DNA of 61,047 bases, counting the filler, from Dugesia japonica (lineage: Eukaryota): the NCBI GenBank assembly GCA_001938525.1. It is 5 parts of 5 records of this genome, joined end to end, with 100 filler letters (N's around TTAATTAATTAA, not from the genome) between each part and the next. Parts side by side here need not be neighbours in the genome. Positions count along the whole stretch, not along the records: positions 18,223 to 31,876 come from MQRL01636593.1; 4 more parts are not named here. One strand, written 5' to 3'. The notes beneath the pieces were generated by a model. It saw only the letters and a program-made list of their open reading frames with translations. It was not told the origin of the DNA and did no database searches. This document shows, piece by piece, positions 1-61,047 of this stretch; positions within the stretch are counted from its first letter, which is position 1; each line of letters opens with the position of its first letter. The position numbers and the translations under genes are program-made.

Positions 1-199
1 ATAAACCAAAGACATTAAAAATAAAAATTTCAAAGTAAGAATATTTATTAAACTTAAAATTTTAATCTTCTTCATTCTAATCTTTTGCGTATTTTAGTCA
101 TTCACTATAATAAGAAACATTAACCAATCATTAACAATTAAATAATCAGGTACCTGTTATATCTTCAAATTTTTTCATATTTAAATTGGATCTGACATT

Positions 200-628
200 T
201 TACATTGATGCATTGAATCTATCCGAATTAAATTTGTTTTTGGCATCATTTTTGAATAATCTTTTGAAGGGGAATTTTGTCCTTTTGCAAACTATGCCGG
301 AATCTTTGTCAATTTTCCTTTTCTTGTGGGAAGGATAATCTAATGGAGTATGTGCATATACTTTATTTATCAAAGTTTCTTGCTTATCTGAAATAATTTA
401 ATTGTGAACAAGTAAAATAATTTTACCTCTTAAACTAGTGTCATCAACAAAACTCGGACTAGGCTCTAGATTTGCCATGTTTTCTAAACATTGAATCTTC
501 TGTTGACCAGAATATTCTTCAGTTGAATAGAGTTCTTTATTAATATATACTTGGAGACCATCCTCATCTTCGGATATATATTCCCATCCATCATCTATGA
601 TCGTTGAAATATTTAATACCTGTGTCAT
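200..628 (-). CDS. Putative two-exon orphan protein (~129 aa) with a LIR-like motif (DDGWEYI) and a basic NLS-like KKRK
   Basis: ATG at 626-628; a GT..AG intron at 388-426 (39 nt) joins ...DTSLR to DKQETL... in frame; TAA at 200-202. No family recognised. Confidence 0.45.
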
Positions 629-1429
629 TTTCAAAATAAATAATGAAAAATTATTGCAAATTTTGCTTATATATNNNNNNNNNNNNNNNNNNNNNNNNNN
701 NNNNNNNNNNNNNNNNNNNNNNNNNNNNNNNNNNNNNNNNNNNNNNNNNNNNNNNTTTACCGATATATCAAACCAATTATTCATTTCGATTAAAATGTTA
801 ATAATATTTTGTAAGTACTATATCAAATTCAATGGAAGATACGCATGCAAGGTTCTTATAAAAAAATATGTAAATTTAATAAATAATTTATTAGTTTCCT
901 TAAAGTTATATTATTGCATTTCAATGATTTGATGAAATTAATTTATGAACTTAATGTATATGTATTGAATTTATATATATGTATTAATGAAATCTGTATG
1001 CATTTATATGTTTTTATGAAATCTGTGTATGTTTGCATAAAATAAAAGTATATTAATAGTAGATAGATAATGTATAAATGAAATTGATGCGTGTTTCAAA
1101 TCGATGCAATTAAACAAACTAATTATTAATTAAATGCTAAATTTTAAATTATTAGTGACATATATTGAAACTATTAATAAATTTGTTTAAACTCATTGTT
1201 TGCACATAGTTATAACTTTTCAAATTCATTTTTAAGAAAAAATAAAATTTAACAAAAGAATCAAATAATAATCAAAACTTGTTGATAAAAGGAAATATAT
1301 ATTAGCGTGAAACTTTTTNAAAAAAAATTCATTATGTGTAGAACACTTTAAAAATAATAGGGATTTGACGGAATTATTTTAAGGTTTATGAGTATATAGG
1401 GTTTATGATGTTATTATCTGCATAATAAC

Positions 1430-1551
1430 CATGAAATGCACGTTCGAGGTATGCAAAATGCAGGCTCGTATCGAACAAAACGCATGCTCGTGTCATGCAA
1501 GATGAATGCTCATGACATGCAAAATGCTTGTTCATTGCATTCAAAATGCAT
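1430..1551. repeat. ~22-bp tandem repeat (ATGCAAAATGCAxGCTCRTxxC)
   Basis: Five to six degenerate units running into an N gap. Confidence 0.75.
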
Positions 1552-1810
1552 NNNNNNNNNNNNNNNNNNNNNNNNNNNNNNNNNNNNNNNNNNNNNNNNN
1601 NNNNNNNNNNTTCAGATAACAAATCATATCATTTAAAATTAAGTACACCCAATCATATAAATTGAAATGAATAATAACCAATCGTTTTCTTTAAAACAAG
1701 TAACGACTAATAGAAACTAGCAAACAGCGTGTATGTATGTATCTTAGGAAGTATAAAAACAGTAGCTTTCGTAAATTAAATCTGTTTTACAATTCAAAAT
1801 TTTTCTCAAC

Positions 1811-2059
1811 ATGTATCAATTGGAAAGAAAAATTCAAAAATTGTCGCATACAATTAACAGTGGATCCGTTGGCGATATTCAATTCCTAACGAAGATAGAA
1901 AATGGTCCGATGAGGAAACATGACTATGTTGAACTCTTAGTCCGAACAATATTCATGAAAAAAATTAAAGAAGAATTGAAAAAACAAAGGAGAATCAAAT
2001 ATGCTGCTATGACTATATTCACATCTGTTGTGTTGTTTTATTTGTTTAAAAGAAATTAA
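1811..2059 (+). CDS. Small intronless orphan protein (82 aa) with a C-terminal hydrophobic anchor, probably element-borne
   Basis: TATAAAA at 1752-1758, CAAC-ATG start context, AATAAA at 2084-2089 then a GT/T-rich tract; C-terminus YAAMTIFTSVVLFYLF-KRN. Confidence 0.55.
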   Translation: MYQLERKIQKLSHTINSGSVGDIQFLTKIENGPMRKHDYVELLVRTIFMKKIKEELKKQRRIKYAAMTIFTSVVLFYLFKRN

Positions 2060-2244
2060 TGTAATTATTGTTTTTTATTGTTTAATAAATGGAGTTGAAT
2101 AATAATTTTGGTTTTCATTTTGTTAGTCTTAGCAGTAGTGAGAAAACACATTTTGTATGTAGGTTGTTGCAGAGTTCATGGTTTTTTCAAGTAACTTTTT
2201 TTTATCAAGTATATTTATTTCAAAGAAAATAATACATAATTAAT

Positions 2245-2600
2245 TATGGGTATGATGTCTTTGATAGAAAAATTTTCAGAAAAAAGTATGACTCATCAAA
2301 ACAAAATTCAAAATGGCCGGAGGGTAGGGGGAGGTATAGGGTCTTTGTTGTGACTTGGAAAATTGTGAAAGAAAAAAGTATGACTCATCAAAACAAAATT
2401 CAAAATGGCCGGAGGGTGGGGGTTAAGGGAGGGGGTATGATGTCTTTGTTCTGACAGAAAAATTTTCAGAAAAAAGTATGACTCATCAAAACAAAATTTT
2501 AAATGGCTGGAGGGTAGGGGGTAGGGTGGGCGGTAGGGGGGTATGATGTCTTGTTCTGACAGAAAATTTTCAAAAAAAGTATGACTCATCTAAAAACAAA
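2245..2600. repeat. ~92-103-bp tandem repeat carrying AP-1-like, YY1-like and G-tract motifs
   Basis: TGACTCATC at ~2289, 2381, 2479 and 2582; AAAATGGCYG followed by G-runs after the first three. Confidence 0.85.
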
Positions 2601-3390
2601 AAAATTTTAAAATAAAAATTAAAAAGTGGACGGGGCAAAAAAAATTTTAAAAAAAATAAAATAATAATACAGGACAATTTATCTTTTTAATAGTTCCAAA
2701 ATGGCGCCATATTTGATTACGAAAAGTTTTGTGTTAATGAAATAGAAAAACTAATTTAATGTAAATGAAAAATATTAACAAATTTTAACTATATCTGGTA
2801 ATTGTAATTTCACGTAGTATAACTCTAATTGGCATTGGTTTCATGAATATCCCGATGAATATTTCCAATTATTATTGTGCACAATATTTTAGTACTAATA
2901 TTCTTTAGTAATAAAGAGTAAGAAAAAGGAAATAGAGATTGAAAGGGTTCGAATAAAATTAAATCAAATAATATATCATTCTGAGACATACATAAAAAAT
3001 AGCGGCTTGAGTACAATATTTATAAAAGTTTATTTAATTTAATTCTAAACTAAAAACAAAATTGTCCATTCAAATTTTATGCTCCGTAACCACTGTTTTA
3101 GTAACTTTTCTATTTTCAATTATGCTTAGTATTACATTTCATAGATTGCTTCGAACTAGACTTATTTCCACTTTGCTGCTCATTATGGCATTCAAATGAC
3201 TCGTTTGATGCAGATTTTTGTGTTTATTTTGTTACATTTTTGGGAAAATTTTTCAAACGTTTTTAATTTTGTGTTAAAACATAATAATTAAATATGGGAT
3301 ATTATTGTAATTATTTCATATTAAGTTGTAGTTTCAAAATTTTTGAAATAATTTTTGAAAATATTTAATTTTTTCTTAGATACATGTTAG

Positions 3391-6300
3391 TGTAGAAATA
3401 GATGTTGTTTAGTTGAACTAATTACTTTATCGGCAGTTTTTTAAAATATATTTCGTGTATCTAGATCCTTTTAGTTATCAAAACAACATGGTGTAAAGAG
3501 CAGTTTTGGAAGAACTTCTCAAATTCCTTCAAGGAAATACGAATTTCCACAAACAATTCCAGATAATAGACAATCTCCATAATCATATTTCGGAGATAGA
3601 GAAGTTTTTCAGATCAAAACATAGCTAACTCAATGGAAAAATCTGAAAAAATGATGAACAGTTTGCAAGAAAATTCAATGTTAGAATTAAGATCAATTTC
3701 AAATTTTAGATACAATATTTCAAATTATGATTGGATTAAAGAAGAGTTAATTAAATTATATCGCACAAAAACGACCAAGGTAAGTCCAATAATTAATGTG
3801 GTTAGTTGCAAGACAGTAAAATATGTCTATTCGCGAATATTTAACGACCGTTCGAGTTGCAGGCATGAAACAATTGCAAGATCATGATGATATAGAGCGA
3901 GAAGGGATCCTTATTATTATATTTTTAAAAGGGAAAAATAATCAAAATGCTGCCAAAGCGACTGAATTGATGAAAACAAAATCACTAGAAGAAGCGTTTA
4001 ATCTTATTAAAAAAAGAAGATAAAAAATTAGAAAGTTATTATGTGAGAAAGATTGACAATGAGATGGACAAAATAGAAATTTTAAAGAAACGAATATCCG
4101 ATTTAGAATATAAATAAGACAGATGAAAAAATATCATGTTATAAAATATCATCTTAACCATGAAAAAATATCAAAAGATTTTAAGAATAGAATCGATTGC
4201 TATAATTGCAAAGAAGAAGGGCACATTGCAAGAAACTGTTTAAAACCTCTTAGATGTAATAATTGTAAGAAGACTGGACATATATCTAGATTTTGCAAAG
4301 GTAATGACAAAGTCCAACAAAAACAAAATATTCGGCAATTCCATGATACAAATTTTAATCACGAAATCGAATATGACGAAAGCTCTTGTGAAAACGATAG
4401 TATTATTACTGATTATAAAAGTAAAACCGAGGAAGAAATGGATTATTTAAAATAGTAGCAAGTAAAAGAAAAACTTTAAAAAATTCTAGACCAGAAATAA
4501 AATATCCAGACGATATTATTCAAATTGAGCAATTCATCAACTGATCAAGAAAAACTAATCCAATAAATGGGGCTACAAAAACGATGATATCGGAGAGCAG
4601 AAAGTATAATCCAATTATTAGAGGTTATATAGAAGATAAAGATGAAAAGATATTCATTGATTCAGGAGCAGAATCAAGTATTATCGACTATGGACTATTC
4701 CAGAAACTACGAGAAAGAGAAGGACTCAAACTATAGTGATCCGACAAAGTGTTAAATTGTGCTAATAGGTCAAATATAAAGGTAATTGGTAATTCTATGT
4801 TAAAAGTGAAAATAGGAAATAAAACTAGTAGAGTTAAGATGATAGTAGTTGATAAATTATTTCCTCGAGTAATTAAAGGGATTAAAGAAATGAAAAGTCT
4901 GAATATTACAGTGATGCCAGCTAATGACTCCATTTTTGTAGATGAAGAACAAATCCTGTTTATCTCTAAAGTAAGAGAGACGGAAAACTAGAACGCTCAG
5001 CTTATGAGAGTCCAGAAGCTGATGCGAACCATTACAGAAGGGCTCAAATTTGTAATATTAGAATACATTTAGATAGAGCTGTGGTAGTGCGTCCTAGAGA
5101 AGAAATAAACGTTTTAGCTAGAATTGATAGCCACGTATTTAATTTAGATAATGTTTTATTTAGTCCATATAAAGATATGTTGGCAGGTAGAGGTCTTTTA
5201 GCGGGAAATAGTATTTCAAATGTAACTGAGGATGGCAGAATACCAATAAGAATAAAAATATATAACATCGAAAGATTACGATATTTAAAGACACGAAAAT
5301 GGGTACTGTGGAACCACTAATAGAGACAGACCACATCAAAGTTACGAAAATGGAAATACAGATCATGTCCAATGTATTTTGAAATCATTAGCTACGAATA
5401 CAACAAATAGAATTGAGAAAATGAAGATATAAAATATTATTGTGGAATTCGCGGATGTTTTNAGTAGAAACAAAAACGATATAGATCATTGTAAAATGGT
5501 GAAGCATGAAATTGATCTAATTGATGCAAGTCCTATTGCACAACAAGCGAGACGAGACCTCCTCCATTTAGAAAGTCAAGTTGATGGAATGATAAATGAA
5601 TTTAAAAAACAATGGCATTGTCCAAAAGAGCTCAAGTCCATGGTCATTACCAATCGTTATTTGTCAAAAAAAGAGCGGAGATATAAGACTATGCGTGATT
5701 ATCGAAAACTTAATTCAGTAACAAAAAGTCCCATTTACCCAATTTCAGACAACCAGCAACTTTTTCACTCATTATCAGGGGCAAGATATTTCAGTGCTTT
5801 AGATTTATCAAGCGGTTACTACAATATTGAGTTAAATGAACATGATAAAGAAAAAGCAGCATTTGCAACTAGAAGAGGACAATATGAATTTAACAGATTG
5901 GCTTTTGGATTATGTGGAGCACCCGCAACGTTTCAGAGATTAATGCATCTCATTGTACGAGAAGAAAATTTTGAAAAATGTGTAATATACTTAGATGACA
6001 TTCTCATCTTTGGAAAAGAATTTGAAGAACATAACGAGAGACTAAGAACAGTATTAGAGAAAATACGACAAGCAGGAGTCAAATTATCACCTACAAAGTG
6101 CACTTTTCTTCGAAATTCAGTTAAATATTTGGGTCATATTATATTTGAAAGAATTGAAACATATACAGATAAAATTATAGCAGTTCAAAATTGGCAGCCA
6201 CCACAAACAAATGAAGATCTGCAATGTTTCTTAGGATTCTGTAACTATTACAGAAAATTTGTTGAGAACTATGCCGTCATAGTTAGGCCTTTAGAAGAAA

Positions 6301-8102
6301 TTCTTAAAGAAGATAATATTGGAAATAGGAAAAAGATCGTAAATCTAAAATGGAAAGAGGAACACACAGTGTCATTTTCAAAGCTAAAAGACGCTTTGAC
6401 AAATTCAACAGTTCTAGTTTTCCCGAATCAAACAGACACTTTTGTATTGGATACTGATGCTGGCCATCATGCTACTGGGGCAGTTCTGAGCCAGTTACTA
6501 AATAATGAAGAGAAAGTTATCTGCTATGAATCAAAAAATTTTACAATAACAGAGGAGATGTACTGTGTAATTAGGAAAGAACTCCTGGCAAAAAATTTAT
6601 CATACGGACGGACCATAAAAGTTTAACATGGATGCTGAATTTAAAAAAGCGAAATACCTCCCAATATTGCTCATGAATTAGAGGCTTACGATTTTCAACA
6701 TAGATCTAGAAAATTTCATGTGAATGCGCGGACGCTTTATCTAGAGAAAACAATTTGAACAATGCTATATAAAAGATAAAGACCCGAAAAAGAAACGGAA
6801 TATATAGGTGGTAAAATCAATAGTTGAAAACGAAAAAATAAATTATCGTGAAATCCAAGAGATTGAGATAAAACTAGAAACCTGCGATACGAATAGAGTA
6901 AATGAATTATTAAATTATTTTCACAATAGATTGGGAAATCCAAGTGGAAGACAGACTCTGCATAATGTACAAAGATACCACCAGTGGAATAACGTGAAAA
7001 TTGACATAGATACATTCATTAACAATTGTATTCCATATGCAAAAAGAAAAGAAGGAAATAAACTAGGATGTAAGATCAAATTAGCATTCACAGACCATTA
7101 ACAACAGTAGCCGGTTATTCCTACATCTTAGGCATAATATACGTATACTCCAGGTATGTTTCATTAATCCCGATGAAAAATATTACCGCAGAGGGGATCA
7201 CAAAATCTATTCTAGAAAGATGGATAGCATATTTCGGAATTCCTAAAATCATTCATTCAGATAATGGAACACAATTTAAGTCATAATCAATGAACAGATT
7301 ATGCAAGGAGCTACAGATAAGCCAATCATTTTCGTCTCCATATTACCATGAGGGAAATGGACTAATATAACGGGAATTCGGAACAACAAAAGATAAAATA
7401 TTTACGATGAGCCAATCGAATAAACAAAATTGGGTAGAAACTTTACCATTTCTTTTTGAAATGAGCATGCGATCAGCTAAATCAAAGAAACATAATATTT
7501 CACCATTCGAAATAATATTTGGTACTGAAATAAGATTAATTACTAGGATCGCTTCTGGAGAAATAAAGAATCAGAAAACAAATGAACAGGCAAAGAAAGA
7601 GTTTGCAGAAAAAAATATTAAGAAAAAAAGGAATCAGCTAAAAATACTGGAAGAACCACGAACAGAACAAAACAAAGCCAAGTAGGGGATTTGGTTATGG
7701 TAAAAACCAACGAGAGAGTTATGCTTAGGAGGCGATTCTTAGGACCGTGTAAAGTTAATGATATTTTACCTAATAATAATTTAGAGCTTTCGCTGAACAA
7801 TAAAAGAATAACAAAGAATATTCACCAAGTAAAACTATTCAAGGGAGAGATTCGACAAACAAGTTACAAATCTGAGTCTATCGTCAGTAGAACAACGAGA
7901 CCTAATATATTAGAGTTGGAGAAAACCGAAAATAAAGACAGGCGCTACCCAATTCGAGAGCGAAAAGTAAATCCTAAATACCAACAATATATCCGAGAAG
8001 GGGATGTAGAAATAGATGTTGTTTAGTCAAACTAATTACGTTATCAATAGTTTTTTAAAATATATTTCGTGTATTTAGTTCTTTTTAGTTATCAAAACAA
8101 CA
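3391..8102 (+). mobile_element. Full-length decayed Ty3/gypsy LTR retrotransposon (gag with CCHC knuckles, PR, RT, RNase H, IN)
   Basis: 98-bp TG..CA LTRs at 3391-3488 and 8005-8102 (9 mismatches); TSD GTTAG at 3386-3390 and 8103-8107; PBS-like TGGTGT at 3489; PPT GAGAAGGGGA; motifs CYNCKEEGHIARNC, FIDSGA, YLDD, LDTDA, HSDNGTQF, GPCKV. Confidence 0.96.
5442..6626 (+). pseudogene. Gypsy pol RT-RNase H segment
   Basis: DYRKLN, LDLSSGY, FGLCGAPATFQR, YLDDILIF, FLGFCNYYRKF, LDTDAG; frameshifts around it. Confidence 0.93.
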
Positions 8103-8312
8103 GTTAGGTCTCCCAAAATTTTTTTATTTGCAATGGTTCTACTGATCTATAAAATTTGGAAACTGATCTAAATAAACCAGTTTCTAGACTAAAAATTATG
8201 ATAAAAACCATTGAATTATAATTTGAAAATTTGCATATTACGTATTTATTAAATTACTAAATATACGTCATTTACATAAACAATTTATTAATTCATAATT
8301 TTATTTAATCAG

Positions 8313-8865
8313 GTAGTGTGGAAACTGGTCGAAAAATAATGAATTTTGGATCAAATACATTAAAACAACTGACTCTTGAACTCGGTGGTAAATCGCCCCT
8401 GATTATTTTTGATGATACAGATATGAGTGAAGCAATTAAGGGTACATTATTAGCAAACTTTTTAACACAAGGTGAAGTGTGTTCAAATGGAACAAGAGTT
8501 TATATTCAATCAAAAATTTATTCTGAATTTGAAACACAGCTTGTTAAGGCTGTTCAAACATTAAAAATAGGTGACCCGTTTGATCCTTCTATTTCAATTG
8601 GTGCTATTATAAGTGAAGATCAATATAACACTATCATGGGCTTTATTAATTCAGCAAAAGATGATGGTGCAAAAGTATTATACGGAGGAACACCAATTAT
8701 CTTTAGTGAAAATTCTCCACTCGCTGGTGGCAAATTTATCAAACCATGTGTCATAAGCAAATGTACTGATACAATGAAAGTTGTGAAAGAAGAAATATTT
8801 GGTCCTGTGGCTTGTTTAATGCCATTTGAATCAGAAAACGAGGTTATTGCAAGAGCTAATGAGAG
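8313..8865 (+). CDS. ALDH9A1: Aldehyde dehydrogenase family 9 (TMABA/betaine aldehyde dehydrogenase), internal exon
   Basis: AG acceptor at 8311-8312 and GT donor at 8866; GSVETG, TLELGGKSPLIIF, ANFLTQGEVCSNGTR (catalytic Cys), EEIFGPV. Other exons not found in this segment. Confidence 0.9.
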
Positions 8866-9432
8866 GTTGACTTTTTAATTATTCATTTATAATAATATCA
8901 CTAGTTAATATCACATAAACTTAAAATGATAAAAATGAAATAATAATTGTAATTATTGCTTACATTAATGATTGTTATTGATATTATGCTAGAAACTATA
9001 GTTTGTTATCATGGTCTATCAATTATTAATATTAATTATTAATTTCGCTTTTGTTAAAGGGGACTCAATGATCTGTTAATATTTTAATCATTATTACTAA
9101 TTGAATCAATAACGATTTGTTCAAACCAAAATCATAGGAAAAAAAATTATTATTTAATTAAATTTACTTACCTATCTTTCAATTTAAATTAATTAAAAAG
9201 AATTAATTCCAAAAAATTCATTAATTTTTAAAAACTTAATCAAAAATTTCTTAAAAATTAATAGCTCTGCAGTAATTGAGAAATAATAATTAGAAATAAA
9301 TAAAATAAACAAAGTAAATTTATAAATATAAATTTAAATTAACTCCATAAGCTCAAAATAAATTGAAACATATTAAACTGTAAATTTTAATTGTATATAA
9401 TAATGTAAATATAATTGTAAAATTAAATTATG

Positions 9433-9532
9433 NNNNNNNNNNNNNNNNNNNNNNNNNNNNNNNNNNNNNNNNNNNNTTAATTAATTAANNNNNNNNNNNN
9501 NNNNNNNNNNNNNNNNNNNNNNNNNNNNNNNN
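9433..9532. other. Artificial contig linker (44 N + TTAATTAATTAA + 44 N)
   Basis: The same 100-bp structure occurs four times; the 12-mer gives stops in all six frames. Confidence 0.95.
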
Positions 9533-10817
9533 TTACAACTCAAGTGTTAATTTTTATGGAAACAAATAACAAAATAAAAGATTCTGAGGAAACTACTTAC
9601 ATGAGTAAAATCAATTTTCAAAACAAAATTTTGGTCGAAGCTTTCAATTTAATGAAATAAAAAACGAAATTCAAAAAACTACAAAACAATTAAACCAGTT
9701 GAAAATTCCAAGTAAATCTTTTTTTCTTTTCATGGTTAATAATAATTAAATAACTATAAGAAGCTCTATTAATTTTTAAAAACTTTTTTTCAATTTTTGT
9801 TTGAAAATTTTGTTTTTGTGAATTTTAAGAAACGTTATAAAGTTTTAAAAAATGATTGTGAAAATTTTTATAGTAATTTGAAATCAAATTTAAATTAAAT
9901 TAAAAATAAAGAGATAAAAATAAAAGCAAATTTTTTTAAATAATAGTTTTTATTTAGTAATACTTTTGATTTAAATAAACGTTTACGGATTCATTTTGTT
10001 TTAGAAACTCAACAAACATTGATAAGTTTTTCATAAAAATAATAGAACGCCATTTTTGAAAAATATTTATTAGTTGAAATCAATTTCGACGGAATAACCG
10101 TCATCATCAGGCAATTAAAGAATACAAAAACAAACTATTTACAAAGTTTAAATTACTTTATAAATTCAATTATGCAATCTCAATAAATAATCAATAAAAT
10201 AATTTTAATTGCGATGTTGAATCCGTCAACTGAAAATTAATCTTAGGATTTAATGACCTTATCAACAAATCTTCACACATCACTCTATCCCATTTAGTTT
10301 TGATGATTTAAATATTCAAACGCTAAATAATATGGAACAACAAATAGAGAACGTGTTTATCATCAATAGAAAGAAAGGATTCTCTCATAATTTTTCATCG
10401 AAAAATTTGATTTCAATATTCTTAATCATAGAATTGGCTAATTTTAAATTCGTTTCCATTAGGATAATAGAAAGAGAAATTATTATTTCAATAATTCGGA
10501 AAAGAATAAAAATGTTGAACAATAGTTGTTTTCAATAAAACAAATAGTTATCATTTGACTCATTTTTGTTGTTTGTTTGCAACTGNTAATCNAGAAAAGT
10601 AAACAATCATTTTTTTAAAGAATTATAAAGTTGAATTTTAAATTTTAAAACATATTCACAGAAAAGTAAAATTAGTAAAACGGAAACCATTTTATTTATT
10701 AACAAAAAAACCAATTGTCGACATGTTAGAATTATTTTTTTATTATAATCAAAATAAAGTCTGAGATATTTAATGATTATTTATTTTAAAAAAAACCTAA
10801 AAACAAGATTTTATTTT

Positions 10818-11240
10818 AATTTTACAATTATAATTATTACGAAAATAATTGTTGGACATAACAATTGATCATATTTGAGATTTTATTAAATTAAAAGAAC
10901 TTCACTTTCTTTTTGCTTAAAGTGTTCTTAAATATTTTCAACACAAACATAACATTTTACTAGAACAACNTAANATAACATGGAACAAATAGGAATAAGC
11001 TGCTAAATNTTCGCATTTCATAGAAATAAACATGAAAAATTTCTAATTAAAAAAGATAAACCTAAAATCAATGTAATTTATAATAATTAAATAAATTAAC
11101 CAATTAAAATTCAATAAAATAAAATTAATTACAAAAAATTTTCTATTATTATAATAAACCTTAAATAAATCAAAATGTTAAATTCTGAAGAGAGAAATCG
11201 AAAATTTGAAATACTAACAACAACTAATTTTCTAATAATT
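10818..11240. mobile_element. Degenerate copy of the foldback/MITE family
   Basis: TTTTACAATT..AATAATTGTTGG left arm and an inverted TTCTGAAGAG..TCGAAAATT arm, similar to the copies at 45640-51076. Confidence 0.55.
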
Positions 11241-12293
11241 TGTATTTTTTCACTTGTTTATAATAGATATTATTTTTAAAGACAATTTTTTTGAAACAAA
11301 ATGATATTTATTTGCAAAAAAAATTTACAAAAATCGGATAATAAATATTATTAAACAAAAAATGCATTAACGTGTTTAATTAGAAGTTTTTGATTTGCTT
11401 TCGTTTATATTTTCTTTATAATTTAACAAAATGTTCTGTAGNAAACTAAAAACTACAATCTGTGACAATATTTCTTTGAATTAATTGTTATTATTCAAAT
11501 TTAAGATTTTTCCTACTCTCTTAGTATAGTTACTTCCCAAAATTATCACATTTTGACTTTCAAACCTTTTCTTCTCTTCACAATTCCTTAGTACACAACA
11601 CTGTTCTTAATTCCATCGGATCCATGACGATTAAATTTAGATAAATAGAAAAATATTACATTTTCTCAATTAATAAAGTTGCAATTTTTGTTAGTCTAAT
11701 GATATATTCTACTAATTTGTATTAGTAGACTTTAATTGATAGCATTAAAANNNNNNNNNNNNNNNNNNNNNNNNNNNNNNNNNNNNNNNNNNNNNNNNNN
11801 NNNNNNATTTATTTTAAATTTTTACATGTTTAATATATTATGTTCTTTTTTATTTTAATATTTAATTTTATTAAAATTAAATAAATAGATAAAGCATAGA
11901 AACGTCTAATAAATTCTTAAGTAGCACAGTGAATAAAATATTATAAAAATTAAAAAAATTTATATAATTTATTATTTCATTATTTAAATGACCATAAGGA
12001 TTAAGAGTAAAAGGACATAAAGATATATTCAAGATATAACCATAACAACTATTAGACAATTTTCATAGAGACGTAGTATTAAACGTATTTCTGCACTTAT
12101 CTGTGAAAAAAATGTATTGTTTCTAAAGTATTTTTAGAAAATATTATTAGAAATATTTTGACATATATTGAGTATGCCGAAAAGAAAATAGTCACAGTTA
12201 TGAAAGTTGTATGTCAGAGATGTGTTCTTTAACAATTTCAATAATTATGTTTTCGTTATTCAAGATCAAATAACTAAATATTAAACCACTTAC

Positions 12294-14212
12294 TTCCTTT
12301 ACTTTCAGAGCTTTATCTCTTACGTCTTTATCTGCATAATCACCCTCAATTAAACTTGCCAGTATTACTAATCCTCGGCCACCTTTTAGTTGACCAGCAA
12401 ATGATATCAATTTAGGATATTTTATGTTTAAATCTGAATCAGTTTTGCACAATATTAAAATTTGTGGTCTGAGAAAAATTTTATTTCAATAGGCTGTTAC
12501 TATTTATTACCGCCAATTTTTTGTGTGTGTATCTTCTTCGATATTTAACAAAGAGTATTTAGCACCGGCTAATTTTAAACCACGAATACCGTCACCCCAC
12601 TCTTTTTCAGCACCACGATATTCTACATATTTATAAATAGCAAAACACAAAACAACGGTAACAAGTCCATAATACCAATATGTTGCAAATATTATAAAAA
12701 AGCTTAATGCTGCTCCGACCAATGAGAGAAACCTAAATTTTACAAAAACGAAATTTATAATAGAAAATAATCAAAATCTATAATTGAAAATAATAATAAA
12801 TTTATACATTGTTTTATACATTGAGATATTAAACAATTGTTAGATTTAAGTTAACTTTTAACATCATTTATAAATTAAATAAATAAAATATACAATCGAT
12901 TAGGTAACAGTCTCAATAACAATCGTGTGTAAAGTATTGATAATTAAATCTTGTGATCTAAAAATTCCAACTGATCTTTCTAAATATTTATTGAATTTTA
13001 TTGAGACTGTTACATAATCGATTTCATAATGCGGAGCTTTACGTTTTCCTGTATATGGCAGGTAAACTATCGAAACTGGTTGTAATTAATAAATTCATTT
13101 AAATTATTTGTTAATGAATTTTTTAATAAAAATTGTCATGATTTTATAAATTTTTAAATATATAATATTTGAATTTGCCTTTGACAAGGATAATCACAAT
13201 AAATATAGAAACACGCCATGTAAACCAATATTTATTAATAGCAACAAAATTAATAGTGTCGAAAGTATATCTGTCATAATCTGTTTTAAAGAATAAATAC
13301 AGTATATATACTGAAATTCTGAATTATGTAAATTCAAATTAAATAAAGATATTCAATAAAGATTTAGAAAGACCCGTTAGAATATTAATTTTTGATAATA
13401 AAATCAACTCAATGTTTTGCATATTACTTTTCCCAATAATCTCTAANNNNNNNNNNNNNNNNNNNAAATTATTAATATTTATAACTGGTTGAAACTGAAT
13501 ATTATGTTTCGCAATATTAATGCAACTACCTAACCGACTATAAAGAAATATTTGTTTAAATGGCGTGCTTCTGTGTTTATCAATAAATTGCCATTATTTT
13601 AACTTTAATAATAATAATAATAATGTTAAAATAATATTAATAATAGTATAAATTTAAAGAAAGAAAATGAAAAATTACAAGAATTTCAATCTGATAAATG
13701 ATTATACTGATTTTAGCAAAACTATAATCTCAAATTAATTAGCTTTAAAATAAATTTAAATTAGTAATCAATTTTCAAACAAACAAATATTAAGTACCAA
13801 ACAATAAAATTAAATAATATTTGAAATATTTCTACACTATCGATTTAAATTTTAGATTAAATTTCTTTGAAAAAACATACCAAATAAAAGTAAAACAAAA
13901 ATTTACCAATGATAATATCTAAATCTTGGTCGCCAATTGGGCGAATTGAGTATATTTTGTAGAGCACATGCCAAATTTACAAATGCATAGAGCATAAGAA
14001 AAAAGATATCTACTAGAGGAGCAATAAAATCTACATTTCCCAATAAAATAGCACATTCAGCAAAAAAATAGGATAACAATAAGCATCTGAAAGGCTCTCC
14101 AAATCGAGTTATTGGAGTAAATATTTTTAAAAATGGGATGACGTCATCTTTAGCAATTGCATGCAACAATCTTGGAGCACCTAAGAGAATAAAATGCTAT
14201 TTAGTAATAATA

Positions 14213-14274
<62 letters not shown>

Positions 14275-15163
14275 NNNNNNNNNNNNNNNNNNNNNNNNNN
14301 NNNNNNNNNNNNNNNNNNNNNNNNNNNNNNNNNNNNNNNNNNNNNNNNNNNNTATTGATATTTTCTAAATTAGTATTTAAAATGGTATTATTATTTCTAA
14401 TACTTTCTAAACCATCCAGATTATTTATTTTATATTTTAATAAAGTACTCAAATATTAAGAAATATTCGAATGAAATTCCAAAACTATTTGGTAACAGTA
14501 ATTAAATATGGATCATTGTGTAATCAGCAAAATGAAAATGAAATAATCTTCTAGAAATATCATTTTAATTAATGGGATTGCATAAATTCAAATTAAGAAT
14601 TCTTTTCTGATTACTCTAAATTTTCAAATGTCAAATTTTCCTCTTGTTTTGAAAACGATATTATTTTCAAATAAATTTGTTTCAAATAAAATGACACAAT
14701 ACATAGTTATTTGTGAAATTTATTTCGTTATTTCAATATTTTATTTAATTCCATCATAAATACAATAAATCTATGTATTCACATAAACCAGTTATAAAAT
14801 AAACCATTTAGATTTTAAGAAATTACAAAAGAATTGAATACATAAAACTTTACAAAACTATAAATTGTTGATCGTTTAGAACAAATTTTAAACATTTTCC
14901 CATTTAATACTTACTACATAAACATTGAAGACCTGCTCCAAAAGTTGAAGTTAAAGAACCAATTAATAATACCCATCGATGAGGCCAACAAACCTCAGCA
15001 ACAACCATTCCGCCACCCATACTGACACCGTACTTGTCTAGAAGAACTTCTCGTGTTGTTGTTCCAGCAAAAATAACTACAAATGATAAGTAAACAACAG
15101 ATGTTGTTAATTGCGCTGCAATTGTGTATCTTGGAATGTCCTTTTGAGGGTCTTTCAAATCAC
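12294..15163 (-). CDS. kcc: K-Cl cotransporter (SLC12A4-7/KCC family), four internal exons
   Basis: Exons 14915-15163, 13907-14180, 12511-12732 and 12294-12468 with GT-AG introns splice in frame: [66 protein letters not shown]. Confidence 0.95.
12894..13023. mobile_element. Small MITE-like element with 26-bp inverted ends
   Basis: AATCGATTAGGTAACAGTCTCAATAA ... TTATTGAGACTGTTACATAATCGATT (1 mismatch), inside a KCC intron. Confidence 0.7.
14205..14274. repeat. (AAT)n microsatellite; others at 22683-22727, 47295-47322, 48343-48414 and 48688-48835
   Basis: Directly visible; most abut N gaps. Confidence 0.95.
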
Positions 15164-15814
15164 CTATGAATATTAAAGAATATTGAAAACAGAAAGAAAA
15201 TATTTAATAAATAAATATGAAGTTCTATAATATTTTATTAGTGAAGATAAGATTAATTAATAATCAATAATTATGATTAGTGCACGGAATTTAGTGATAT
15301 TTCATTTTCTAGAGAAATCACACAAATGTCTGTTTAGAAAATGGTCGTGTTTTAGCTTAGTTCCAAGGGAAATGGAACATAACTAAATTTTTTTGATAAA
15401 AAGTTTATTTAAAATTTTAAAAGCAAAAGATCAAAATTGTTGTTCTATTTTTGTAGATGGTTCAATATTTCGGCTATTAATAGATAAATATTAATAGATA
15501 AATATTATAAAATTTTAATACCATTTAAGAAAAATTTAACAACAATATCGAACCGTTAATTTATATGAAAACAACAATATTTAACTGATTATTTTTTAAT
15601 TTAACATTTTNNNNNNNNNNNNNNNNNNNNNNNNNNNNNNNNNNNNNNNNNNNNNNNNNNNNNNNNNNNNNNNNNNTGGAAAATTCATTAGCATACTTAT
15701 CGTTTAGTATACCAACAATTATTAGAATACAATGAAAGAATTTACTGTGGATTTAATTATCTATTTCTATTGGAAATATAAAAAGTTTATTCAGCGACAA
15801 AATTAACCAAAGAT

Positions 15815-17655
15815 CCAATCGTCTCCAATGAGCTGTTATTAGCGCAATATATTCGTTCCTCGCTTTTCTCTAACATTGTTTCTCAGAGTTTATTAAATCC
15901 TTTCATGCTCATCACATTTATTCTTGCTCCTGTATCCAAAAAACAATCAAACTGTTCACTCTTGATCATCACGGAAATACTGGGTCTCCCTTGCATTTTA
16001 TCATACGAAATTTCTGCATTCTGTTTTTCTTCAATTATTCCTATCACTTCTGCTTTGTTAACTTCCGCATCATTGAAACTTTCTCTTTTTAAGAATCTGT
16101 AGACATTTTATCTCACTTTACTAATCTCATCCCATTTCTCGGCCTCTTGAGGATATTCAAACGGTATCTCGTTCAATGGATTGCTCCGACCAACTTTTCT
16201 ACTGACGGAGCCCTGCCTTTTGGGTATTCTCTTCTTGGATCATCATTTTCTATTATGCTCTCAGAAAATCTGTCTTCATTCTCGTCATCAAATTCTTCTC
16301 GAATGGCATGAATTGGTTTTGTCCGATTCCAATCTTTCGTTTGTTGCCTGTTTCTAAAATTGTATCTTCTCTCTTCTAGTCAAGGTTTATTAATGTTCGA
16401 ATAACATTCTTCTGCTCTGTGACCCGGTCTTTTACATCTATTGCATACAATTTCTGTGCACATCCTTCTGACATGACCAATTTTACCACACCCAAAACAT
16501 TTTGGTGGTTTCTTGTCTGGACAATTTCTACTTAAATGTCCTTTTTTGTGACAAGTCCAACATTCCACTTGAGAATTTTTTGGACACTCTCTTTGTGTAT
16601 GCCCATAACTCTGGCATGTTCAACACTGTGGTTATGTTCTTTTTGTAACTCTCTCAATATTTTGTCTCCTTTCTCCAAAACGTTCTCCGCGTGTTACACC
16701 AGCGTAACTGTTTACTACGTTAATGGATTCTCTTCTTTTTATTTTTTCCACCAAAGATAACGTTTCTTATGTCTTCTACTTTCTCCAATTTTCGCATAAT
16801 AATCTGTTACGTTTGATTTTTTACTATTTGCACAGATTATTAGCATTTTTGATAAGAGTTTTTCTTACGTCAGTTCTCCAGTTGCTAAAGATTTATCGAC
16901 CAAATCTTCCACTCTTTTAAAAAACACATAAAATTCTTAATCACCACGTTTATGGCTTACAAGATTCTGTAAATCTTTTATTATGTATCTCTTGCTCTTA
17001 ATAGCTAATCGCAATCTCTCTCGATATCCATCAGCTTTCTTCAACTTCTTTACATATGCTTCCATTGAATCTTCATGAAGCATACATGTTACCCAACGTT
17101 TCTGATCTTTCTAGGCAATGATGTTCTTTGCCTCAGAGTATATTTCACACCGTTTGATAAACTTCCTTAGATCTGCAAAACATTTTTTTCGGCAACAATC
17201 TTTCTGTGATTGCATCGGTGTTTACCGCTGCCACAATGTTAGTTGGGTTTTGAAAACTCATCGAATCATTAACATCAGAATTCAAATTTATTACAACGAT
17301 TTATTAATATAAAAAAACTATATATGATTTAAAAAAATACATTACAATAGAAATTTAATTTTATATTTTATTATATTTAAATTATATTTGATTTTAAAAA
17401 AATATATTAAATAAAAATCTTTTGTTCATTTCATTTTATATTTTAAAAAATCCTTAAATTTAAGTAATTTGTTTTATAGTTTATTTTCTTGATATATTTT
17501 TAATTATACTTTTGATTTTACTAAATTCCGTTTTTAAAGATAAAAAATTTTAAATCTGTTCTTTTAAAAAACTATCTTATANNNNNNNNNNNNNNNNNNN
17601 NNNNNNNNNNNNNNNNNNNNNNNNNNNNNNNNNNNNNNNNNNNNNNNNNNNNNNN
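15815..17655 (-). mobile_element. Truncated Ty3/gypsy copy: 5' LTR, PBS, gag with three CCHC knuckles, protease
   Basis: LTR end ..CTAACA at 17237 followed by a tRNA-Leu-like PBS TTGTGGCAGCGGT; CWTCHKKGHLSRNC, CFGCGKIGHVRRMC, CNRCKRPGHRAEEC; protease FLDTGARINV near 15920-15950. Confidence 0.88.
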
Positions 17656-18122
17656 AAATATAAAAAGTTTATTCAGCGATAAAATTAACCAAAGATTTAC
17701 TTTAAAAAACAATTTCATTAATAATATTTTTAATCAAATTTCAATAATCTAATAATAATGAGAATTAAATAAAAAATTCATGATTAATTAACTAATTAGA
17801 GTTAGAAGTAAAAGGATGGATTTACATAAAATACCGATTAATTTTATTATAAATAAAAAATTTTAAAAAGCCACTAAATAAAAAACGTAGAGTATTGAAC
17901 ACATTATTTTTGACATGGAATTAGTATAACACATGTCAGCAAAAATATCAATTACTTTTTCAAAAAAATTATAATTGAAATAAAATTTCTGGAATGCCTA
18001 TAAATTAATTGGAACACATTTAACATTATGATTTTATTTAGTGATGATATTAATCGTGGTTATGTTTCTTGATTGCCCAAGAAGTCAATAAGAGTTATTA
18101 CTATTATTATAATAATAATAAT

Positions 18123-18222
18123 NNNNNNNNNNNNNNNNNNNNNNNNNNNNNNNNNNNNNNNNNNNNTTAATTAATTAANNNNNNNNNNNNNNNNNNNNNN
18201 NNNNNNNNNNNNNNNNNNNNNN
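18123..18222. other. Artificial contig linker
   Basis: 44 N + TTAATTAATTAA + 44 N. Confidence 0.95.
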
Positions 18223-18429
18223 ATTTTATGTTTTGATTAGTCTTTTCATTTTTCTTTTATATATTATTAATAATATTGTCTGAGTAGCATCTAATCTTTA
18301 TATTGCTCGGAGCGATTAATATTGATGTTAATATTGGTCGTAGGGAAATTCACTTCAAAATTTGAAAATTTAAACAAAATAAGTTTTCCCATCGATTTTC
18401 TTTAAAAAATTNGTAAAAATCNTTAAATC

Positions 18430-19299
18430 ACTTNATTTAAATAAAAATCTGAAAATTCAGTAATTTTAAACAATGATAAAGATCAATTAATTTAAACAAA
18501 AAATAAATAAATAAAGATTAAAACAAAAAATATTATGTCAGCGCGGGAAGTTTAAATATCAAGTCTGCCCGGGGAATTTAAAGATGATGTTTATCAGATG
18601 ACCTTGAACTACTTCGACCAATCAGATCGCAAGATACTATATCACTTTGAACGTAAACTACTTCGACCAATCAGATCGCAGGATACTGTATCACTTTGAC
18701 CTTTAAATACTTTGACCAATTAGATAGCAAAATACTTCATTACTTTGACCTTGAACTACATCCATCAATCAGATCGTAGGATACTATATCACTTTTACTT
18801 TAAAATGCTTAGANNNNNNNNNNNNNNNNNNNNNNNNNNNNNNNNNNNNNNNNNNNNNNNNNNACTTAATTTAAATAAAAATCTCAAAAATCATTAAATT
18901 AAAACAAATCACAAAAAATCAATTACTTTAAACAAAATTAAATAAATAAATAAACATTAAAACAAAAAATATTGTCTGCGCGGGAAATTTAAATATTAAA
19001 TCTGCGCGGGAAATTTAAATATTAAGTCTGCCCGGATGATAGTTGTCATGGAAATAACCCTGACCTACATTTAGTCGACCTTGAAATATTACCCCAATCA
19101 GAACTGAGTTAGCTAAATCATTCTGAAAATTAAACCTTGAATTATTGCAGCCAATGAGAATGAAGTATACTAAAACACTGACCTTGAAAATTTAACCTTG
19201 AATTATTTCAGCCAATGAGAATGAAGTATACTAAAACACTAACCTTGAAAAAATTGACCTTGACGGGGGGGTGTTCCAGTGCGCCACTATCTATCGACT
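18430..19299. mobile_element. Terminal region of a Polinton/Maverick-like element with two tandem regulatory modules
   Basis: Ends in GCGCCACTATCTATCGACT at 19299; duplicated ~430-bp module holding GCGCGGGAAATTTAAA repeats and 49-61-bp TGACCTTGA/CCAAT repeats. Confidence 0.6.
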
Positions 19300-19435
19300 C
19301 ATTTTTCATAATACTCACTTGATTCTAATTCTACTTAATCTCTATTGGTCAATGGTGTCAGTTTAACAAAAGAATTTAAATAAAATAAAATCATATTAAA
19401 TAAAAGAAATCTGGCTATAGAAAGTTATATTATGG

Positions 19436-19666
19436 TTAATTCCATCCNNNNNNNNNNNNNNNNNNNNNNNNNNNNNNNNNNNNNNNNNNNNNNNNAACTG
19501 CAATCTTGATCTGGAGCAAGCACACATGGATCATCTCATTAGTTACTTCTTCAACCATTTTTTGGTAGATTCTTCCGAATGGGAAATCGTTGTAGAAATG
19601 AGGTAACCAGAGGTTACCTTTAAGTAATGAGTTCCTGGTTGGATTTGTTTCACGTTTGGTTTCCAA
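19436..19666 (-). pseudogene. Short orphan ORF downstream of the CCAAT/TATA promoter (TTG start, contains an N gap)
   Basis: ORF track plus its position relative to the promoter; no homology recognised. Confidence 0.35.
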
Positions 19667-19741
19667 AATTTTTTTGATTGACTTTCAGTTAAATTTTCGC
19701 TTTGGAATTTTTATGAGTTATTTTCGTCTGAAATTGAAATG

Positions 19742-19882
19742 GTATTTATACTGTTTCTCTTTACATCCTCGTTTCTTTCATTGGTTACTTAACGTCGTAT
19801 CATTTTTCTAATGTTTCTATTGGCTTTGTCGTCACATGAGTTATTTTATTGGTGGTTATTTTTAGGATTCCAAAATTATTGG
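19742..19882 (-). promoter_or_regulatory. TATA box with four upstream CCAAT boxes
   Basis: TATAAATAC at 19750-19742; CCAAT on the minus strand at 19780, 19819, 19848 and 19878; a short ORF (19436-19666) follows. Confidence 0.6.
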
Positions 19883-20683
19883 TCAATCTTCAAACCCTTG
19901 TATCTTTTTTCTGAGTCTCGTTATGATTTTTTAACTTGGATTTTCGAAATCTCCGATTTTTTTCTTGACCATAATCTTCTTAATTGCTAATTTTTGCACC
20001 TAGGGAAGTCGTCATTTTTGCCATATTTCACAAAATATTTCATTTTCTTTTAAAAATAAATCATTTTAATTCGTATGATTTATTTTATTTAAATAAATTA
20101 TTTATTTTCTTCTTAAATATTAATTATATGTTCATTCTTTGCTTTTCTGATCTGAAATTAATTTAAGTTCATCGTTTTTTCTTTCATTAATTAATTTAAT
20201 TAATTCCTTTTATTTATTTTCTCTTTCTCCAATTATTAGCTCAATATTGTTTTCTTAGTTTTGCCTAATGAACTAATTGTCATTCCTTATTTTCTTTATC
20301 TGACTGATAGCTTAACTTCTATTACTTTTTTCTTCCTTTTGGCATTCTTATTTTTGAGTTATTTCTTGCTGTAACTTTAGATTTTGCTGGTTATTACGTT
20401 AGTTTTAACTACCAACCTTGGTTTTTCTTTTAATTATTTCTTTCCTTCAATGAATTGTGACTTTCCTTTATCTGGAATCTTTGTTTCCCCATTTGGTGAC
20501 TATCTTTTCATTTTCGACTTTACCTACCGCCATTATTATTTTCCATACCAGTTGTTTCATCCCAAAAATTGGAAAAAAAGAATTTAAGATCAAGGAAAAT
20601 TTTCATTTGTTCATTATGTTTTGGGTTAAAATAAAACCTGTTTTTGAACAGTTTTTATAAATTAAATGAAAATAAAACTCTTA

Positions 20684-20952
20684 AGTAGATAGATAGTGGC
20701 CCACTAAATTATCTCCTACAGTTGACGTAAGAAAATTATTACTTAAGCGATTTAGAAATTTTCAAGTATTTTCAAGAATTTTCAAGTATTTTAGGCAGCG
20801 AACAAAATTTATGTTCGATTACAAATGTTTTGCTCGTATTTTATAAAGTTTGACGAATTATTTTCAAATTTTAGGCTTTCCAAATTTCGGTCCAAATAAA
20901 GGTTTCAACATAAAAATGTAGGTTTTATTGACCTTGACGGGGTCAAGGTTAT
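20684..20952. mobile_element. Terminal fragment of the AGTAGATAGATAGTGGC family
   Basis: AGTAGATAGATAGTGGCCCAC at 20684; 10-bp tandem repeat; hairpin ACCTTGAC-GGG-GTCAAGGT at 20931-20949. Confidence 0.55.
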
Positions 20953-21425
20953 AGGACATCGAATATAGATACATTCAATAAAGGTAAGAAAGGATAATTG
21001 CAAGAGAACTAGTGAGAGGAAGCTAATGCAAATAATGACAAGAAAAAGTGAGATAGTATTATCTAATTTACTTGAAGTCAAATAATTTTGTCTGAAATTT
21101 ATATGAACTTTTTTCAAATCGTTAAAATCAAGTAATTTACCCACCAATCTTTCAATTAATGTTTTAATCTATTCATACCTTATTTAATATAGTCTATATT
21201 AATATGAATCTATACTTTACAACCAATAATTATTCATGGTTAATTTTATTCACAAATTTTTACCTTAATATAGAAAATCCCTCGAGAAAATAGATAGACA
21301 TTTTTACTAAAAAAACAATTTAAAATTCATTTAATTTTCTTAGATAAATTAAATAAAATAATTAAATAAATTAAAATTAAATTTCAAAAAGAAAAAACAA
21401 ATAATTTAAATGATACTAAAATTAC

Positions 21426-21779
21426 CGGATGTGTTAATTTTAGATCTTCGAAATTTCCAAGTTTGCCCATTAATTTTCGATATAAAACCGGAGGCAATTT
21501 TAAATCCAATATAACATTATTATATATAGCTAATCCCAAAATAATTCCTATTAATTTATATTCTCTGTGCAATTCTTCCATGGGAAAAGGGTTGAACCAA
21601 AACATATTTGTTTCGTCATTATAAACAAACATTCCATAATCCGGATTGAATATTTTTTCCACAATTAATTGAAAAAATTCTTTACTAACGCCACCTTCAT
21701 CAATAGTTTCTTCATTTTTAAATTCAATATAAAGTCTCCTTTTCAATTTATTAGTTCCAGTTGAAATTGTAAATTCTAG
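21426..21779 (-). CDS. UBE3A: UBE3A/E6AP HECT E3 ligase, HECT N-lobe exon
   Basis: LKRRLYIEFKNEETIDEGGVSKEFFQLIVEKIFNPDYGMF..FWFNP..LGLAIYNN..YRKLMG; splices in frame from DDALNG at 29139. Confidence 0.95.
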
Positions 21780-22682
21780 CTAACAAAAAAGAAATATCAA
21801 AAAATATACTATGCATTAATTGAAAGAAAATTTATTCTTATTAATCACAGCAATAAAGTGCTTATCTGATACATTATTTAAACAATAACTAAATATTAAT
21901 AATTTCTATTATTTACATAGGAAGAATACAGTGAAAGAACATGTGTTTATTTACAAATTTCTTATTCATTCATTTGTAAAATTGCAGTCCTAAATTTGTT
22001 GTCAAAATAATATTTACCATCTTAACAATAGTAACACAAGATACATTAAAAATACGTTATTAAAAATGTTCTACATTTTATCATACCATATTTTTTATAC
22101 AGTTAATGTAACTTTTACTTTAATTAATTGCTCTCTTGGAAGTTATTTGCTAGATATTTTTAATATCATTCGATAGAGGATAAATAGTTAAATAAAAATA
22201 CAATGTTTTAATTAGTGACCAATGAAAATTCATTTTAATCTGATTAATGTAAATTGTGTTTCTATATAAACTTTAATAACCAGAATGAATTGAGTAATAG
22301 TTCCTGAAGAAGGCATAGCCGAAATATTGAAACATCTACGAAAATAGAAGAACATTATTTTGATCTTTGCATTTAAAAATAAATTTTTAAAAAAAATTGT
22401 TTTTCAAAATATTTATTGACTATTTTTTTATGTCGAAATCTATTTTTATCATATTTTTACTATTTTATTGTTTTAATTAATTCATTTAGTACGCATTTTA
22501 TGTAAAATTGTTTTTTCTTTCATAGGCGTAGATTTTGTTCACATCTTGAGTTTTCACAACTTAAGTGTGAACTTTCACACCTTAATGTAAACTATAAAGA
22601 TGTTCACACAATAATGAGAAATTTCATACTTCAAACGTAACTTTTTACACATTAATTGTCAATTATTACTTTTTATTATTAC

Positions 22683-22727
<45 letters not shown>

Positions 22728-22851
22728 NNNNNNNNNNNNNNNNNNNNNNNNNNNNNNNNNNNNNNNNNNNNNNNNNNTATTATTATATTATTATATTATC
22801 ATTATTACTGTATTACTATTAATAATAATAGCCAAAAAGCAAAAGAAAACA

Positions 22852-25800
22852 TGTAAAATAAAATATTTCATAAAATTAAATCGATATTTTTAATTTATTT
22901 TATGAAATAATTATGTAAAGTAGAATATTTCATAAAATTTAAAAAAACGATATTTGTAAAATATTTTATTGAAAAATTTCTCAGATTATTTGTTTAAATA
23001 CTATGAATTATTATAGACATTATTTTTATTTTAATCAAAAACACTTATTAAAATTTATGGAGAGTTGCGAGGTTTTGAATTTAACTAATATGGCGACCAA
23101 CGCATCATTGGATTTGCTAAAAGAAGCCATGAACCCTGGAATTTTCAAATTGGGCGATGATGTNNNNNNNNNNNNNNNNNNNNNNNNNNNNNNNNNNNNN
23201 NNNNNNNAAACAAAGAAAGGCCAAAGGAGTTGGTTTGTAGTTGCTTTCAAAGATAAAGAACTGTGTGAAATCTGTAAAAATGAAGACGAATCATTGGGAT
23301 TTGAAGAAAGATTAAGAAAAAGCTTTCTTTAGACCATTAACAATGATTAAAAATATGGAGGAAGCTCTAAATTATCGAAGGAATGGAGAGCATATAAATA
23401 TCTATTAGAAGAAGATTGAAGGATTGGTAGAAAAGTTAATGGCTCACAAATGAAACAAAGAGGACTTAACAAAAGAGCTAATAATGAATAGTTGCAACGA
23501 CAGAAAGATTAAACATAAAATCAAATCAGGAAAAATAGAAAAAGTAGTAGATGTATTAAAGCAATAAATGAGTGGGAAGACATAAAAGACGAAGTAAAAA
23601 CTGAAGAACTAAATGTAGTTGGTAACTACAAAGATGCAGTTCGCCGTGGTCCAGAACAAAAAAATTTCAACAAGAGTCGAAATGTAGGAATGCAACAGAA
23701 CAAAAACGAAAGACGAGAAATAACGTGTTGGACCTGTAACAAAATAGGTCATGTAAGCAGAAATTGTCAAGAAAGAAAAAATAAGTCCTATGCTTGTGAA
23801 TCTGAACAACATTTAAGACGAGAATGTACCAAATTTAGTTGTTCAAGATGCAACAAGAAAGGTCACCATACAGAAGACTGTTACACAAATATTAACAGAC
23901 AGTTTAGTTATCAGAATAAAAGTGAACAGACTAGAAAAGTATTCGGAAATTACCTGAATTCAAATGAAATCAAAAATTTGTCAACCAATATTAAAAATTC
24001 AAGGAAATTTATCTATTATCATAGATGAATCTACCACTTTAAGTAAAAAGACTGGACTTATTATTTATTTAAAATGCAAAACAGATAAAATAAAAGATCT
24101 ACATTTTATGTTTCGTGATTTAATTGAATTGCAGCTAACACAAAATATGTGCAACCACCATCGGTCAAGAAATTGAACGTATCGGATGTATATTTAACGT
24201 CCGATAGGTGGCCAGCTCCCTTTTAAAACTGTATAAACAGTTTGGCTGAAATGGTCATCTTTATGTCATCATTTCGAAAATGCGAGTAAAGACAACAACC
24301 GCACTAAAACTGAACAATCCATGTTCAATGNNNNNNNNNNNNNNNNNNNNNNNNNNNATCGAAACAATTTCTTCAAGATTTGGCCTTAATGTATGATGCT
24401 CTATTCGAGCTATCTAATCTATCAGAAGCATTGCAAAAAGAGAAACTTTAATCTTATATGCAGAAAAATTTATTTCGCCGCACATGAATTATTTAGAATA
24501 TTTAAAAAATCCTCAGAAAGGAAAGAAGTTGTTGGAAGTAGATTGTGCTGTTGAAACAATGNNNNNNNNNNNNNNNNNGTTGACAGATAATAAAAAGTTA
24601 AAATTCATTCACAGAAATCAATTATTAACTAGTATTATTAATAATATGAGGAATAGGCTAAACACTACATCTGAAAATTGTTCTGGTTCAGGCGGAATTT
24701 CGAATTCCAACAGTTCCGACATTGTTAAAGAATTGCGAATTCTTGAACCAACCGCATGGCCATTCGAAATTAATATGGATTTAAGAGAAAAGGAAAGAGA
24801 AACTCTATTCCAACGCTTTAATTTACCGTTGAAAAAAATTTTAAATGTCTTCAGAAATTACTTAACTTGTGGTGGTCGTAACATTTCAGAAGATTTGGAG
24901 ACTTTATAAAAAAATTTCAAAATTATAGCTTGCCATTCTTCAGAATGAGAGTGTGGATTCAGCAGCATAAATGTATTGTTTAAAAAACTTCATGAACCAC
25001 CTTTGGAATTGTGGACTCCAATTTTATACGTAAAAACCTGGTTGCGTTCCCATTGATCCGCTACTGACGACCAAACTAAAAGAGCAGGGGCATATAAGGA
25101 AATTGTGTGTGATTCTATTCGGGAGTTATTGTAAATTTAATAGTATAATACATATTAATACCTTTAAGAATCTTATTCTTATCTTTTTTTGAATTTATCT
25201 TTGTTGTGTTTGTTAATATTTTGTATTTTTCTGAATATGAATAGAAAATTATTATTTGTTTTTATTGAGATTAGCAAATATTTTATTATAAAGAACACTA
25301 TTTTTAATTCTAATTGTTTCGATTTTTTATTTAAGCATTTTTAAGCCTGGCGTACAAATATCGAAATGTCGATATTTATTAGAAAATTAGAAACTCGGTT
25401 TTATTGGTGGTCAAACTTTGCATGTTTTAGGATAAAGAATATATCATTTTTTAAAACACCAAAAATTTGTTTTTTTCTCAATAGATTAGATAATTATAAA
25501 AAAAGAAAGACTTCGGCAGTGCATTTTTTAGATAATCAGATTCGACCAGTGGTGGATTTGGGCCGGAACGGCGTTCCGGTACTTCTTATTTTACCAAAAC
25601 ACCACTGGTCATATGCAATGTCAACTCATAAAAAAGGATATTGTATAACAAGAAAGAGATTATTGGACATTTACTATTTTAGTAACCATTTTAAACATTA
25701 TTTGTATGGAAAAAGATTTTGGGTGAGAACAGATAACAAGGCGATAGCATTTATGAAAAAGACAAACAAGCCAATTACTCCTCAATTTCAGACTTGGATG

Positions 25801-27300
25801 AGTTGTCTTAGTAGCCCAGATATGGTATTGGAATTTAGACAAGGTGCGAAACAAACGAATTCAGATATGCTGTCGAGAATGAATTGTGATACGTGTGTAT
25901 AATACTTAATAGATCATAAGAATCCAAAGGAAGGAAAAATAAAGACAAGAACAATTAATGGTATATCAGGCTCAGATACATATTCTATAACATATTCTGT
26001 AACTTAGAAGAAATAGAACAGATAAAGAATGATATGAAAAATGGAACATGTAAAAAGTTTCGATTAATAGAAAAAATAATAAAAACAAAAGATGGCAAAA
26101 TATGGATCCCGTCAAAAAGGAAAATTCAAATGGTAAAAGAAATGTATAATTTATTGATGCACGCAGGAATGGAAAAAGTGAAATATTATTTAAAAAATGA
26201 ATATGATATGGAAGATTTGAGAGAAACTATGTCAAAAGTAATTAAAGAATGTACAGCGTGAAAAATGAACAAAGTAACAACAGTTAGAACAAAGGAGAAA
26301 CTATAAAATTAAAGGCTAATGCACCATTTGAGAATATTTATATTGATATCTGATAAGAAACCTTAGGAAGAAAAAGATATATATGTGCCATAATAGATAA
26401 ATTTAGCAGATACATATGCTTAGCAGCCCTAGTTAAACAAGATGAGTAATCAATAAAGAAAACTATTACGGATAAATGGATACTGAGATTTCGTGCCCCA
26501 AAAGAGATACATGTAGATTGTGGGACGACCTTTGAATCGAAAGCCTTCAAACAGATGACAGATTCAATGAATATAACAATTTGTTTTTCAAATCCTAATA
26601 CAAACGGAATAGTAGAGCGGCAATTCAGAACGATCAGAGATAACATCAATACAACATTAAAAGATAAAAAGAATAAAAATTAGGCAGTTAATACCAGAAA
26701 TTGAATATACACTAAATGCAACAAGCCAGAAGACTTTGGGGATAAGTCTAGCAGAAGTGATATTCGGTAAGAAAATACATAGAGAAAGATGGTTCAATAA
26801 TGGAGAAAAGAATGAAGAATCCAGAGAGTTGACACTAACAAAGAGACATTTTCAAGTTGGAGACGATGTGCTAATTAAGGTAGAAAACAGATCAAAAGAC
26901 AAGGAAAGATATACAGGTCGATAAGAGGTGATAAAACAGATTCATGAAAGACGATACCTGCTGAAGAGTTCAGAAGTCAAGATGATTGAAAGAAATGTGG
27001 AAAAGATTAAAATATATTTGAAAGAAGTGGAATGTAAGATTCATTCATAGATTTAAATATCTGAGAAATCTTTTTTAATTTTTATAAATATAATATTAAA
27101 ATTTATTTTTAAAACATATGTAAAATCAAATATTTCATAAAATTGAATCGATATTTTTAATTTATTTTATTGAAAAATTTCTCAGATTATTTGTTTGAAT
27201 ACTATGAATTATTGTTGACATTATTTTTATTTTAACCAAAACCTCTTGTAATAATAAATACAATTTATGGAGAGTTGTGAGGTTTTGAATTTAATTAATA
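22852..27300 (+). mobile_element. Decayed Ty3/gypsy element in a UBE3A intron, lacking PR-RT and interrupted by a hAT relic
   Basis: LTRs at ~22852-23090 and 27033-27300; PBS TGGCGACC at 23091; purine tract before 27033; gag CCHC knuckles at 23725-23880; RNase H (YCITRKRLL, VRTDNKA) and IN (HAGMEK, HVDCG, NGIVERQFRTIRD). Confidence 0.88.
23940..25607 (+). mobile_element. Degraded hAT transposon (KIAA1586/ZNF862-like transposase)
   Basis: SIIIDEST catalytic-D motif; hATC-like SSE*ECGFS near 24940-24965; 3' end CACCACTG at 25600-25607. Confidence 0.75.
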
Positions 27301-27522
27301 GGCTCAAGGTTAAATTAGTCTTCGAGGCAATTAATAATTATTCGGAACGAATTCAAGATGCGTGTCGAGAGACTATTTTCAGCTTTATAATTAATATTGA
27401 ATGACTTAAAGCAATCGATGAAAGAAGATTTACTCTCAGAAGTTTTATTTCATATAATAAATAACGAAAATTGATATCGTATTTTTCTTTTTCTTTCAAC
27501 TTTTGAAGATTTGATTTTTTAT

Positions 27523-27610
27523 AAATGGTACTTGGAGCATGGAGCGGTGATAAAGCCGGTTTGCAGTGACAAAGCGGAGCACCATAAAAAATTGGACTGG
27601 ATAAAATTTA
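27523..27610 (+). pseudogene. Possible relic of a Polinton-type protein-primed DNA polymerase B
   Basis: KWYLEHGAVIKPV..KKLDWIKF resembles the recalled pPolB segment L[KR]WY[LV][DE]HG[AL]VI; short and recognised from memory. Confidence 0.45.
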
Positions 27611-29138
27611 CATTAATCATACCAAAATTTTATACCATCACATAGAAATCTAAGCCAACATGTAAAATACAGGAATAATTACTGAAAATAAACACTTCAA
27701 CATGGAAAATAATATCTATATTTTAAACAGCTTTTGTCAAATATTGATTTTCTTGACTTTGAAAATATTTTAGTAATCTATGTCATCTCATTACGCATCC
27801 ATTGAAACTAAGTTTATCTCAATAGGATTATATATTTAGAGGAACTGGAACAAATTTTTCGCAAATGCGCGATAACTCATTATCTGATCCAGTGCGCCAC
27901 TGCCCGTTATATTGAGAACAACGCACTTTGCCATGCAAGTCTTTTAGACAATATATAGACAGAATTTTGGTCCCACCTCGTTAGAAACGATTTCGATTCG
28001 AAAATGTGAAAAATAATAATGTGCTGTACCGTGCTGTTCAGTGCAAAAAGTGTTTTTTGTGAATATCGATTAGCTTATTTGGCCCATTTACATAAAAATA
28101 GCACCAAAATATGCAGTTACGAAATTCCGCGTACATAGATACCAAAATTTATCGGCTCAGAACAAAAGCATTGTGTTTTAAAAATNNNNNNNNNNNNNNN
28201 NNNNNNNNNNNNNNNNNNNNNAAAAAAATTTTTAACCATTAAAACAAAAAATTATTTCCCATTACGAAAACATAAATTTTGCCTCAACTGTTACTTTTTC
28301 TGTGGCGGGTTGAGGTCATGCGCTCTTATAAATTAGCAATTTTCTTATAAATTACATTTGGAAAGTTCCGTTAAATAAATTTTATTAAATAATTAAACAG
28401 TTCAAAATTATTATAGACTTGCGATTATTTTGTAAAATTATTTGTAGCAAATCTCATGACGATCTTGTTTATAGTTAATGAAAAAAAATTCTTGGAATTG
28501 AAATATTTAATAGAAGGAAATATTTCAAAAATTTATATTTAAAGTTTTTCAAGTGATTTTAACAGTTTAAGACATTTATTGTTTAAAGTAAATTTAATTG
28601 CAAAAAATAATAAGCAATAAAATTTAGTTAAAATAATTTTAATTAGAGAAATAATTGCATTTTGTTATTTTATTAAGTTATCTTTGAATTTTGTGAATAA
28701 ATTATATCTGAAAGTATTAACGTTTGTATTGAAAATAAATTGTCTTCTGACGATTTTCCTAACACTTAATATTAAAAGATGAAAATAATTACAAGAAACA
28801 AAGTTAAATATAAAGTTAATATTTTGCAAATTGCCAATTTTGTGAAGGATTTTCATAAATGAATACTTATCGTTTTATGTTTAAAAAGAAAATATTTTTG
28901 CATCCGTTAAATTTTATTTTATTTTTACTCGAAATGAAATATTTTTAATTTGTACGTACTAAAAGGACAAATAAAAGACCAAACTGCAATTATACAAAAA
29001 ATTTTACATATTTAAATTCAGGCCTTTAAAAACAAATTACCAGCAAAATATATATAATTAATAATAAAATATATTAAAGTTTCAGAGACACAATTCTTAT
29101 AACTTCACACGAAAAAAGGTAAAATCAATCAATATTAC

Positions 29139-30290
29139 CCCATTTAAAGCGTCATCAACTAAATGTTCTCGGTCTATTGTTAATTTGAAAGGTTCCATTA
29201 TGCTCGATAAAAACGGATTATTGAATTCATTTCTCATTCGAATTCTATTATCATAAAATAAAAGAATAGCTTTCGTATGTGTTGTGAGCAAAAAAGCGTA
29301 TTTCACGAAACTGAAACCCTTTCCAGATTTATAACACACATAATCATTTTCTATCTAAAATAAATTACAATTGAGGGACTATAGATAAAATATCAATAAG
29401 AACATTAATGCAATCATTTAAAGTTTCATTAATAAAATCGTGATAAGGAATTAACGGATCTCTACAATCCATAGAATGAATAGATAATAACTTAGACATT
29501 TCATCTTTCGTGTTTTCAACATTTTCATCTTTGGTATCACTACGATTTAACTATAAAATTGTTAATAATAAAAGATTTTAAAATCAATTTCACCATATTA
29601 AAGATTTCCATATTGTAGATTCTTTCATTTTCTAATTGTAAAACCGAGTCGATATTTCCAGCTAAAATACTAGCATAATAAACACATTGTAAAACTAAAA
29701 CTGTATTAATAATTTCAGGATCTTCGTTTAAAACATATGCAGAATCATATTCAGTAGTTAACAGTCGTAAAGTAATACGCTGTTGCAAAATTTGATGAAG
29801 GCGTATCAAACGATTTTTTTCTTTCAAAATTTTAGCAAAAATTTCAGTTAAAATAGATCTAGTCTCTATTGTTAGCAAAGAAACTATTTCACAAACCTGA
29901 GGTAAAATATCCTCAAATTTAATAGGATCGGTTAAATAAGGAATTTCAAATAGTATAATTAAAATGTTCATTATTTCATAAGGTCTTGATGGCTCAAATA
30001 TTCTATTACATCTTTTAAGATGTTGGATTAATTGATTTACTCCTTTTTTAATTCCATTGAAAAAATCAACATTGTTCAGATTGAATAAAACGATAAATGA
30101 TTCACGGATACTGTTTACATCCACTGTGTATTTATCAGTATATATCATAGAATAATTTTCCAAAACTAAATTTAAAATTAGTTAAAATTGAAATTATGTT
30201 TCATTTAAAAGCAAAATTACAATAAAATTTAAAAATATTTATATATTCCCAATCAATGATATTTAGAAAGTAGTAAAATGCCAATTTTTG
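29139..30290 (-). CDS. UBE3A: UBE3A/E6AP N-terminal and pre-HECT exons
   Basis: Exons 29594-30165, 29404-29550 and 29139-29354 (43- and 49-nt introns), plus probable exon 30221-30290; DCRDPLIPYHDFINETLND, FYDNRIRM, DREHLVDDAL. Confidence 0.92.
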
Positions 30291-31221
30291 CTGAAATACG
30301 CGAAGTAAAATTATTGAAAAAATTATAATAAAGTCTAATAATAATGTATTGTATGCAAATAATAACACTACTGTAAATTAATATTAAATCTTTGAACAGT
30401 AAAATAAAACCACACCATTTTTTTAAATATTTTAGCCGTGTTTCGATCGTATTTCCGGTCATTTTAAGAAATTTAAATTTCAAATGCGCTCAAATTTAGT
30501 ACTATTCGACTCATAATTAAAAACTGTCTATATATGGTCTAAAGGACTACTATTCTAATGACTACATTGCACGTCCGTTGCATTTCATGACTACTATTGA
30601 AAAACGCTTCATTGACGTAGTTTATAACCTCTCAAATCCCGACGGCAAAGTGATAAATAATCTCATTAGACGAAAAATTTTCTAAGTGTATCAGAATTTT
30701 ATTGATAGAAATTTATACGTGGACAATTTAAAAGATAAGTTTGCTTTAATTCTTCGCAGGCAATTTAAATTTTAAAGTTTTCACGGTTTATGTATTTCTT
30801 TTAACAACGTGAAATTTTTTCGCGGTTAATTTGAATTATTTAATTTTTATTTTATTGCTTTTACATTATTTATTTTTTTCGCATAATTTTGAAATTAATT
30901 ATTTTAATTTTAAATTAATTTTAAGTAACTTTAATTTAAATTTTAAGTGCGAAAATTTTTAAGCTAATGAATTTTATGTTAGAAAACTTTTAAGGTATGA
31001 TATTTTAACTTCGAAAAATATTTTTAGCATGGAAATTTTAAATTTTAAATTTTAAGATTGAAAAATTTTTGTTTGTAAATTTTGTAATTGGTAAATTAAG
31101 TTGGAAAATTTTATTTAAAGTTTTTAACTTTAAAATTTTAGATTGAAAATTTATTTTCGAATTTGGTTTTTAAATTTTTAAATTTTAGTTGAGTTTATGA
31201 AAATAAATTTTAAGCGATGAA

Positions 31222-31330
31222 AGTAGGCAGATAGTGGCGCATGACACCACTACCTCCTCCCGCCAAGGTCACGATAAAGTGGTTACGTATACTTGATTTG
31301 GATTGGTCGAAATTTTCCAAGGTCACATTT
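31222..31330. mobile_element. Terminal fragment of the AGTAGATAGATAGTGGC family
   Basis: AGTAGGCAGATAGTGGCGC followed by CAAGGTCA, ATTGG and CAAGGTCA, the mirror image of 19200-19299. Confidence 0.6.
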
Positions 31331-31876
31331 CATAAAATTTATTAACTTAAAACATTATATATTTTTTGATTAACTTAAAATTTATATATATTTTGAGTTG
31401 TTACGAAATAATTGAGTTTAAATTATTGTTTTCAATTATTTTGTTATTAAATGTGCAATAGTACTTTAAGACAAATGCAGTTCATATGTAACTAATGATA
31501 TTGTAAATATATTACATTACATTATTTTAAAATTAACTAAATATATTATGTTACGGCATTTTAAAATTTATGATACACAAAAAGATAAGGGGATAGAAGG
31601 TAAAAAATTATTTTGGCACATAATATAAAAGTTATTTACTTTCAAAATCTTTCACAATTTTCATTTATATGTAAGTTTGTTATTTTTTTATATCTATTTA
31701 TATACAGTACGCACAAAAAAATCCGATTCTAAATTAAATTTCAATATTTTTATTTTTCAATTTGATCCATTTTAAATAAAATTATTTCTCAAAAACATAA
31801 ATTGTTCCATTTTCTAAATATTTTAATTTTTAAATATCTCACATAATAAAAGAAAAAATGAAGGCTTTCATTAAAA

Positions 31877-31976
31877 NNNNNNNNNNNNNNNNNNNNNNNN
31901 NNNNNNNNNNNNNNNNNNNNTTAATTAATTAANNNNNNNNNNNNNNNNNNNNNNNNNNNNNNNNNNNNNNNNNNNN
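31877..31976. other. Artificial contig linker
   Basis: 44 N + TTAATTAATTAA + 44 N. Confidence 0.95.
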
Positions 31977-33531
31977 TGATATTTTAAATGCAAAAGGTAT
32001 ACAGCTCAGATGCAACACACATACACTGAAAATTACATGCCTATGAATTTCAGTCTGTCCCATCCCATGCTAAATATAGAGGCTCCAAGTTAGATATATT
32101 GGCTCCCTATTCAAAATTTCAAGACTGATCATACCATGCAAAATACCAAGACTCTGATATCTTGTATTAATATCTTGTAATAATATCATAAAAAATATCA
32201 AGACTGCCAATAACATGCATATATTTCTTGTAATAATATCTTAAAAAATATCAAGATTGCCCATGCCATGCATAAATATCTTAAAAAATATCAACATTGC
32301 CCGTTTTATGCAAAATATAGAGACTCTGCATGCAAAATATCAAGACTACCCCATCTCTTACACAAAAAAGTCATTTAATTTAATTTAATTTAATTTAATT
32401 TAATTGCAATAAAAGATTTCCCCCCATTGCAATAAAAAATTTCCTTTTTTTTAAATTTCCCGCCAAAATAATTTTTTTTGAATTTTCCGCCAGAATATTT
32501 TTTTTGAATTTCTCGCCAAAATAATTTTTTTTGAATTTCCCGCCAAAATAATTTTTCAAAAATATCAAGACTCCCCTCTTCCCCAGTCGAAAATATTACA
32601 AAAGAACACTTCCCCGATCAAAATACCGAAAAAATAACCAAAAATACATCAAAAACTCAAAAATGATATNNNNNNNNNNNNNNNNNNNNNNNNNNNNNNN
32701 NNNNNNNNNNNNNNNNNNNNNNNNNNNNNNNNNNNNNNNNNNNNNNNNNNNNNNNNNNNNNNNNNNNNNNNNNNNNNNNNNNNNNNNTCTTATAAAATCC
32801 GATAATTAATTCTCTTTCCACACATACCAACCTCCACCTCACGAAAATATTTTTTAACACATCTTTACTACTTACAAAATAAACCAATCAAAAAGTAGCC
32901 TTTAAAATAAAAAATCAAAGCACATTCGACAACCAACATCTTCACCATCACATTACCTCTCCAACAAGCCATCAAGCAACAAATTCCATCAACAACATAA
33001 AAAACTACAACCAAAAGAAATACCACCCACGATAACTCATATATTGTGCCCGTGTGATGAAAACCATCCATCCAAACTCATAAGTTCTTTAGACAATATA
33101 TAGACCAAATTTTTGTCCGACAAGAAAAATCTTCAAAATCCAAAAAAAATTATCTCCAAGATCTCCAGCTACTCTTCCTCGTTTTTTCCAGTCTTTTACA
33201 CACACACAAACACAACTTGACCTTCTTTTTAAAAAGCACCTTAACAACCCAAACACAAAGAAAATTTAAAATTTCAAAATACACACACACCTTCAGGATC
33301 AAAAAAATCTAATTAGATAAAAAAAAAATTTGATCCGAGCAAAATATTTTTGATCCCAAAAATCTTAGAAAAAAAATCGATCACAAAAATCATGGTTAAA
33401 AAACGCAGCTTAAGCGTAATGTGTTTCCGAGCCCCCCCACGGGGAGGGGGGCTCGATAACTACTTAAAAATAATTGTGCCCGAATTTTAGCTCATTGCCA
33501 AATTGTGCCCGTGTGCCACTATCTATCTACT
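31977..33531. mobile_element. Terminal region of the same family, abutting a gypsy pol fragment
   Basis: Ends in GTGCCACTATCTATCTACT at 33531; ATGCAAAATATCAAGACT-type repeats at 32020-32360; four TTT(G/A)AA-N4-(C/T)CGCC units at 32450-32544; ATTGTGCCCG three times; GC hairpin at 33428-33456. Confidence 0.6.
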
Positions 33532-33900
33532 CACCTTTTGTATTAGCTTTAAGAAGATTCGTTTCACTCAATATCTCTAATACTTGTAGCACTGGCCAGA
33601 ATAAATATTTATCTTCATCTTTCTAATTTACAATTGCAGGTGATCAAAAAGTTAGTTTCATATGTTAAGACTAAATTTTACTTTTGTGCTTCGATTACGG
33701 TAGCTTCATTGCATTCTATAAGGTGAGCCCATTTCCATGCCATTCTATCTTATGTAATTACAATTAAAGATAGTTTTCGTTAAATATGGTATATAAATCA
33801 CTTGTAATCACCTGCATCTTTTTTAAAGTTTCATCAGATTTCATATAAGAACAACCTAGAATATTTTTTTATCGTTGCTTCATAAACTTTAAGAATTTTC
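33532..33900 (-). mobile_element. Gypsy RT/RNase H remnant
   Basis: Decayed FLGCSYMK, WHGNGL, SPAIVN and downstream RNase H-like segments on the minus strand. Confidence 0.5.
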
Positions 33901-36057
33901 AAGTTTTTTAATATTTTATTACACTGTATTACAGCATAATTTTGTTTCATATAATTAAGAAATAACTAAAAGCCAATATGAACATGATTAAAATGAAAAT
34001 AGTAAAATAATTTAACTACATTTATTATGAAATTAATTCTGATTTCCACCTCAATACAATTAATAATATTTTTAATGCGTACTTTTTTTTAACTTTAGAA
34101 TCAATCAAGCTTAAAGGAAAATGCAGCAAAAATTGTTATTTTTATGATCACTCTAGTGAATTATTTGGATTATGTAAGAGTATTTTTAATTTTTATTTTT
34201 AATTTTTAGGAAACTTATAAAATTTATAAAAATATAACTTTAAATATATTATGATTTTAAAAGATGAAAAATAATTTGAAAGTATTGATACTGTTGGAAT
34301 TTTAACTTGATTTATCATCAGTTTTAAAATGAATTTTTATTTGAAATGCTAATTTTACTTGGATTTTCGTGAAATACCTTAGATACATATTGAATTTTTA
34401 TATCAAAACTGTTTAAAAAGCTGTTCAGTCTTAAGATACTACAACAATTACCCAATTCATACTCATTACATGGTTGGGCAATGCGACCTAAATACGATGA
34501 TGTAATTGAAATAAATTAAAATTTTTGTGATTTTTTCAATTATTTCTCCATAAACCATAGTAACCTGGGTAATTCTGAAATGTTAATGAATATGGAGTTG
34601 ATCTCTGTTTTGGTGCCGGAAAGTAATGATACCTCATTGTGAAATCGAGTAAAATCTTGTTCTCAAATGAACTTACCACTGTGAAAGCAAGTGAGAAAGG
34701 CGATATGTAACGACAGCTATATAACGACTTCTATTAATGAAAAAGGAAATATGATTTTGGATACAATGGAAATGGTTACTCCGGACCCAAATTTGGCTAA
34801 TTTTGATTTATTTAAAATTTTTAAATCTTTCATCTTTTTTTATTTAGATTTTGATGATATCCATCATTGTTGGAAGAATATTTTTCAGTCAGTAGAGGAT
34901 AATAGGATTTGTAAATTTCATCTACGATTTTGGCATTATATTTGTCAATGTAGACCTCACTGCAGATGGATAACTTTGGCTGATAATGTTAATACTAATG
35001 TTCTTCGTATGCAGGAAGCTTGAAAAGTCAGGAAAATGCAGCAAAAATTGTGACTTTGTAAAATCATTTTATTAATGTCTTTTGATAGTAATTTTTTTAA
35101 AACTTTTATAGCCTTTTTAATTTATTCAAAATTTATTACTTTTGTCTCAAATAATATCCACCATTGTGTTTCTGATTTTTTAAAACATTATTTTGGCCAA
35201 ATTTTGATAATAATATTTATATTGATAAGTCTGAGTTTATCGGTAATAGTGATAACAATAATAAATTGCCTTTGACGAATAATGTTTATAATAAAAGTAA
35301 TGACTTTCTGTATTATTATTTGTAACAGTGATAATATCTCTGGATTGCATGCTATTTTGTATGATTGAAAATCAAATTTACCTTCAGGATTTTTTTTGTG
35401 GCTCTTCAATGTTTCAACAAATCTCTTTTTTTTAAAAGGTTTTCGTCAAAATCCTTTTTAAAAGTGTCTAAATCTAAAGGTTCTATTCCTACTAAATTCC
35501 TCCAAGGGTTTTAGATGTATCAATGGTAATCAACTCGATAATTCTTTAGGATTGGGTGAAAGAATCTTCCAAAATATGATTATTAACTAGCCTAAAAATA
35601 CTAAACCCGTGTCGATCAAAGAAAAATGATTTAATAACTTTATAGTTAAAACTATAAATAATGTCCATAAGATTCCTGATTTTATATCGGATATTTTCCA
35701 TAATTTCCAAAAGATTCTTATCCCAAAAACAATCCAAAACTAATCACCCGTTTTCTAAAAATTTTAAAAATTCCATAGTAATTTAAATTCAAAAATTAAT
35801 TCAAATTTTGAAATTAAAGATAATTTTAAAAGGCTTTCTATCAAACATTGTAATAATATGTGCAGGGATATTAATTTACTTTTTCCTCTGAAGTTAAGAA
35901 TGGCATTTATGGAAACAGTAATGGGGCTTTACAAATATTAATCTTATATAATGATATCATTAGTATAAATTGTAATTCTTATTACAATTTATACAAAAGT
36001 CTTTCATCATTTAATACGAAATTTAACGAGGGTAATTTACTTTTTACTTTTACCCTT

Positions 36058-38850
36058 TACTCCTTCAAGGATAAAAAGATCATCTTCTGTCCTTTTCGGT
36101 TAGCTGATAGGGACTGGACTATCTGTGTCTTTGACACTGAGAGAAAGATTTCTTATCTGCTTGCTCCTGATAACAAAGAGAGCTGCTGAGAAACTACACA
36201 CCTGTTTGTCGGCATTTTGTCACAAGAATGAGATTAACCTAGTTATTCATCTTTTTTGATCTTGCTCAGATCCATTCTCGGCTTTTAGATACTCCTATAA
36301 CTCTGAGAGGCATTGGAAACAACAGCATTATCGTCTGTAGTTTTATTCACTTTATTTCAAACTTCTATATCTTAAAAAATGAATATGGCGTTGATAAAAT
36401 AAAAATTTATTAATTTTTCTTAACCTCAATCTAAATTTAAATTTAATAATTTTGATAAAATAAATAAAAAATAAAGCCCTGCAAAATAAATATGTTAATA
36501 GGGATGTATCAGTTAAGTTATTGCTTACGCAAATCGAAAATAGTGACGATAACTCGTAGGTAGACCTGTTCTACAATTATGTTCATTCTGTCCACAATGT
36601 CAAACCTATTAGGTATTTTTACAAGCGTAAGCTTTCATTTGTTTTAAAATGTAAAATTGCGTGTGATGAAATTGAAATTTTATACATGAGTTTGAAATTT
36701 CATTGTTGAAATTTGTAATTTAAATTTTTTGAATTAATTAAAAGAATTTTAGATAAAAATTCGTAATTTAAAACTTTTTATACAAATTTATAATTGAAAG
36801 TTTCTGCAATCTAAATATAAAATTTAGTTAAAAATTTGGAAAATTATTTAAAAAATTTGAGTTGTTTTATATTTAAATAATTTTATATTTTATATAATTT
36901 AAATAATTTGATAATTTGTTTAAATAAATTATATATAACGTAAATTGCATAAGGCAATTTTGGGGAAAAATGTTCATGAAGCAAGAAGAATTTTATAAAA
37001 TAATTATTTGTGTTTTAATAAAGTTTTGACTTGAAATTCTTATTTTGATTGAAGAAAATGAAGCAAACAAATAAACCTAACAAAACCGAAGTCACATAAC
37101 TGTAAAATCTGCGAGGGAAACCAAAACCGATTTAAATGTGAGTGACTGCTTCTATTACTCTCGGAAAGCAGTTTTTGAAATGATCACCAGTGATGCCACT
37201 GTTTACTGACTTCCTTCTCAGTCTGAGTTTGAAGCATATATTGAGTCTAAGTATATAGCCGATCCTCAAACTAAATGGTATCTCTGCCCTCCAATAAAAT
37301 CTAGTTTAGAAACCTTTAATTTTGTATGTCCAGATGCCGCTATCATCAAATATATTCTTTTTGGTCTGTCTGTTTTAGCTCCTGGAATTAACAATATCCC
37401 TTATCAGAACCTAAAATATTCTGATCCAGATATTTTCCTTTTTCATAAGATAGTCAGTAAAGTCCTATCTAGCGGGATCACTCTTGATAGCTGGCAGATT
37501 TTTTAATTCTTATATCAGCTTATCTCGTCTTGGAGACCGATTGTGTTGCTGGATTGTCTTTTTAAGCTTTTTATGGCCTGTTTAGCTTCACAACTGTTAG
37601 ACTGAGTTCACAAATCGTAACTCTTACAAAATCTACAAAAGATTGCTAGAGAATCGAAGAGGTGCTCTGAACGCAAATTTTTGTTTGCTGTCTCCTTGAA
37701 GAACAGAGCCAATATGAAATATTCAACTGTCATATTAACTTCTTTGACATTGATGATGTTTTGGTAGCATCTCCAATGACAACATTCTTGATATTTTTCC
37801 CCGAATAATGATGTCAGATTACTCCACCTTCTATATTTCAATGGGTTTTTCACTAGTTAATTAATTAATAGGAGGATTCGTCACGGTTGGCTCTTGTCAA
37901 TGTTATTGTTCAATATTGATCCTGTTATTAGCGAAATATCTTAGCTCCCAGGTATGGGGATAAAATGTACAGGTGACCAAATATCTGTGCTAGCATATGC
38001 TGATGACCTTGCTATGGTAGCATCATCTAAGGCTGGTCTTCAAGACATGCTTGATGTCACAGTCAGAATGGCTGACTGGTTATCTATGGAGTCAGTTCTG
38101 ATAAATGTGCTTACCTCTCTTACTAAATATTTCAAACACCCTAAAATCTGCTCCATTGTTGAGGTACTTGATTGGTTTCACATTGGAACTATCCACTCTT
38201 ATTACAAGTGTTAGAAGTCCAAGGTTTAAATGGTGATGGCGTACTTCATGAATTACCTTGATATTGAGATAAGATTCCAGCGCACTAAGCTTAGATTCTG
38301 TTTCCAAATTGTTGACAGATTGTCGGAAGACAGTCATCTTATTTCATTTAAATAGAAGAGGTTTCTGACTAAGCCTTTTTATTCTCTTAGAAACTGGTCA
38401 CATACTAGGCAATGAAAGTATGACATTAAATCAGGTCCTCTATCAATGTGGATTGGAGCTTCACTCATTTCCAATAGATCTATCTATAATGGATTAATTT
38501 CAGTAGATAATTTGACATTTATTTATAGGGTGTGCACTTGCACACTTAACAAAATCAATGCTTGCAGAAAGTGTGTTTTCCACCACGAGACTCGGGCGCA
38601 TGTTTTTTCCATTGTGGTCTAATCTCGGTTTTCCACACTTAGTGACACAATGATGTCCTTGAGATTTACACTAATTTTGCCAAAACCAACACTAGTTTCA
38701 GAGTCATTGTTGATCAGATTTCCGAATTTGTGAACAGAAGTAATGGCGTTGAGCTTCAACTAATTAACAACACTAGGAGGATTACTTTGCTTGATATAAA
38801 GACACCGTATATCTCGCCAGCCAGCATCAAGGCTGGGAGGGACAGAAACC
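36058..38850 (+). mobile_element. Decayed non-LTR retrotransposon of the R2 group (NeSL/Utopia-like): Ulp1-like relic, RT, CCHC, RLE
   Basis: APGINNIPYQNLKYSDP, SWRPIVLL, ISVLAYADDLAMV, CRKC..ETRAHVFS, HNDVL, ITLLDIKTPY; upstream IIFCPFRLADRDWTICVFD; interrupted at ~36350-37060. Confidence 0.8.
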
Positions 38851-39002
38851 GCTTGTGTTTGTTTCAGAGTATCAAAACGTGTGGTGTTTTTTAATCGATC
38901 ATAATACAATATATAATTTTTGAAACTTTTCCTATTTATTAAAAAATATTATTTTAATATATTTGTAGTGAAAAATATGTATGTAGTATTTTAAATAATG
39001 TG

Positions 39003-39012
39003 ATGACGTCAT
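39003..39012. promoter_or_regulatory. CRE/ATF palindrome upstream of the ZDHHC gene
   Basis: ATGACGTCAT 160 bp upstream of the ATG in a CpG-poor context. Confidence 0.35.
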
Positions 39013-39172
39013 CTGAAGAAATTGCTTTATTCATCCTAAAACATTTAAAAATATTAATGTTTAGATTCTTATTTCAAAAATCTGTTTATTTATTTTTTGA
39101 AAAATCTTTAAAAATCTGATTTTGTTTATTTGATTCAATGAATTTATTGCTAATATCAACAATACTTAAATA

Positions 39173-40114
39173 ATGTCAAATTTAGAAAAAATTATGAATA
39201 ATAATAATTCTCTTAAAGAAAAACTTAAAGAGGTTCGAGAAGAATATAAAAATACAACATTTACTCCTCAAATGTTAAATATATTTGGTATTTGTTGTAC
39301 ATTATATTTTCTAACTTTTTGGTTTTTTATAAATTTTTATATTTTATTGGATTATTATTCTTGGTATTTTTTACAGAACCGATTATTCCTTATTTTATTC
39401 TTGTTACTAGAAATAATTGTCAATTATATGAAATGTGTTAAATCTCATAAAGATATTGCATTTTGTTCTCGATGTTTCTCCAATGGTATTTCGCAAGATC
39501 CACCACAAACTCCAAATCAATTTAATATTTACGAAATATGTGATAAATGGAAATTTTGTTTATCCTGCCAAGCTGATGTGCCACCTAGATCTCGTCACTG
39601 TAATGTTTGCCAAGTATGCATTCTAAAAGCCAACCATCATTGTTATCTTACTGGTAGATGTGTTGGATTTACCACGAAACGAAGATTCATTGTTCTGTGT
39701 TTCTATACAGTTATCAGTTGCTTTTATACAGCTTGGAATATTGGTTCTTATTTAGATAACTATTATATTTCACTGAGTTTCTCTTCTGTTAATATTTTAA
39801 ATTACGTTCTTCCTATCCCGATAATTACATTTCTTTTTTCTTCAAAAATAACATTGTTTTTTGTTTTTCTTTTAATTAATCTATATATTTCATTTGGTCT
39901 GGCCTTAATTGCCTTATTTCATTTCATTTTACATACAATATTAACTATAACCGGACAATCTTCTTATGAAGGATTCCATTTAATTCGACGATATCAAATG
40001 CATCAGAAATTCAATATCGAATCGGTTTTCGGTAAAAGTGTTATTTTACATTTTCTGTGGCCATTTGAAATGGAAATTCTCGGAAATGGATTTCATTGGC
40101 CTATTAAAAATTGA
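39173..40114 (+). CDS. DHHC-family palmitoyltransferase (ZDHHC22/24-like), intronless, NHHC variant
   Basis: CxxC..PPRSRHCNVCQVCILKANHHCYLTGRCVG cysteine-rich domain, multiple TM helices, TGQSSYE (TTxE-like), C-terminal GNGFHW. Confidence 0.92.
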   Translation: MSNLEKIMNNNNSLKEKLKEVREEYKNTTFTPQMLNIFGICCTLYFLTFWFFINFYILLDYYSWYFLQNRLFLILFLLLEIIVNYMKCVKSHKDIAFCSRCFSNGISQDPPQTPNQFNIYEICDKWKFCLSCQADVPPRSRHCNVCQVCILKANHHCYLTGRCVGFTTKRRFIVLCFYTVISCFYTAWNIGSYLDNYYISLSFSSVNILNYVLPIPIITFLFSSKITLFFVFLLINLYISFGLALIALFHFILHTILTITGQSSYEGFHLIRRYQMHQKFNIESVFGKSVILHFLWPFEMEILGNGFHWPIKN

Positions 40115-40286
40115 ATTAATTAATAGTTGAATGATACAATCAATATTGACATTTTCTTCAGAATTATTTACGTACAATATTTTAAAGATCTTTTTTTTTA
40201 GTTGAATTTATTGTCATTTAAGTTGTGCTTATTATTGCTTATTGCTGCTTATTTTTTCATATATTTACAGTGCACGGAAAATTTTT

Positions 40287-40386
40287 NNNNNNNNNNNNNN
40301 NNNNNNNNNNNNNNNNNNNNNNNNNNNNNNTTAATTAATTAANNNNNNNNNNNNNNNNNNNNNNNNNNNNNNNNNNNNNNNNNNNN
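40287..40386. other. Artificial contig linker
   Basis: 44 N + TTAATTAATTAA + 44 N. Confidence 0.95.
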
Positions 40387-43300
40387 GGGACTAATGATAT
40401 TTTTTATAGTATTTATAAAACTAAGACTTTATGATTTGTGCGAGCAATAAACTGTTTCCCATATAGATATTGTTTAAAATGTAAAACAAATTCGTATAAG
40501 TCTAACAATTCCTTTCTTGTTACACAGTATCCAAGCTCATGAATCAACAAATACCTAGATCCATATGCAATAACTGCTTTAGTGCCATCCTCTTTAATTT
40601 GACTCAGACTGCTTCAATGGCACCAAAACTAGCATCTGTATCAAGCACAAAAACTCGTTTCTTCCCAGGAAAGTCTAATATTTTATAATATTCTAAATCA
40701 ATCCTTTAGATTTTGAAAACTTTGTTGACACCGATGGATCCATTGTAAGACCTTATCATTGCCTGAAATAGCGGCATATAATGGTGCTGCAATTTCTGCA
40801 TATCCATGAATAAATCTTCGATAATAGTTTGTTAATTCCTAGAAAGAACAAAGGTAAGAAACAGGAGGTTCTTCAATTTTCTTTTTATTTGTTTATACTC
40901 TATTAGCATTCATTGTGTGTGCAGGAAAAATTAACTCTCGTTGATTAAATTTACATTTTTCCGGATTTACCTACTAATACGTTGAAAACCTCCCTCCAAT
41001 AGATTGGCGTATTTCTTTTCCCTAGAGATAATCCACAAGATAAACTATTATACCGTTGAATAGAAGGCTTTCTAATAGTTTATGCATTAATTTCTAAAAT
41101 TTTGCTGGTGCTATTGCTAATCAAAAAGACATACGATTGAAATAAAAATGACTATGTTTGGTACTAAAAATTATAACCAATCGTGACTTTTCTGACAGCT
41201 CTACTTGATTAAATGCTTGATCCGAATTTATTGTTGAAAAATATTTGGAATCAGCCAAACAGACAAATAACATCTGCATATCTGGCATAGGAAATGTAGA
41301 CTTCTCGGTGATTATATTTATCCGCCTGAAATCAACACACATTCGAATCAATCCATAGTTTTTTCCAACCACCACTAAAAGAGAATTTCATGGGCTTTTG
41401 CATTTCTAAACAAGGCTAGCGATAACGAGACGTGACAACAATTCATCAATTTTTGTCTCAAGATGCATGGGTTGTCTTCTTGAGTGTTGTAAAATAGGTG
41501 TATCTGTCACTTCGATATCATACTGAACTAACGTTATATGCTCAATGTAAAATGTTGATATCATAAAAATATTGTTAAAATTGAGCCAAAAATATATATA
41601 TGAAATTATGAAAAATGATGTTACATGATTTCTTCTATCAATGTCTGATATTTTCTTATTCAAATCAACAGACTCAATATAACAAAATGAGTACAATTTC
41701 ACTACAAATAATCCACACTGCCAATAAGATTTGGTAGTATTTTTTTTAAAACAATTACTTCTGCTCCGCAGGTTCTTCCATTTTAAGATATTTTTGCATT
41801 GAAAATTCCTAAAGACTTTTCTCCTCCCAATACAAACACACCGCTCATTATGATACTGCTTGAAAATAATTTAAAACCTCAGACTTTTCTCCATATTTCT
41901 TCATTAACTATTGTCACTAATGTTCCTGAATTCAAAAATTTTGTTTTACTTCTGCAAGTTCCATAAATAAATCTGTGATGAATGTTTTATGATAAAAGTT
42001 TCTGTAAACCGCTCTTTTGCTTTTTCTGTTGTCTTTTCTGATTTGAAATTTTCTACAAGGTTGCATCTTCTTTAGACAAGAGCAAATCAAAGACTACAGT
42101 TAACCATAACTCATTGTTAGTCATTCTTTTGTATCCTTTAACTAACGTTCGGCTTCGTCGGTATTTCTGCTAAATTTGAAAATTAATTAATTCTTGAGTT
42201 TTCAGTGGCAAGGCTTCGACGAACAGTTTTATCTGATTTCGAGTTATGACATTAATATGTTTGGTGTTGTCACTAGTAAGATCGTTTTTAATTTGTGATT
42301 CAGACATTAAATAACCACGCTAAAACCCAAAATCTATTTACTAAAACAAAACAGATTTATGTATTACAAAACTTACACTAAATATTTTTTTACGAAATAT
42401 TTTTTATACTTTTTCATACACTTATGAAATCCTATAAATCCGTATAAAACCCTACAAGACTTTCTAAAAACCTTAATAACATTCTATACAACCCTGTAAA
42501 ACCATGTAAATCTATTAATTAATTATATTACATTGTAGTATTGTTATATAAATGTAGATATTAAATAATAAGATATTTAACAAGTTACAATTATATTTCA
42601 TAAAATAGCAATATTAAAACAAATCAAATTCATTTTAATATTTTGAAAATTTAATTTTAAATATTCAATAATTTGAATTCAGATATATTTAAATATTATC
42701 TTAATTTAAATATATCACATTCCTCCCTTTGCTTTATCGACATTGAGGATTTGGAATCCTTGTCATTCTTTCTGGATAACGTCTTCTGATATCGCTCTCA
42801 ATTTGTTGGTCAGGTTGTACTCGTAAGGCTGTTTTCTGTTTACTTCTAACTGATATTTGTGTGCTCCATGACTTGTAGGAAAGCTCATCTCTTGGTATTC
42901 TTTTTGATTTGGTTGTAATTTCTTTGAATTAAAGTGTTTCTATTTTCATCATTAATTTTCTTTATTACTTTAAATGGTCCAATATATCGCCTTTTAAAAC
43001 CATCATGTGCATTGCTTTTTATCAGAAATTTATCATCAATTTTAATTTCATCTCTCAATCGATATTTGTCATATTTAGCTGCTGTAACTTCATTTATGTT
43101 TTTCAATATTTTTTCTTTCATGGTCATGAATATTCATAATATTTCTTTTTAATTGTTCTACATATTGATCAGAATTATTTGTGATGTTCGTTTTCCTCTT
43201 TCCAGCATTCCACATATCGATTCTAGATTTCCTCCCAAATACTATTTCATACGGAGTGTACTTAGTCGTTTTTTGTGTTGTTGTTCGTATTCCATATTCT

Positions 43301-43930
43301 ATTATCGGTAGCACCGTACTCCAATCTTGGATTCGTCTGCCTTATAGTAATACACTAATCATAGGTTTCGTGGTTCTAAATAATCTTTCTACTAATTTGT
43401 TTCCTTGACGATAATATGGAGATGAAAATGTTTTCACAATTCCCAATTGCTTGCAATATTTCTGAAATGCACCTAAAGTAAAATTACTATCACAATCCGA
43501 GTGAATTCGACTAGGTATTCCAAACTTGGATATCCAATGTATCCAAAGTGCTTCACATATATCTTCAGTTGTTATTCTTCGTAATGGAATTAAACATATA
43601 AACTTTGAAAAATAATCCACAACTCCAAGAATATATTCATAACCATATTGCGTTGGTTTAAATGGTTCTGAAATATCTATTGCAAAACCTTGAAATGGTT
43701 ATTTTTCGGATATATTCTTAACGGTGCTTTAATTATTCCGTTAATATATTTATTCGCATTACACTGTTTACATTTTGATAGTTGTTCTCTTATGTTTTTA
43801 TCCATTCACGGTCAATAATATTCATTTTTGATAACTGCTGTTGTTTTCTCTACTTCTGGATGACCCAATAACTTATGATATTTCCAAATGATATCTTCCC
43901 TTTTATGTCTAGGCACAATAAGAAAAAATA
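40387..43930 (-). mobile_element. Ty3/gypsy remnants arranged IN-PPT-LTR-(gag remnant)-PR-RT-RNase H
   Basis: IN (DYFSK, IHSDC, GPFKV) at 42735-43930; PPT AAAGGGAGGAA then TG at 42719; PR FLNSGTLVTIV near 41900-41945; RT RMCVDFRRIN; RNase H LDTDAS near 40640. Confidence 0.88.
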
Positions 43931-44149
43931 TCCGAAACAATGTCTCCATTACATGATCTCATCACAAGCTCAAGTAAAAACCAAGCTATTTATTGATTAC
44001 CAATTTATGAAATTTATGTCCTATTTTATTTTTCTCAAGAAACTTTGAAATTAAATTAAAATTAAAAGAAAATTAAATTGAACGAAGGTTTTTAACATTC
44101 AATGGAGAACTTCTGACGTTAGTTTTATCAATCAAGCATTTCAATATAT

Positions 44150-45520
44150 ACTTAATTGTCAATAAATTTATTGCCCGAACAAATCTTAAGTCATTACTTC
44201 ATATTATGCAGATGAAATGTCAATCTGCGAGATAGTAGAGATGGGCAGTATCTGAGTCAGTTTGATATGCAAACTCAGTATATTAAAGGTTCTGTCAATA
44301 TAGTAGCTGACTTTCTGTCTAGAAAAGGAACAGACAATGAAATATTAAACGAAATTGAACATATTTCACTTTCAGGCATAGTCAAACGCTAAAATGACGA
44401 TCAATCGCTCAAAGATATACAAAGTCACTCTCTGAAACTGAAAATATCTATGTGTTTTGATTGAAAATTTGAAGGCTAGCACGAGAATTGTTCTACCGGA
44501 GTTTTTTTGCTTTCATGAATTCGAAAGACTCCATAATCTATGTAATCAAGGATCAAATTCAACAATTATATTACTGACAAGTCGTTATGTTTGACCACGT
44601 ATGAAAATACAAATTCGTAAATGGTACAGATTTTGTCAGCTATATCTAGCCAATGAAATTACTAGGCACACAAAACCACCGTTAGGATCGATTCCAAATC
44701 TTGGTAGATTCAAAGGATTGCACAAAGTTGGTTGGTTCTTTACCAATCATTAAAAACAAAAAGTTTATATGGATTTAAACTTTTAAACTATTTAAACTAT
44801 GGACTTAAAAACAAAAAGTTTATACTAACAAGGATTGATCGTGATACTTCATGGGCAGAATTAGTGGCTCTGAATGACATTACATCCGAAGCCGTGCTAA
44901 AAGCCTTAACTAAAGAATGGATATTACACTTCGGAGTACCAGAAATAATAGTAAGAGACAATGGTAGACAATTTATATGTGAAAATTTAACGATATCTGC
45001 CATTAATTTGGAATTGAATATAGCCATACAACATCATGCCACCCACAGTGCAATGGAAAAATAGAAAGATTCCACGAGTCTCTAAAAAAATACTCTATGG
45101 ACTCAAGGAACTAATGCTGGATGCAGTTGGTTAGAAAATCTTCCTTTCACAATGTTAGGAATTCATATCGTGTCTGGGGAAGATTTAGAGTTATCACCAT
45201 GCCAAACAGTTTTTGGTACTAATATCCGTTTACCAAGTGATATTGTTCTACCATCATGCTCTGACGGACAAACAATGATTCCAACAGAATTTCGAAGCAG
45301 AGTCACTAAAACATTCACGCGACTAGGAATTGATAAATTCAAATTTGTATGGATCAAACGCGAATTAAGAAGACCACTACAGCTAGTTTATGAAGATCCA
45401 TATCTGGTAACTTAGAGAAATGAAGATGACAAAGTTTTTGAAATTATGCAACGAGGACAAGCAGAGAGAATTCTCATAGACAAAATGCGCCCAACCTTCA
45501 TATTAAACGCATATCAATTG
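44150..45520 (+). mobile_element. Gypsy RNase H end plus integrase fragment from a different family
   Basis: YIKGSVNIVADFLSR, IDRDTSWAE, FGVPEIIVRDNGRQF, YEDPY. Confidence 0.85.
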
Positions 45521-45639
45521 TAAAACATTATCGTTAGCAGTGTCAAGAAGACTGCCTAATTGCTAGTTGTCGTTGCAACTCGTGGCTATCTTGATGCGAT
45601 TAGAAATAGAAAAATCAAATGGCATTTTTAAAGCATTTA

Positions 45640-46072
45640 ATTTTACAATTACAATTATTGCGAGAATAATTGTTGGACGTAACCATTGATCGTTTTTGAG
45701 ATTTTATTAAAATAAAGCTTCGATTAAATTTATTAATGTTTTTGATAATAATTCTAATTTTCGACTTTGTCTTCGTCAAAAATTGACTCTTTTTTGTATT
45801 TATTCAATACTTATTTTTACAATAGTAATTTATTTTTGAATTAATTTATTTTACTGAATTTTAATTTTAAAAAATCAATGTCATTCATAATCCATAAAAT
45901 CAATGTAATTTATAATAATTATAATTAAAATAAAATTAACCAAGTAAAATAAATTACTATTGTAAAAATAAATATTGAATAAATCAAAAAAATCAATTTC
46001 TGATGAAGTCAAAGTCGAAAATTAGAATTATTATCAAAAACAAAAATAAATTTGATCGAAGCTTTATTGTAA
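45640..46072. mobile_element. Foldback/MITE family copy
   Basis: Inverted arms AAAGCTTCGAT..TTTTCGACTTTG..TTTTTACAATAGTAATTTATTTT and their reverse complement. Confidence 0.8.
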
Positions 46073-46571
46073 TAGAGATTGTCAAAATAACAGAAAAACA
46101 TTCAATTTCAAAATCTTTTGCACATTTTTGTTCTACCAAAATTTTTGTCATTTAAAAATTATCTGTAACTAATTGTTTATTTAATATTGTTACTTTTTAC
46201 ATTGAATAAATATCAACAGATTTCACATTCATAATTCCTGAGACTTGAATTCCGATCAATAATTTACCAGTAATCAATAGAGTAAATTACGACAAAAATA
46301 AAAAAATCGGTTTATTCATAAAACTAACTTGAAACAGAAGANNNNNNNNNNNNNNNNNNNNNNNNNNNNNNNNNNNNNNNNNNNNNNNNNNNNNNNNNNC
46401 ACACATGAAGATATTTGCACGCATGTTAAAGTATTATAAAAATAAAATTTTGATTTGTGCTGGTGATATTGACAATATTGGGTAAAAAAATATGTCATTT
46501 GTAATGGATTTTTGATGAATCAATTTAACTAATAACCAGCACCAATAAATCTATTATATAATATGTAATAT

Positions 46572-47006
46572 TTACACATCGAATATAACATTTTTGTTAT
46601 TTCTAAGAATTTTTTGATTTGAATTATTTTCAAAAGAATTTGGCGTTGTTTGCACACACACATTGCTGTATTCTTTGACTGTTCCACATTTGTTACACAC
46701 AACCTCAATTGTATATTTATTGTTTTGTAGACCTTTTTGCTGACTGGCTACTTTATCTGGATGTAAAACTTCTGCTAGCACACTAGCACAAATATGATTC
46801 TGATATGGTCCACTACTTTTATCTGACAGATTATCTGAAAATATCATTGCAGTTGGTGGAAATGTGGTTATAGGAATATATGAATTCGATGAATTTTGAT
46901 TTTTCATTGGTGTGTTATTAGAATAATTATTCTTATAATCAAACGAATGACGTATATCAATATCTTTCTGTAATTGAATGACGCGATGTTTCAAATCAAT
47001 AGGTAT
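46572..47006 (-). CDS. BEGAIN/TJAP1(Pilt)-like protein, last exon
   Basis: IPIDLKHRV..ITTFPPTAMIFS..ASVLAEVL..CNKC..VQT; AG acceptor at 47007-47008; TAA at 46572. Confidence 0.8.
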   Translation of the reverse strand: MPIDLKHRVIQLQKDIDIRHSFDYKNNYSNNTPMKNQNSSNSYIPITTFPPTAMIFSDNLSDKSSGPYQNHICASVLAEVLHPDKVASQQKGLQNNKYTIEVVCNKCGTVKEYSNVCVQTTPNSFENNSNQKILRNNKNVIFDV

Positions 47007-47322
47007 CTAAATAATTTTCACCAATACAATTAGTGAATCAATAAATATTTAATTGTTAATTGTGATAAAATTCTCCTATAGTTAAGTATATATTAAAATA
47101 ATTATTATTACATGAACGAAACATTTGACATTGATTGAAACCAATGGCCTAAAAAACAAATTAGATTTAATCTGTTCTTNTGCATTACAAAATTGACAAA
47201 AGGTAGAAGTGCACAATTATCATGCTAGCAATTTTATGATTTTCAATTGAAAATTCATACTATTATCTCAGACCAGAACCTAATGATTGAAGGATAATAA
47301 TAATAATAATAATAATAATAAT

Positions 47323-48331
47323 AGTTTTGTAATTACAATTATTGTGACAATAATTGTTGGAATTAACCATTGATCGCATTTGAGATTTCATTAAAATAAA
47401 GAGAAAGCTTCGATCAAAATAAAATGTATTTTATAGAAATTCATATTTTCGACACTTGTCTCTTCAGGAATTATGACTTCTTGATGGATTCAATTGGATT
47501 ATAGATCTTTACTACAAAATTTATTTTATTTTATCAAAATTTTATTGGTTTATCTAAATTATACATTCTCTATATTTGGTCATGTTTGTTTCTGTGAAGT
47601 GTAGAAATGTAGAAACAAATATTAATTAAAGAGGATAATCCGTAGATTAACGTTATTTTCAATAATTACAATGGTTAAAAAATTTTTAAAAAATTAATAT
47701 TAAAGTAAATTTAAAAAAATTTTTTTTAGTAAAATATATTGATAAAAGATTTTTTTTAATATGGATCGGAGGGAGCTTTTGAATGTTCATTAAAAGTTGA
47801 TAGAAAAATACGTGTATTTTGATATTTTAATAGATTATTGTTTTTTAAATATAACAAAAATAAAAAAATAATTTGAAAAATTGATAAAAATACGAATTTT
47901 AAATTTTATTATCATTGATGTAGTGTTGTTTCTAAAAAAATAATGAGTCAATGATAATAAAAATTTAATTGGTAGTAATTTATGATAATTATAATTGAAA
48001 ATAAATTTCAAAAAATTTTTAAATATATTAAAATTATATAAAAAAAATATCAAAATCCAATTAATAATTGATAAATATTTGAGAATTTTAAAAGAAAGAT
48101 TTAAAAGAATTTCGATTTAGTCAAAAGAATTTTTTTGATATTTAATTTAAATAAAAAATGTATAATTTAGATATTTATCATTTAGATAATTTTGATAAAA
48201 AAAAAGAATTTTGTAGTAAAGATCTATCATCCAATTGAATCCACCAAGAAGTTATCATTCCTGAAGAGACAAGTGTTGAAAATTGGAATTTCTTTACAAA
48301 TACATTTTATTTTGATCGAAGCTTTCTCTTT
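47323..48331. mobile_element. Foldback family copy with ~170-bp inverted arms
   Basis: 47398-47568 is the reverse complement of 48157-48331. Confidence 0.85.
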
Positions 48332-48341
48332 ATTATAATGA

Positions 48342-48388
<47 letters not shown>

Positions 48389-48688
48389 TAATAATAATAA
48401 TAATAATAATAATANNNNNNNNNNNNNNNNNNNNNNNNNNNNNNNNNNNNNNNNNNNNNNNNNNAATAATGATTATAATAATTATTAGCAAGAAAAATGC
48501 TATCCTCGTCAAACATTTATTTAAGACAAAATTACTATTACTGAATTAGAAAAGTTTTAATATTCAAGCAAATATGCGCAATAATTGTTTAAATTATTTT
48601 CTTGAAATATTTTAAATTTCAAAAGTTTTATAAATATTTTAATTGCTCATATAAATTTGAAATTAAACAATTCAAATATCATTCTCAC

Positions 48689-48721
<33 letters not shown>

Positions 48722-48771
48722 NNNNNNNNNNNNNNNNNNNNNNNNNNNNNNNNNNNNNNNNNNNNNNNNNN

Positions 48772-48835
<64 letters not shown>

Positions 48836-48924
48836 GTAAATAGGGAAGTTACTAATTCCCATAACATAATATTTAGTTCTTGGTGAATTTGAAATTGGGG
48901 TGAAACAAACCGGTAAAACGTCGA

Positions 48925-49083
48925 TTAACACTAGATTTATGAGAAATTTTTTTTATCCAAAATAAATAATAAATAAATGTTTTGAAACATAATTTTCGAA
49001 AAGAAAATTTTTGATTTTTCTTCGTTGTATGAATAAAATTTAAAATCAGTTAAATTGAGGAGTTACGTAAATCTAGTGTTAAT
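48925..49083. mobile_element. Small MITE-like inverted repeat
   Basis: ATTAACACTAGATTTATG ... CGTAAATCTAGTGTTAAT. Confidence 0.5.
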
Positions 49084-49714
49084 GAACGGCTGATCTTGTG
49101 AGTATAACAAATATTGTACAATAATTCCAAATATCAAATTATAATATAATAAAAGTATTAAAAGATCCCAAAAATGAAATCAATATAAATGAACAAGGGC
49201 AGAAAATTCCAATTAAAATCCAATTGAAAATTAATATGATATAATAATAAATATCAAGTACAGGAAATGTAATATAATCTGAAACAAATAAATAGTCCTT
49301 ATGATAAATTAATGTATGTTAAATAATTAAATCAAACCAAAAAGTAAGTAAGTTTATGAATAATACCACCCAGTTTGTAACCACAAAAAATTCAAAACAA
49401 CTTGATTATTTATAATATTCAAAAGCTATATTTAAAATCAGAGAGAGGTCATTAAAAATTCAAAAAGAAATGTAAGGATAAAGTTTCAATGAATACTGTA
49501 AACCGCAACAAATGACACAATCCTATATTATTTTTACACCAATTGTTCATTTCTAAACATTGTTCTAATTTCTTATATTCGAAATATGTTTATTCTAAAA
49601 TACTGACAGTTATGTAAATACAAATCGCATAAACCAATTATTTATAGTGTGTCTTATATTTATGTAAACAATTTGTCAATTAACAGATCAACTAAATAAA
49701 TGAAATAAAATCTG

Positions 49715-49870
49715 ATTCAACTGTAACTTATTTCGGGATTTCCTTTAATATCTTTGATGTTGTCGTACATGGGAATTTTCTGAACAAGCTAATCAACAAA
49801 ATTATCGACCATATATTATAATTTTTGATTGGACTTTATTAGAAAAATGTAAACAGTATATAAAATTTTC
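49715..49870 (+). mobile_element. LINE (CR1/L2-like) RT fragment
   Basis: FNIFDVVVHGNFLNKL resembles KAFDxVxHxxLLxKL. Confidence 0.45.
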
Positions 49871-50181
49871 ATATAAATAATTTCCAAATTTAAATGAAAA
49901 CCATTTACATTTGTTGTTAACTGTATTAAATAATCTAGGATGAAAAAATTCTAATCAATTTGAAATAGTATGATTATAATAAAAGAAAATCCCGAGAAAC
50001 TTGTATCTTATAATCTCGATACAACAAAATATTTTAAAATTAATTACATAAACAAATACACATTTTCTAATATCTGTAAATATTATTTGTTTGAAATCTT
50101 GACTAAATTACGAAATTCAATCCGAATATTTGCATGATTCTCGACAAAATTAATTAATCTTCAACAAATATGTTATTTATT

Positions 50182-51076
50182 ATTCATTAAAATAAAGGGT
50201 TCGATCAAAATTTGTTTTTTTTTGGTATTTTGATAATAATTCTATATTTCGACTTTGTCTTCATCAGGAATTGACTATTTGATTCATTTAATATTTATTT
50301 TTACTATAAGTATGGTTTGAGACAGTTAATTTTTTTGATAGTTCGACCGAAGTTCTTAACGAAAATATTTTAATAAATAATTTACTTAACTTCATAAAAT
50401 AAGATAGAAATTCTAAAATTTCAATATTTGAAAATTAAGTATTAATAATTATTATTATTAAAATTAATTATAATTAATTTTAAATTAATGACTTAGTTCA
50501 ATAAAATAATTTTTGTTGCATTAATTTTAAAAATTTGAAATAATTTTATATAAATAATTTTTAGAATAATTTTAAAATAAACGTTTAAATAATTTTATTT
50601 GTATTAAAATCGTTTTTAATGAAATATTTCGAAAATTTATNNNNNNNNNNNNNNNNNNNNNNNNNNNNNNNNNNNNNNNNNNNNNNNNNNNNNNNNNNNN
50701 NNNNNNNNNNNNNNNNNNNNNTAAAACTTCGGTCAGAATTAAATAAAATGTTTAGCTTGTTTTAAAATTTGTTTAAAAAAACAAATTTATAGTTTGTGTT
50801 TTTGTTTTGTCTTGAATAACTCTTCGAATGGAAAATGTTAATTTTTTCAATGCAAACATGAATGTTACATATTCATCTAACATTTACTATTGTAAAAATA
50901 AATATTGAATGAATCAAAAAGTCAATTCCTGACGAAGTCAAAGTTGAAGTATAGAATTATTATCAAAAACCAAAAAAACAAATTTTGATCGAAGCTTTTA
51001 TTTTAATGAATTCTGAAAAACCATCAATGGTTATGCCCAACAATTATTCTCGCAATAATTGCAATTGTAAAACTAT
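50182..51076. mobile_element. Foldback family copy
   Basis: 50182-50305 is inverted relative to 50886-51010; outer end ..CAATTGTAAAACTA. Confidence 0.8.
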
Positions 51077-53148
51077 TGACTGGCGCTTTTGATTTGTGCA
51101 ATGCTTTAAATTATGTTTCAACAATAAATATTGAATAAATCAAAAAGTTAATTCCTGACCAAGGCAAAGTCGAAAATTCGAAATACTATCAAGAAATAAA
51201 AAAAATACAAAATTGAAAATCACATCAAATTCTTAAACAAATGTAAAAGAAAAGAATTAATACCTATTGGTTTAAGAATTAAAAACAAACTCAAGAACAT
51301 CTTTAAATTTCTCCAATCCGAAGAAATGTCTGAACGACAAGCTTATATAAAAAAAGAAACAATATTTTGATCGAAGCTTTTAAAGTAATTCAATTAAATC
51401 TTAATTTATAATTAAAATAATTTATTTGTTAAATCAAATTTAAATTAGGAATGTGCAATTCATTTGCATACTGGGACCGCTATTCAAATTTTGTACCTCA
51501 CATGATCCATATGAAACAAAAAATGTACAAAATAACAATAGTTTTTTGATTATAGCTTTAATAATTCGGAATATTCATTANAAAAAATATTTTCCAGATA
51601 AACTACTTTGTAAGGATCATTTTTATTAAAAATCTATTTCGAAAGATTAAAGAAAATTATTTATCTTTGAAAAATGAGGCAAAATAAATCTTTTAACATT
51701 ACGTATATTGTCGGACCCCATTGAGACGCGGTTCACTAACACACAAATCCGAACATGGCTCGCAATGTTACTAAGGAATAGTCAATAGCGAAGACAGTTA
51801 TAGATTGATATATTTAATAGTTTATAAAGAAATTAACTTTTTTTAAAAGTAAATATAATTCAAATACTTTTCAATTGCTATTTGTTATAAATAAGACGTT
51901 TTGTGTTGTATATAAAGCAGTTTTTTAAATAAAGTTGTTTTTTAAAGAACGATTGATAAATGCAACCAGTATCTTTTATTATCGCCCAATTACACACAGG
52001 TACCGTAATTCGCGGTTGACTTAACATGCGGTATGTAAATTTTGGACCCTGACTACCGCATTTTAACGGAGTCTGGCTGTAAATCAAAATTGTGACGTGA
52101 GTTGCAAAAAAACAAAATGAGTCTCAGATTGCCCTTTCTTGATTTAAATAATTTTAAATTAATATTTTTTGACAAGAAAAGAATAAAAAGAACATAAAAA
52201 TATTTTGTTAACCAACAATTATTTTGTAAAAATTGTGTTAAAATTAAACCATTTAACATTTTCATTGTTATTGTAATTTTACTCAAATAACTTAATATCA
52301 GTTAATTAAATTTTACACCTGTTTTATTCCACATAAAGTCTGATTATAATTCTGGTAAGTTTTTAATTTTTTTTATTTAATAGGCTGATATCGATTATTA
52401 AAATACATCAAATATTTTTAATTGTAAAAATATGATTTACGACGACCACTGATAAAATACGATAAAACTTGGAATTTTACCAAAAAAAAGATATTGAACA
52501 TTAACAATTAGGAAATGAGTTTAAAATTCCAATTTTAATAAAAAAGCAGATCTAAATTATTTATTTTTCTATTTAGTGATTCAAATTTTGTGTTAAGTTG
52601 TTGTCATGAAAAACATGAATAACTAAATAATTTAGAAAAATAAATAAATAAATCATTTTATTCTAAGTTCAGAATAAGTTGGTTTCAGTCAAGTAATTAT
52701 AGTGATTATAATTAATTATTTAACTAATTACAGTGCAACCAATTGAAATATCAATTTGTATCAACCAATTCATAATTTTAAAATTACATTAAAAAAAGAA
52801 CGTTTAGAATCAATATTACAAATCTATGATGATAACTGTTTACATTTCTTTGACATTTTTCGATTTTATTTTTATTATCACATGAAATGATGATATGAAA
52901 TATGACTGTGAAACTTGAGGCGCATAATTTCAATTTAGATAATTCTATTTATAATCATAACGCACTATAAAATTATTGATTACTGTTAGGTAAATCTTAC
53001 AAAGATAATTTATGTTCCAAATCAGAACTATTAATTTCATACAAATTTTTATTCACAATTAACAAAGATAGCCAATTTAAATAAATGTATGGTAAATAAA
53101 AAATATTGTATAATTAATTATTTTAATACATTTCTATTGGTTGAAATT

Positions 53149-54729
53149 CTTCATAATTATTTCTTTATATCCCATTTCTTATGAAACTATATAAGTTTTC
53201 CACATTTTTCTTCGAAAATTTTCTCGATTATTCGATAGGTTCTTTAAATGTCTCTTGGCTTTTATTTCTTCTTTCTACCTTGATGAGGACATAATCGCTG
53301 ACTTTGAATTCTCTACAAGTGGTCACTTCTGAAAAATTTTCTTTAGTTATCTCTGAAACTTCTGACTTGTACCACTTTTCTCTGCTAATTTCTTTCCAAA
53401 TACGATCTCAGTCGGGCTCTTTCCTGTCGTCTTCTGCTTTGTTGCGTTCATCGTAAATTTTATGTCCGGTAATATGTCTGGTCAATATGTTGTCCTTCTC
53501 TCCCGGAATGTGGCATTAATTAAATCTCGAATTGTCCTAAACCAGGGATGTCAACTAATATTTATATAAAATCTACTTTGGTCAGTAAAAATCCTCCGCG
53601 ATCTACTTTTTCTAAAATTAAGGATAAAAGAAGTTTTTTTTTAATAAAAATTTTGTAACTATAATCTTTTCATGCTGTACATAATGTTTTACACAACATT
53701 TATTAATAATGTTGTACAAACGTAATGAGTAACATAATTTCTAAGTATTAATGACCTCTGTTATTGTATTGCACGGCTCCAAAATTAAGTGAAATATTAC
53801 GTAATAAATAATAATTAAAAATAGTTTGCATAAACTTCATTTCAGGTTAAAGATAAATTTCAACATTTTTGCCAATAAAAATTCAATCAGATTTGTTCTT
53901 TTATTATACANNNNNNNNNNNNNNNNNNNNNNNNNNNNNNNNNNNNNNNNNNNNNAATTTTTATTACGTTGTCTGACTCACATGTTAAATTACCGTTTAT
54001 CACTCGTGTATTGCAATTTGTTAAATTAACCAGTTTATTGTATTTAATTATTTCTGGCATTACTAACAATTTTTAGTTATTAGTTTTTATAGGGACATCT
54101 GTTCATATGTAAAATGCATGTACATCTAATTTTATATTGTGAATTGTAGAAATTGGAAATTCAAGGGGAATATAAAGCCACTATTATATTTTGTTGGCGA
54201 TAGACGTTATTGACCACCCTGTCCTAAACTGTCTTTCAATTTGTCTGTTTGCACTGTGGTAATAAAGACTAGAAAAGCAAAGTTTAATATCTATCTTCAG
54301 TGCAAACTCGCTCATAACTCGGAATTCAAAGGCTTTTCATAATCTAGGTTTATCTTTCTTGGTCTACTATATCAATATCAATATCCACTTCTCAAAAATA
54401 GCTTTTCGTATTGTTTCTTCGTCTTGTCCAGGCAATGCTATAAGAACCAGATATTTACTAAACTGATCTATTATTTCAAGAATGTATTTTTCCGTCTATT
54501 AGTTTCCTGCATAGGCCCATTTATATTTGTGAATATGACTTCAAACAAATTAGTAGTTTCTAATCACTTTGTCTACTCTTCAGTTCCTGTTGTAAGGAAT
54601 ACATTGATCTTCTGACGAATTTCACAACTACGAACTATCTCCAGTATTTGACTCCACAAATTCTTCGCAATGTATTTGTCTCTAATATATTCGTACACCT
54701 TTTCAACTTCTATATGACAGCACAATTTG
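53149..54729 (-). mobile_element. Gypsy integrase-only fragment flanked by a 42-bp direct repeat
   Basis: HKLCCHIEVEKVY..IIDQFSKY..QIERQFRTIRDLINAT..TYRII. Confidence 0.8.
53543..54221. mobile_element. Non-autonomous hAT element (MITE) with an 8-bp TSD
   Basis: TIRs CAGGGATGTCAA / TTGACCACCCTG; TSD TCCTAAAC at 53535-53542 and 54222-54229; removing it restores the integrase RQFRTIRD. Confidence 0.9.
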
Positions 54730-55085
54730 TGTATAATTAATTATTTTAATCCATTTCTATTGGTTGAAATTACAAGTTTATAATTATAAGTTAATATTTG
54801 TAAATTTTCTGACATATTAAAGCATTTTGAGATTATTTTTATTATACAATCCAAAATGTAGATTGATAACGTAGTTTTTTATATAGTAAGATAAACTTTT
54901 ACGACAAAATTAAAATGCACATTATTACTACAATTTATAAAACGAACTTTGTATTTTATTAAGTTGATAAACTGTTTAAAATAGTCATTTACAAATTATT
55001 TATTTTTAATCATACCATTTAATTCATCAATAATGAACAATTATATCGATTAAAATTTACATCAATGTTATAAATAAAAATTTAC

Positions 55086-55329
55086 CGTTTCAACATGTCT
55101 TGAAAGAAATGAACTAGGATTATTTTGCAATAATTGAACAGCAATTGTACAATCGTGTCGATATCTATCCTGTATAATAATATAAATTCATTTGATGATA
55201 CTCTCAAATGTATTGACTAACACAATCATTTTGTAATTCCAATATATAATTCTGAGATGATTCATATTTTGAACACAGATCATTGTAATTTTTATTGATT
55301 TCAGATTTTTCATTGTTGAATTTGTCAAT
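55086..55329 (-). CDS. BEGAIN/TJAP1-like protein, exons 4-5
   Basis: Exons 55222-55329 and 55086-55169 (52-nt intron); DRYRHDCTIAVQLLQ matches the recalled family motif ERYRxDCNLAVQLL. Confidence 0.85.
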
Positions 55330-56244
55330 CTGTTAATCAATATTCATCAATAATTAACTTGCAATAATTTCAGAGATTTTTTCATTATAAGTAAATTATA
55401 GAGTACTTCACAAATTAGTTATTTTTCAAAATCATTAATTTGTATACAGAGTATTGAATTATATCAATATAATTACAATCTATCTCATTTGATTAATTTA
55501 ATGCAAAATATTTGTTTTGTAAAATATAAATGTAATTACAAAAAATAATATGAATGAAGAATTTTTAACAATAATATGGTGATGATAGAAATTATTTATA
55601 ACTACATAAAAATAATAAATAGAATAATGTTGATGTGTTGAGATGAATTTCTTAACGACTACGAATCATGTGAATTGAACATTTAATTGGAAATAGTAGA
55701 GGAATAAATAAATGATTTACAATCACAAGAATTATTGCGAGAATAATCGTATTAAAAGCTTCGATCAAAATGTTGTTTTGTTTTTTTATTTATTTTTTGG
55801 TAGTTATCCGAATTTTCGACTATTCTCTTCTTCAGGAATTGAACTTTTTAATTTATTCAAGAATTTCTGCACAAAGAAATAAAACAACATTTTGATCGAA
55901 GCTTTTAATTTAATGAATACATAAATAATTTACAAAGTATAATTTTCTTGATAACACCACATCAGTTATTTTCAACCAATCTATCACGATACTCTGTTTT
56001 TTCATAAGAAATTGTAGTGGGTTAAGTTAAATTTGCTTTTAATAAACTTATTTTAGACCAAAATCAATGAGGTTTAAAAAATATTATTCATCGATTACTT
56101 TCACCATATTCCCCACAATTAAATCCAATCAAGGAGTATTTGAATCATTTTAAATCAGTTTTGAATTCAATTCACCATTTTCCAAAAGTAGATTGAATTT
56201 AAAAGAAATGATTAATAGGATATTGAGAGATGAAAATATGACAT

Positions 56245-56942
56245 ATTTTGTTAATATATTAATTCATATTTGTTAATATATTAATTCATATTTGTTAATA
56301 TATTAATTCATATTTGTTAANNNNNNNNNNNNNNNNNNNNNNNNNNNNNNNNNNNNNNNNNNNNNNNNNNNNNNNNNNNNNNNNNNNNNNNNNNNNNNNN
56401 NNNNNNNNNNNNNNNNNNNNNNNNNNNNNNNNNNNNNNNNNNNNNNNNNNNNNNNNNNNNNNNNNNNNNNNNNNNNNNNNNNNNNNNNNNNNNNNNNNNN
56501 NNNNNNNNNNNNNNNNNNNNNNNNNNNNNNNNNNNNNNNNNNNNNNNNNNNNNNNNNNNNNNNNNNNNNNNNNNNNNNNNNNNNNNNNNNNNNNNNNNNN
56601 NNAATTCATATTTGTTAATATATTAATTCATATTTGTTAATATATTAATTCATATTTGTTAATATATTAATTCATAATTGTTAATATAATAATTCATATT
56701 TGTTAATATATTAATTCATATTTGTTAATATATTAATTCATATTTGTTAATATATTATTCATATTTGTTTATATATTAATTCATATTTGTTTATATATTA
56801 ATTCATATTTGTTAATATATTAATTCATATCTGTTAATATATTAATTCATATTTGTTAATATATTAATTCATATTTGTTAATATATTAATTCATATTTGT
56901 TTATATATAAAGATTCATATTTGTTAATATATTAATTCATAT
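56245..56942. repeat. 22-bp minisatellite (TTAATATATTAATTCATATTTG)n
   Basis: Near-perfect tandem units on both sides of an N gap. Confidence 0.95.
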
Positions 56943-57570
56943 CTTATTTAAGAGCTAAATCAAAGAAAACTTAAACAATTGGAGAAAAACTTATTTTACC
57001 CATAGTATTGAAAATTATAAAAAAAATGTGACGATTTAAAAAAATCCTTTGTCAGCTAATACAGTTTCTCAAAAAGTTTTGAATATTAGTAGAAATCAAA
57101 AGGAATAACTCATAAGCAAAATTAAAAATTTCAAAGTTTTCAATTCAACTCGATGAATCAACAAACATGGCGATTTCTAGTTTAATTTATATTAGACATT
57201 GTTATAAAAATTGAAATATTAAAGATAAGTTGTTCTGTAAGAAAATCTAATGTAGAATAGGGAAGATATTCTTTTAGTTGGTAATGAGGAATCATGTTAA
57301 AGTTTGTACTTATGGAGCAGGATCAATGATGGGAAAAGAAGTGAATTTGTTGCTAAAAAAAACAATCAGATTATTTTTACTAATTTTATTTTTCATTGTG
57401 AGGTGCTTAAGTTTATTTCGATGGAATTCTGCAATAGGTAATTAAAATAATGAATTTTATTAAATGCAGATCATGAAACTGTCGAATATTTGAAAATCTT
57501 ACAGATGATACGAGATCTCAATATCACAAACTTTTACTTAATACAGAATTTAGATGGTTAATAAAGTGAC
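56943..57570 (+). mobile_element. Degraded hAT-Charlie/Buster (ZBED5/SCAND3-like) transposase
   Basis: TIGEKLILP, SIQLDEST, VCTYGAGSMMGK, LLLNTEFRWL. Confidence 0.8.
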
Positions 57571-57694
57571 AAATGAGGTAAAAACGGACCTTATGGAAAA
57601 ATATTTTTTGAACAAAATTGTTTGTTTTTGTTAGCAATCCGGATTTTCGGCTATAATCTTCTTCTGGGATTTACTTTTTAACTGCATTGAATTA

Positions 57695-59450
57695 TGATTT
57701 TTTCATGGGTTTCTTTTTATGGGTTTTTCTTTATAGTTTCTTTTTATGATTCCTTTTTATTTCTTTTCATGATTCCTTTTTATGGTTCTTTTTCTATGGT
57801 TCCTTTTAAGTTCATTTTATATTGCCTTTTTTGGTTTCTTTTTATGGTTTCGTTTTATGGGTTTTTATAGTTTCTTTTTATGGTTCTTTTTAATGATTCT
57901 TCTTTTATGATTTGTCATAGTTTCTTTTCTATGGTTCTTTTTCTTTGGTTCCTTTTTATTTCTTTTTATATTGCCTTTTATGGTTTCTTTTTATATTTTC
58001 TTTTAAATTTTAGTTTCTTTTTCATGGTTTCTTTTTATGGTTTTTTTTCATAGTTTCTTTTCTATGGTTNNNNNNNNNNNNNNNNNNNNNNNNNNNNNNN
58101 NNNNNNNNNNNNNNNNNNNTTATGGGTTTTTATAGTTTCTTTTTATGGTTCTTTTTAATGATTCTTCTTTTATGATTTGTCATAGTTTCTTTTCTATGGT
58201 TCTTTTTCTTTGGTTCCTTTTTATTTCTTTTTATATTGCCTTTTATGGTTTCTTTTTANNNNNNNNNNNNNNNNNNNNNNNNNNNNNNNNNNNNNNNNNN
58301 NNNNNNNNNNNNNNTTTTCATAGTTTCTTTTCTATGGTTCCTTTTAAGTTCTTTTTATATTGCCTTTTTTGGTTTCTTTTTATGGTTTCGTTTTATGGGT
58401 TTTTATAGTTTCTTTTTATGGTTTCGTTTTATGGGTTTTTATAGTTTCTTTTTATGGTTCTTTTTAATGATTCTTCTTTTATGATTTGTCATAGTTTCTT
58501 TTTTATGGTTCTTTTTCTTTGGTTCCTTTTTATTTCTTTTTATATTGCCTTTTATGGTTTCTTTTTAGTTCTTTTTATATTTTCTTTTCTTTTAAATTTT
58601 AGTTTCTTTTTCATGGTTTCTTTTTATGGTTTCTTTTCATAGTTTCTTTTCTATGGTTCTTTTTATATTTCTTTTTATGGTTTCGTTTTATGGGTTTTTA
58701 TAGTTTCTTTTTATGGTTCTTTTTAATGATTCTTCTTTTATGATTTGTCATAGTTTCTTTTCTATGGTTCTTTTTCTTTGGTTCCTTTTTATTTCTTTTT
58801 ATATTGCCTTTTATGGTTTCTTTTTAATTCTTTTTATATTTTCTTTTCTTTTAAATTTTAGTTTCTTTTTCATGGTTTCTTTTCATAGTTTCTTTTCTAT
58901 GGTTCCTTTTAAGTTCTTTTTATATTGCCTTTTTTGGTTTCTTTTTATGGTTTCGTTTTATGGGTTTTTATAGTTTCTTTTTATGGTTTCGTTTTATGGG
59001 TTTTTATAGTTTCTTTTTATGGTTCTTTTTAATGATTCTTCTTTTATGATTTGTCATAGTTTCTTTTTTATGGTTCTTTTTCTTTGGTTCCTTTTTATTT
59101 CTTTTTATATTGCCTTTTATGGTTTCTTTTTAGTTCTTTTTATATTTTCTTTTCTTTAAAATTTTAGTTTCTTTTTCATGGTTTCTTTTTATGGTTTCTT
59201 TTTATGGTTTCTTTTCTATGGTTCTTTTTCTATGGTTCCTTTTTTATTTCTTTTTATATTTCCTTTTATGGTTTCTTTTTAGTTCTTTTTATATTGCCTT
59301 TTTATGGTTCTTTTTTAGCGTTTCTTTTTATGGGTTTTAATAGTTTCTTTTCTTTTATATTTTAGTTTCTTTTTTATGGTTTCTTTTTATAGTTTCTTTT
59401 CTTTTATATTTTAGTTTCTTTTTTATGGTTTCTTTTTTATGGTTCCATTT
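57695..59450. repeat. Complex T-rich satellite (~13-bp ATGGTTTCTTTTT subunit) with higher-order structure
   Basis: The marker TAATGATTCTTCTTTTATGATTTGTCATAG recurs at ~57891, 58156, 58465, 58724 and 59031. Confidence 0.92.
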
Positions 59451-59738
59451 TCATGAAGCCTTCTCCGGCGATTGACTTTTTTAATGCCGAGTGGTTTGCT
59501 AGCGTGTTGATAAAATGTAAATTTCAAAATAATCATTTTTATAAAACATTTTAGCATTATTTGATTATATAATTGACAGAAAGTGTTTATAACTTTCATA
59601 AAAACTATGAAATGAATTTTCTAATAAATTATTTTCTATGCAAATTATTTAAACATTTACTCGCGATTAACAAATTATTTAGCATAAAATCGGAATTATT
59701 TAACTTTTTTACGAATAAATACATTATTATAATCATAC

Positions 59739-60129
59739 CAAATTGAGAATTCTCTCTTCCAACTCATGATTCAATCTACTGATTCGTTTGTGACTTTCAT
59801 GTAGCCTGAATATTGAAATAATATTCAAAACAGTTAATAATAAAGTACCTGTCGTATTTATCTTTTTGTCTTGAGATTTCATCGTTTAATTTAGAAATTT
59901 CTCTTTTATGTCGATCTTTTGAGTCGGATAATTCTAACTCTAATCGGTTATTATTATTATGACTTTCTTTAAGTTTAGATTTATATTTTTCAATTTGATG
60001 GTAATAATCTAAACTATAATTAATATATAATTATAAAGTCAATTATTGATTAAATCTTAGTTAATCAACATTAACTAACTTATTTGAGTCGCATTGGCAT
60101 TTTGTGTTATTATTGGAATTACGAGACAT
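59739..60129 (-). CDS. BEGAIN/TJAP1-like protein, exons 1-3 (coiled coil)
   Basis: ATG at 60127-60129; exons 60080-60129, 59849-60013 and 59739-59805 (66- and 43-nt introns); KYDRLHESHKRISRLNHELEERIL joins exon 4 in frame. Confidence 0.85.
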
Positions 60130-61047
60130 TTCTGAAATTTTAAAAATTAAAATATATTGATGAAATATTTAAAAAATACACACATTTCAATTTTTCTATA
60201 AAATACTTTACTTATAAAATCTTAAATTAATTCAAAATATCACAATATTTTGCGTCATTCTTAAAATTATCAATTAGTTTAAACAAACAGTTTTCTATTT
60301 AATTTTAAAAATATCTATTTAAAAAGTTCTGAGTTCAAAGCTTGTAAGGAAAATATTCTAAAAATGTTTCATAAATGTGTCAGTGAAACTTCCATAGTAC
60401 CTTTCGATGAGATACAAGTAATTAAATACGATTCCTTAATATTAGCATTTACTTTTAACAATTGTAAATACTTTAAAACTTAATTAGCATTTTTAAATAT
60501 TTTTAATCCCATAAGCGAAATTTTTTACCGAGCTCAAATTCATAGGTAACTTCCACTTAGTCCGATTTACTTGTCATTGTTAAATTTACAAAGAAATATT
60601 GAAGTTAACATAAACGATGAGTTGGGAGTTTAAAAAGATTGAATTTTAATTTATAATTTATTTATATAATTTTTTGAAAAAATTAGATTTTTACTTTTGT
60701 TCCGTATTTCTTAGTCAGAATGTTTTATTTTTATGTATTTTAACCAAATTAGTGTAGTGTAAAAATTGTTATTGGAATAATTGTTGGACTAGAACGCCAG
60801 AGTCCAAATAATAAAAGAGTCGTGGATCCTAACAGAAAATAAATGAATGTAAAATACGAGAAGATAACGAAAAAAAAGATTGGAAAGAGTATAACGAGAA
60901 AACGAGTGCTAGACCATATTATTATCTATATTATTATGAATATTATTATCATCGGTATTATTATTATTATTGTCACAATTATTATTGTAGTTATTATTAC
61001 GAGACTTATATAAAAGAATTTGGCATGCAGGACCCATAAATTGAAAA

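Follow-up and report, generated by a model that had tools for sequence, protein, structure and literature searches.

CDE/CHR-like words arrayed in the end of a high-copy planarian repeat: candidate docking sites for host cell-cycle factors

Introduction

Why should the end of a dispersed repeat carry, several times over, a word that resembles the composite element of cell-cycle promoters? The question is raised by a locus of the planarian Dugesia japonica (assembly GCA_001938525.1), lying within a stretch of 61,047 nucleotides that was analysed as a whole and is called the window below. An initial annotation had read four GC-rich hexamers, each followed after four bases by TTTAAA, as DREAM/MuvB-type sites tying a mobile element to proliferating or germ cells. 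Neoblasts are the dividing cells of planarians, and hence those that pass on new insertions. E2F/CHR-like words similar to these occur in some C. elegans repeats.

Publications are cited here from excerpts. LIN54 binds TTYRAA, and in many DREAM promoters a CDE lies four bases upstream (PMC4974476); the consensuses BSSSSS and TTYRAA appear in C. elegans work (PMC5683655), which also describes a hybrid E2F/DP-LIN-54 motif (PMC5683655, PMC3093354). In the related planarian Schmidtea mediterranea, E2F, DP and Rb are present (PMC5176148), and a factor table lists lin54-1, lin54-2, e2f5, nr5a2 and six NF-Y subunit genes; the shares of lin54-1 (0.53), lin54-2 (0.46) and e2f5 (0.43) are highest in the cycling X1 cell fraction (PMC9522251). 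Judged from this relative, in which both are present, the host probably does not lack E2F and LIN54. The same species' neoblast promoters are described as lacking enriched motifs and its transposons as little accessible (PMC10558129), and its PIWI-silenced transposons are awakened on differentiation, not in neoblasts (PMC8532177).

Results

All four words were found where the initial annotation had placed them, at 18541, 18567, 18978 and 19004 (Table 1). The 26-bp spacing it reported holds inside each pair and not between the pairs, which lie 411-437 bp apart, and its description of the genome as CpG-poor is wrong for the window, where CpG observed/expected is 0.92 at 26% GC (GC-poor, not CpG-depleted). 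The CHR reads TTTAAA in 4/4 sites, a form of TTYRAA that is common at 26% GC, which counts against reading host-factor docking into the sites; the CDE four bases upstream fits BSSSSS-N4 in all four. The full word TTTCCCGC, which we take to be the E2F octamer, is held by two of the four sites only (18978 and 19004). The DREAM composite call agrees with the published geometry, TTYRAA with a CDE four bases upstream, in the excerpt of PMC4974476; the stricter mammalian CDE code given there, SGCGCS, has no match at the four sites.

Enrichment over shuffled controls, a check proposed with the annotation, was clear. The window contains eight occurrences of SSCGG-N4-TTYRAA; 100 shuffles gave an expectation of 0.12 and a largest count of 1. 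A spacer of 4 gave these eight matches, each of the other 12 spacer lengths tested 0-2, and TTYRAA follows at 4 nt after 8/66 SSCGS cores (background 0.7% per position). The eight matches fall into three contexts: the main element, the isolated site at 30821 and, at 32445-32556, an array with a 27-bp unit. Under a first-order model three or more contexts have P = 0.006 and two contexts P = 0.05; two of the three contexts belong to related repeats.

A single 26-bp tandem unit underlies all four sites. It recurs in two blocks offset by 434 bp, 18430-18585 duplicating 18864-19022 at 84% identity, so that the sites count as one event. On the plus strand the order is block A', block B', 50 N, block A, block B and the end at about 19300. 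The element begins directly after the linker at 18123-18222, which leaves its other end out of view.

Table 1. Features of the element, its relatives and the adjoining linker (positions in the window)
Feature	Position	Strand	Remarks
Linker	18123..18222	.	44 N, TTAATTAATTAA, 44 N
Block A'	18430..18585	+	AT-rich stretch and two 26-bp units; 84% identical to block A
CDE/CHR-like site 1	18541..18556	+	GCGCGG-GAAG-TTTAAA; unit 1 of worn block A'
CDE/CHR-like site 2	18567..18582	+	GCCCGG-GGAA-TTTAAA; fits BSSSSS-N4-TTYRAA, without E2F octamer
Block B'	18599..18813	+	4.2 copies of 49-bp unit with TGACCTTGA and CCAAT box
Block A	18864..19035	+	28-bp AT-rich repeats and 2.7 copies of 26-bp unit
CDE/CHR-like site 3	18978..18993	+	GCGCGG-GAAA-TTTAAA; full E2F octamer abutting CHR
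CDE/CHR-like site 4	19004..19019	+	16-mer identical to site 3, 26 bp further
Partial final 26-bp unit	19017..19035	+	Fifth unit; GCCCGG (at 19030) without CHR
Block B	19076..19263	+	Diverged B'-type units, 61-bp period; CCAAT at 19094, 19151, 19212
Conserved element end	19281..19301	+	Reads AGT.GATAGATAGTGGC inward; last base 19299-19302
Worn related end	20684..20960	-	TGACCTTGA word within hairpin 20931-20949
Single site	30821..30835	+	CGCGG-TTAA-TTTGAA in degenerate block-A-like stretch
Related end	31222..31330	-	Two CCAAGGTCA words and one CCAAT unit homologous to block B
Sister array	32445..32556	-	4.2 copies of 27-bp unit, TGGCGG-GAAA-TTYAAA; motif kept in 3/4 units
Related element end	33513..33533	+	Same contig piece as sister array

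CCAAT boxes accompany the CDE/CHR words, as is usual in cell-cycle promoters according to the annotation: six CCAAT..AGA words lie in 18618-19216, four of them fully flanked, and because of the block duplication they stand both up- and downstream of the CDE/CHR sites. The TGACCTTGA of the 49-bp unit is TCAAGGTCA on the opposite strand. This 0.8-kb end holds 4/5 of the full NF-Y 11-mers in the window and 4/5 of the TCAAGGTCA words, about 0.3 of each being expected per window; the consensuses are those we take to represent NF-Y and NR5A-type binding. Pfam searches of the read-through frames of 18223-21428, 19496-20604 and 32788-33347 returned nothing at curated cut-offs, and the window had no Rfam match.

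The proposed comparison of motif and flank gave a divided answer. Between the two blocks, 23/24 core letters are identical against 107/128 flank letters, a difference that is not significant (p 0.20), and the 4-nt spacers agree in 6/8 letters. Between main and sister array, 13/15 motif letters are kept against 6/16 flank letters (p 0.009), a comparison that is partly circular, as it is anchored on the motif by which the sister array was found. The two motif letters that differ in the sister array, C/G in the CDE and T/C in the CHR, are ones that the consensus leaves degenerate. The motif is kept in 7/9 tandem units of the two arrays, and across eight B-type units of 74% mean identity CAAT forms the sole run of four invariant columns. 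Tandem amplification and homogenisation preserve any unit, which counts against reading selection into these figures.

The sister array shares its core with the main array, with different flanks and an opposite orientation to its end; array and end are linked by their place on a single contig piece, where 1 kb that includes an N run separates them. The opposite orientation of the two arrays to their ends speaks for a docking platform more than for a core promoter. The end word GCGCCACTATCT has four matches in the window at <=2 mismatches against 0.53 expected, and the four end sites align across AG-T..GATAGTGGC. An inward-facing pair at 31222/33531 spans a linker, and no target duplication was seen there.

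Several further observations concern these relatives. The stretch 30730-31200 holds degenerate block-A-like units outside the end at 31222, an arrangement that differs from the main element. The stretch 27885-27976 shares CCAGTGCGCCAC with the main end and includes 40 bp that are 85% like 33082-33121; judging by this likeness it is probably another related fragment. A strong GC hairpin (33427-33456, z -4.5), placed some 60 bp interior to the related end at 33533, resembles the ends of Helentron-type non-autonomous elements, and ATTGTGCCCG stands both before and after the stretch that holds it.

That the sites lie inside the element terminus, as annotated, is borne out by public DNA runs, in which depth drops just beyond 19300; the sites are 280-760 bp interior to this conserved end. 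The T at 19296 is present in nearly all aligned depth, and in run X17 average depth beyond 19294 corresponds to about 7 bases at end depth, which places the boundary near 19301. Public DNA runs carrying three organism labels contain the family at very high copy number. Part of 18864-19447 was found in 20/24 public runs listed and half of its words in none, and no RNA run among those listed holds this stretch. Four of those runs were aligned to 18435-21000 at 80% likeness. In run X1, summed contig depth is 257,000 for block A and 232,000 for block B'; it is 21,800 at position 19296 and drops to 132 across the unique stretch 20585-20670. Single listed contigs have depth 8-22, and the figure set against block A and the end is 14-22. 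Such sums are not copy numbers and give orders of magnitude only; their ratios suggest ends numbering around a thousand and roughly tenfold higher coverage of units. Site 3 falls in the bin of highest family depth. Runs X17 and X18 hold the family too. X17 carries another organism label and leaves 20585-20670 uncovered, and is thus probably from a different species; X18 may come from a closer relative. Joints and loose ends in the DNA runs indicate that unit numbers differ among copies, with many back-jumping joints. No variant position was seen at 18978-19019 among 40 of 564 rows, which is no proof of constancy.

Outside these runs, viral contigs gave 0 matches for three patterns. Four metagenome loci matched a 19-mer of the end and were judged to do so by chance, as only 20-26 bases are shared; their ORF lists, inspected by eye and not by Pfam, contain no recognisable mobile-element gene.

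The suggestion that the element spreads ready-made cell-cycle promoters fared poorly, since no gene start was found beside this copy and no common RNA start was seen; the excerpted S. mediterranea neoblast chromatin study also opposes it (PMC10558129). The left neighbour lies behind a contig break. The host exons closest to the element come from the middle of a HECT ligase gene and of a KCC transporter gene, with no later HECT exons between 18223 and 21428 and only transporter residues 426-732 in the window. One KCC exon is 93% identical to S. mediterranea Slc12a-1, the other matches listed being 61-66% identical; by sequence likeness, the KCC exons (93-94% identity) indicate a paralog or a related planarian and not Slc12a-1 itself. 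Identical linkers of 44 N, TTAATTAATTAA and 44 N stand at 9433-9532, 18123-18222, 31877-31976 and 40287-40386, and, given how incomplete the host genes are, sequences on either side of a linker may not adjoin in the genome.

RNA run X24 yielded 1,232 reads from 13.6 million read. One of them matches this copy at >=99%, 964 lie under 90% and 89% continue into unlike sequence, so the reads come almost wholly from other copies; no common start was found among the 1,232. Over the element, 67-90% of first mates map to the minus strand, which would indicate plus-strand RNA, provided that the library follows the common stranded design; read starts are confined to few places, so the bias could stem from a handful of host transcripts. 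An outward start behind the CHR, considered because the RNA/DNA ratio (x0.001) rises from 0.32 in block A to about 2.0 in the last 170 bp, was not used, as reads and contigs differ in sample and method and a bin that is partly masked reaches 1.9 as well.

Discussion

We regard the element as a high-copy, non-coding (or truncated) DNA-transposon-type repeat, a class inferred from its anatomy. No transposase was found in the scanned stretches (18 selected ORFs; six frames of 18223-21428 and 32788-33347), nor was a second end or a target duplication seen, so the term DNA transposon rests on anatomy. This copy is best read as a worn passenger, not a host-gene promoter. For the family, we tentatively favour candidate host-factor docking, in which subterminal arrays would keep a DNA transposon switched off while cells rest and make it available once neoblasts cycle. 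The CDE/CHR words would have been shaped by binding of host E2F/DP together with LIN54 (MuvB), and those of the second unit by NF-Y and an NR5A-type receptor. The element end may then act as an orientation-independent docking platform, which DREAM would hold off in non-dividing cells and which would be released in cycling neoblasts.

The same words could instead be neutral, a GC-rich word, possibly a captured piece of a host cell-cycle promoter, amplified without gain to the element even if bound. We consider this possible, with somewhat less confidence. It accommodates the descent of all four sites from one unit, unit numbers that vary among copies, a motif-versus-flank test short of significance, and the loss of the E2F octamer in sites 1 and 2 and of the motif in 2/9 units; MITE amplification, moreover, spreads internal words whatever their role (excerpt of PMC5950925). 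It sits less easily with the recurrence of one core in two arrays of different period, flanks and orientation, with CAAT as the best-kept run of the second unit and with three promoter-type words occurring together. In another reading the arrays would serve as the element's own transposase sites, as in Foldback-type ends, their likeness to CDE/CHR and CCAAT being coincidental. Variable short units beside a fixed end are how Foldback/Mutator elements such as Tm1 are built (excerpt of PMC3169594), and the differing orientation of array to end is unlike a fixed core promoter, but the coincidence would have to cover an E2F octamer, an in-register CHR and a fully flanked CCAAT at once, and we find this reading improbable.

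That a host gene next to the locus uses it, from the outset or by co-option, as a cell-cycle promoter appears very improbable. Its content matches a cell-cycle promoter and MITE promoter co-option is documented in C. elegans (excerpt of PMC9757741), but six-frame Pfam searches of 18223-21428 found no family above cut-off, the nearest exons are the mid-gene HECT and KCC pieces, and there is neither an RNA start nor more than a trace of reads from this copy. Host-factor docking also has a far-reaching form, in which a transposon family with DREAM/NF-Y response arrays would gate its activity to cycling neoblasts and would have sown at least some ten thousand E2F-LIN54 sites, enough for a DREAM sink or for stem-cell enhancers; we hold this to be rather unlikely.

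The closest parallels lie in known repeats and promoters. MITEs in Brassica and Arabidopsis amplify E2F sites (Henaff et al. 2014, cited in PMC5950925) and are likewise non-autonomous DNA elements multiplying an E2F word. E2F is bound in vivo there (excerpt of PMC5950925), whereas the planarian array is known from sequence; the latter is animal and composite, with E2F and CHR in a 4-nt register and CCAAT/TCAAGGTCA units. The CDE/CHR (DREAM/MuvB) promoter element and the C. elegans hybrid motif, as excerpted, have the same BSSSSS-N4-TTYRAA geometry. The planarian sites differ in being tandem, in lying in a dispersed repeat and in having an orientation to the element end that is not fixed; since no gene start is linked to them, we do not file the array as a CDE/CHR promoter. 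CERP2/CELE2 MITEs of Caenorhabditis are similarly repeats that seed thousands of paired host-factor motifs, with other motifs and another factor, HIM-17, and with germline promoter co-option demonstrated (excerpt of PMC9757741).

As to class, the fixed outer motif and variable tandem units recall Foldback/Mutator ends such as Tm1 of root-knot nematodes, and an end of variable unit number is present here on one side; that class is marked by a target duplication of about 9 bp, paired ends and a MULE transposase partner, none of which was in view here, and no sequence likeness between Tm1 and the planarian element was noted in the excerpt (PMC3169594). Polinton/Maverick TIRs share the AG/AGT start and the length falls within their 46-1,447 bp (PMC8097293), and Polintons are present in S. 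mediterranea (PMC10558129, PMC8532177). The ends here read AGTAGA/AGTCGA/AGTAGG instead of the end motif (AGT)2, (AG)3 or (AC)3A, which the excerpt of PMC8097293 lists for vertebrates. No Polinton gene (protein-primed polymerase, integrase) was found in 18 selected ORFs or in six frames of 18223-21428 and 32788-33347, though the interior of the element may be missing. Polintons also have paired inverted ends and a 6-bp target duplication; here the opposite end is lost at the contig break. LTR retroelements have TG...CA ends, and the four window end sites (4/4) start with AG or RAG, unlike a gypsy/Burro LTR. A primer-binding-site reading of TGGCGC was dropped, as the four ends diverge right after TGGC. 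Helentron-associated non-autonomous elements carry a stem-loop near the 3' end; no significant fold was found at 19245-19310 (z 0.46) or 18270-18330 (z -0.89). Human LTR12, which is bound by NF-Y, is also a mobile element rich in CCAAT boxes, but is a retroviral LTR, and the planarian end is not TG...CA (excerpt of PMC11802806). The excerpts of PMC6431247, PMC10748475 and PMC11410931 hold no comparable end sequences.

In the literature searched, which included few subscription papers and lay outside Repbase and Dfam, no description of CDE/CHR arrays in planarian repeats, or of this family, was found; the family may well have an entry in those libraries. E2F-site amplification by transposons is known in plants, and a planarian array combining CDE/CHR with CCAAT was not found described. 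If the repeat holds thousands of well-formed DREAM/NF-Y sites, the idea is testable on existing neoblast data and knockdowns, and, were docking real, such sites would have been overlooked by repeat-masked, promoter-centred studies and a transposon would be timing itself to the heritable cell pool of a fission-capable animal. If the words are passengers, this is one more repeat multiplying a binding word.

Other features of the window

A separate multi-copy repeat at 19348-20584 adjoins the element end, with RNA mates biased to the other strand. It contains four ATTGG words 29-39 bp apart (19784-19882) and no Pfam family, and a solo-LTR reading of it was rejected, no target duplication having been found. 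At 2262-2601, tandem repeats of 92-98 bp carry CAAAATGGCCG and TGACTCA words, which we take to be YY1-like and AP-1-like, respectively. Near-identical 41-bp stretches (15775-15816 and 17657-17697) flank a gypsy-type gag/protease fragment, and a 22-bp tandem array at 56242-56942 has inverted arms around a 282-base N run. Finally, 39170-40114 holds a single-ORF DHHC palmitoyltransferase, for which one relative was found, at 66% identity.

What the first reader, a model, noticed from the sequence alone, without database searches (positions are those of the whole stretch)
18430..33531. Dispersed AGTAGATAGATAGTGGC-terminated family: candidate new Polinton/Maverick-like endogenous virus
Seen: the same terminus at 19299 (reverse), 20684, 31222 and 33531 (reverse), plus a partial copy at 1058, across three segments. 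Shared motifs link further pieces: GTCTATATATKGTCTAAA at ~27942, 30526 and 33088; TCCAGTGCGCCACT at 19275 and 27888; TTTGACG(G)AATTATTTT at 1365 and 20850. At 33531 the sequence switches abruptly to gypsy pol, as expected at an insertion boundary. Established: Polintons have 5'-AG..CT-3' ends with short terminal repeats used in protein-primed replication, long repeat-rich TIRs, and small orphan genes. Inference: these are TIRs and remnants of an unannotated Polinton-like lineage or its non-autonomous derivatives.
Basis: partly seen in the sequence, partly recalled or inferred. Interest (0 to 1): 0.8.

Follow-up and report, generated by a model that had tools for sequence, protein, structure and literature searches.

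The report
Orphan transposon ends, probably Polinton remnants
Four short, gene-free ends of large mobile elements, most likely the already well-known virus-like Polinton transposons, lie in host introns and at contig edges of an AT-rich animal draft genome; they are ordinary repeat debris and no new virus is shown.

Summary
The repeated terminus is real: 4 copies at the stated coordinates (none in 100 shuffles). It behaves as an element end: conservation starts sharply at AG and lasts 20 nt, the outer flanks are unrelated, and two copies stay homologous inwards only. It is not one element or one family. The supposed orphan genes are exons of a host UBE3A-like ubiquitin ligase, with a gypsy element in its intron. 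No Polinton, transposase or helicase gene was found. Three of 4 ends run into a contig edge within 1.6 kb, as expected when a short-read assembly breaks inside large high-copy elements. AGTAG ends, no fixed target site and repeat-rich arms fit Polinton/Maverick inverted repeats best (about 0.6); Mutator-like foldback elements are the main rival. Polintons are already catalogued and abundant in planarians, the likely but unproven host. The 1058 copy, the TTTGACG link and 'gypsy pol at 33531' are unsupported. Low interest.

The parts
18430..19299 (-). End A: 20-nt terminus at 19299, then 61-bp, 26-bp and 49-bp tandem arrays; inner limit uncertain, contig starts at 18223
   Evidence: 18430-18585 repeats 18864-19022 at 84%; homologous to end C
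20684..20950 (+). End B: 20-nt terminus, short remnant fading before the host exon at 21420; 8-bp-stem hairpin near 20930-20948 that contains the motif shared with A and C
   Evidence: inner limit estimated by eye
31222..31360 (+). End C: 20-nt terminus plus about 120 nt homologous to end A and to A's tandem units; may continue to the contig end at 31876
   Evidence: (0 of 1000 shuffles reach the A-C score)
31977..33531 (-). End D: 20-nt terminus at 33531, GC-rich hairpin at about 33428-33457, 27-bp and 53-bp tandem arrays, running to the contig start
   Evidence: (z -2.8 for the first 120 nt)
33082..33121 (.). Second shared block (TATATAGAC module) about 410-450 nt inside end D
27888..27976 (.). 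Fragment E in a host intron: 14 nt identical to A's subterminal dyad without the first 11 terminal bases, next to a 40-nt block 85% identical to D's inner module
   Evidence: 5 of 300 random pairs score as well as D vs E
30519..30549 (.). Fragment F: third copy of the inner module, weaker
   Evidence: 24 of 300 (D vs F) and 10 of 300 (E vs F) random pairs score as well
1058..1069 (+). 12-nt partial match to the terminus; doubtful member
21420..21779 (-). Host exon, HECT domain of a UBE3A-like ubiquitin ligase (context, not part of the elements)
   Evidence: Pfam HECT E 2.7e-18; tblastn
29136..29974 (-). Upstream coding blocks of the same host gene (29974-29597, 29505-29407, 29354-29136), collinear with the 21779 exon
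   Evidence: tblastn with 4 homologues, e.g. P0003 residues 397-546, 565-597, 599-680, then 680-799
22892..27300 (+). Decayed gypsy LTR retrotransposon in the host intron (context)
   Evidence: direct repeats 22892-23090 and 27100-27300 at 83%; zinc knuckle, RNase H, H2C2 and rve hits
31877..31976 (.). Artificial contig spacer between ends C and D; they are not shown to be neighbours

Best explanation
These are left-over terminal inverted repeat (TIR) ends of large DNA elements from at least three related families, most likely Polinton/Maverick. Likely history: each element was integrated into host DNA (here introns of a UBE3A-like gene and an intergenic site) without a fixed target sequence; B and the E/F scraps then decayed, and the bodies behind A, C and D are probably missing because the short-read assembly broke inside the high-copy repeat. 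Likely working of the end in the live element: the first 20 nt are the part read by element-encoded proteins (integrase and protein-primed polymerase), which is why only they are kept between families; AG-T-AG gives the short terminal repeat used for slide-back priming; the dyad at nt 12-22 is a candidate protein-binding site; the family-specific arrays further in carry host-factor-like sites (CCAAT, E2F-like, TGACCT) acting as accessory origin or promoter. SHOWN: the ends, their sharp outer boundary, A-C homology, intronic position, absence of coding capacity. INFERRED: the Polinton class, the size of the missing bodies, every mechanistic role (by analogy with adenovirus origins, recalled).
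For: Mean pairwise identity 0.88 over nt 1-20 against 0.30-0.40 on either side. Outer 130-nt flanks unrelated in 6 of 6 pairs; A and C homologous inwards, 0 of 1000 shuffles. All 4 start AGT; 3 of 4 match (AGT)2 at 5 of 6 positions and keep a period-3 AG repeat; (AGT)2 is the commonest vertebrate Maverick end, TIRs 46-1447 bp (PMC8097293); 1-3-bp terminal repeats and 100-1000-bp TIRs are described for Polintons (PMC4196379). Fixed-target superfamilies disfavoured: TA or TWA outside 1 of 4 ends, TTAA, AT or TT outside 0 of 4. 3 of 4 ends reach a contig edge within 655-1555 nt, simulated chance 0.008 with a threshold chosen after the fact. Prior: Mavericks are expanded in Dugesia, Polintons are piRNA targets in S. 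mediterranea, 96% of vertebrate loci are degraded.
Against: No Polinton gene: none among 115 frames of 65 aa or more or 105 of 137 shorter frames near the ends; longest ATG frame inside any remnant is 67 aa. No paired TIRs and no duplication of 2-12 nt in 6 of 6 left-right combinations. 0 of 4 ends match (AGT)2 or (AG)3 exactly, and A breaks the AG repeat. The dyad also occurs without the terminus at 27888. No published Polinton end with this sequence was found, and Repbase/Dfam were not available. The host being a planarian is an inference only.
Confidence: 0.6

Rival explanations
1. Ends of Mutator-like foldback elements (Phantom, Rehavkus or FB type) or another long-TIR cut-and-paste superfamily: a DDE transposase binds the conserved outer 20 nt and the internal tandem arrays are extra transposase sites.
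For: Long arms with tandem arrays, no fixed target bases and conservation limited to the outer end fit these as well. DNA/DDE elements are also expanded in Dugesia. That the Drosophila FB element starts with AG is recalled, not checked.
Against: No transposase hit. AGTAG resembles the published Maverick end motif; most Mutator ends start with G (recalled). The Phantom and AcademH papers were not held, so their termini were not compared.
Confidence: 0.2
2. An unclassified element type with a short 20-bp TIR and different left and right arms (A/C type at one end, B or D type at the other), autonomous or not.
For: Only 20 nt are common to all four ends, and A~C differ from D; A, B and C share one further 9-nt motif, 3 hits against 0.03 expected.
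Against: A and C, the same type, are themselves well diverged, so several families are needed anyway; no C-D or B-D target duplication; C and D are on different contigs.
Confidence: 0.1
3. The motif is not a terminus but an internal site of a repeat, for example an LTR end plus primer-binding site (TGG at nt 14-16), or a small-RNA or SINE head.
For: The dyad part occurs without the terminus at 27888; the window is rich in gypsy elements.
Against: Outer flanks are unrelated, whereas related LTRs would be alike there; the bases after TGGC differ between copies, unlike a tRNA-complementary site; no Rfam or tRNA hit in the window.
Confidence: 0.06
4. Helitron or Helentron ends (rolling-circle element with sub-terminal repeats and a hairpin).
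For: Hairpins in D (about 75-100 nt in) and B (about 245 nt in).
Against: No hairpin beyond shuffles in the first 100 nt of A, B or C; ends are not TC or CTRR and a Helitron hairpin lies 10-12 nt from the 3' end (PMC4196379; CTRR form recalled); no AT or TT target; no Rep-helicase hit.
Confidence: 0.04

Closest known systems
Polinton/Maverick elements of planarians (Polinton-1_SM, Polinton-2_SM, Polinton1_SM, Polinton2_SM of Schmidtea mediterranea, 11.6-15.9 kb; DNA/Maverick of Dugesia)
   Same: Abundant, multi-family, in AT-rich flatworm genomes; the window is 26% GC, gypsy-rich, and its ALDH9 exon has no close named relative (46-55% identity to the best 120 hits).
Vertebrate Mavericks with 5'-(AGT)2 // (ACT)2-3' ends (PMC8097293)
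   Same: AGT start, conservation falling off sharply into the host and more slowly inwards, arm lengths in the same range.
   Different: Sixth base differs in all four ends (AGTAGA, AGTAGG, AGTCGA); 20 nt rather than 6 nt are shared; 6-bp duplication and eight core genes not seen.
Solo Polinton TIRs in Caenorhabditis elegans (bioRxiv 10.1101/2024.01.15.575659)
   Same: TIR-only remnants inside a host gene locus, overlooked by libraries built from another species.
   Different: There the TIR was tied to pPolB and integrase genes and has a shown host role; neither is shown here.
Mutator-like foldback elements (Phantom, Rehavkus, FB; recalled)
   Same: Long arms with internal tandem repeats and weak target preference.
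   Different: Expected 8-11-bp duplications and MULE transposase could not be tested or were not found; no source text was held.

Membership tests
Polinton/Maverick | Protein-primed DNA polymerase B and retroviral-like integrase in the element | tested here: inconclusive
   No pPolB hit; the 4 rve hits lie outside the remnants, in gypsy-like context. The element bodies are probably beyond the contig ends, so absence is not decisive.
Polinton/Maverick | Packaging ATPase, adenain protease, major and minor capsid genes | tested here: inconclusive
   No hit among 115 long and 105 short frames; same caveat; Pfam may miss divergent capsids.
Polinton/Maverick | 5'-AG end with a short terminal repeat | tested here: met
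   AG start in 4 of 4; period-3 AG repeat in 3 of 4; exact (AGT)2 or (AG)3 in 0 of 4. Met in the loose sense only.
Polinton/Maverick | Long paired TIRs (about 50-1500 bp) | tested here: inconclusive
   Repeat-rich arms of about 140 to 1555 nt are present but no second arm of any one element is in the window.
Polinton/Maverick | 6-bp target-site duplication | tested here: inconclusive
   None in 6 of 6 left-right combinations, but no combination is a true pair.
Polinton/Maverick | Nucleotide match to catalogued families (Repbase, Dfam) | not testable with these tools
   No eukaryotic repeat or genome collection was available; paper supplements searched held no matching sequence.
Mutator-like foldback | MULE DDE transposase | tested here: inconclusive
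   No hit; bodies missing.
Mutator-like foldback | 8-11-bp target-site duplication | tested here: inconclusive
   No paired ends.
Tc1/mariner, Harbinger, Zator, piggyBac, Kolobok, Sola3, ISL2EU | Fixed target (TA, TWA, TTAA or AT; targets recalled) | tested here: not met
   TA/TWA outside 1 of 4 ends; TTAA and AT outside 0 of 4.
Helitron/Helentron | TC...CTRR or TT ends, hairpin close to the 3' end, AT or TT target | tested here: not met
   feature list from PMC4196379 and recall.
tRNA-derived SINE or ncRNA | tRNA-like head or Rfam family | tested here: not met
   0 Rfam matches at gathering score; 0 tRNA genes.

The most novel reading that the evidence does not exclude
The 20-nt end (AGTAG reiteration plus a GTG-N3-CAC dyad) is the conserved core origin of a multi-family group of large elements that is either a so far undescribed superfamily with asymmetric arms, or a widespread non-autonomous Polinton satellite class that borrows polymerase and integrase in trans. 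It would then define a cis-acting replication and integration signal that has not been mapped for any animal Polinton in the papers I saw.
Probability: 0.1. Interest if true: 0.5.

Novelty: new member of a known kind. Interest (0 to 1): 0.15.

Why it matters
Little as it stands: gene-free transposon ends are common, and Polintons are already known and abundant in the likely host group. The one useful by-product is a 20-nt cross-family end signature that could map element boundaries, count families and find solo TIRs genome-wide, and that points to a candidate core origin for testing how these elements are copied and integrated.

Tried and rejected
Single 15-kb element at 18430-33531: rejected; the interval holds a host gene, a gypsy element and a contig spacer. 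Pairing B with 27901, C with D, or E with F: rejected; host exons or a contig joint lie between, and the terminus combinations show no duplication (E-F flanks compared by eye). Orphan ORF 29543-30181: no homologue found alone but it maps to the HECT ligase by tblastn. TTTGACG link and 1058 copy: chance-level or doubtful. Gypsy pol right of 33531: unsupported. Relatives in prokaryotic collections: 0 hits with a 21-nt degenerate pattern; 9 hits with the 17-mer, none extending beyond 19-22 nt and so taken as chance; no match of end D in phages or of end A in plasmids. ESM Atlas on two flanking frames: no usable hit, which shows nothing either way. Host identification: the DHHC gene gave one unnamed hit at 66% and ALDH9 only distant hits; names for the best HECT homologues could not be obtained, so the species stays open. 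Literature: nine completed searches besides the motif search gave context only; 'agtagatag'+'transposon' gave 9 papers, judged unrelated from the listing; 'maverick, polinton, tir, agtag' gave 5, two read in passages without a Polinton terminus; a search for planarian Polinton names gave 1 unrelated paper. Kapitonov and Jurka 2006, the Phantom paper and the AcademH paper were not held. The adintovirus supplement was cut at 4.0 million characters, so its sequence files were not seen; the vertebrate Maverick supplement was listed but not read; bioRxiv supplements (Dugesia repeat figures) were not seen and could bear on the novelty claim. The viral and metagenome contig collections were not searched, so free viral relatives remain unchecked.
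Full report
SETTING. The window is 26% GC and is a concatenation of five draft contigs separated by N44-TTAATTAATTAA-N44 spacers: 1-9432, 9533-18122, 18223-31876, 31977-40286 and 40387-61047. Its host genes are animal-like: an ALDH9 exon whose best 120 hits, mostly animal where named, are only 46-55% identical, a DHHC palmitoyltransferase, an amino-acid permease family gene and a HECT ligase. Low GC, AAT microsatellites, many gypsy pieces and the lack of close named relatives suggest a planarian. That is my inference; no call names the host.

OBSERVATION. The 17-mer is present at the four stated places (A 19299 minus, B 20684 plus, C 31222 plus, D 33531 minus), with no match in 100 shuffles. 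Their meaning differs. The 40-nt block shared by D and 27937-27976 is probably real (85% identity; 5 of 300 random genomic pairs score as well) and the third copy at 30526 is weaker (24 and 10 of 300). The TTTGACG match is what AT-rich DNA gives by chance (185 of 400). The 1058 copy is 12 nt long and lacks the GTGGC block. The claimed gypsy pol after 33531 was not supported by Pfam, tblastn or shuffle-controlled alignment.

IS IT A TERMINUS? Yes, most likely. Ungapped identity among the four copies is 0.88 over nt 1-20 and 0.30-0.40 in the 20-nt blocks on either side. The outer 130-nt flanks are unrelated in all 6 pairs (66 to 486 of 1000 shuffles as good). A and C stay homologous inwards to about nt 140 (0 of 1000 shuffles), and A's 49-bp and 61-bp tandem units both match C (0 of 1000 each); B-C is borderline (16 of 1000) and the other four pairs are at chance. 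GC rises from 0.15-0.30 outside to 0.29-0.49 inside. So there are at least three end types that share a 20-nt tip. One result cuts the other way: 14 nt of A's subterminal sequence occur at 27888 without the first 11 bases, so part of the motif can be internal or truncated.

NOT ONE ELEMENT. Four HECT-ligase homologues map collinearly to 29974-29597, 29505-29407, 29354-29136 and 21779-21420 on the minus strand, so the ORFs in the interval are exons of a host UBE3A-like gene (the UBE3A label is my recall of the family; Pfam says HECT). The homologues' last 200 or so residues are not on this contig, which puts A and B in a downstream intron; E and a decayed gypsy element (LTRs 22892-23090 and 27100-27300) lie in the 7.4-kb intron; F and C lie upstream of the mapped exons. 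D is on another contig. No left-right combination has a duplication of 2-12 nt (0 of 6). Pfam found no pPolB, packaging ATPase, adenain, capsid, transposase or helicase in 115 stop-free frames of 65 aa or more, nor in 105 of 137 frames of 30-64 aa around the ends; 32 low-complexity frames were dropped before that scan. The longest ATG frame in any remnant is 67 aa.

WHAT CLASS? Three of the four ends point into a contig edge 655, 1077 and 1555 nt away (simulated chance 0.008, threshold chosen after the fact), which is what a short-read assembly does at large high-copy repeats. The arms carry tandem arrays of 26, 27, 49, 53 and 61 bp with CCAAT-, E2F- and TGACCT-like words; these words are enriched over shuffles, but I picked them from the same sequences and tandem copies inflate the counts. 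The bases outside the ends fit no fixed target, which sets aside the TA, TWA, TTAA and AT superfamilies (targets recalled). All ends begin AGT; three match the common vertebrate Maverick motif (AGT)2 at 5 of 6 bases and keep an AG-x-AG repeat, none matches exactly. Polintons are described with 6-bp duplications, 100-1000-bp TIRs and 1-3-bp terminal repeats. This makes Polinton/Maverick the best fit, about 0.6; long-TIR Mutator-like elements remain open, about 0.2. Helitron, SINE and LTR primer-site readings fail direct tests.

HOW IT WOULD WORK. Shown: gene-free ends with a conserved 20-nt tip and family-specific arrays. Inferred: in the parent element the integrase joined these ends to host DNA, and the protein-primed polymerase started at them, using the AG-x-AG repeat to slide back; the dyad centred on nt 16-18 (arms of 4, 5, 2 and 3 bp in A, B, C, D) is a candidate binding site, and the arrays are accessory origin or promoter sequences. 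The parallel with the adenovirus core and auxiliary origin is recalled, not tested. Today the pieces are most likely inert; intact copies behind A, C and D cannot be excluded because the contigs end.

COMPARISON AND NOVELTY. Polintons are already on record in planarians: four S. mediterranea families of 11.6-15.9 kb (PMC4028283, supplement rows; one main-text passage); 748 integrase-linked pPolB1 genes in 8 of 73 flatworm genomes (PMC10748475, passages and supplement rows); expansion of DNA/Maverick in Dugesia (bioRxiv 10.64898/2025.12.11.693146, passages); piRNA silencing of Polintons (PMC8532177, passages). Degraded loci are the rule in vertebrates (96%; PMC8097293, passages and section 7), and solo TIRs inside host loci are known in C. 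elegans (bioRxiv 10.1101/2024.01.15.575659, passages). Also read in passages: PMC6431247, PMC4196379, PMC3014272, PMC8502044 (truncated supplement), PMC10045372. I found no printed Polinton end with this 20-mer (searches; supplements), but these sources hold few terminal sequences and Repbase was not available, so this is no evidence of novelty.

VERDICT. Real repeat ends, several families, probably Polinton TIR remnants, membership unproven, no evidence of a new virus. Interest 0.15.

Noticed in passing
window 18223-30181 (minus strand): UBE3A-like HECT ligase host gene with a 7.4-kb intron holding a gypsy element; its last exons are not on this contig.
   Followed up: yes
window 27938-27960, 30526-30549, 33082-33105: All three copies of the inner module begin with AGT when read in one orientation, and the 30549 copy is preceded by a further AGT; it could be the end of a separate element family rather than an internal block. 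No duplication seen by eye around E-F or 33082-33531.
   Followed up: partly
window 33428-33457 and 20930-20948: A GC-rich 10-12-bp hairpin inside end D and an 8-bp hairpin inside end B, both stronger than shuffles; role unknown.
   Followed up: partly
window 19300-20683: 1.4 kb between ends A and B, which face away from each other; lysine-rich broken frames on the minus strand look like a decayed retroelement by eye, but Pfam and the Atlas gave nothing.
   Followed up: partly
window 35875-38214: Possible decayed non-LTR retrotransposon: a YADD reverse-transcriptase piece at 37945-38211 (Pfam E 0.036) with an upstream frame that looks Ulp1-protease-like by eye (no Pfam hit).
   Followed up: partly
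window 23958-24909: Sequence nested in the gypsy element that looks like a hAT-type transposase fragment by eye; no Pfam hit.
   Followed up: partly
window 10815-11227 and 45636-51432, 55751-55954: A different, unrelated dispersed repeat family with inverted copies (72-94% identity), probably a MITE or TIR family.
   Followed up: no
window 2248-2601: 92-98-bp tandem repeat with TGACTCAT, AAAATGGCCG and G-rich blocks; resembles a transposon arm but has no AGTAG terminus nearby.
   Followed up: no
window 56242-56942 and 57700-59455: A 22-bp AT-rich satellite with internal palindromic symmetry and a complex 13-bp-based satellite.
   Followed up: no
window 3391-8102: A second gypsy element with 98-bp direct repeats (91%) and a 387-aa RT/RNase H frame.
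   Followed up: no
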